The notes: a model not told the origin generated them from the letters alone. A stretch of 32,000 nucleotides of DNA from Promethearchaeota archaeon (GCA_016933055.1 JAFGBS010000004.1:60001-92000), one strand, 5' to 3'. Counted from the first letter of the stretch, positions 1 through 32,000 are shown. Numbers and translations are program-made.

Positions 1-100
1 TAATCAATATGTATTTCGAATTCCTCAGGCTGAATTTGATTCTATCTATACTATTTTTCCTTATCCGACCTATTTCTACGTTAAATCGTTTCCCAAATAA
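1..100 (+). CDS. Probable 3' end of a CDS entering from the left edge (…NQYVFRIPQAEFDSIYTIFPYPTYFYVKSFPK*)
   Basis: Frame 2 is open from the window edge to TAA at 98-100 with protein-like composition; too short to assign a product. Confidence 0.4.
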   Translation, partial: NQYVFRIPQAEFDSIYTIFPYPTYFYVKSFPK

Positions 101-240
101 GGTATTAATAGGATACCCATGAGTATACTCATAATGGAATTTCATGGGTTATAGGTGCACCTACGCCAAAAGAACCTATTTGAATTGTTTCGCAAATAGG
201 TTTTTAGCGAAGCTCGTACGGATTAGGACCTTAGCTACAA
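101..240. repeat. Cluster of nested palindromes/inverted repeats between convergent genes
   Basis: Perfect palindromes ATGAGTATACTCAT (119-132) and TAGGTGCACCTA (152-163); inverted repeats ACCCATGA/TCATGGGT (115-122/142-149) and AACCTATTTG/CAAATAGGTT (173-182/193-202). Confidence 0.6.
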
Positions 241-288
241 GATTGATTAATTAAAAACAAAAAAAAGAAGGAGCCTTGCGAGTAATAT

Positions 289-1461
289 TTATTTTCCAGC
301 ATCCAAATCAGGCTTGTATGTTAAACCCTTCCATTCAGTCGTTTTCTTAAACAATATTTCCAAAGTAGAGAAAATCATCGTTAAAATGAACACAACTTCG
401 AGAATTGGAAGAAACAAATAGGTAATATAATAATGACGTCCTTTTTTATTCCAATAATGAGCAAAAACTAGTAGATGGAGAATATAGATCCCCCCAGTTA
501 TCAAAATAAACAAAGATGTATGATAGTGGATGGATAGTAAAATCGCAAATGGCGTGAATATGCCCCATAACACAAACAATGTTGAAATAAGTATCTTTTT
601 TGGCGATGTGATTCTTGTACCCGCATAAAGAACTTTCTTAATTCCCGTCCAGCAGTGTTTAATAGATTCTGGATACATTCTCGAGGATACTAATTCATGA
701 TTTTCTAAATAATATAAACTTCCCAATTTAGTTTTTATAACTCTGGCAAATGCATAATCTTCAACTATACTGCCTTTTATGCTCTCATGTCCTCCACTTT
801 CTTCATAAGCTTGACGAGTGAATAACATGTATTGTCCAGAAGCTAAGAAACTTCCTTGATTTTTACGATTGTTTACGTTTTTTGATCCCCCTGACGCTAC
901 ATGAGACATGAAATAGTAGACTGGAACGATGGATTCCCAGTACTTTGACATTTTTTGATAAGGTAGAAGAGTTAATAGTCCTGCATTTGTCTCTTTACTG
1001 ATGCAGACTAATTTCCTTAAAGACTCAGGTTTGTGTTCTGTATCAGCATCTGTGAACAATAACAATTCACCTTTTGCTGCTTGATATCCAAGATGACAAG
1101 CCCAACTTTTCCCAACCCAGCCTTCTGGTAATCTTTCACTAATTTTAATGCAGTCTGGGTCAAGATATTGACTAGCAACATCAACAGTAGAATCTTTAGA
1201 TCCACCATCCACTAACACAATTTCATAATTCGGATAATCCAACGATTTTAGCGATTTTAAGCACTTACCAATGTTTTTTTCTTCATTATATGCTGGAATT
1301 ATAATACTTACGAATGGTAAATCGTATCGTGAACTCTTAAAATCAAATCCATTAGAATCATATCCAAAGGTTATCCCCCCATAATAAAATAAAATTATTA
1401 TCTCGATGGAGAAATATATTGTAGCAAGAACATTTAGGATTGTTATATCCACATAGCTCAC
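289..1461 (-). CDS. Membrane-associated family 2 glycosyltransferase (CrtQ/CruC/HpnB-like)
   Basis: VSIIIPAYNEE, VLVDGGSKD, WVGKSWAC, LLFTDAD (DxD), SGQYMLF, VEDYAFAR motifs; N-terminal and C-terminal transmembrane segments; GTG start. Confidence 0.85.
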   Translation of the reverse strand: MSYVDITILNVLATIYFSIEIIILFYYGGITFGYDSNGFDFKSSRYDLPFVSIIIPAYNEEKNIGKCLKSLKSLDYPNYEIVLVDGGSKDSTVDVASQYLDPDCIKISERLPEGWVGKSWACHLGYQAAKGELLLFTDADTEHKPESLRKLVCISKETNAGLLTLLPYQKMSKYWESIVPVYYFMSHVASGGSKNVNNRKNQGSFLASGQYMLFTRQAYEESGGHESIKGSIVEDYAFARVIKTKLGSLYYLENHELVSSRMYPESIKHCWTGIKKVLYAGTRITSPKKILISTLFVLWGIFTPFAILLSIHYHTSLFILITGGIYILHLLVFAHYWNKKGRHYYITYLFLPILEVVFILTMIFSTLEILFKKTTEWKGLTYKPDLDAGK

Positions 1462-1558
1462 CCAATTCTACGAATTAGATTGGAAATCATAAGATTTCCT
1501 TTTTTTTTAATATCCGACACTGCCAGTGTTGCGAACAATTTATTAAAAGATAAATCTA

Positions 1559-1566
1559 TTTATATA
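1559..1566 (+). promoter_or_regulatory. Candidate TATA box (TTTATATA) in the divergent GT2 / acyltransferase intergenic region
   Basis: Archaeal TATA consensus match about 75 nt upstream of the GTG at 1641; direction not established. Confidence 0.35.
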
Positions 1567-1640
1567 ACTATTGATTTGAATTTGTTATATGCTAGGAACT
1601 GTCAATTGAAAGTTAATCTTATTTAAACAATCCTTTAAAA

Positions 1641-2471
1641 GTGAAATTCATGGGAACTCAAAAAAACTACACTATAAGAAAATTCTCACCAACTCGCAGA
1701 ATAATGACTGATTATTACGAAATTGCAGGTGAAAATCATCGTGTTATGGGATTAGTGGAGCTAGATATTTCGAAAGGACGAAAACGAATCCGTGAACTCA
1801 AAGAAGCGGGAAATAAAGTTAGCTTAACAAGTTGGGTAGCTAAGTGCGTCGGGAAAGCTGTGTCTGAGGATAAAAGATTTAATACTTTTCATAAAGGTAA
1901 TCACAAAATAATAACTTTTAACGAAGTGGATATGAGTGTGATGGTTGAGATCCCTAAAAAAGATGGAGGAAAAGTGCCATTCAACCACTGTGTTCGAAAT
2001 ATCGATAAGAAATCCATTTTAGAAATTAACAATGACATAAGAAAAATACAGGAGAAGAAGATTGAAGAGACTGAACAATTATCAAGGGATTCTTCCGCAA
2101 AATATACAGGACTTTACATGCTGATTCCCACTTTTATTAGGAGAATAGCTATGCGTCAAATGTTACGCAATCCTTTTTATGTAAAAAAGATCATGGGCAC
2201 TGTTGGCATATCTACTATCGGAGAAACATTTAAAGGAAACACAGGATGGGCTGTAGGCTTTGGAGATAAAACATTAAATGTTATTTTAGGTGGTATTGTT
2301 AAGAGAGTAGTCGAGACTGAAAATGGTATTGAAGGACGTGAATTTTATTGTATGACCTTTCTATTTGATCATTCATTAGTAGATGGAGCGCCTTGTGCAG
2401 CATTTGTAGCTCGAGTCGCGGAACTACTGAAGGAAGCATACGGTCTGAAAGATATTAATGCAAAAGATTGA
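1641..2471 (+). CDS. Stand-alone 2-oxoacid dehydrogenase E2-type acyltransferase catalytic domain
   Basis: GTVGISTIG, LNVILGGI and MTFLFDHSLVDG (DHxxxDG catalytic motif); no lipoyl or E3-binding domain in 276 aa. Confidence 0.8.
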   Translation: MKFMGTQKNYTIRKFSPTRRIMTDYYEIAGENHRVMGLVELDISKGRKRIRELKEAGNKVSLTSWVAKCVGKAVSEDKRFNTFHKGNHKIITFNEVDMSVMVEIPKKDGGKVPFNHCVRNIDKKSILEINNDIRKIQEKKIEETEQLSRDSSAKYTGLYMLIPTFIRRIAMRQMLRNPFYVKKIMGTVGISTIGETFKGNTGWAVGFGDKTLNVILGGIVKRVVETENGIEGREFYCMTFLFDHSLVDGAPCAAFVARVAELLKEAYGLKDINAKD

Positions 2472-2508
2472 GAATTTTACTTTCCATTCACAAATAAACG
2501 GTTAAAAT

Positions 2509-3363
2509 ATGAAATCCTGTAAACTTCCAAATGGGGAAACATGCTATTATATCGATAAACTTTCTGCTTTGAAATCATATGAAGAGATATTTAATGCATG
2601 TATTTATGAAAACCATGGATTAGGCGTAAAAGATGGAGATCTTGTATTTGATGTAGGTGCAAATATTGGTATGTTTACTCGATTTATTTCAAAAAAAGCA
2701 AAAGATCTAACAATTTACACATTTGAACCAATTCCAGCAATTTTCAAAGTTCAAGAAAAAAATCTCGAACTGATAAAGAGAACACATAAGTTTCAGCTAT
2801 TCAATATAGGATTAGGAAATAAAGAAGAAAATATTGAAATCAATTATTATCCCAGAGCTATAACTCTTTCTGCAATCATTCCTATAGATTTAAAATTGGC
2901 ACTGAAAAACTCCCTTGAAAATTGGGATCAAATAATTGAAATTGTATCGTTCGCGCGATTCATACCAAAATTCCTAAGAAAACCATTCACGAAATTAGCA
3001 CACAAGTATATGTTCAAAAAAAAAAGAGTTCCCATTAAAGTTCGACCACTTTCAGATATTATTAAAGAAACCAAAGTAAATTCTATTGATTTTCTTAAAA
3101 TGGATGCTGAAAATTACGAATGGCAAATATTGCAGGGCATATCTGACTCTGACTGGAAATTGATTAAACAAATTGCCATGGAAGTACACACAAATATTGC
3201 GGGGGGAAATAACCTATTACAAAAAATTACTAATCTATTGCTTAGTAAAGATTTTACCGTATATCATGACAGAATAGGACAATCTTTCGCTACGGGTGTG
3301 TATATGCTCTTTGCAAAGAAAAACAACCTGTTTAAATCTCCACTAAACAATGTATACGCTTAA
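2509..3363 (+). CDS. FkbM-family SAM-dependent methyltransferase
   Basis: VFDVGANIGMF SAM motif, IYTFEP, IDFLKMDAENYE (KxDxEG-like) motif. Confidence 0.85.
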   Translation: MKSCKLPNGETCYYIDKLSALKSYEEIFNACIYENHGLGVKDGDLVFDVGANIGMFTRFISKKAKDLTIYTFEPIPAIFKVQEKNLELIKRTHKFQLFNIGLGNKEENIEINYYPRAITLSAIIPIDLKLALKNSLENWDQIIEIVSFARFIPKFLRKPFTKLAHKYMFKKKRVPIKVRPLSDIIKETKVNSIDFLKMDAENYEWQILQGISDSDWKLIKQIAMEVHTNIAGGNNLLQKITNLLLSKDFTVYHDRIGQSFATGVYMLFAKKNNLFKSPLNNVYA

Positions 3364-3604
3364 ATTTGAAGTCTTTTTGAAAACAATTGACATCATACTA
3401 TGTTTCGAGGACCGCCTTATTCTACATCTGATCGGGTGCAAAAATGCGTGATTTATTCTGGTTTATACGTTCCACATAAAAGAACAATGGTTTTAAGTTA
3501 AAGGGCTGACATTTACAATAATTCGGCATCGAAAACGGAGAAATTTGTACCTCAATCCTTTGCAAACAGAATCTATTCATTTCCATTAATAGTCAAAAAT
3601 CTTC

Positions 3605-3865
3605 TTACCCCGTTAATACATCTTTGTACGACACTTTTAAACCGACAAAAATTACTTGTGATAGAGGGTAAAATGTAATAAATCTGTTAGGACCTGATGA
3701 GTTAAATGAGGAGACAGAAGTTTTCAACTTAGAAATCATCATCGAAATTTCTGTCATTATTGAAGGAGTTCTGCATTTCGAAAAGGTTCCTACTCCGGTG
3801 TGCTTGGATTTCACAAATTCCGATTCCAAAGCTCCTGCATAAACTATTTTCTTCATAAAACACAC
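3605..3865 (-). CDS. Possible small hypothetical protein (82-86 aa)
   Basis: ORF in otherwise non-coding space with purine-rich GGAAGGGTG just upstream of the ATG; no recognisable domain. Confidence 0.25.
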   Translation of the reverse strand: MCFMKKIVYAGALESEFVKSKHTGVGTFSKCRTPSIMTEISMMISKLKTSVSSFNSSGPNRFITFYPLSQVIFVGLKVSYKDVLTG

Positions 3866-4165
3866 CCTTCCTGCCCAATTAAATGAGTCGGTAAACGTTT
3901 AAACGTAATACTATCGTAAAACTTAACCAAACGCCAAAGGTAGAGGTTTTCCAAGTATCTACCTATTCTTGTATAGGGTGGCAATCACTCCTTAGGCACA
4001 GACCTACACTGTTGTTTGTAGGATAACGGAGTAGGCTTGTAGCGCAGTGGATGAACGAACGTTCTAAAAATCATACGGGATATCACAAGTATAGGATCGA
4101 ATATGATTACAAAATTTATTCCTTAAGAAAAGGAAAAACCTAGGGAAAATGTAACAGAGGAACTT

Positions 4166-5203
4166 TTAAAAAATATATATCCATCTGCGATTGGATAAAT
4201 TACCATTTTCGATATCTTTGATTAACAAGCCTACATTATATTTCCAGTATTCATTCCTTTGAATATAATTATCAACATTCCCGGATAAATTTTGGATAGA
4301 ACTAATTGAACCATTTAAAAGCTCTCGTGCATCTTTTAACAAAGCTTTGCATTCTTCGACACTCCCTGAATCAAAAGAAAGTTTAGATTTTACTAATTTA
4401 TCATATGCCTTATAATATTGGTCCGTTAATTTATGATGAAAATCAATATTCTCTTTGTCTTTTATGAATAGAATATGCCAGTATATGATCCATCCAACAA
4501 AAAGTACGATCCCTATCGAGCAAAAAACATCAGTAAACCACGCTTTCGATAATCCAATTTCAATAAAACCAATAATGAGTACCATTAGAGCTGACAATAT
4601 GCTCATGATCCATTTAAACACAGAAGATCGATTTCCAAATAAAACGGGGAATATAATAACAACACCTGATATAGTCAAATTTCTATTAGGAAAACTCCTA
4701 TCCCAAAAATTGATTGATGAAGTTCCAATTTGATAAAAAGGTTGAATTGTTGAATAATCCCCTAACGGAGGCTCTCTATTCATAAAAATTTGCAAAATTA
4801 GGTGAATGATAAAACTTAGACTTAAAACCAACAGATATAAAGTCGCATACCGTGCAACGGGTTCGATTTTTTGTTTATTTTTAGAGGATAAAAAGATAAT
4901 CAGAATAATTAGACATATCAATCCAATACTTAGAAATAGAAAATAAGTATATTGAAGGGTAGATCCTATCGTCTGAATGAACGGAATCGAATTATATAAT
5001 AAATACAGTGAGTTTGAAACGTTTTTATCCAGACTCCCATTATTGAATGCTCCAGTAAAAAAAATAACCAAAGTAAAAATCAAACTACTAATCCATAGAA
5101 AATATTCTCTTTTATTTTCGATTTTTTGTTCGTTCACATACTCTAGTTCCTTGAGTATAAATGCAGTGAATCGAGAATGATCAAATTTTTGCACTATATT
5201 CAA
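4166..5203 (-). CDS. PAP2-superfamily-like multi-pass membrane protein with degenerate catalytic motifs
   Basis: About 6 TM segments; motif remnants QIFMNREPP, RSFPNRN and IEIGLSKAWFTDV are spaced like the PAP2 KxxxxxxRP / PSGH / SRxxxxxHxxxD motifs; soluble helical C-terminal tail. Confidence 0.6.
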   Translation of the reverse strand: MNIVQKFDHSRFTAFILKELEYVNEQKIENKREYFLWISSLIFTLVIFFTGAFNNGSLDKNVSNSLYLLYNSIPFIQTIGSTLQYTYFLFLSIGLICLIILIIFLSSKNKQKIEPVARYATLYLLVLSLSFIIHLILQIFMNREPPLGDYSTIQPFYQIGTSSINFWDRSFPNRNLTISGVVIIFPVLFGNRSSVFKWIMSILSALMVLIIGFIEIGLSKAWFTDVFCSIGIVLFVGWIIYWHILFIKDKENIDFHHKLTDQYYKAYDKLVKSKLSFDSGSVEECKALLKDARELLNGSISSIQNLSGNVDNYIQRNEYWKYNVGLLIKDIENGNLSNRRWIYIF

Positions 5204-5212
5204 CCTAGATGA

Positions 5213-5638
5213 TTATGATGTGTTAATTTTTTTAAGAATTTCGCTTAATTCTTCTTTAGATCTTTCTTTTTTTTCTATTCTCAAGGGGAAAGCCTTGTCA
5301 TTTTTCCAGCGAGGTATCACATGAAAATGCAAATGATTGATCTCTTGACCTGCAGCCTTGTAATTATTTTGCATGATATTTATTCCATCTGCCTCCAATT
5401 TTGTTTTTAACTTGATTGCAACTTTTTTAACCGCACTTAGACATTCTTGCATCTTCTCTTCAGGAAATTCCAATAAACTTATGTAATGATTTTTGGGCAC
5501 TACAATAGAATGTCCTTTCGTAAAAGGAGATATGTCTAAAAACGCAAGAGAATTCTCATCTTCGTACACTTTCAATGAAGGTATTTCTCCTGATATGATC
5601 TTACAAAATAGACAGTTTTTTTCTTCCATATCAACCAC
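5213..5638 (-). CDS. hit: HIT family nucleotide hydrolase (Hint-like)
   Basis: CLFCKII N-terminus, FLDISP, GHSIVVPK, AGQEINHLHFHVIPR with intact HxHxH triad. Confidence 0.93.
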   Translation of the reverse strand: MVDMEEKNCLFCKIISGEIPSLKVYEDENSLAFLDISPFTKGHSIVVPKNHYISLLEFPEEKMQECLSAVKKVAIKLKTKLEADGINIMQNNYKAAGQEINHLHFHVIPRWKNDKAFPLRIEKKERSKEELSEILKKINTS

Positions 5639-5904
5639 ATTCCTAGTTGGTTAAGGATGCATAAAAGATGTTTTATATATATTCATGAGTCCAGAAATAT
5701 TCTTTTAGAGATGAGTTGTTAACCGAATCAATATAAATCTAGAGGGCAAAAAAAGAAAGTAAAACAGAAAAAGCGCTAACGAATTCATGATATCAATTTT
5801 TCGGAACTCCAAAAGCAAAAAACAACTCTATTTTTTCCTACTCTCTATTTTTAAAAATTACAATGTTTATTTTTCGATTATAAAGGATTAGGACCGTTCA
5901 TTCG

Positions 5905-6711
5905 ATGTTATTAAATCAATTAACCGATTACTTCAACAAAATCGTAAAAAATTTTAATTTTGTCCATTCAAACGAATTTTTATTCCAAATAGGCCCCTTA
6001 AAAAAATATTACACTGAAAAAGTGATTAAGAAAGTTTTAATAACTCAATACCTTACCACGGAAACAATTCGTAATGCAATAAAGAAAAATTGCAACTTGA
6101 TTTTATGTCGATTTGGTTTTGATATCCATCACCCCTTCCAAATTGATGAAATAGCTCAAAAAGATCTCTTCCTATTGTTGCACAACAGATTAATGGTTTG
6201 CCTTATTCCTGATTGTTTTGATTATCTCCCATATGGGCCTATCCCTTATCTAGCAAATATTATATCCTTGAACTTTTCTCGGTTTTTGATTGACAGGACC
6301 TCCTCACTACTGGGGGCAATCTACCAAACTTCTAAAGAAGCCCCTTTAACTCCAATCATTGATAAATTACATCGAAATTTAAATCTAAACCACGTTCAAG
6401 TGTTTATAAATAAACATTCGTGGGTTAAGACATTCTTGATTTGTGATATGAATTTTCCTCCTCCTAATTTGGTTTCTTGTGCTAAATATAACAATTGTGA
6501 TTGCATAATAAGTGCAATTACGACTCCGCACATCTTACATCATCTCCAATTGTACGAAATTTCATTTCTACATATCTCCTTTCACTGCCTTATTGAATCT
6601 TCTTTGCATAAATTTTGTAATAATTTATCATTGGAATTTCCAAGAATTGAGTTTGAGTTTTATCCTACCAAGAATCCCTTATCATTTATTCATCGGAAAC
6701 AAAATCATTAA
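5905..6711 (+). CDS. Nif3/YbgI-like protein (divergent)
   Basis: VIKKVLITQYLTTETIRNAIKKNCNLIL matches the Nif3 N-terminal pattern; C-terminal HxxxE (FHCLIE); length typical of short Nif3 proteins. Confidence 0.6.
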   Translation: MLLNQLTDYFNKIVKNFNFVHSNEFLFQIGPLKKYYTEKVIKKVLITQYLTTETIRNAIKKNCNLILCRFGFDIHHPFQIDEIAQKDLFLLLHNRLMVCLIPDCFDYLPYGPIPYLANIISLNFSRFLIDRTSSLLGAIYQTSKEAPLTPIIDKLHRNLNLNHVQVFINKHSWVKTFLICDMNFPPPNLVSCAKYNNCDCIISAITTPHILHHLQLYEISFLHISFHCLIESSLHKFCNNLSLEFPRIEFEFYPTKNPLSFIHRKQNH

Positions 6712-6762
6712 GGCATTCTTGGTATACACTATTTTATAATTCATTAAAGAGAGAAGAAGAGC

Positions 6763-7353
6763 ATGACATTATTAGAGTATCGAAGTAAAAGTCCAACCAT
6801 TGCAGAAGGTGCTTTAGTTAGCCCAAATGCGACATTAATAGGGGATGTTCGAGTAGGAAAGAATTCAGTTGTCTGGCCGGGTTCAGTTTTACGTGCAGAA
6901 TATGCACCTATCATCATTGGGGAATATTGCACAATCTTTGATGGGGCGGTGTTATTTACCCGATCTGAAAAATCTCCGATTACTACAGGGAATTATAGCA
7001 TAATCGAAACAGGCGCAACTATACTAGGATGTTATTTTGAGGATTTTGTATTAGTTTCTCAGAATTGTCTGATTCATGAAAGGGCTTCCATTGGAGAAGG
7101 GGTTATTCTACTCAGTGATAGCGTTGTACCGCCTGGATTTATGGTAGAATCCCGTTCTATTCTAAAAGGTGATCCTGTCCAAAAAATCCGAGAACAAACG
7201 CGGAATGATGTGATTAAACATAAAGAGCGCGCAGAACATTTCTCTGAGTTATTTATGAAAATTCAACATCAATTACCTAACGCACAGTCATACATGCTAA
7301 CCTTAACTGATTTTATGAAGATATTACTCGATAAAGTATCTCTAAGTGAATAA
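6763..7353 (+). CDS. Gamma-carbonic-anhydrase-like left-handed beta-helix protein
   Basis: Hexapeptide repeats: ALVSPNATLIGDVRVGKNSVVWPGSVLRAE…IIIGEYCTIFDGAVL; C-terminal helix; zinc His ligands are absent. Confidence 0.8.
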   Translation: MTLLEYRSKSPTIAEGALVSPNATLIGDVRVGKNSVVWPGSVLRAEYAPIIIGEYCTIFDGAVLFTRSEKSPITTGNYSIIETGATILGCYFEDFVLVSQNCLIHERASIGEGVILLSDSVVPPGFMVESRSILKGDPVQKIREQTRNDVIKHKERAEHFSELFMKIQHQLPNAQSYMLTLTDFMKILLDKVSLSE

Positions 7354-7698
7354 TATAACATGTAGATATTCATCAGATTAAAAACGAATGGTGGACAAAT
7401 TGTATAGAAATGTTTATATGCATAAAACCACTGCTGTATGATGAGTTAACGATCAAACCGGCAGAAAAGATCATTCTGGGCATACTTTACTAACGTAAAG
7501 GCTTCTGGTATACATTTCACAAAAAAACAAACAAAAAACCTACGTACTGATTACTCAATAGAAAATTTTAACGTAAATTCGAAAACTCCCGAGATAGTAT
7601 ATATCATAAATTTGTCCGCAAATAAAATCTAAAAAACATAAAAAATCGGTAGGGTCGTATTAAGAATTTCATAACATTAATTATCGTGATAATAAAAA

Positions 7699-8601
7699 AT
7701 GGAAGATATCAAGTCCAAATCCACAACTTTAGAAGTAAGAGATGGTCATCACCGATGTCCCGAGTGCAATAGTGATTTCATCATTTCTGATGCACATCGT
7801 GGTGAAACTATATGCAGTAATTGTGGTTTAGTAATCGATGATCATATTCCTGATATTGAACGAAATGATCGAAGAGCATTCACCCAAGAGGAAAAAGAAA
7901 AACGAGAACGAACGGGTTCTCCTATTTCTGTTTTACTACCTGATATGGGTCTATCAACTATCATTGATTCAAAAGCTAAAATGTCCCAACGAATGAAAAG
8001 GGTAATAAAATGGAATTCCCGTATGAGTTGGAATAAACGTAATTTATTGATTGCCACCACAGAGATAAAGAGAATCGGAAGTAACCTAAATTTACCTCTA
8101 CGTGTCAAAGAATTAGCAGCAAAAATTTACCGAAAAGCCTTCAATTTGAAATTATTACGAGGAAGATCAATAAAAGCTATGGTAGCTGCTTCTTTATATT
8201 ATGCGTGTAGGAAAGAAAAAATTCCCCGTACCTTACAAGAGTTAGTGGAACAAACTACTTGCACTCCCAAGGACATTCGTAGATGTTATCGTATTATTAT
8301 TCGAGAACTGGAGTTAAGAGTACCTGCAATGGATCCGGTAATGCTTATCCCCAAATATTCTGATGAATTAGGTTTATCATTGGAAGTAGAAAAAGCAGCA
8401 GTAGAATTGTTAAATAAATTCAGTAAGCATATGACCACAAGTGGGAAGGACCCCAAAGGATTAGTTGCAGCTGCGATCTATTTGGCATCTCAGACTTTAC
8501 ATGAAGCAAAGAGTCAGAGTAGGATTGCTCGAACTATTGGAGTAACCGAAGTAACTCTACGTTCAAGATATAAGGAATTTCTCTCTTTTATTAATATTTA
8601 A
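7699..8601 (+). CDS. tfb: Transcription initiation factor IIB (canonical TFB)
   Basis: Zn ribbon CPEC…CSNCGLV, B-reader ERTGSP, two cyclin repeats (GRSIKAMVAASLY; GKDPKGLVAAAIY), C-terminal HTH QSRIARTIGVTEVTLRSRY. Confidence 0.96.
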   Translation: MEDIKSKSTTLEVRDGHHRCPECNSDFIISDAHRGETICSNCGLVIDDHIPDIERNDRRAFTQEEKEKRERTGSPISVLLPDMGLSTIIDSKAKMSQRMKRVIKWNSRMSWNKRNLLIATTEIKRIGSNLNLPLRVKELAAKIYRKAFNLKLLRGRSIKAMVAASLYYACRKEKIPRTLQELVEQTTCTPKDIRRCYRIIIRELELRVPAMDPVMLIPKYSDELGLSLEVEKAAVELLNKFSKHMTTSGKDPKGLVAAAIYLASQTLHEAKSQSRIARTIGVTEVTLRSRYKEFLSFINI

Positions 8602-8664
8602 ACCCTTATTTTTTTCTTTATCCCTAAATTCTTATTTCATGAATCATACTAGTTAATATAATAA

Positions 8665-9093
8665 ATGCAAAATTCTAATCGAAAAAAAGCAAAAATTAAC
8701 AAGAATGGACTCTCTGTAGACTATTCCAGAGAGGAGATAGAACAATATCTCCCCAATCTTGCGGACGAGCTTCATAATAATCCAATAAACCCCATAGAAA
8801 TCTATGGTCCTAATACCGAGAAGAAAAAATTGAGAACGCGAGAAGAAATAGAAGAAATCACTCGTTCTCAATACGAGGAAAATTCAGAACTGTATTTTCC
8901 AAAAACTGAAGACTTTTTACGAAGATGTTCGTCTTTAGAAGAAGCAGAAGATATTATTGAGCATCAGCTAAAGATGAAAGAAATAACAGAATCTCAAGCT
9001 GAAGAATTACGGGAATTATGTAAAAAATACGGAGTACGATTTTTCGGTCCTAAAAAAGAATGGGGTTACTACGAGAAAACCTATCGAAAGTAG
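8665..9093 (+). CDS. DUF2095-family archaeal protein
   Basis: YLPNLADEL…FPKTEDFLRRC…EEAEDII…FFGPKKEWGYY matches the family pattern as recalled. Confidence 0.65.
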   Translation: MQNSNRKKAKINKNGLSVDYSREEIEQYLPNLADELHNNPINPIEIYGPNTEKKKLRTREEIEEITRSQYEENSELYFPKTEDFLRRCSSLEEAEDIIEHQLKMKEITESQAEELRELCKKYGVRFFGPKKEWGYYEKTYRK

Positions 9094-9125
9094 ATCCTCT
9101 AATCCAACTATCGCAAAATTTTTAA

Positions 9126-9133
9126 TTTATATT
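9126..9133 (+). promoter_or_regulatory. Candidate TATA box for the rpl15e operon
   Basis: TTTATATT about 30 nt upstream of ATG 9162; GGTGA Shine-Dalgarno-like motif just before the start. Confidence 0.45.
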
Positions 9134-9161
9134 ATATACATCTTCACAGCTGGTGACTTAA

Positions 9162-9749
9162 ATGACAAAGAGTGCGTACAGATATATCAGTGAAACCTTT
9201 CAAAATCAGGAGAAAAAATACCCTTCACCGAACTGGCAACTGTTAATCCAATTACGAAATTCACCCTCCGTGCATAGAATCGCCAAACCCTCAAATATTG
9301 CTCGTGCACGATCTCTGGGGTATAAAGCGAAACAAGGATATGTTATAGTTCGCTCAAAAATACGGAAAGGTTCAGCCAGAAAAATTCGCCCAAAAATGGG
9401 TCGAAAACCTGGAAATTTAGGTGTCAGAAAAATAACTACGAAAAAAAATCTTCAAAGAATAGCTGAAGAACGAGCTGCAAAACGATTTCCAAATCTTGTC
9501 ACCCTAAACTCTTACTATTTGATTGAAGATGGTCGACATAAATGGTTTGAGGTCATTTTAGTGGACCCCAATCATCCAAGAATTATTGAAGACCCTAAGA
9601 TCAATTGGATTACACATTCTAAAAACAAAAGACGGGCATTTCGAGGATTAACCTCTGCTGGAAAACGAGGAAGAGGATTACGTAAAAAAGGAATCGGTGC
9701 AGAAAAAATACGACCGTCTCTAAAAGCAAACCGAAACCGTGGAAAATAA
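9162..9749 (+). CDS. rpl15e: 50S ribosomal protein L15e
   Basis: ARSLGYKAKQGYVIVR, IAEERAAKRFPNLVTLNSYY, KWFEVILVDPNHP, RAFRGLTSAGKRGRGL. Confidence 0.98.
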   Translation: MTKSAYRYISETFQNQEKKYPSPNWQLLIQLRNSPSVHRIAKPSNIARARSLGYKAKQGYVIVRSKIRKGSARKIRPKMGRKPGNLGVRKITTKKNLQRIAEERAAKRFPNLVTLNSYYLIEDGRHKWFEVILVDPNHPRIIEDPKINWITHSKNKRRAFRGLTSAGKRGRGLRKKGIGAEKIRPSLKANRNRGK

Positions 9750-10224
9750 TTGGTTACATACTATGGAAATCAGATTGGTTGAAATAAATGCAAATTCAAA
9801 TGCAACTGAATCCGTTACTAAAGTAAAAGACTGTATTTTCTTTTTCTTACCTCCTGAAGAATACAACAGAATAGAAACTGAAAAATTGACAGGAGGTTAC
9901 GGAAATATAATCACTACATTGAAATATAGTTCTCGAGATCCCGCTCTGATCAACCATATCCTTAAACAACTTATTTCTCATTTAGTTCCATCCGATAAAT
10001 ACGAAATCGGAGAAACTCTTGAAAACCGATTAAGTTCTAAAGGAGTATTATTCTTACGAATTTCTAAAAGAAGTTTATCACAAAATAAGATCATTTTAAC
10101 CAAACAATCCGATTCTATTCGTGTGCAATTTAGGATTTCAAACAACCATCATAAACTAGATCCACTCAAAAATATACACGAACTGAAAGATTTTTTAAGT
10201 GGATTAGGACTAATAGAGAGATAG
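9739..10224 (+). CDS. RNA-binding protein, COG1325/DUF54 type (predicted exosome-associated)
   Basis: ATESVTKV…GGYGNII…LFLRISK pattern; conserved position between rpl15e and rpp30. Confidence 0.7.
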   Translation: MENNWLHTMEIRLVEINANSNATESVTKVKDCIFFFLPPEEYNRIETEKLTGGYGNIITTLKYSSRDPALINHILKQLISHLVPSDKYEIGETLENRLSSKGVLFLRISKRSLSQNKIILTKQSDSIRVQFRISNNHHKLDPLKNIHELKDFLSGLGLIER

Positions 10225-10231
10225 GTCAAGT

Positions 10232-10954
10232 ATGTATACCAATACAGCTGTGATGTGTGAACACCTTCCTAAAATCGAACAAAATAAGAAATTAAACTTA
10301 TACCACCTAGTAGGATATCAAGCATTATTTATTTTGCTGGATTATTCTCCTGGGAAAAATTACGATGCGGTCATTCAAGAGTTATGTGATATCACACCGC
10401 AAAAATTATACGGAAAAATCCTATTACATCCAAAAAATATTAAAGAATTAAGATCACAATTGAAATCTTTAGATAAGATTAAAGATTTTTTTATTTCCGT
10501 TCAAAGTGTTGAAAAGGATGTTCTTTCATACGCTATTAAAGATTCAAGGGTGGATCTCATCACTTGCCCTCATATTATCCAACTCAAATCGATTACACCG
10601 GGAATTGTTAGTTTGGTAAAAACAAATCAGAAATTCATCGAAATCAGCTTAATCGATGCACTATTTTCTAAATCTGGCGAAAGATCTCGTTTGTTTCACG
10701 AAGTAGCAAGATTCTTGGATACCGTACGTAATAATCTACATGTGGTACTTTGCGGTGGATTTGAACAATCGTTAAATGAGATACGCGGCCCTCGTGAGAT
10801 CGCATCAATATTTACAGCTATTTTTGATGTCTCAACACCTATGAGTAAATCAATTGTCCAATCGAACCCACAACGTATAATTGCAAAATTATGTGAAAGA
10901 AAGGATAATAATTGTATCCAATCGGGAGTTAAAACCCAACCATACACAACGTAG
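10232..10954 (+). CDS. rnp3: RNase P protein subunit Rpp30
   Basis: SRVDLITCP, KFIEISL, EIRGPREIASI motifs; about 240 aa; context immediately before Pop5. Confidence 0.8.
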   Translation: MYTNTAVMCEHLPKIEQNKKLNLYHLVGYQALFILLDYSPGKNYDAVIQELCDITPQKLYGKILLHPKNIKELRSQLKSLDKIKDFFISVQSVEKDVLSYAIKDSRVDLITCPHIIQLKSITPGIVSLVKTNQKFIEISLIDALFSKSGERSRLFHEVARFLDTVRNNLHVVLCGGFEQSLNEIRGPREIASIFTAIFDVSTPMSKSIVQSNPQRIIAKLCERKDNNCIQSGVKTQPYTT

Positions 10955-10965
10955 GAGCAACCAAC

Positions 10966-11328
10966 GTGCATCTACAGAGACAAAGATATATTTTATTTGA
11001 ATTTATTACATTCAATTCAGATTTACATATAAATGAAAAGGACGTCATTCGCACTATCTGGACGACATTATTGACATTATTTGGAGAGTACCAAGCATAT
11101 AAAACTGGATTATGGATGATTGAATTCAATCCCTTGGAACAGTATGGAATTATTCGATGTAACAATATTACCAAGGATAAAATTATAGCAACTCTAGCCT
11201 TCATTCACAAAGTGAAAAGTTATCCTATCATCTTTCACTCTATCAAAACTGCAGGAACAATAAAAAAAATAAAACAAACTCAAAAGGAATTTTTCGCTAC
11301 TCATCGAAAAACTCCCATACGGATGTGA
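10966..11328 (+). CDS. rnp2: RNase P protein subunit Pop5/Rpp14
   Basis: RQRYILFEF N-terminus, LFGE, GIIRC, TAGTIKK; GTG start. Confidence 0.88.
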   Translation: MHLQRQRYILFEFITFNSDLHINEKDVIRTIWTTLLTLFGEYQAYKTGLWMIEFNPLEQYGIIRCNNITKDKIIATLAFIHKVKSYPIIFHSIKTAGTIKKIKQTQKEFFATHRKTPIRM

Positions 11329-11332
11329 TATA

Positions 11333-11782
11333 GTGATTTCCTTAACAAGCGCTTTTGTAATTCGAAGATCTCAACTATCACCGATACTAATGAATGATCA
11401 AGGTCTTGTATCTCAATTCGATAAACCTTTTTTCCTTCTAATTTATTCGACAATTTCACGGCTCACCAAGCTATCTATTTATCCCTTAGAAGAACACCAA
11501 CTGCCAGTAAAAAAATATCTAATACAAGGCTCCCAAATCACTCAAGATACCGTTCGCACGATTTTATTTATATTAAATAAAGTAGTTTCAACAGTTCTTC
11601 ATACCTCTGGAATATTAATAGAAAATCAAGAATACTATTATGAACTCTATTTAACGAATTTACATCAAGAGACCTCAAATTCTCTTAAAAATGAAATATT
11701 GGCTGTACCCGGAATTGATTTTCTAAAAGCTACCGAGATCTTGTTGCATGACGAATCACATCACGCATTATCAGAAAACTAA
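11333..11782 (+). CDS. Hypothetical protein, possible C-terminal ACT-like domain
   Basis: In operon with pop5 (4-nt gap); C-terminal beta-alpha-beta-beta-alpha-beta-like pattern (…VLHTSG…YYELYL…EILAVPGI). Confidence 0.55.
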   Translation: MISLTSAFVIRRSQLSPILMNDQGLVSQFDKPFFLLIYSTISRLTKLSIYPLEEHQLPVKKYLIQGSQITQDTVRTILFILNKVVSTVLHTSGILIENQEYYYELYLTNLHQETSNSLKNEILAVPGIDFLKATEILLHDESHHALSEN

Positions 11783-11808
11783 AAATTTCATTCATCTTTA
11801 TTGTTTAT

Positions 11809-12144
11809 ATGGACGCAGAAAAAACGAAAGAAACTGCATGGACAATTCATATTGGTGAGACAAACCAAAAAATCAAAATTCGATACAAAGAGAATAAAGG
11901 AGTCATTCATTCCATTCTTTTTGGAATTGCGGATGGTGCTAATTCCATTTCTTTGCAAATGTCACCTATTGAATTCCATAAAATATATTTAATATTAAAA
12001 GCGTTTCGAGACTTAATTGAATCCTCTGGGGATTTGGAAATGAATCCTCCCTATTCAGATCCACAAACCACAAAAATTTCCCTCAATAAAGAGGAATTAA
12101 TTAAATCTCAAGATTCACCCATGGATGAGTGGGAACCTTGGTGA
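11809..12144 (+). CDS. Hypothetical protein with acidic/aromatic C-terminal tail
   Basis: Co-oriented, 26-nt gap; beta-rich N-terminus then helix; ends DSPMDEWEPW. Confidence 0.65.
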   Translation: MDAEKTKETAWTIHIGETNQKIKIRYKENKGVIHSILFGIADGANSISLQMSPIEFHKIYLILKAFRDLIESSGDLEMNPPYSDPQTTKISLNKEELIKSQDSPMDEWEPW

Positions 12145-12245
12145 AAATATTAAACCTAAACTCCCCCAGAAATCATCCCTAGAATCATAAAAAATTTAAA
12201 TATTGGCATTTAAGAGACACTATAGCATAAGATTAGGTGTAACGT

Positions 12246-12422
12246 ATGGGTTTATACACAAAAATAGAAGAAAGACTTCCAGATCAATTTTCCATTCTGC
12301 AAGTAATGAAACTCCTTCAGATGGACGAAACAGATTTTTCTGAATGCAGGAATATTTTGAAACAATGGCACCAACAAGGATTGATAAAAAGAATATCTAA
12401 AAACATGTATAAAAAAGCGTAA
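12246..12422 (+). CDS. Small winged-helix-like protein, 58 aa (not in ORF track)
   Basis: My translation: MGLYTKIEERLPDQFSILQVMKLLQMDETDFSECRNILKQWHQQGLIKRISKNMYKKA*; HTH followed by the typical wing GLIKRISKNMY. Confidence 0.7.
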   Translation: MGLYTKIEERLPDQFSILQVMKLLQMDETDFSECRNILKQWHQQGLIKRISKNMYKKA

Positions 12423-12457
12423 AGGTATTAGGATTTTAAAAATCCCACTGAAAATAT

Positions 12458-13681
12458 GTGGGTATGATGAAAAAAGCGTCTTCCCGTCATAAGGTGCTTG
12501 ATTTTTCAATATCTGATGATCTAATTATCTATCCGGCGTTTTATTCTAGTAGTCCAACTTGTGATTCTAAACAAAATATTGGAATTCTTATCTCCGACTT
12601 AAGAGGCAAAACTGGTATGATTGAATTATTAAATCAATTATATCGCTACTCTCTCATTGATTCTTTTTCAATACAATTCGAAGTTACGGACATGATCCGA
12701 CCATACCTCTTTTTAAAAATACACGGTATAGGATCCAATGAGTTAAAATTCCGTTATATCAACTTGAAAAAGCGATTGGAAACTGTAGGAAATTTACATT
12801 TTCTTAAAAATCTTCATCTACAATCTAAATATCTTTCTGTACTCGGTATCAACGAGCAAAAACAAATTCACACCATGAGTATCTTACGAGAAAAACAGAG
12901 TTATTATATATGCTCTCCAGAATGTGGCAAGAAGTACTTTTTCTTAAGTGAAATTGATTTTTCTTGGTTGTCTGAGAATTATATACGGATAAGAACAATT
13001 ACTGAACTACTTCATGCAAAAAACTTACAAAGTTCTCTAGTTTTATATTCGAAAAATCTGGGAAATTCTTCAGAAAGTAGTTATTATGTATTCGCTACTC
13101 CAAATCATCTCTTTACTTTCTCCCAAAACCTGACTGTGATATTATCACAATGTGGTTATTCACTTAAGATAAGAAATTGTTTTCATCCATATTATCTAGG
13201 CAGAGTACTTACTAGGGGTTCCTTACACAAGAAATATCTACAACAAACCAAGAGTCCCCCCGTCCTTAATATGGATTTAGGATTGGTCTTACCAAATAAT
13301 TTTTCATTCCAAGATACACATTCCTCAAATATGGAGACCAAGCACATGGATCCAGGAGATACAATAGAAGATATTTTATCGCATGTCCCTTATGAAAAAA
13401 AATCTGAAGGATTTTATCTCCTATTCGGTGGGGATATTATATTTTTCACGATAAAAACCCTAAATACAAGCACGGTTCAATTTATAACCAATCAGCTCAC
13501 TCAATCATTTCATATATGCATTTTATTTTTTCACAATAAAGTTGATTACGAAAAGTTCTTAAAAAAAGTTAAAAAATCAGATTTGCAAAAATGTGAGGTG
13601 ATAAATAGTCCTTCAGATCTCAAGGAACTCATCAAAGGATTATCATTAAAGTATTCTTTACAAAAGGGTGAAGGATCTTAG
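12458..13681 (+). CDS. Hypothetical protein (407 aa)
   Basis: Long ORF filling the gap up to rpl23; no recognisable motif. Confidence 0.7.
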   Translation: MGMMKKASSRHKVLDFSISDDLIIYPAFYSSSPTCDSKQNIGILISDLRGKTGMIELLNQLYRYSLIDSFSIQFEVTDMIRPYLFLKIHGIGSNELKFRYINLKKRLETVGNLHFLKNLHLQSKYLSVLGINEQKQIHTMSILREKQSYYICSPECGKKYFFLSEIDFSWLSENYIRIRTITELLHAKNLQSSLVLYSKNLGNSSESSYYVFATPNHLFTFSQNLTVILSQCGYSLKIRNCFHPYYLGRVLTRGSLHKKYLQQTKSPPVLNMDLGLVLPNNFSFQDTHSSNMETKHMDPGDTIEDILSHVPYEKKSEGFYLLFGGDIIFFTIKTLNTSTVQFITNQLTQSFHICILFFHNKVDYEKFLKKVKKSDLQKCEVINSPSDLKELIKGLSLKYSLQKGEGS

Positions 13682-13950
13682 AAGATCCCTAATTTAATTG
13701 CTAGCTCTGCAGCGGAATCACTGGGATGCAATTTAATAAATGCTTTTTTCAAACCCTTTGGCGTAATCATGGTATTTATTTTAATAACCTTGACATTATA
13801 GATTCGTTCAACAGCCTCTCGAATTTGATGCTTATTAGCATTTCTCTCTACAATGAATACTATTTTATTATTTTCATCAATTAGATCAAAGGTACTTTCA
13901 GTCACAACGGGTTGTTTCAAAATTTTATAAAAATTTTCCATATTAATCAT
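13678..13950 (-). CDS. rpl23: 50S ribosomal protein L23
   Basis: PVVTE…NNKIVFIVERNANKHQIREAVERIYNVKVIKINT…KKAFIKL. Confidence 0.97.
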   Translation of the reverse strand: MINMENFYKILKQPVVTESTFDLIDENNKIVFIVERNANKHQIREAVERIYNVKVIKINTMITPKGLKKAFIKLHPSDSAAELAIKLGIF

Positions 13951-13954
13951 TCCT

Positions 13955-14731
13955 CTAAAAATTATTTAATTGTTTAAACGCAGAATGGGACCATAAAGTG
14001 AGTCTCCCTGGTAATGCACCTGGAGCTAAATCTCGACAATTTAATTTAGAAACTTCTACGATATCTACTCCCGGTATGTTTCGAGTTGCTTGAAATATCC
14101 CAAAATTATCTTTGACTACAACTAATAAGCTCTTTCTCTTCTTATATTTGCGACCTCTTCTCTTCCCTTTTCCTGATCGTATTTTCACACTGGATTTCAC
14201 TCGTTCAATATCATCGGATAAACCCAATTTATTAAACACTTTTAAGATTTCACTAGTTGTCTTTATAGTTTGTATTTTATCATCTACCACCAGAGGGATA
14301 CTGGGAACTTTTTCAATTTTGTGTCCTCGCTGAACAACAACATCCTTCATAGAGGAAGCAACAATTGCGTTTAATAAACCAAGTTTCTTTTCTTTTCTGT
14401 TGATACTTTTAGGGATTTTTTTTTCGGATGTGGGGGGCCATGCAAGGCGACCTCCAACAGTGCGGGGTATAAACGCAGCATTTCTTGCCCCTGGATAACC
14501 AGACCCTTTCTTTCTCGGTATACGTGCTGCAGCATAACCTGAACCCCATGATTTCGCTGTATTTCTCGTACCTGCAAGGGGATCTCGACCTTGGGGCTGT
14601 TTCTCTGAAGTTTCAATTGCGGATACGACTCGTGAAATGATATCTTTCCTTGGATTCATGGAAAAAAAAGTCGGAGATCGAATAGATTGCTTTACTTCTC
14701 CATCTAATCCATATACATTAATGTTTGCCAT
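13955..14731 (-). CDS. rpl4: 50S ribosomal protein L4
   Basis: QPQGRDPLAG, AKSWGSG, TVGGRLAWPP, RSGKGKRRGR, RNIPGVD, LAPGALPGRLTLWS. Confidence 0.97.
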   Translation of the reverse strand: MANINVYGLDGEVKQSIRSPTFFSMNPRKDIISRVVSAIETSEKQPQGRDPLAGTRNTAKSWGSGYAAARIPRKKGSGYPGARNAAFIPRTVGGRLAWPPTSEKKIPKSINRKEKKLGLLNAIVASSMKDVVVQRGHKIEKVPSIPLVVDDKIQTIKTTSEILKVFNKLGLSDDIERVKSSVKIRSGKGKRRGRKYKKRKSLLVVVKDNFGIFQATRNIPGVDIVEVSKLNCRDLAPGALPGRLTLWSHSAFKQLNNF

Positions 14732-14733
14732 TT

Positions 14734-15756
14734 TTACTTACCTTGCTGTGTCTGTCTACTAATATAAGTAATTGTTGGAGCAACAACCTCAAAATTCTTT
14801 TTCGGTCGCATTGATTTTCTGATTCGTATTAGTCTCTTTTTTGGACCTGGAACCGACCCCAATACAGCTATAAAATCGCCTTTAACTAAACCATAATGTA
14901 AAAATCCACCTTTGGGATTGATCTCATCCCCAGTTTCGCTAATTTTCACTATTCGTTTATTATATTCCGTACGTTGATGAAAACCCATTTGTCCAGCTCG
15001 TGGAACCGTATACATAACTCGACTGGGGTGCCATGGACCAATACATCCAACACCTCGTTTGGTCCCTCGTGTTTTGCGCGGAAGTAGTTTGATTCCAAAT
15101 TTCTTCACCGGTCCTTGAAATCCTTTTCCTTTCGAAACTCCAATTGCATCTATTAATTCTCCTTCTGAAAATACATCCCTCACACGAATATCTTTACCTA
15201 AATGTTCCAAAGCAAACTTAAATTGCTTATCTGGAGTTGATCCTCCAGAGACCATTATTTCAATAATGTCCGGTTTGATTCGAGGAACACTTGCTTTGTA
15301 AGGTTGAGTATGAAAAAGTCCACGTATGATCGAATTTGAATCAATGATTTTTTCCAATTCTTGTTTTTTCTGGTCAAAATCGTAAGATTCTGGATTAGGA
15401 AGAGATATTTTTCGTGCTAATTCCTTATTTAATTTAGTATTTAGTAATTCCCCTTTACACTTTAATCCATACTCGGATTTTTCATAGACTTTAACACCAA
15501 ATAATACTAAAGGGGGTGTTTCAATTATCGTTACGGGTTTCATTAATTCCTTACCGAAAAACGGATTAGTTTTTTGATCTTCAATATAGGCGATATGTGT
15601 CATTCCTGATTTAAAGCCAGCAAAACCCAAAAATAAGGGATTTTTATCCTCAACTTCTAACCAATTTCTAACTCGTCCCTTGATATGGTTTGCTCGTTTT
15701 CTTGGCATATATCTAAGAGATCCATGTCTAGGTGCATTTTGCTTTCTGTGTCCCAT
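14734..15756 (-). CDS. rpl3: 50S ribosomal protein L3
   Basis: APRHGSL…PRKRA, GFKSGMTH, KGKGFQGPVKKFG, GCIGPWHPSRV, RAGQMGFHQRTEYNKRI. Confidence 0.98.
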   Translation of the reverse strand: MGHRKQNAPRHGSLRYMPRKRANHIKGRVRNWLEVEDKNPLFLGFAGFKSGMTHIAYIEDQKTNPFFGKELMKPVTIIETPPLVLFGVKVYEKSEYGLKCKGELLNTKLNKELARKISLPNPESYDFDQKKQELEKIIDSNSIIRGLFHTQPYKASVPRIKPDIIEIMVSGGSTPDKQFKFALEHLGKDIRVRDVFSEGELIDAIGVSKGKGFQGPVKKFGIKLLPRKTRGTKRGVGCIGPWHPSRVMYTVPRAGQMGFHQRTEYNKRIVKISETGDEINPKGGFLHYGLVKGDFIAVLGSVPGPKKRLIRIRKSMRPKKNFEVVAPTITYISRQTQQGK

Positions 15757-15825
15757 TTCACATCACCGGTCGTCTCAGTAAAATGTAGAATATTGCATTA
15801 ATAAAAAAATTTATGCTTTCATCGT

Positions 15826-16524
15826 TTACACTATTATTTTTTGGGTTTGAGTTCGCGTGAATCGTGGTTTTATGATAAAACACAAGCCCATTAAGACCCA
15901 AATCATAACTTCAACCCATTCACTAACAATCAAATTAATGTCACGGGCTATAGAAGTAGAAATGAGCAAGGGGCGTAAAATTTGCATAATCAGATAGAAT
16001 ATTTGGGAAATTGCCATAAGAAGTGAATTAAATTGGGGAAGTCTTCGGTGTTTATGCAAATTGAAAAAAGTAATAATAGACAGTATTATAACTGGTAATA
16101 GCATTATTACGAGGAGAGCTTGTAAGAATACATAACTCGGCGCAAAAGTTACCAGAAGTAATGAAGTAATTATAAAAACAGCATTAAATAAAATCTGTTT
16201 CTTAATACTTTTATATAGCCAAACAAACACCAGAAGGCTGAACAATGGAACAATATTTGCAATCATTAAAATCCATCTTAATTTCAAGATATTAAGATAA
16301 GAAGGCTCCGAAATTACTCCAACAGAACCCATCTCGAGTGCAAAAAAGATATCGAATATCTTTGCACAAGAAAGAAAGAAAAATTGTAATCCAAATAGAA
16401 ATTTGAAATCTCTAATGCTCTTTTTATCGGACTTAAACCATTGAACAAACAACATAACAGAAAATCCTAACACAATAAGAGATCGAAAACCCATAATGAT
16501 TACAACTTGTTGAACTAAATTCAT
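15826..16524 (-). CDS. Seven-transmembrane membrane protein of unknown function
   Basis: Seven hydrophobic segments of about 20 aa by eye; no retinal-binding Lys in helix 7. Confidence 0.7.
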   Translation of the reverse strand: MNLVQQVVIIMGFRSLIVLGFSVMLFVQWFKSDKKSIRDFKFLFGLQFFFLSCAKIFDIFFALEMGSVGVISEPSYLNILKLRWILMIANIVPLFSLLVFVWLYKSIKKQILFNAVFIITSLLLVTFAPSYVFLQALLVIMLLPVIILSIITFFNLHKHRRLPQFNSLLMAISQIFYLIMQILRPLLISTSIARDINLIVSEWVEVMIWVLMGLCFIIKPRFTRTQTQKIIV

Positions 16525-16717
16525 TTCTATTTTCGCCTTTTCACTATCACTGTATAATAATTTATTTAAGACCCACGGAACATCGATCTCGCCTATCGCA
16601 CTAGTTTTCGCATATGTTCATTATCCCCCCTCTTATAGATTATGCTCTCCAATAGAATCGCTGTTTTTTTGAACTGAATCTATTTACAGAAAATCCACAT
16701 AAATCAGCAACCACCTT

Positions 16718-17722
16718 TTGGAAATGAAAATGAACTCCCAAGTATGTCCTGAATGTGGATGCCCAATAGTATCGAATGGATATCAATGTATTTGCAGTGA
16801 ATGTGGACTGGTAACTCAAGAAAATTATTATCGATCAAGTTATCAGCTTTTTGAATTAAATTCATGCCATTTTAACCAAGGAAGACAATATGTCTCTGTA
16901 GGAAAGACTCTTGAGACCGTAGGCACGTTAGGGTCTTATATAGATTATGTAGATAGAAAAACAAATTTTATGGACATTAACGGAAATCCTGTGGCCACTA
17001 ATCTACAAGTGTTATACACACGATTAAAATCCAAGTATTCAAAATTTGCACGGGTAAAAAACCAAGAAACTAATTATCGAATAATGAATATCCTATCGGA
17101 TGTTATTCAGATTTTGCACTTAAATCAAATTGTTAGAAAAGATGCTGCCTATTATTTTCGAAAAATTAAATCGCTAAATAAAGTGATCCGAAATAATATT
17201 TCCTTGATTGCATTTTGTATATTTTTTGCTGTGCGAAATCAATATCATAATGCTCCTATTACAATTAATGATATTGCTGACACATTTCAACAATTAGGTC
17301 ACCGAGTCAATCCACGATTGATTCTTAGGGATGGAATTATATATAGAAAAATCTTACACAAACCTCAACCGCATAAGAGTGAGGATTATGTAAACCGACT
17401 AATAGAATGCGTGGTGAATTCCCCTGAAATCATTCAAAGGTTAAAAAAGAAAATCCCTCATATGTCTGTACAACGTTACCGATTAAATCTCTATAATCAA
17501 ACTATGGCGTTACTTAAAGAAATTACCATTTATCAAAGAGGAGGAAGAAATCCATTCATTTTTGCAGGTGCTTCAATTTATTGTGCCGATAAAATACTAG
17601 CGTCAAAATTGTGTTCTAAAAGTGTACTAACACAGAAATTAGCATCTAAAGCTATGAATATTGCTGAATACTCTATTAGAGATCACTATGTATCAGTGTT
17701 CAAAAGGTATTGCATCTACTAG
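16718..17722 (+). CDS. Divergent TFIIB/TFB paralogue
   Basis: Zn ribbon CPECG…CSECGLV; cyclin-fold repeats (…VRKDAAYYFRKI; GRNPFIFAGASIYCA); terminal HTH LTQKLASKAMNIAEYSIR; start may be ATG 16724 or 16730. Confidence 0.85.
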   Translation: MEMKMNSQVCPECGCPIVSNGYQCICSECGLVTQENYYRSSYQLFELNSCHFNQGRQYVSVGKTLETVGTLGSYIDYVDRKTNFMDINGNPVATNLQVLYTRLKSKYSKFARVKNQETNYRIMNILSDVIQILHLNQIVRKDAAYYFRKIKSLNKVIRNNISLIAFCIFFAVRNQYHNAPITINDIADTFQQLGHRVNPRLILRDGIIYRKILHKPQPHKSEDYVNRLIECVVNSPEIIQRLKKKIPHMSVQRYRLNLYNQTMALLKEITIYQRGGRNPFIFAGASIYCADKILASKLCSKSVLTQKLASKAMNIAEYSIRDHYVSVFKRYCIY

Positions 17723-19015
17723 TTCTCCTAACAGAAATTGTGAGTTCGCATTCTTGACGGTCACATATACAAAATCATTTATTTTCCCATTTGGAATGGC
17801 AATAGTTTTATAATATTCTGTTCTTCCAGAATACGGATATGGTTTATTGGGGAGATATCCTCGTATCAATATTTTACCTTGCCAGTCTTTCCAAGTTATA
17901 TTTTTCAGTTCTATATAATCTAAATATAGGCTTGTAAGCAGTTGAGTTCTTTGTTTAATGATTTGCGAATCCAATTGCTTCATTTCTTTTGCTTTTGTAT
18001 TAGGTCTAGCTGTAAATTTTGATATGTTTAACACATCAGGTTGAAAATTTTTCACAAATTCATAGGTTTCTTGAAAATCCTCATCGGTTTCCTCAGGAAA
18101 TCCGCAGATTATGTCTGTACTGATGGTAATACCTAATTCTTGTAATGTATCAAATAACGAGTTAATAGTTCTATGACTGTAGCCTCTCTTCATTAGTCGT
18201 AATATTCTAGAGGATGCACTTTGAATTGGAATATGTAGAAATTTATAAAAGATAGAAGAGTTTTTTATTATTTTTGCAAGGTCAAGGATTTTGGAGGAAT
18301 GAAAAGGATCAATCATACCGATTCTTATAAATAGTTCAGATTCGTTAAATTTTTCCTCAATCTTTTGAATTAAATCTACAATCGTATAAGAATCCCATTG
18401 ATAAAGTCCGCAGTCTTGTGCAGTTAGAAAAATTTCTTTAGCCCCTTCGGAAATATAGAACTTGATGAGAGATAAAATGCTATCTAACGGGTAACTGATG
18501 GGCTTTCCTCTACTAATACGAGTACAACAATAGGTACACAATTTATCGCATCCTTCTGAAATTTGTACTATTCCTGCATCCGAGGGATACAAACTCCAAG
18601 GAAACCATTCAGATTTCTTTAGGGATTTTTCTGAACGTAGGATTTTAAATTCAGAAGAATTTTGAAGAGATGGTAAAAGATTTAAGAGATCCGTATACGA
18701 ATGACAATCGAAAATGACTTGAACTTGTTGATTTATCATTTGGATTTGAGTGAGTAGATCGTCTGATATAAAAGGCAAACATCCAGTCACGAGTATTTTT
18801 TGACCACTTTTTAGAGATAGTGTTCTAATTCTGTGTAAAATTTTTGCTTCGGTTTGTGATTTAACCCCACAAGTGTTGATGATTATAAATTCTGCATGGT
18901 GAATCGAGGAGGGTAAGAAATCACCATTTAGTAGAATTTGGTTTAGTTTTGCACTATCCGCGTGATTAAAAGTGCATCCATAGGTTTCTATGTAATATGT
19001 TCTGGGGTAAATCAT
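17693..19015 (-). CDS. mtaB: tRNA t6A37 methylthiotransferase (archaeal MtaB/CDKAL1-type radical SAM, UPF0004 + TRAM)
   Basis: ETYGCTFN…DS, NTCGVK, ISEGCDKLCTYC (CxxxCxxC), LTAQD, FLHIPIQSAS, TDIICGFPEETDEDF, C-terminal TRAM. Confidence 0.9.
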   Translation of the reverse strand: MIYPRTYYIETYGCTFNHADSAKLNQILLNGDFLPSSIHHAEFIIINTCGVKSQTEAKILHRIRTLSLKSGQKILVTGCLPFISDDLLTQIQMINQQVQVIFDCHSYTDLLNLLPSLQNSSEFKILRSEKSLKKSEWFPWSLYPSDAGIVQISEGCDKLCTYCCTRISRGKPISYPLDSILSLIKFYISEGAKEIFLTAQDCGLYQWDSYTIVDLIQKIEEKFNESELFIRIGMIDPFHSSKILDLAKIIKNSSIFYKFLHIPIQSASSRILRLMKRGYSHRTINSLFDTLQELGITISTDIICGFPEETDEDFQETYEFVKNFQPDVLNISKFTARPNTKAKEMKQLDSQIIKQRTQLLTSLYLDYIELKNITWKDWQGKILIRGYLPNKPYPYSGRTEYYKTIAIPNGKINDFVYVTVKNANSQFLLGELVDAIPFEH

Positions 19016-19035
19016 CTAAAATCCTGGTTAAAATA

Positions 19036-19110
19036 TGCTTCGAGCGGGATTTGAACCCGCGTCGCAAGGGTGAGAGCCTCACATGCTTGACCGAGCTACA
19101 CTATCGAAGC
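19036..19110 (-). tRNA. tRNA-Glu (anticodon CTC), no intron, CCA not encoded
   Basis: Minus strand GCTTCGA TA GTGTAGCTCGGTCAAGCAT G TGAGG CT-CTC-AC CCTTG CGAC GCGGG TTCAAAT CCCGC TCGAAGC A folds to a full cloverleaf. Confidence 0.95.
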
Positions 19111-19122
19111 TTGGTGTGGGTA

Positions 19123-19536
19123 TTATGTAGAATCCAATTTTAAATTTTCTTTTTCGAGATGATTATAAAATAAGGAGACCATGTTAACTACTTGAGTTAT
19201 TTGATTTTTGAGAACCTCTTCTGATATTTTATCGTACCAAATCTCAGAACTACAAATTAGGTTTAAATCTCTGTCCATAGCGAGTTTACAGCCAATTATT
19301 GAGTTATTAAGTCGTAATAATAATTTTGGATCCAGGTTCAAAAAATCGTTCATAGGACCAATATTGCATAAAATATGTATCCAATCTGGATGCACCTCCC
19401 CCGTTATTATCACATTTATCTTTTTTGCGGAAGAAATTTTCCAGATAGTAGAGAAAAAACCCTGTTGAACATTATATGTTAAGCCAGTTTTTTTTAAAAT
19501 CGATTCGATGGTTTCAGTTTTTTGAGATTTTTCCAT
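19123..19536 (-). CDS. YbjN / type III chaperone-like domain protein
   Basis: …DPKLLLRLNNSIIGCKLAMDRDLNLICSSEI… followed by a C-terminal amphipathic helix, typical of YbjN/CesT fold. Confidence 0.6.
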   Translation of the reverse strand: MEKSQKTETIESILKKTGLTYNVQQGFFSTIWKISSAKKINVIITGEVHPDWIHILCNIGPMNDFLNLDPKLLLRLNNSIIGCKLAMDRDLNLICSSEIWYDKISEEVLKNQITQVVNMVSLFYNHLEKENLKLDST

Positions 19537-19548
19537 TACACCACCTCC

Positions 19549-19935
19549 TTAATGAATATGTAATTGAGTATGTAGTTTGTATATTTTTTCATATAATAAC
19601 AAGGCTTTTTCAATCAAGTTCAGCAATTTCTCTATTTGAAACGTGTCAGATTCTGCCAATAAGAGTGTATTAAATGTATCAATTTTTGAGTATAACGTAT
19701 TTAATATACTCGAGAAATCATGATGATATTTCGATGGGATCGAAATTTCATTTGATGGTGACTTGGATTCTTTTTGGATAACAATTTCACTATTACAAGA
19801 GGGACAGATTATCTTCTTGTTCGGAAGTCTATAAATTAATGTACCGCATTTTGGACAAGTTTTATCTAACATTGTTGCACCTTCTCGAAGGAGTTTGGCC
19901 ATTTTTTTAATTAGCATATCTTCATCTTTTTGCAT
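19549..19935 (-). CDS. UPF0148 / SSSCA1 (autoantigen p27) family Zn-finger protein
   Basis: IKKMAKLLREGATMLDKTCPKCG…KIICPSC signature. Confidence 0.88.
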   Translation of the reverse strand: MQKDEDMLIKKMAKLLREGATMLDKTCPKCGTLIYRLPNKKIICPSCNSEIVIQKESKSPSNEISIPSKYHHDFSSILNTLYSKIDTFNTLLLAESDTFQIEKLLNLIEKALLLYEKIYKLHTQLHIH

Positions 19936-19987
19936 AAGATCACGAATACAACATTCACTATAAAATTTATATCGTGAGAATCAAAAA

Positions 19988-20827
19988 ATGGATCAGATGC
20001 AACCTTTGAGAATGAGTAGTAAGATCACCATTGCTCTACCCGATTCGATTCTAGAAAATGAAGATACTCTTTTACTGAAAACCATGAAGATTGGAAGTCT
20101 TTCACGCACGATAACTATGTTCAGGGTAGCAAAACTCCTTTTTTATCAAGATTCAAGTAATTTCAAGGACAAAAAAATTTTAAACGACTTATTTACGTAT
20201 CTACAGTGTCCTCCCTATCTCCGTAAATATCTTCCATCCATCCCTAATCTGAGATACACGGCAATTTTACCCCCCCTTCATTCCCCTAACCATACCGGTG
20301 TATGTATGAATGATATCACTTTTATAGCTGGGAGGGTCAACGAACAAAACTCTCATGATGGTAAGATTATTGTTGATATTGGGAAGAAAACTCCATTGTA
20401 TTTTCCCCAAGGGAATTTTGTCAATAAAGGACAATTCGTAATTATCAAAAAACAATTCAATGATTACTCGATTGAAAAGGGACTTCCTTTTGATGGATAT
20501 TGGTACACACAACACCAATTACTAGAATTACCCCTAAATCAATTTTTAAAGAAGTTTCATACTCAATTTTATGTAATTGGTGCTTCTAAATCGGGAGAAA
20601 ATATATCTAAAACACATATGAATTTGCTTAAAATGGGGAGAAATTCTGCCTACTTGTTAGCTTTTGGTCCTCTTAAAGGAGTGTTTAGATCTTATGTAAA
20701 AGAAGATAATTTAATAGATAAATGGATTAATTTTGTCCCAAATCAAGCAACGAAAACCGTAAAAATAGAAGAAGCACTTCACTCCGCATTATCAATCATG
20801 AATATGTATTCACTCGATTTCAAATGA
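19988..20827 (+). CDS. SPOUT-class RNA methyltransferase (COG2106 / SPOUT1-like)
   Basis: IALPDSIL, YLQCPPYLRK, ILPPLHSPNH, AFGP, NFVPNQATKTVKIEEA. Confidence 0.88.
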   Translation: MDQMQPLRMSSKITIALPDSILENEDTLLLKTMKIGSLSRTITMFRVAKLLFYQDSSNFKDKKILNDLFTYLQCPPYLRKYLPSIPNLRYTAILPPLHSPNHTGVCMNDITFIAGRVNEQNSHDGKIIVDIGKKTPLYFPQGNFVNKGQFVIIKKQFNDYSIEKGLPFDGYWYTQHQLLELPLNQFLKKFHTQFYVIGASKSGENISKTHMNLLKMGRNSAYLLAFGPLKGVFRSYVKEDNLIDKWINFVPNQATKTVKIEEALHSALSIMNMYSLDFK

Positions 20828-21031
20828 TTCTTGTTCCTCTTGTTCTATCTCTACATTCTTAAGATGAGTTATATACCCAGCAATCCTATTTCGAACAACT
20901 CTTGATTGGATAATCACAAATTCATCGAGTAATTTTTTATTATTCTCAAAATCGTTGGAGAATAAATCTGAGTACTTTTTCATTAATTCATGTGAAATCT
21001 TTTTGATAAACACTGGTCGAACTCTACCCAT
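20810..21031 (-). CDS. rps17e: 30S ribosomal protein S17e
   Basis: MGRVRPVFIKK…FSNDFENNK…VRNRIAGYITH. Confidence 0.97.
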   Translation of the reverse strand: MGRVRPVFIKKISHELMKKYSDLFSNDFENNKKLLDEFVIIQSRVVRNRIAGYITHLKNVEIEQEEQESFEIE

Positions 21032-21124
21032 TAATACACACCAATTTGTGGGGTTTAATTAATGCGATATAATAAATTTTTCCATATATTAGGAGTTTAA
21101 AAAATCTCAGTAAAAATACTATTA

Positions 21125-22024
21125 ATGAAAAATTCAAGGTCACGAAAGATCGGAGTTTTTCTTATCATTTCCATACTTTTTAAGGGAAATTTGAATAATA
21201 GTCCGACATTTGTTACTGCACAACCTGGTTTATTCGGAGCTACCATCACACCGGAAAAATTCACTTACGTGATATATGAGGATATCATTGCAACCTTTAA
21301 TTTTTCTTCCCATATAACGGCTGAGGATTATTTCACATGTGCGTTGGCAGCAGATATCAGTTTTAATTCCATTATCGAGACTGAGCCCATTCAAGGCAAC
21401 TTTTCGATTTCACTTGAGTGCAGGTTTTCCCTCCTTTCTGTAAATTACAGTTATCAAGGGGATCAAAAAATTTTTTATCTCCTATTATATTACTATAATG
21501 ACGTATTTGGGAACGAAATATGCTGTAGTGAACAAATTATTCTCCAAAAAGCCGAGTTAACATGTAAGGGGCCAAGTAATTATACTGAAATCAAGCAAAA
21601 TTCTGATTATTTTTTTAATTTTCATTTTTATGATCCCTCTAACATAAGTTTTGTATTAGTTATGGGTACGGTAACATGCATATTTAAGATGAACAATCAA
21701 TATAGCAATGAAACTAACTTTCATACCAATCAATATGGTGTCATGTCCATATCTGTCCGCGTGAATAATTTCGTAGGATTCTACGACATTGACGTAATTG
21801 TCGACTCTAATAGGTATTTCCGTAGTTTAAAACAATGTTTTCGATTTAATGTGACCGATGTTTTCTCCTTCTCTCCAAAACCTCCTAAACTCAGAATATA
21901 TTTAACGATGAGTGCAGTGAGCCTTGGTCTCAGTGCAGTTTGTGCGTTTTTTATTTATTATTGTATAACTGTATACAAAAAGAAAATAAAAACGCGCTAC
22001 CAAATAAAAAATCTGAAGATATAA
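21125..22024 (+). CDS. Predicted surface glycoprotein (signal peptide, beta-rich ectodomain, C-terminal TM anchor)
   Basis: Basic N-terminus plus hydrophobic stretch; 8 N-x-S/T sequons; C-terminal TM followed by a lysine-rich tail. Confidence 0.7.
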   Translation: MKNSRSRKIGVFLIISILFKGNLNNSPTFVTAQPGLFGATITPEKFTYVIYEDIIATFNFSSHITAEDYFTCALAADISFNSIIETEPIQGNFSISLECRFSLLSVNYSYQGDQKIFYLLLYYYNDVFGNEICCSEQIILQKAELTCKGPSNYTEIKQNSDYFFNFHFYDPSNISFVLVMGTVTCIFKMNNQYSNETNFHTNQYGVMSISVRVNNFVGFYDIDVIVDSNRYFRSLKQCFRFNVTDVFSFSPKPPKLRIYLTMSAVSLGLSAVCAFFIYYCITVYKKKIKTRYQIKNLKI

Positions 22025-22026
22025 AA

Positions 22027-22338
22027 GGGTATATAGAACATATACCCGCCCTTTTGTCCATGTACTCGTTACCAAGAACACGGTTGAACATCAAACTTTT
22101 CGGTTTTGTCGGAACTTGGATTCCTATTTTCACTTACCTTTCTCAAGAGCCATAATTCGTTTCATATCGTGTATCAAACATTCAGTTTTTTCAACATCAT
22201 TCTATTTCGATACACAATTTCGTTTCTAGTATTATTGGATAGTTTTCACTATGACTGTTCCCAAATCGCTCTTTCCAAGTATGAGGGGCGAGGTTCCTCA
22301 TTATTAGATAATAACGTTAGTTCAATGTTCCTATACCC
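22027..22338 (-). ncRNA. rnpB: RNase P RNA
   Basis: Minus strand: P1 GGGUAUAGGAACAU/AUGUUCUAUAUACCC; P2 UUGAAC/GUUCAA; P4 GAGGAACCUCGCCCCU (22283-22299) pairing with ACAAAAGGGCGGG (22045-22057); AGAAACG and UGAAACG flanking a P12 helix; P7 AAGAGC/GCUCUU; P6 ACUUGGA/UCCAAGU; upstream TTTAAAT TATA-like at about 22361-22368. Confidence 0.92.
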
Positions 22339-22376
22339 ATACCTATCCATTCAACTTGAAATTTAAAGTTAATGAT

Positions 22377-22709
22377 CTACTTTAAGGTACTATAAAGAAG
22401 TTTAAGATCGGATATGATTTCTTGTCGCAATCGAATCACATCATCCACATCAATTTCTTCAGTTTGTTTAGCAGGATTTTTAAGTCTTATCACCGTACCA
22501 ATTGCTTCTACTTCTTTCATGTTGATTAAAAACTCTACTCCTACACCCTTTACGACCAGAATAATGTTAAGAGGATAAAATTGTATCTTGATATTCCGTA
22601 CCAAACCAACTTTCCGTGCCATGGAATCCACAACTTCTCTTCCCATTAACTTTCCAGGCATAGTTAATTCGTATAATTCCGTTTCAATAGTGTTTGATTC
22701 TGATGACAT
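22377..22709 (-). CDS. PRC-barrel domain protein
   Basis: LMGREVVDSMARKVGLVRNIKI…INMKEVEAIGTVIRLK pattern, plus C-terminal helix. Confidence 0.8.
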   Translation of the reverse strand: MSSESNTIETELYELTMPGKLMGREVVDSMARKVGLVRNIKIQFYPLNIILVVKGVGVEFLINMKEVEAIGTVIRLKNPAKQTEEIDVDDVIRLRQEIISDLKLLYSTLK

Positions 22710-22838
22710 TTTATCTAGATTGACATTTCTATACTTAAATTATTTTAGCCCCCTTTTCGAATAAAATTGATACAATGCCTCCTCTCTTTCCATTTTAAAT
22801 ATACCGACAAATATTATAATTGACCGGAGATCACAACT

Positions 22839-24035
22839 ATGGTGAATAAAAATTATCTCGAAGAAGAATTTCGAACGAGTAGTCTATTTCTCGATGAATC
22901 TGTTTTTGAATCCGAATACATTCCCAAAGTTATAAAACATCGAGATAACGAGTTAGTTTTTCTTTCAAGACTGTTCCTTCCATTACTAAGTCACCCCCTA
23001 AAATTTTCGAAAAAAATTCTCATCATAGGAAATGTAGGTGTCGGAAAAACTGTCACCATTGGCTATTTTGGGAAAATGATACAACAATCTGCTCAAAAAC
23101 GAAAACTAAATTTGAAATTCGTTCATCTCAATTGTAGACATAATCGGTCTAGTTCCCATATATTGAAAAAAATCGTAAATGAATTAGTGGGTGGTATACC
23201 AAACCGGGGATTGTCAAATCAAGATCTAATTGATATACTAGTCGAGTATCTTCAAGAACACAAATGCCATCTAATTCTTGTATTAGATGAATTAGGCTAT
23301 TTGATGAAAAAAGATTCTAATTTGATTTATACTCTATCTCGATTCAACGAAATGACTTTCTCTGAAGTGTCTCATTTATCTCTTATAGGAATTGTTAAGG
23401 ATTTGCTTACATTGCGAAACTTGGATAATGCTACTGTTAGTACCTTACAAAATGAAGTAATTCGTTTTAAGAAATATACTGAAAAGCAGATAATGGAAAT
23501 TTTACGCGATCGGGCAGAACTTGGTCTGAAACCTGGGGTTGTTGATGATTCTATTCTTTTTATTATTTCTTCGTTATCATCAATTTCAGGAGATATGAGA
23601 AAAGCACTGAATTTATTACGGAATGCGGTACGGTATGCTGAACATAATAAAATTGATTGTATAACGGCCGAAATCATTCAAATTGTTAATGCAGAATTCG
23701 AATCATTTAGTATTAATGAATTAACTAACTTAAATCGTCAAGTGTTATTATTATATAAATCCGTATGTAATTTACTCTCCGCTTCAAAATCTCAGATCAC
23801 TATGAATGAAATTAAGGAAGAGTATTTCGCTGTTTGTAAGCAACATAATAACCAACCACGATCTGACACTCAAATTTGGGGATACCTTCAACAGTTAAAG
23901 CGAGATCATCTACTCAGTATTAATTTTCGAAACAAGAATCAACAGGGGAGAAGATCCTATTATAGCATACCTCGCTTACCAGTAAAAACTATGTTAAAAC
24001 AAGTAGAGATGATCTTAGACCATTCAGAGGATTGA
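22839..24035 (+). CDS. cdc6: Orc1/Cdc6 replication initiator
   Basis: YIPKVIKHRDNE, Walker A GNVGVGKT, Walker B LILVLDELGYL, FKKYTEKQIMEILRDRA, GDMRKALNLL, C-terminal winged helix. Confidence 0.95.
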   Translation: MVNKNYLEEEFRTSSLFLDESVFESEYIPKVIKHRDNELVFLSRLFLPLLSHPLKFSKKILIIGNVGVGKTVTIGYFGKMIQQSAQKRKLNLKFVHLNCRHNRSSSHILKKIVNELVGGIPNRGLSNQDLIDILVEYLQEHKCHLILVLDELGYLMKKDSNLIYTLSRFNEMTFSEVSHLSLIGIVKDLLTLRNLDNATVSTLQNEVIRFKKYTEKQIMEILRDRAELGLKPGVVDDSILFIISSLSSISGDMRKALNLLRNAVRYAEHNKIDCITAEIIQIVNAEFESFSINELTNLNRQVLLLYKSVCNLLSASKSQITMNEIKEEYFAVCKQHNNQPRSDTQIWGYLQQLKRDHLLSINFRNKNQQGRRSYYSIPRLPVKTMLKQVEMILDHSED

Positions 24036-24340
24036 TAATAATAATGTATGAGGAAGGATCGAATGCTGAGATAAAATTAACACTCGAACAAGTATTTTCT
24101 TCGCGGGGCAGGGCGAAAATATTGGAGCTTTTAGCAAAAAAAACCGAATTGAACATATCAGAAATTGTAAAAAGAACCAGCTTGAACCACTCATCTGCTT
24201 CACGACATTTACATTCGTTGAGCAAATTAGGTTTCATTCAAGAAAAAAAATACGGTCGAATCAAAATCTATCGATATTGTAGTGAAAACATAAACGCCCG
24301 TGCACTTAAAAATTTGATAGCCCTGTGGAGTGAAAGTTGA
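24032..24340 (+). CDS. ArsR-like winged-helix DNA-binding protein
   Basis: FSSRGRAKILELL…LNISEIVKRTSLNHSSASRHLHSLSKLGFIQEKKYGRIKIY; overlaps the cdc6 stop. Confidence 0.88.
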   Translation: MIIIMYEEGSNAEIKLTLEQVFSSRGRAKILELLAKKTELNISEIVKRTSLNHSSASRHLHSLSKLGFIQEKKYGRIKIYRYCSENINARALKNLIALWSES

Positions 24341-24969
24341 TTGTGTATTGCTTTATTATGATATCTACACTTATTTTCCTTTTACATCTTTCATTGATTG
24401 ATGTAAGATATAATCGAATCAGTAATTTTGAGCTGATTCCTTTGTTTATGATTAGTATATATTCATTAATTTATCGTATAATATCTCAAGAATATAAACA
24501 AATTATTGTGTTTTTAGTAATTCAGACAATAATAAGCACTTATTTGTACGTTGCAAGATTTATCGGACCCGCAGATTATAAGATAATAATTGCTCTTTCT
24601 TCGATACTGGATCCCACTTCCTCTTATGGCATTACTTCAAATTTAGATGGAGTTCAATTTTATTATTATTTCATTTTGATTTTTTTATTTTTTTGTTCTG
24701 TTAGAATCCTCTTAAATAGAAAAAACGCTCGAAGATCAAAATATCTTCGAAATCCTTCACTAAATATGATGGAGATGTTATTCCTTTATTGTTTTTATCA
24801 ATTATCCAAGCTACAAAATTTACCTTCTGGTACCGTTTTACTATTAGAAATCAATTCCAAATTAATTTCAATACAAAATGCTCAAAAGATAAGTACATGT
24901 TGGGTTCGTCGTATAATACCAATTGTGCCATATATTGCATTAAGTCTAATTTTGACGATTTTTAGTTAA
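24337..24969 (+). CDS. Prepilin peptidase (A24 family aspartic peptidase)
   Basis: SLIDVRY and IGPADYK catalytic Asp motifs within TM segments; C-terminal IPIVPYI; TTG start. Confidence 0.85.
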   Translation: MIVYCFIMISTLIFLLHLSLIDVRYNRISNFELIPLFMISIYSLIYRIISQEYKQIIVFLVIQTIISTYLYVARFIGPADYKIIIALSSILDPTSSYGITSNLDGVQFYYYFILIFLFFCSVRILLNRKNARRSKYLRNPSLNMMEMLFLYCFYQLSKLQNLPSGTVLLLEINSKLISIQNAQKISTCWVRRIIPIVPYIALSLILTIFS

Positions 24970-24974
24970 TATAG

Positions 24975-25172
24975 CTACCCTTGAAATATACTCCAAAAAT
25001 CTGCGAGATTTCCTTGAGTCCATTCCAAAATGGAAGTTATTATTCCCGCGATAATCAAAAAGGCTATAATAGAAAATCCGACAATTAATCCATACTCTAA
25101 TAATGAACCTGCAGCATCTCCGGTGATGATATCTTCTCGATTGAATCGCGTTTTCGTCTTTCGATCTGACAT
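24975..25172 (-). CDS. Flp/Fap-like major pilin (65 aa)
   Basis: Hydrophilic leader, then DAA^GSLLEYGLIVG (E at +5, Y at +6), a 20-aa hydrophobic helix and a short C-terminus. Confidence 0.8.
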   Translation of the reverse strand: MSDRKTKTRFNREDIITGDAAGSLLEYGLIVGFSIIAFLIIAGIITSILEWTQGNLADFWSIFQG

Positions 25173-25198
25173 TTCACTCTTATATTAAGTAAATTCTA

Positions 25199-25229
25199 TA
25201 AAAACTCCTCAATGTAAAAGGGGTTTTTA
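25199..25229. promoter_or_regulatory. Imperfect 11-bp inverted repeat forming back-to-back TATA-like promoters for pilin and ATPase
   Basis: TAAAAACTCCT (25199-25209) / AGGGGTTTTTA (25219-25229), 10 of 11 match; each arm lies about 25-35 nt upstream of a divergent start codon. Confidence 0.5.
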
Positions 25230-25254
25230 TTATTTCTCATAAAATTAAGGTGAG

Positions 25255-27357
25255 ATGACTATAGAAATAAACTCAAAATTTACCATTCAAGAGGAATTTG
25301 GACTAAATCCTAAAAAACGAGTTGTACAAAATAATCTGAAAATGCATTGTAACAATTGCGATCACTATTCGATCCCACCAATAGGACGATATAAGAATAA
25401 TCTTATTTGTTTAGAGTGTGCATTATCTGCGATATGTTCACTACCAAAAGAAGTTCAAGTCGCTAAGATAGGTTTTGATGAAGATCTTTTCACTCCTAAC
25501 AAGGACAACCGGATATTAAAGAAATTAACACGATACTATAATTTATGGCTTAATGTAAGAGGTATTTCTCATATCAACGAAAAGAATGAGTGTGTTTTTA
25601 AAAACACTTCACAGTTTGATCATTTTCTTATTGACTTATGCCATTTTCAGCAGAATAAATCCCCGAAACCATGCAAGTTCTGTAAAAAAATACTTGAAAA
25701 AGCCCTCAAAAAAGAATTTATACTCAATTCCTTGATTTGTAATCTCCCCTTAGCAAGAGAATGGATAGGTGACCTAATATTCATTGGTCCATACAGTGTG
25801 AAAAACCAGATCCAGTTTCCATCGAATGACACAGAAATGGTGGAAGTTGCATCTTATGAAATTACCCTAAATTCTCTCTACACCATTATGGTATATAAAA
25901 AACATCTGATGGAATACTACATAGAGATTTATCATAATTTCGGTTCAAAATCAACAGAATTTTATAATACCATCATAAAACACGTATTAAATAATATTCC
26001 CGATTTAGAATTTACTCATCTACTCCCTATAGGGACGATTGTGGAAAAAACTGTCGTTCATATTTCGAATTATTTAAAATTGAACTATCATAATCTTGAT
26101 TCCAATGAAATTTGTAAATTAGCTCTATTTATTTCGCTAAAAAAACTCCGTCTCGGTTTGCTATTTCCCTTTTTAATTGACGACAATATTGATGAAATAT
26201 ATCTAGACGGCCCCCAAGACAAACTATATTTAGATCATCGAGATTATGGTCGATGCATGACATCTATTCGGTTGTCTGAAGAAGATATTGAAGCAATACA
26301 AACCTTTGTAAGGATTTCTAGTAATAAACGATTGGATTCAACAAATCCCACTCTCAAATGTTCGATTTCCAACCAATACTTTCATTGTAGATTTGCAGTA
26401 GATATTTCTCCCGGGGTTTTATCTGGATTTGCATTTAATATTCGGAAGATGAACAGAAAGATTTTTTCACTTCCAGAATTGATACATCGAGGCATGCTTT
26501 CAGCCCAAATGGGGGCTTTTCTTTATCTATGCGTAGAAAACAGAATAAACATTACCGTGGCCGGGGAAACCAATTCAGGAAAAACTACGCTGATTAACAG
26601 TCTAGATCTGTTGGTCCCTTCACAATCACGTAAAATATATGTAGAAGAATCACCAGAATCAATAGATCAGTCATTTACATACTGTCATCAACTTAAATAT
26701 CAAGTAGATCCCGTCAATATCAATTCTACGAAAACTACAGAAATATACAGATTATTACATAGAAATCCAGATGTCGTCTATTTAGGGGAAATTTTAACTA
26801 GAGAAGAAGCGCACGCAATGTTCCATTGTTTAAGTGCAGGGTTGAGAGGATTTCAAACAATACACGCAAGAGACTTAAACTCATTGTTAAACCGTTGGCA
26901 ATATCATTTTGATATTGATCCTGTTTGTTTTAATGATTTGGGGATCGTGATCGTGCTCAACCGTAGACTTATGAGAAGGCACATAACTGACATCGTCGAG
27001 ATTCACTGTACTGGAGGGAAAGTAATTCAAAATCCCATTTATAAATATAATCCTGAAACAACTTCATGGAATCCTCCCATAAGCTGGGACAACCTTAGAA
27101 TATTTCAACGTTTACTGCTACCTCAAAGAAAGATCGACGAAATGGATAAAAAACTTCATTTTTATGAAGAGGTTCTTAATGCTCTTTCTCAAAAACAGAA
27201 ATGGGATATAAAAGAACAGATACTTTTTTTCCTGATGATACAAGCAAAATTGAATAAATCAAATCTTATGGATAATTCAATTGATTGGGCAGAGATTAGA
27301 GCATTTTTGAAAGATTCACAAGCAGAACGGAGTAATGAGTCATGGGAGAAATTTTAG
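25255..27357 (+). CDS. Type II/IV secretion ATPase (TadA/CpaF/ArlI/VirB11 family) with long Cys-rich N-terminal extension
   Basis: IDEIYLDG, CRFAVD, FNIRK, Walker A GETNSGKTT, VEESPE, HRNPDVVYLGEI, FQTIHA His box. Confidence 0.92.
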   Translation: MTIEINSKFTIQEEFGLNPKKRVVQNNLKMHCNNCDHYSIPPIGRYKNNLICLECALSAICSLPKEVQVAKIGFDEDLFTPNKDNRILKKLTRYYNLWLNVRGISHINEKNECVFKNTSQFDHFLIDLCHFQQNKSPKPCKFCKKILEKALKKEFILNSLICNLPLAREWIGDLIFIGPYSVKNQIQFPSNDTEMVEVASYEITLNSLYTIMVYKKHLMEYYIEIYHNFGSKSTEFYNTIIKHVLNNIPDLEFTHLLPIGTIVEKTVVHISNYLKLNYHNLDSNEICKLALFISLKKLRLGLLFPFLIDDNIDEIYLDGPQDKLYLDHRDYGRCMTSIRLSEEDIEAIQTFVRISSNKRLDSTNPTLKCSISNQYFHCRFAVDISPGVLSGFAFNIRKMNRKIFSLPELIHRGMLSAQMGAFLYLCVENRINITVAGETNSGKTTLINSLDLLVPSQSRKIYVEESPESIDQSFTYCHQLKYQVDPVNINSTKTTEIYRLLHRNPDVVYLGEILTREEAHAMFHCLSAGLRGFQTIHARDLNSLLNRWQYHFDIDPVCFNDLGIVIVLNRRLMRRHITDIVEIHCTGGKVIQNPIYKYNPETTSWNPPISWDNLRIFQRLLLPQRKIDEMDKKLHFYEEVLNALSQKQKWDIKEQILFFLMIQAKLNKSNLMDNSIDWAEIRAFLKDSQAERSNESWEKF

Positions 27358-27746
27358 AAAGGGGATTGATGATCGGTTTTGGTCTGACAATCACAATCTT
27401 CTTATTTTCTGTATTTTCACCCGTTATCTCTTTAATATTCTCCGATGTATCTTCTATGGATCAATATGACATGTTTATTTTTACCATACAGTATGGCATA
27501 ACATACAATCCTCAGTATCCCGAAGAAGAATTATGTATCAATGCGTCCATATCCTTTGAAATCTCCTTGGAGGTGGAGGAAACAGATCAATTTTCCTATT
27601 TAACACTAAACACTAAATTTAAATCCATCACCTTTTTCAGCTCAAAATCAATTATTTTGCTAAATTATACCGTACAAGGGGATATTCAATGTATTTTCTA
27701 TTACCCATTGGATGCCATTATATTGAGTTTTTGGGAGAGGACTTAA
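27342..27746 (+). CDS. Pilin-like / minor pilin protein
   Basis: N-terminus MGEILERGLMIGFG mirrors the Flp pilin GSLLEYGLIVGFS; hydrophobic helix followed by a beta-rich domain; lies between ATPase and platform genes. Confidence 0.55.
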   Translation: MGEILERGLMIGFGLTITIFLFSVFSPVISLIFSDVSSMDQYDMFIFTIQYGITYNPQYPEEELCINASISFEISLEVEETDQFSYLTLNTKFKSITFFSSKSIILLNYTVQGDIQCIFYYPLDAIILSFWERT

Positions 27747-27791
27747 ATTCTGATATCAGCTCTTGCTAATTTTTATCGCAAACTCCCATTA

Positions 27792-29231
27792 TTGAAGCGA
27801 TTAAGACTAAAATCATTAAAACCAGAACTTCAAGAATTAATATATTTTGATTTCTCTATACAATCTGAACAAATTGCCTTAGGCTCCATAGTAATAAGCG
27901 GAATAATCACCCTCCCTTGCATCATTCTTTCCCTTATAGTGAATATTCCCAGACACTTCTTGGTGTTTCCTGGGATATTATTTTTTGGCATTAACATCTT
28001 TCTCCTTCATATTTATCCACGGCACTATCAGAAGCAGGCTGATGAAATCAACTCCCTCTTTCCCTTGTTTCGTAATTGTATTGAAATGTATTTATCCATA
28101 CTTCCAAAAGATCATGATGTATGTACGTTTTTGATCTCTTTTTTGGCAAGTATTCCTTCCCCTATCCAAGACACCTTTAAAAGAGTCCAACAATCGATTC
28201 AACAGGGAAATTTGCCAGAAAAGATTCTCCTTTCGTATAAGTGTCCCTCTTCGCTATTGGAAGAGTATTTAAAAGCATTGTTGCTTAGCAAGTATCATTC
28301 ACAAAAATCTTCTTTAATGTTAGACACTCCTTTAGAAAACCGTTATAAAATCTATTCCCACTCGTTGGAGAGTCGTATCAGCATTATTTTCTTCCTTGGA
28401 TTGTTTATTCCATTAGGATTTAGTTTAGGCGTGTTCTTACAGAAAATTAATGGGATCCTCCTTCTAAGCTCTTCCCCCATATTATTTATCCTCCTTCTTA
28501 TTTTAACTAGAAAAATCACAACAGACAATTTAATCTTACTTGGTACTGTTTCACGATCAAGCAAATCTTTAAAAATCGAGTACCTTGTTCTTTGGGATTT
28601 TTTTTACAGATTATCCACGAATTTAATGAATATGGCTCCTGAAACTGCGCTTATACAAGCAATAGAATCTACTAATCTTATCCAAAGTTCTGCTATTCGG
28701 AAATATTTGTATCAATTGAAATCATATACACTCCCATTAGAAGAATTTCTAAATAAATTTTATAAAACCCTACAAGGGGCACGAATTCGATTGGTTTTTT
28801 CAACATTGATATTCATGATAACCAGTAGCTGTGAAGTCACATCGGAAAAACTCTTCCAACTACTTCTGGTTTTAAAACATCACCGAGAATTAGAATCTCA
28901 GAGGCTCCAAACACTTAAGGGAGAGATGTTCAAAGTAAAATCGTTTCAGATTATCTTACCGATAATTATAAGCTTGATGACAACCTTGTTTCTGCTAATC
29001 TCCTCAAATATTTCCCCTTCTTCTTTCTTATTTTCTTTTTCCATGCCTTTGACAAATAAAATTCTTTTTTCTGTCAATCAACTGATTTCTGCTCATATAA
29101 GTATCTATTTTTTTCGGAGAGCCGTGGGTTTAAGATATTCGATGAGCACTATCATATATTGTACTGTTTTTTTCCTGTTAGTAGCCTTACTCGGACTTAT
29201 TTTATTTAATAAATTCCCTTTTGTCTTTTAG
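27792..29231 (+). CDS. Type IV pilus inner-membrane platform protein (TadB/TadC/ArlJ/GspF-like)
   Basis: Three TM blocks separated by two soluble helical domains (…EINSLFP…; …APETAL…); directly downstream of the ATPase; TTG start. Confidence 0.75.
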   Translation: MKRLRLKSLKPELQELIYFDFSIQSEQIALGSIVISGIITLPCIILSLIVNIPRHFLVFPGILFFGINIFLLHIYPRHYQKQADEINSLFPLFRNCIEMYLSILPKDHDVCTFLISFLASIPSPIQDTFKRVQQSIQQGNLPEKILLSYKCPSSLLEEYLKALLLSKYHSQKSSLMLDTPLENRYKIYSHSLESRISIIFFLGLFIPLGFSLGVFLQKINGILLLSSSPILFILLLILTRKITTDNLILLGTVSRSSKSLKIEYLVLWDFFYRLSTNLMNMAPETALIQAIESTNLIQSSAIRKYLYQLKSYTLPLEEFLNKFYKTLQGARIRLVFSTLIFMITSSCEVTSEKLFQLLLVLKHHRELESQRLQTLKGEMFKVKSFQIILPIIISLMTTLFLLISSNISPSSFLFSFSMPLTNKILFSVNQLISAHISIYFFRRAVGLRYSMSTIIYCTVFFLLVALLGLILFNKFPFVF

Positions 29232-29530
29232 AGAAAGATATTGGAGATAAGTTGAACTATAAATATTATACTCCACACAACCTTGAAAATGGTGCAAAAA
29301 TAATTTAATGCAAAATAAATACATATAATTTCACTTCCAAGATAATCAAGAATCGTGTTCAATTGATTTAGTAATCTATGCACAATGATAAATGAAAGAA
29401 TAAAAGGAACCGTAATAATAATGAACGCTATTATATCTGTTGAGCTTAAAAGAAATACCATACCTATAAGCCAAAATGAAATCAGAAGAGATAATTTAAA
29501 AAAAATATAAGATTCTGTAAACAATGTCAT
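29228..29530 (-). CDS. Small multi-pass membrane protein
   Basis: Highly hydrophobic 100 aa; co-oriented with the V4R genes. Confidence 0.55.
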   Translation of the reverse strand: MTLFTESYIFFKLSLLISFWLIGMVFLLSSTDIIAFIIITVPFILSFIIVHRLLNQLNTILDYLGSEIICIYFALNYFCTIFKVVWSIIFIVQLISNIFL

Positions 29531-29565
29531 GGGTAATTTGGGATATCAAATGACTATATAAACGA

Positions 29566-30063
29566 CTATAATTCGACTTCTCGTTTTTCAATAAGAAATC
29601 TACATACGTCAGAGTCCGGATCAACAATTGAGCAATCTAATTCCTCTACTTTTACATTATATAGTGAAAAATCCCCGAAACCTGTCAATAGTCCACTTAG
29701 AAAGAAACAAATATCTTTCGAAAAACTACCCTCTTCTTGAGAAACATTATTTTTTAAATTGATAATCACCCGTTCTTCAGAGATTTCTTCGGCAGTGAAT
29801 AAACCCCATCCGGTCGCACTAATCATATCTAAAAAGAGTGTGGTTAATTCCTCAAGATTATTTGGACGAACATGTTCTTCCCAATTCTCTATCAATCTTC
29901 GCCCCATCTTTTTTCCTAGGTATTTAAGGAGCGGTTTCGATCCTTCTCCATAAATCTGACCTAATAAAGATATTATGTTAGGAGGGACAAACACAATTCG
30001 TTCTCCAAATAACTTTACAATTCCGTCTTTTGATTCTATACCCCTCATTCTAAAATCTTTCAT
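29566..30063 (-). CDS. V4R / TRAPP(Bet3)-like fold protein
   Basis: LKYLGKKMGRRLIE, GWG, ICFFLSGLLTG, EELDC…DVCRF motifs. Confidence 0.85.
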   Translation of the reverse strand: MKDFRMRGIESKDGIVKLFGERIVFVPPNIISLLGQIYGEGSKPLLKYLGKKMGRRLIENWEEHVRPNNLEELTTLFLDMISATGWGLFTAEEISEERVIINLKNNVSQEEGSFSKDICFFLSGLLTGFGDFSLYNVKVEELDCSIVDPDSDVCRFLIEKREVEL

Positions 30064-30080
30064 ATTTTTCTACTCCATCT

Positions 30081-30602
30081 CTAACTGATAAATTCAAATT
30101 CAAAAACACATGGCTTTTGGGATTCCATCGAAATATCCGTCAATTTAGGAAACACCTCTGCGCCAGCAAATGCTAGAGATCCTAAAAAAATGCCACTATA
30201 TAAATTAGAAATGAGAGTAGCATCTTGTTTGGATTGTACCTCTTGCACGATGGAATTGAATACGGAAATCTTCACACTAGTATTCTCAATATAACTCATT
30301 TCAAATTTCCCATAACCCATATTCATCAAGTTCACTAACAATTCCTGAAAAAGTTGCTTTTTGGACTTTATTTTTCGGTTTTCTTGGATATTTTTACACA
30401 ATGCTTTTCCTATAGTTTTTCCCGTCCAAATTAAAATATCTTCTGATCCACTCCCTATTAGATCTCCTAGTTGAACCAAATCATAAGGACGCATTATCAC
30501 TAAAGCGAAATCCGTGTCTTTCAAGTAAATATGGGATTTATCAGAATCTAAAGAAATATTTTTAAGATTTTTTGAAGCCAATCGTCTAAACATTTGAACC
30601 AT
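30081..30602 (-). CDS. V4R / TRAPP(Bet3)-like fold protein, second paralogue
   Basis: WTGKTIGKAL, MGYGKF, LYSGIFLG, KPCVFEF; lacks some V4R cysteines. Confidence 0.75.
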   Translation of the reverse strand: MVQMFRRLASKNLKNISLDSDKSHIYLKDTDFALVIMRPYDLVQLGDLIGSGSEDILIWTGKTIGKALCKNIQENRKIKSKKQLFQELLVNLMNMGYGKFEMSYIENTSVKISVFNSIVQEVQSKQDATLISNLYSGIFLGSLAFAGAEVFPKLTDISMESQKPCVFEFEFIS

Positions 30603-30689
30603 CTGTGCGTTTTGTTATATGTACATTATTTCTGTTTTTTAATTTATCCTTGATCACGCAAGTTTAAAAAACACAAACCATTCATTTCT

Positions 30690-31000
30690 ATGACTAGGAA
30701 GATTAGGAATCTTCTTGAAACTCTTCTTTGAATGAGTGGAGCCGTACCTATAGCGGTAAGCAATCTGAGATATTTGGACGTTCAAATACGATCCGTTACT
30801 ATCGTCGATGAGTAGTGAACTTAGAACGGCAAGTAGCCCAAAGCTCTTCTTGTAGGAGGGGGGTAATTGGGGTTGCACCAATCCGATCAGGCCCGGGAGG
30901 GAGCAATCGTAAGTGCACTATTTTGTGCGACTAATGATTTGCTATGAGACCAGTACCAGTATTGGATTTGGACTGAAAAATATCGAGGATTGGGTCACTT
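30690..31000 (+). ncRNA. ffs: Archaeal SRP (7S) RNA; boundaries approximate
   Basis: Helix 8 GATCAGGCCC-GGGA-GGGAGCAATC (30885-30908); helix 6 with GNAR loop GTAG (30852-30855); two 5' hairpins (Alu-like); TGACT/GGTCA terminal pairing; TTTAAAAA TATA-like at 30663-30670. Confidence 0.9.
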
Positions 31001-31002
31001 TG

Positions 31003-31602
31003 TTAAGGAGTTAGAGGGATAAAGGGAAATAAGAATTCAAGCATATTATAAAAAGCGGTTACTACTCCTCTACCCTGGTTAGCAATCGTAGGAATTAATT
31101 TGAATTTAAGAAATTTAGATAATTGAAAATGGGAGATAATTTGCTCCTCTGATACAATACTTGGTAAATCTCTTTTATTTAAACAAACAACAATTGGGAT
31201 TTGATAAAAATTTTCTCCATAATATAGAAAAAGCTCATTCCATGACCGTGTATTATCTAAGAGAAATGCATATTGAGAATCTGCAACAAAAATAATACCA
31301 TCTAAATTCGTTACTGTGGCAGGTCTTGTACTAGCATAAAAGTCTTGACCCGTGGCAGAATACAATAAGATTTTTAGTTTCCAATCATTTCCCGTGATTG
31401 TGATACTCCCAAAATCAAAAACTAAAGTTCTTCCGGTAGTAGTTTCGATGGATCGTAAATTTTGTTCTTGTCCATAATAATTCATTAGATATTTCAAGGA
31501 GGTTGTTTTACCGGACATCGCGGGTCCAAAATATACAATCTTTATTTGGATTATCTTTGTACTTGAGTATATTATCATTTTTTTATCCCCACAAGCTTTC
31601 AA
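31003..31602 (-). CDS. MglA-like small GTPase (Ras superfamily)
   Basis: IKIVYFGPAMSGKTT, GRTLVFDF, ATGQDFY, DGIIFVADSQ, NKRD; true start may be the second Met. Confidence 0.9.
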   Translation of the reverse strand: MKACGDKKMIIYSSTKIIQIKIVYFGPAMSGKTTSLKYLMNYYGQEQNLRSIETTTGRTLVFDFGSITITGNDWKLKILLYSATGQDFYASTRPATVTNLDGIIFVADSQYAFLLDNTRSWNELFLYYGENFYQIPIVVCLNKRDLPSIVSEEQIISHFQLSKFLKFKLIPTIANQGRGVVTAFYNMLEFLFPFIPLTP

Positions 31603-32000
31603 TTAAGTCCTCTTTATATTTCATGGGTTCTGTCTCAATTTCTCCTGTAAAAATTTCGCCCCACTCCGCTTTAATAAATTGAGTCAATCGACTAAAGGAG
31701 GCATTAGAATAGGATACTGTATCTAAAATTGTCTGATCACTCAGTTCCGTCTTCACATTTAACGAATTCAAAATCGATATTTTATTTAATATAGAAAATA
31801 CTCTTCGAGCAGCATTATAAAATTCCAGAATTTGGATCTTGAAAATATTTCGTTTTAGATTCTGCTCTTCAAAGCTAAAATCTAATAGTTCCTCCCGTAA
31901 TTCTTTAGAAAAATTTTTGAGTAGAGACAATCTTTGTTCAAAAATTCGGCGCATTTTCGTAATCGAATTATCAACAAATGTAATTGCTTTAGAATATATC
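31583..32000 (-). CDS. Hypothetical helical protein, 5'-truncated by the window edge
   Basis: The frame stays open upstream of the tracked ATG (31954) to the window end (IYSKAITFVDNSITKM…); overlaps the GTPase start. Confidence 0.6.
   Translation of the reverse strand, partial: IYSKAITFVDNSITKMRRIFEQRLSLLKNFSKELREELLDFSFEEQNLKRNIFKIQILEFYNAARRVFSILNKISILNSLNVKTELSDQTILDTVSYSNASFSRLTQFIKAEWGEIFTGEIETEPMKYKEDLIESLWG

Follow-up and report, generated by a model that had tools for sequence, protein, structure and literature searches.

Eukaryotes have their closest known relatives in the Asgard archaea, and the way in which these cells make contact with partners and surfaces has a central place in models of eukaryogenesis. 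The question raised by the locus described here, which lies in the genome (91% complete) of a Lokiarchaeial member of the Asgard archaea (Promethearchaeota), is whether it encodes a surface filament machine. In those passages of the newest census of archaeal T4F systems that deal with them, Asgard genomes are described as rarely carrying an ordered T4F locus (PLoS Genet 2026, PMC13705601), and from published surveys the gene set discussed below is absent as an ordered locus. Thin (~3 nm) extracellular fibres have been seen by cryo-ET on the cultured N. marumarumayae (Promethearchaeaceae), in a study whose authors thought that no dedicated machine makes them (bioRxiv 10.1101/2025.07.22.663070). 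The Lokiarchaeial locus points in the opposite direction to the census (PMC13705601), as it is a compact, complete and conserved set of which the pilin and the platform escape standard models. Judged from its sequences, it is probably a complete, minimal T4F machine of an Asgard-specific family, working as a builder of thin filaments; against this reading stands the fact that no filament has been assigned to the genes of this locus in any cultured Asgard archaeon.

In the window, by which we mean the whole stretch of 32,000 nucleotides that was analysed, positions 24337–29231 hold the genes of an A24 prepilin peptidase, a Flp-like prepilin, a secretion ATPase, a pilin-like protein and a platform, five genes in all, with four core T4F parts intact inside 5 kb. 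Each core part is single-copy in the host genome, and the T4F set and the A24 peptidase are the sole ones found there. A second T4F system was considered and rejected, as the other PF00437 match is a PIN-domain ATPase adjoining a tRNA-intron endonuclease gene. The initial annotation of this DNA had proposed a complete minimal T4F set in an Asgard genome, with an A24 prepilin peptidase, and had argued that the system is not an archaellum. These proposals are borne out: all five components are present, the peptidase has both catalytic Asp residues, and an archaellum can be rejected since no PF01917 archaellin is found in the genome and the ATPase scores 99.5 bits against the FlaI equivalog NF058587, with a cut-off of 550.

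The peptidase (a class III signal peptidase of 210 aa; 24337–24969, plus strand) scores 36.8 bits for PF01478, where the cut-off is 26.5; the same family is matched by 12 of 14 peptidase orthologues, and in all 14 the residues D22, G77, D80 and K82 (GxxD-x-K) are invariant. Convergent with it, on the minus strand, lies the gene of a headless Flp-like prepilin of 65 aa (24975–25172), assigned from its sequence and the family alignment. It reads ...DAA↓GSLLEYGLIVGF... (the arrow marks the predicted cleavage site) and consists of a basic leader and one hydrophobic helix, with no globular domain. Cleavage is predicted at DAA↓GSLLEY, which would place a Glu at +5. All aligned members of the pilin family have this Glu, and they retain the [G/A]↓[G/S] cleavage site from one Asgard class to another, with G or S as the predicted +1 residue in 13 of 13 pilins. 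A profile search with the pilin gave 106 relatives, of which those with a named source are all Asgard and several bear the NCBI or JGI name 'Flp family type IVb pilin'. The corresponding Pfam family, PF04964 (Flp_Fap), does not match the window's pilin at E<=1; it gives weak matches in 5 of 13 members of the pilin family (best E 0.023) and a precomputed match in 3 database relatives. Profile and motif scans of the genome found one prepilin only.

The pilin-like accessory protein (134 aa; 27342–27746, plus strand) is of a different kind. A leader peptide is impossible, because an in-frame TGA lies two codons upstream of its ATG, and the protein starts M-G-E-I-L-E-R, with a Glu at +5 once the Met is removed. 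This start is shared by the family, as M[TSG][NE][IL][LI]E[KR], in 20 orthologues. The predicted structure has a helix at residues 2–51, confident over the first ~30 residues, followed by a beta-rich remainder of low confidence, and with a mean pLDDT of 57.7 the model is too poor for a fold search. The gene shares 16 nt with the end of the ATPase gene that encodes the C-terminus.

The ATPase itself (700 aa; 25255–27357, plus strand; PF00437, 61.2 bits) belongs to the PilB/ArlI/TadA superfamily, and in 19 sequences the residues of its Walker A and Walker B motifs and of its His box do not vary. To this core are added a C-terminal tail and an N-terminal CxxC...CxxC Zn-ribbon domain (residues about 1–230), whose Cys32, Cys35, Cys52 and Cys55 are kept in 75–90% of 20 orthologues; a search of the ESM Atlas with the N-terminal domain gave no fold match, with weak leads that include PilB3_N (0.77). 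The homologue search with the ATPase returned Asgard orthologues only.

The platform (479 aa; 27792–29231, plus strand) has no Pfam match, and PF00482 is unmatched anywhere in the host genome; its alignment does not contain any conserved stretch of 7–10 columns. The predicted polytopic protein (pLDDT 81.9) resembles an archaeal T2SSF (PF00482) cluster in the Atlas with a TM of 0.69 over 436 residues. In comparison with a PDB-wide list (VIA-align), the PilC N-domain (2whn_B, Z 7.2) and EpsF (2vma, Z 6.2) come out at or near the top, while a Foldseek search of the model against the PDB returned nothing at E<=0.001. The platform profile also reaches a protein, P0255, which itself matches PF00482 at 31.8 bits, above the cut-off. 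On this predicted fold and these transitive sequence matches, the platform can be placed in the T2SSF family though Pfam misses it, as a highly divergent fused double T2SSF protein (TadB+TadC/ArlJ-like). The platform family is found in 153 of 301 sampled Asgard genomes, fused or as two adjacent genes, with split forms in other Asgard classes.

Over 70 Lokiarchaeial species have the same genes in a cluster, among them P. syntrophicum and L. ossiferum. Of the 80 species loci that were fetched, the majority have the order ATPase, accessory protein, platform, (V4R-like protein), peptidase, wHTH, cdc6, with ATPase identity of only ~40%; the window's own family, again including P. syntrophicum and L. 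ossiferum, has a colinear variant, and one local inversion accounts for both arrangements. The synteny across Asgard genomes that had been suggested as a check was found, with the order conserved in ~100 loci and split-platform relatives in other classes, and chance is excluded because the gene order is kept in these ~100 loci of related genomes. Peptidase and ATPase also co-occur, as the five ATPase-less genomes that were searched are all without an A24 peptidase as well. The whole block was not found in two genomes (G031 and G034, 93–95% complete), where its absence may be due to deletion or to an assembly gap.

In the mechanism that we propose, the 65-residue prepilin would enter the membrane, where the A24 peptidase would cut its basic leader of ~21 residues at [D/E]-x-[G/A]↓[G/S]-S-x-x-E to leave a mature pilin of ~44 residues, with little beyond one hydrophobic helix and with Glu at +5. 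A hexameric ATPase would use its N-terminal Zn-ribbon domain and its core to dock on the T2SSF domains of the fused platform on the cytoplasmic side, and would drive pilin subunits out of the membrane to form a thin Flp/Tad-like fibre. The accessory protein, which would need no processing, is probably a minor or priming subunit or an ArlF/G-like anchor. Prepilin cleavage, filament assembly and a part in adhesion or cell-cell contact are inferred.

In its features the Asgard set is closest to Tad and Epd systems and to Makarova's subclade 4D. With bacterial Tad/Flp (type IVc) systems it shares a very short headless pilin with cleavage after G or A and Glu at +5 (followed by Tyr at +6 in the window's pilin), a short A24 peptidase that does not have a methyltransferase domain, a single ATPase with no separate retraction ATPase, and a platform built from two T2SSF-like halves, each of them with a gene of its own in other Asgard classes. 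It differs in that the ATPase is nearer to AfGspE (2oap, 99.7 bits) and FlaI (80.8 bits), its best PDB matches, than to CpaF (42.1 bits), and with 74.6 bits stays below the cut-off of the TadA-family model TIGR03819, which is 373. Furthermore, the platform here is fused into one gene whereas Tad systems have two, TadB and TadC, there is no secretin, TadZ or leader-bearing TadE/F pseudopilin, and Pfam Flp_Fap misses the window's pilin. EppA substrates carry Gln at +1, and the predicted G or S at this position in the Asgard pilins is a first difference from the Epd system. Otherwise that system ('system 1' of Methanococcus maripaludis; PMC13705601, PMC6668835) is similar in being an archaeal T4F with a headless major pilin, a dedicated peptidase and a two-gene platform, as in the split forms of other Asgard classes, but it has many pilins rather than one pilin and one leaderless pilin-like protein, and an 11-gene operon rather than a compact 5-gene set. 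Subclade 4D of Pyrobaculum and Thermoproteus (Makarova et al. 2016, PMC4858521; PMC13705601) also has an ATPase with an extra N-terminal domain and conserved cysteines (a likeness of features that stops short of homology to arCOG05558), a membrane partner whose divergence leaves it no more than a suspected TadC, and TFIIB-like genes inside the locus or close to it. However, 4D is described as pilin-less whereas here prepilin and peptidase are conserved, the Asgard ATPase retains its C-terminal tail, and the TFB paralogue of the window is 7.6 kb away rather than operonic like the TFIIB homologue of 4D. Where these two papers treat 4D, they suggest that it has been repurposed and is not a pilus system (PMC4858521, PMC13705601); the census takes it as perhaps a remnant (PMC13705601).

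A second question concerns the company that the peptidase keeps. Its gene is the last of a string of three, which starts with an Orc1/Cdc6 paralogue (398 aa; 22839–24035, plus strand; TIGR02928, 250 bits) and continues with an ArsR/IclR-type winged-helix protein, or wHTH (102 aa; 24032–24340, plus strand; PF09339 and PF01022). As the initial annotation had noted, the genes of the string overlap by 4 nt (TTGA) at both junctions, provided that the TTG starts are used; alternative starts (ATG at 24044 for the wHTH gene, GTG at 24343 and ATG at 24358 for the peptidase gene) are no more than 21 nt from the stop codon upstream. The same annotation had attached the pilus set as a whole to the cdc6 operon. 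This holds for the peptidase only: the pilin gene runs in the other direction, on the minus strand, and the ATPase, accessory and platform genes are behind an 82-bp intergenic region of their own (25173–25254), between the divergent pilin and ATPase genes, in which we presume promoters from the sequence and in which a GGTGA ribosome-binding site precedes the ATPase ATG. Co-transcription of the peptidase with the replication initiator had also been proposed, of which the physical coupling to cdc6-wHTH stands but the nature of the partner does not. The host genome has three Orc1/Cdc6 paralogues, the locus copy among them; this copy has 1fnn as its best PDB match (134.8 bits) and scores 118.8 bits to S. 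solfataricus Orc1-1 (2qby_A), to which a paralogue elsewhere on the contig (G000:C6:227954) scores 296 bits. By these scores the locus Cdc6 is not an Orc1-1-type initiator. A replication origin at the locus was rejected in its own right, as there is no ORB-like repeat family in 21900–25300 and no skew turn in the window. Most likely, the Orc1/Cdc6 paralogue and the wHTH protein are DNA-binding regulators or mere conserved neighbours, not parts of the machine. The conserved coupling of the peptidase to a non-initiator Orc1/Cdc6 paralogue is a testable lead of its own, and could mean that such paralogues act as regulators outside Sulfolobales.

It is possible, if rather doubtful, that the adjacency to cdc6 is simply the inherited gene order of a conserved chromosomal block and has no functional meaning. 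Synteny extends over a wider block (TFB paralogue, p27-like protein, cdc6, wHTH) in 56–59 loci, the two gene arrangements need just the one local inversion, and the cdc6-wHTH pair is kept in 3 sister-family genomes that have neither peptidase nor ATPase; because it persists there, the pair is independent of the pilus. Nevertheless, the 4-nt overlaps put the peptidase in one transcription and translation unit with the pair, the overlapping string is conserved, with wHTH always directly after cdc6 in related loci, even where peptidase identity is ~20–30%, and the linkage recurs in other Asgard classes with unrelated genes in between, cdc6-wHTH being within 3–5 kb of the ATPase (L137 and L143).

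The recurrence of this linkage would also suit an apparatus for DNA exchange or the response to DNA damage, acting in cell aggregation or DNA uptake and not in general adhesion. The Cdc6 paralogue would control it with the wHTH protein, perhaps also with the nearby TFB, in the way that Ups pili and the Ced importer of Sulfolobales are controlled by Orc1-2 and TFB3; we consider this unlikely. The upsA, upsE, tfb3 and cedA1 promoters of S. islandicus are bound by Orc1-2 at ANTTTC (PMC6061795), a precedent for the linkage of a type IV pilus to an Orc1/Cdc6 paralogue other than the main initiator, with a TFB paralogue involved. The locus Cdc6 is likewise a non-initiator paralogue, with orthologues at 32–62% identity in most genomes of the order, in a translationally coupled and conserved string, and a divergent TFB paralogue (16718–17722, plus strand; PF00382, 20.6 bits, below the cut-off) is a conserved neighbour and candidate regulator: it lies 7.6 kb upstream in the window, has orthologues (~50% identity) just beyond cdc6 in 56 fetched loci, and TFB-like genes are directly beside the ATPase or platform gene in other Asgard classes (L143, L139, L121 and L129). 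Yet the Sulfolobales regulon is experimental and here there is gene adjacency only, the Asgard pilus type and pilins are unrelated to Ups, and the Sulfolobus ANTTTC box was rejected, since its frequency in the sequences that precede the genes of the pilin (21), the ATPase (78) and cdc6 (57) is within ~1.6 SD of shuffled sequence, with no enrichment. The persistence of cdc6-wHTH in genomes devoid of peptidase and ATPase also speaks against this apparatus, no HerA/VirB4/Ced-like gene is seen in the annotated ~16.7–30.6 kb, and with unrelated conserved genes in the neighbourhood part of the linkage may be plain synteny.

Bolder still, and in our estimation quite improbable, is the proposal that this is an Asgard-wide machine for the thin (~3 nm) fibres of N. 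marumarumayae, switched by a dedicated Orc1/Cdc6 paralogue together with the wHTH protein, and perhaps by a private TFB. If it were true, the prokaryotes closest to eukaryotes would have a link between cell-cycle or DNA-damage state and contact among cells. Least probable is a T4F-derived machine with no surface filament, whether it forms a short pseudopilus that serves secretion or the handling of membranes or vesicles, or has been repurposed as proposed for 4D of Thermoproteales: the Cys-rich N-terminal ATPase domain, the T2SSF-evading membrane partner and the nearby TFIIB-like genes are indeed 4D-like (PMC4858521), and the thin filaments in cultures are not tied to genes of the locus, but a peptidase with intact Asp residues and a prepilin with E at +5, kept under selection across classes, are hard to explain without pilin polymerisation, and a pseudopilus still counts as a T4F filament.

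The locus is present in the cultured species, and with its orthologue in L. ossiferum RNA libraries it is a testable candidate for the source of unexplained thin surface fibres. The RNA-library contigs, which come from a single study and from L. ossiferum only and in which DNA carry-over is possible, cover the pilin, cdc6 and wHTH genes together with the start of the peptidase gene, and also the ATPase and accessory genes. Their depths are very uneven and the neighbouring RNase P RNA is very abundant, as real RNA should give. Cover skips a repeat in the middle of the peptidase gene and is fragmentary and low over the platform gene; both gaps are uninformative either way. Beyond the platform, the window holds the gene of a V4R-like protein (165 aa; 29566–30063, minus strand; weak Pfam V4R and DUF2507 matches), a conserved neighbour which in the large sister family (~60 related loci) sits between the platform and peptidase genes. 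The neighbourhood also contains a conserved p27-like Zn ribbon protein and a radical-SAM enzyme.

The set of genes picked out in the initial annotation between window positions 24337 and 29231, namely a prepilin peptidase, a pilin, an ATPase, an accessory protein and a membrane platform, is confirmed, and we hold with reasonable confidence that it most likely encodes a functional machine for thin, Flp-like filaments, belonging to an Asgard-specific type IV filament (T4F) family. The earlier interpretation of this set was largely right, but needs correction as to which strand encodes the pilin and what kind of protein the neighboring Cdc6 is. The peptidase, a 210-aa membrane protein (24337-24969, plus strand), matches PF01478 with 36.8 bits against a cut-off of 26.5, and 12 of the 14 aligned orthologues match this model independently. 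The only invariant columns in the 14-orthologue alignment are D22 and those of G77-x-x-D80-x-K82, D22 and D80 being, from what is established for A24 enzymes, the catalytic aspartate pair.

The pilin is encoded on the minus strand as a 65-aa ORF (24975-25172) with the organization of a prepilin: a basic leader, the residues DAA followed at the predicted cleavage site by GSLLEYGLIVGF, a single hydrophobic helix and a short tail. Its Glu is invariant in 13 members of the pilin family from several Asgard classes, and when this residue is set at +5, all 13 have G or A at -1 and G or S at +1. The 134-aa accessory protein (27342-27746, plus strand) belongs to a family whose members start M-[T/S/G]-[N/E]-[I/L]-[L/I]-E-[K/R]. 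As there is an in-frame TGA two codons 5' of its ATG in the window, the reading frame leaves no room for a leader, and removal of Met would put the Glu at +5. Its model has an N-terminal helix from residue 2 to 51, of which the first ~30 residues are confident, and a beta-rich remainder of low confidence. Of 21 loci from relatives (within L054-L108), 14 have the tandem word GTTTAGTTTAAAA 5' of the pilin start codon as annotated, where the window has GGAGTTTTTATAG; the word is probably a BRE/TATA element plus an additional repeat.

The 700-aa ATPase (25255-27357, plus strand) matches PF00437 over residues 382-549 (61.2 bits), and among solved structures the highest scores go to A. fulgidus GspE (99.7 bits), S. 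acidocaldarius FlaI (80.8 bits) and CpaF (42.1 bits). It scores below every curated NCBIfam equivalog: 99.5 bits for FlaI (cut-off 550), 74.6 for the TadA family (cut-off 373) and 54.7 for BasE (cut-off 1000). Residues ~1-230 form a family-specific domain in which a CxxC...CxxC pattern is kept in 75-90% of orthologues and for which a search of the ESM Atlas returned no fold. The platform, a 479-aa polytopic membrane protein (27792-29231, plus strand), has no Pfam match, and PF00482 is without a match anywhere in the window's own genome. Its AlphaFold model, built from 19 orthologues (pLDDT 81.9, pTM 0.69), resembles that of an archaeal cluster in which PF00482 is present in 100% of members (TM 0.69 over 436 residues). 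An exhaustive comparison with the PDB puts the PilC N-terminal domain (Z 7.2, 99 of 103 residues aligned), the model 3jc8 of PilC and SpoIIIAB at the head of the list, followed by EpsF (Z 6.2). Such Z values are middling for helical proteins, although the entries are mutually consistent and each spans a whole domain. The family profile recovers 216 cluster representatives among 1.84 billion, its weaker members including the database relatives P0255, which passes the PF00482 cut-off with 31.8 bits and has been named TadC by JGI, and P0266 (21.9 bits). On these fold matches and the profile link to P0255, we read the platform as a very divergent fused double T2SSF protein.

No other system of this kind appears to exist in the genome (3.76 Mb in 36 contigs, 91% complete), where the family profiles find a single copy of every part and there is one A24 peptidase. 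A motif scan of the genome for further prepilins with Glu at +5 gave the locus pilin as the sole convincing case, and archaellin, Pilin_N and Flp_Fap have no matches there; together with the FlaI score, the lack of an archaellin match upholds the earlier view that this is not an archaellum. The other PF00437 match above the Pfam cut-off (contig C15, 75764-77659; L002:712-2607) was considered as a second T4F ATPase and rejected, as it is a 631-aa PIN-domain and PilT-like ATPase beside a tRNA-intron endonuclease gene and unrelated to pili.

An ordered T4F locus is rare in Asgard genomes according to a 2026 archaeal census (PMC13705601), and a literature search found no paper on this locus or its cdc6 link. 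Subsystem 4D, known from Pyrobaculum and Thermoproteus, consists of an ATPase and a platform with no pilin and is possibly a remnant (PMC13705601); this system, with no known function, has an ATPase extended at the N-terminus by a Cys-rich domain, a membrane protein that may be a diverged TadC, and a TFIIB homologue within the operon (Makarova et al., 2016; PMC4858521). As far as published descriptions allow the likeness to be drawn, the locus has such an ATPase domain and a similarly diverged membrane protein, with a TFB paralogue in its neighborhood, but differs in possessing a pilin and a peptidase. It is like the Methanococcus Epd pilus ('system 1') and bacterial Tad in its pilin type and in the split platform of its relatives, yet it is far simpler than either, its ATPase fails the TadA model, and its pilin is without the Gln at +1 of Epd. 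A cultured member of the Promethearchaeaceae has unexplained 3-nm extracellular fibres (bioRxiv 10.1101/2025.07.22.663070); that a pilus locus of this kind makes them is offered as a hypothesis only.

Within the order, 31 of the 41 related genomes have an orthologue of the ATPase, and the same families are co-located in 20 wide-flank loci and in 80 loci from GTDB species representatives. The relatives belong to Promethearchaeota/Promethearchaeia, and the same-genus genome is isolate AMARA_1. In a large sister family the ATPase, accessory, platform and V4R genes lie on one strand and are followed by the peptidase, wHTH and cdc6 genes on the other, whereas the window's own family has a colinear form, for example pilin, cdc6, wHTH, peptidase, ATPase, accessory and platform in L. 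ossiferum and P. syntrophicum; a single local inversion explains both arrangements. Two genomes of one genus (G031 and G034, 93-95% complete) lack the cdc6 orthologue, peptidase, ATPase, platform and V4R gene altogether, through either deletion of the whole block or an unassembled region. A second copy of the module, in the order peptidase, platform, accessory, ATPase and then TFB-like genes, occurs in L121, L129 and L105 and on contig C16 of the sister-family genome G015.

The platform family extends to 153 of 301 sampled Asgard genomes and, outside the Loki order, is often represented by two adjacent genes of ~240-290 aa. Such pairs in L137, L139, L140 and L143 adjoin an orthologous ATPase (406-522 bits to the family profile), and in L137, L139 and L140 they are accompanied by a pilin of 61-68 aa that reads ...G[S/P][P/L]LVEEGL... 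The pilin profile finds 106 relatives, of which those with a named source are all Asgard (Loki, Hel, Odin, Jord, Frey, Atabey) and several have been auto-named 'Flp family type IVb pilin' or 'Flp pilus assembly pilin'. In L137, from a 1.4-Mb genome of another Asgard class, a ParA/MinD-type ATPase (13723-14388, minus strand) two genes past the pilus ATPase recalls TadZ/CpaE, or the FleN/MinD proteins that regulate certain archaeal T4F loci; the window's locus has no such gene.

Co-transcription of the peptidase with its upstream neighbors, proposed in the initial annotation on the basis of 4-nt overlaps, fits the arrangement of orc1/cdc6 (22839-24035), a 102-aa ArsR-type wHTH gene (24032-24340) and the peptidase gene, all on the plus strand: given TTG starts, both junctions are TTGA overlaps, and the alternative starts (ATG 24044; GTG 24343, ATG 24358) lie no more than 21 nt from the upstream stop. 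The pilin gene is convergent with that of the peptidase, 5 nt separating their stops, and divergent from that of the ATPase across 82 bp that include a GGTGA ribosome-binding site, so we infer three transcription units: cdc6-wHTH-peptidase, the pilin alone, and ATPase-accessory-platform. Beyond the platform, a 100-aa hydrophobic ORF (29228-29530, minus strand) overlaps its stop by 4 nt in antisense and may not be a gene, since none of the first 20 related loci examined yielded a relative. Two V4R-like copies (29566-30063 and 30081-30602, both minus strand) are convergent with the platform gene; in ~60 sister-family loci a V4R-like gene, on the platform's strand, separates the platform gene from that of the peptidase.

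The Cdc6 was taken earlier to be the replication initiator, a label that does not hold. The genome, like most of its relatives, has three Orc1/Cdc6 paralogues, and the one at C6:227954 belongs to the Orc1-1 type, with scores of 296 bits against S. solfataricus Orc1-1 and 269 bits against A. pernix ORC1. The locus copy has only 118.8 bits to Orc1-1, its best match being P. aerophilum Cdc6 (134.8 bits), and is thus a non-canonical paralogue; the third behaves like it. Cdc6 and the wHTH protein may control the locus, and there is evidence both for and against a functional tie of the pair to the pilus. The overlapping cdc6-wHTH-peptidase string has been retained at 20-30% peptidase identity, and the cdc6-wHTH pair lies 3-5 kb from the ATPase in other classes too (L137, L143), where the intervening genes, Urm1 and S17e among them, are unrelated. 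However, three genomes from a sister family have cdc6-wHTH with no A24 peptidase or T4F ATPase genome-wide, and general synteny contributes to the linkage, as a divergent TFB paralogue (16718-17722, plus strand) and a p27-like Zn-ribbon gene (19549-19935, minus strand) are conserved in the same block in 56 and 59 fetched loci, respectively. Moreover, the Sulfolobus Orc1-2 box ANTTTC (PMC6061795) shows no enrichment in the sequences 5' of the pilin, ATPase or cdc6 genes. Another word, ACTCTGT in the context AAAAATTAnTACTCTGTATTTTATTATAAA, lies ~50-70 nt 5' of cdc6 in 35 of 57 sister-family promoters (L056-L130; 0.2 expected from shuffles) and is missing from the cdc6 promoter in the window; this word and the pilin word are each family-specific, and neither is common to both genes. 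In other Asgard classes TFB-like genes adjoin those for the ATPase, platform or pilin (L143:8265-9281, L139:14513-15523).

For the L. ossiferum locus (L028), 55-82% of sampled words are present in four metatranscriptomic runs from one study. One identical contig runs across the pilin, cdc6 and wHTH genes into the first part of the peptidase gene (5297-7236), and a second covers the ATPase and accessory genes (7612-9993), with depths that vary up to ~80-fold across the locus. The neighboring RNA, whose depth exceeds 10^4, matches RNase P RNA (RF00373, 77.3 bits), and both this abundance and the uneven depth fit real RNA over DNA carry-over, with the provisos that contigs are not proof of a single transcript and that the runs come from a single study. 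The archaeal RNase P RNA gene (4944-5226, minus strand), directly upstream of the pilin gene, is missed by default annotation since it falls just below the Rfam gathering score of 84; regions in L029, L041, L042, L027, L030 and L136 align with it, with 67-77% nucleotide identity across several genera of the window's family.
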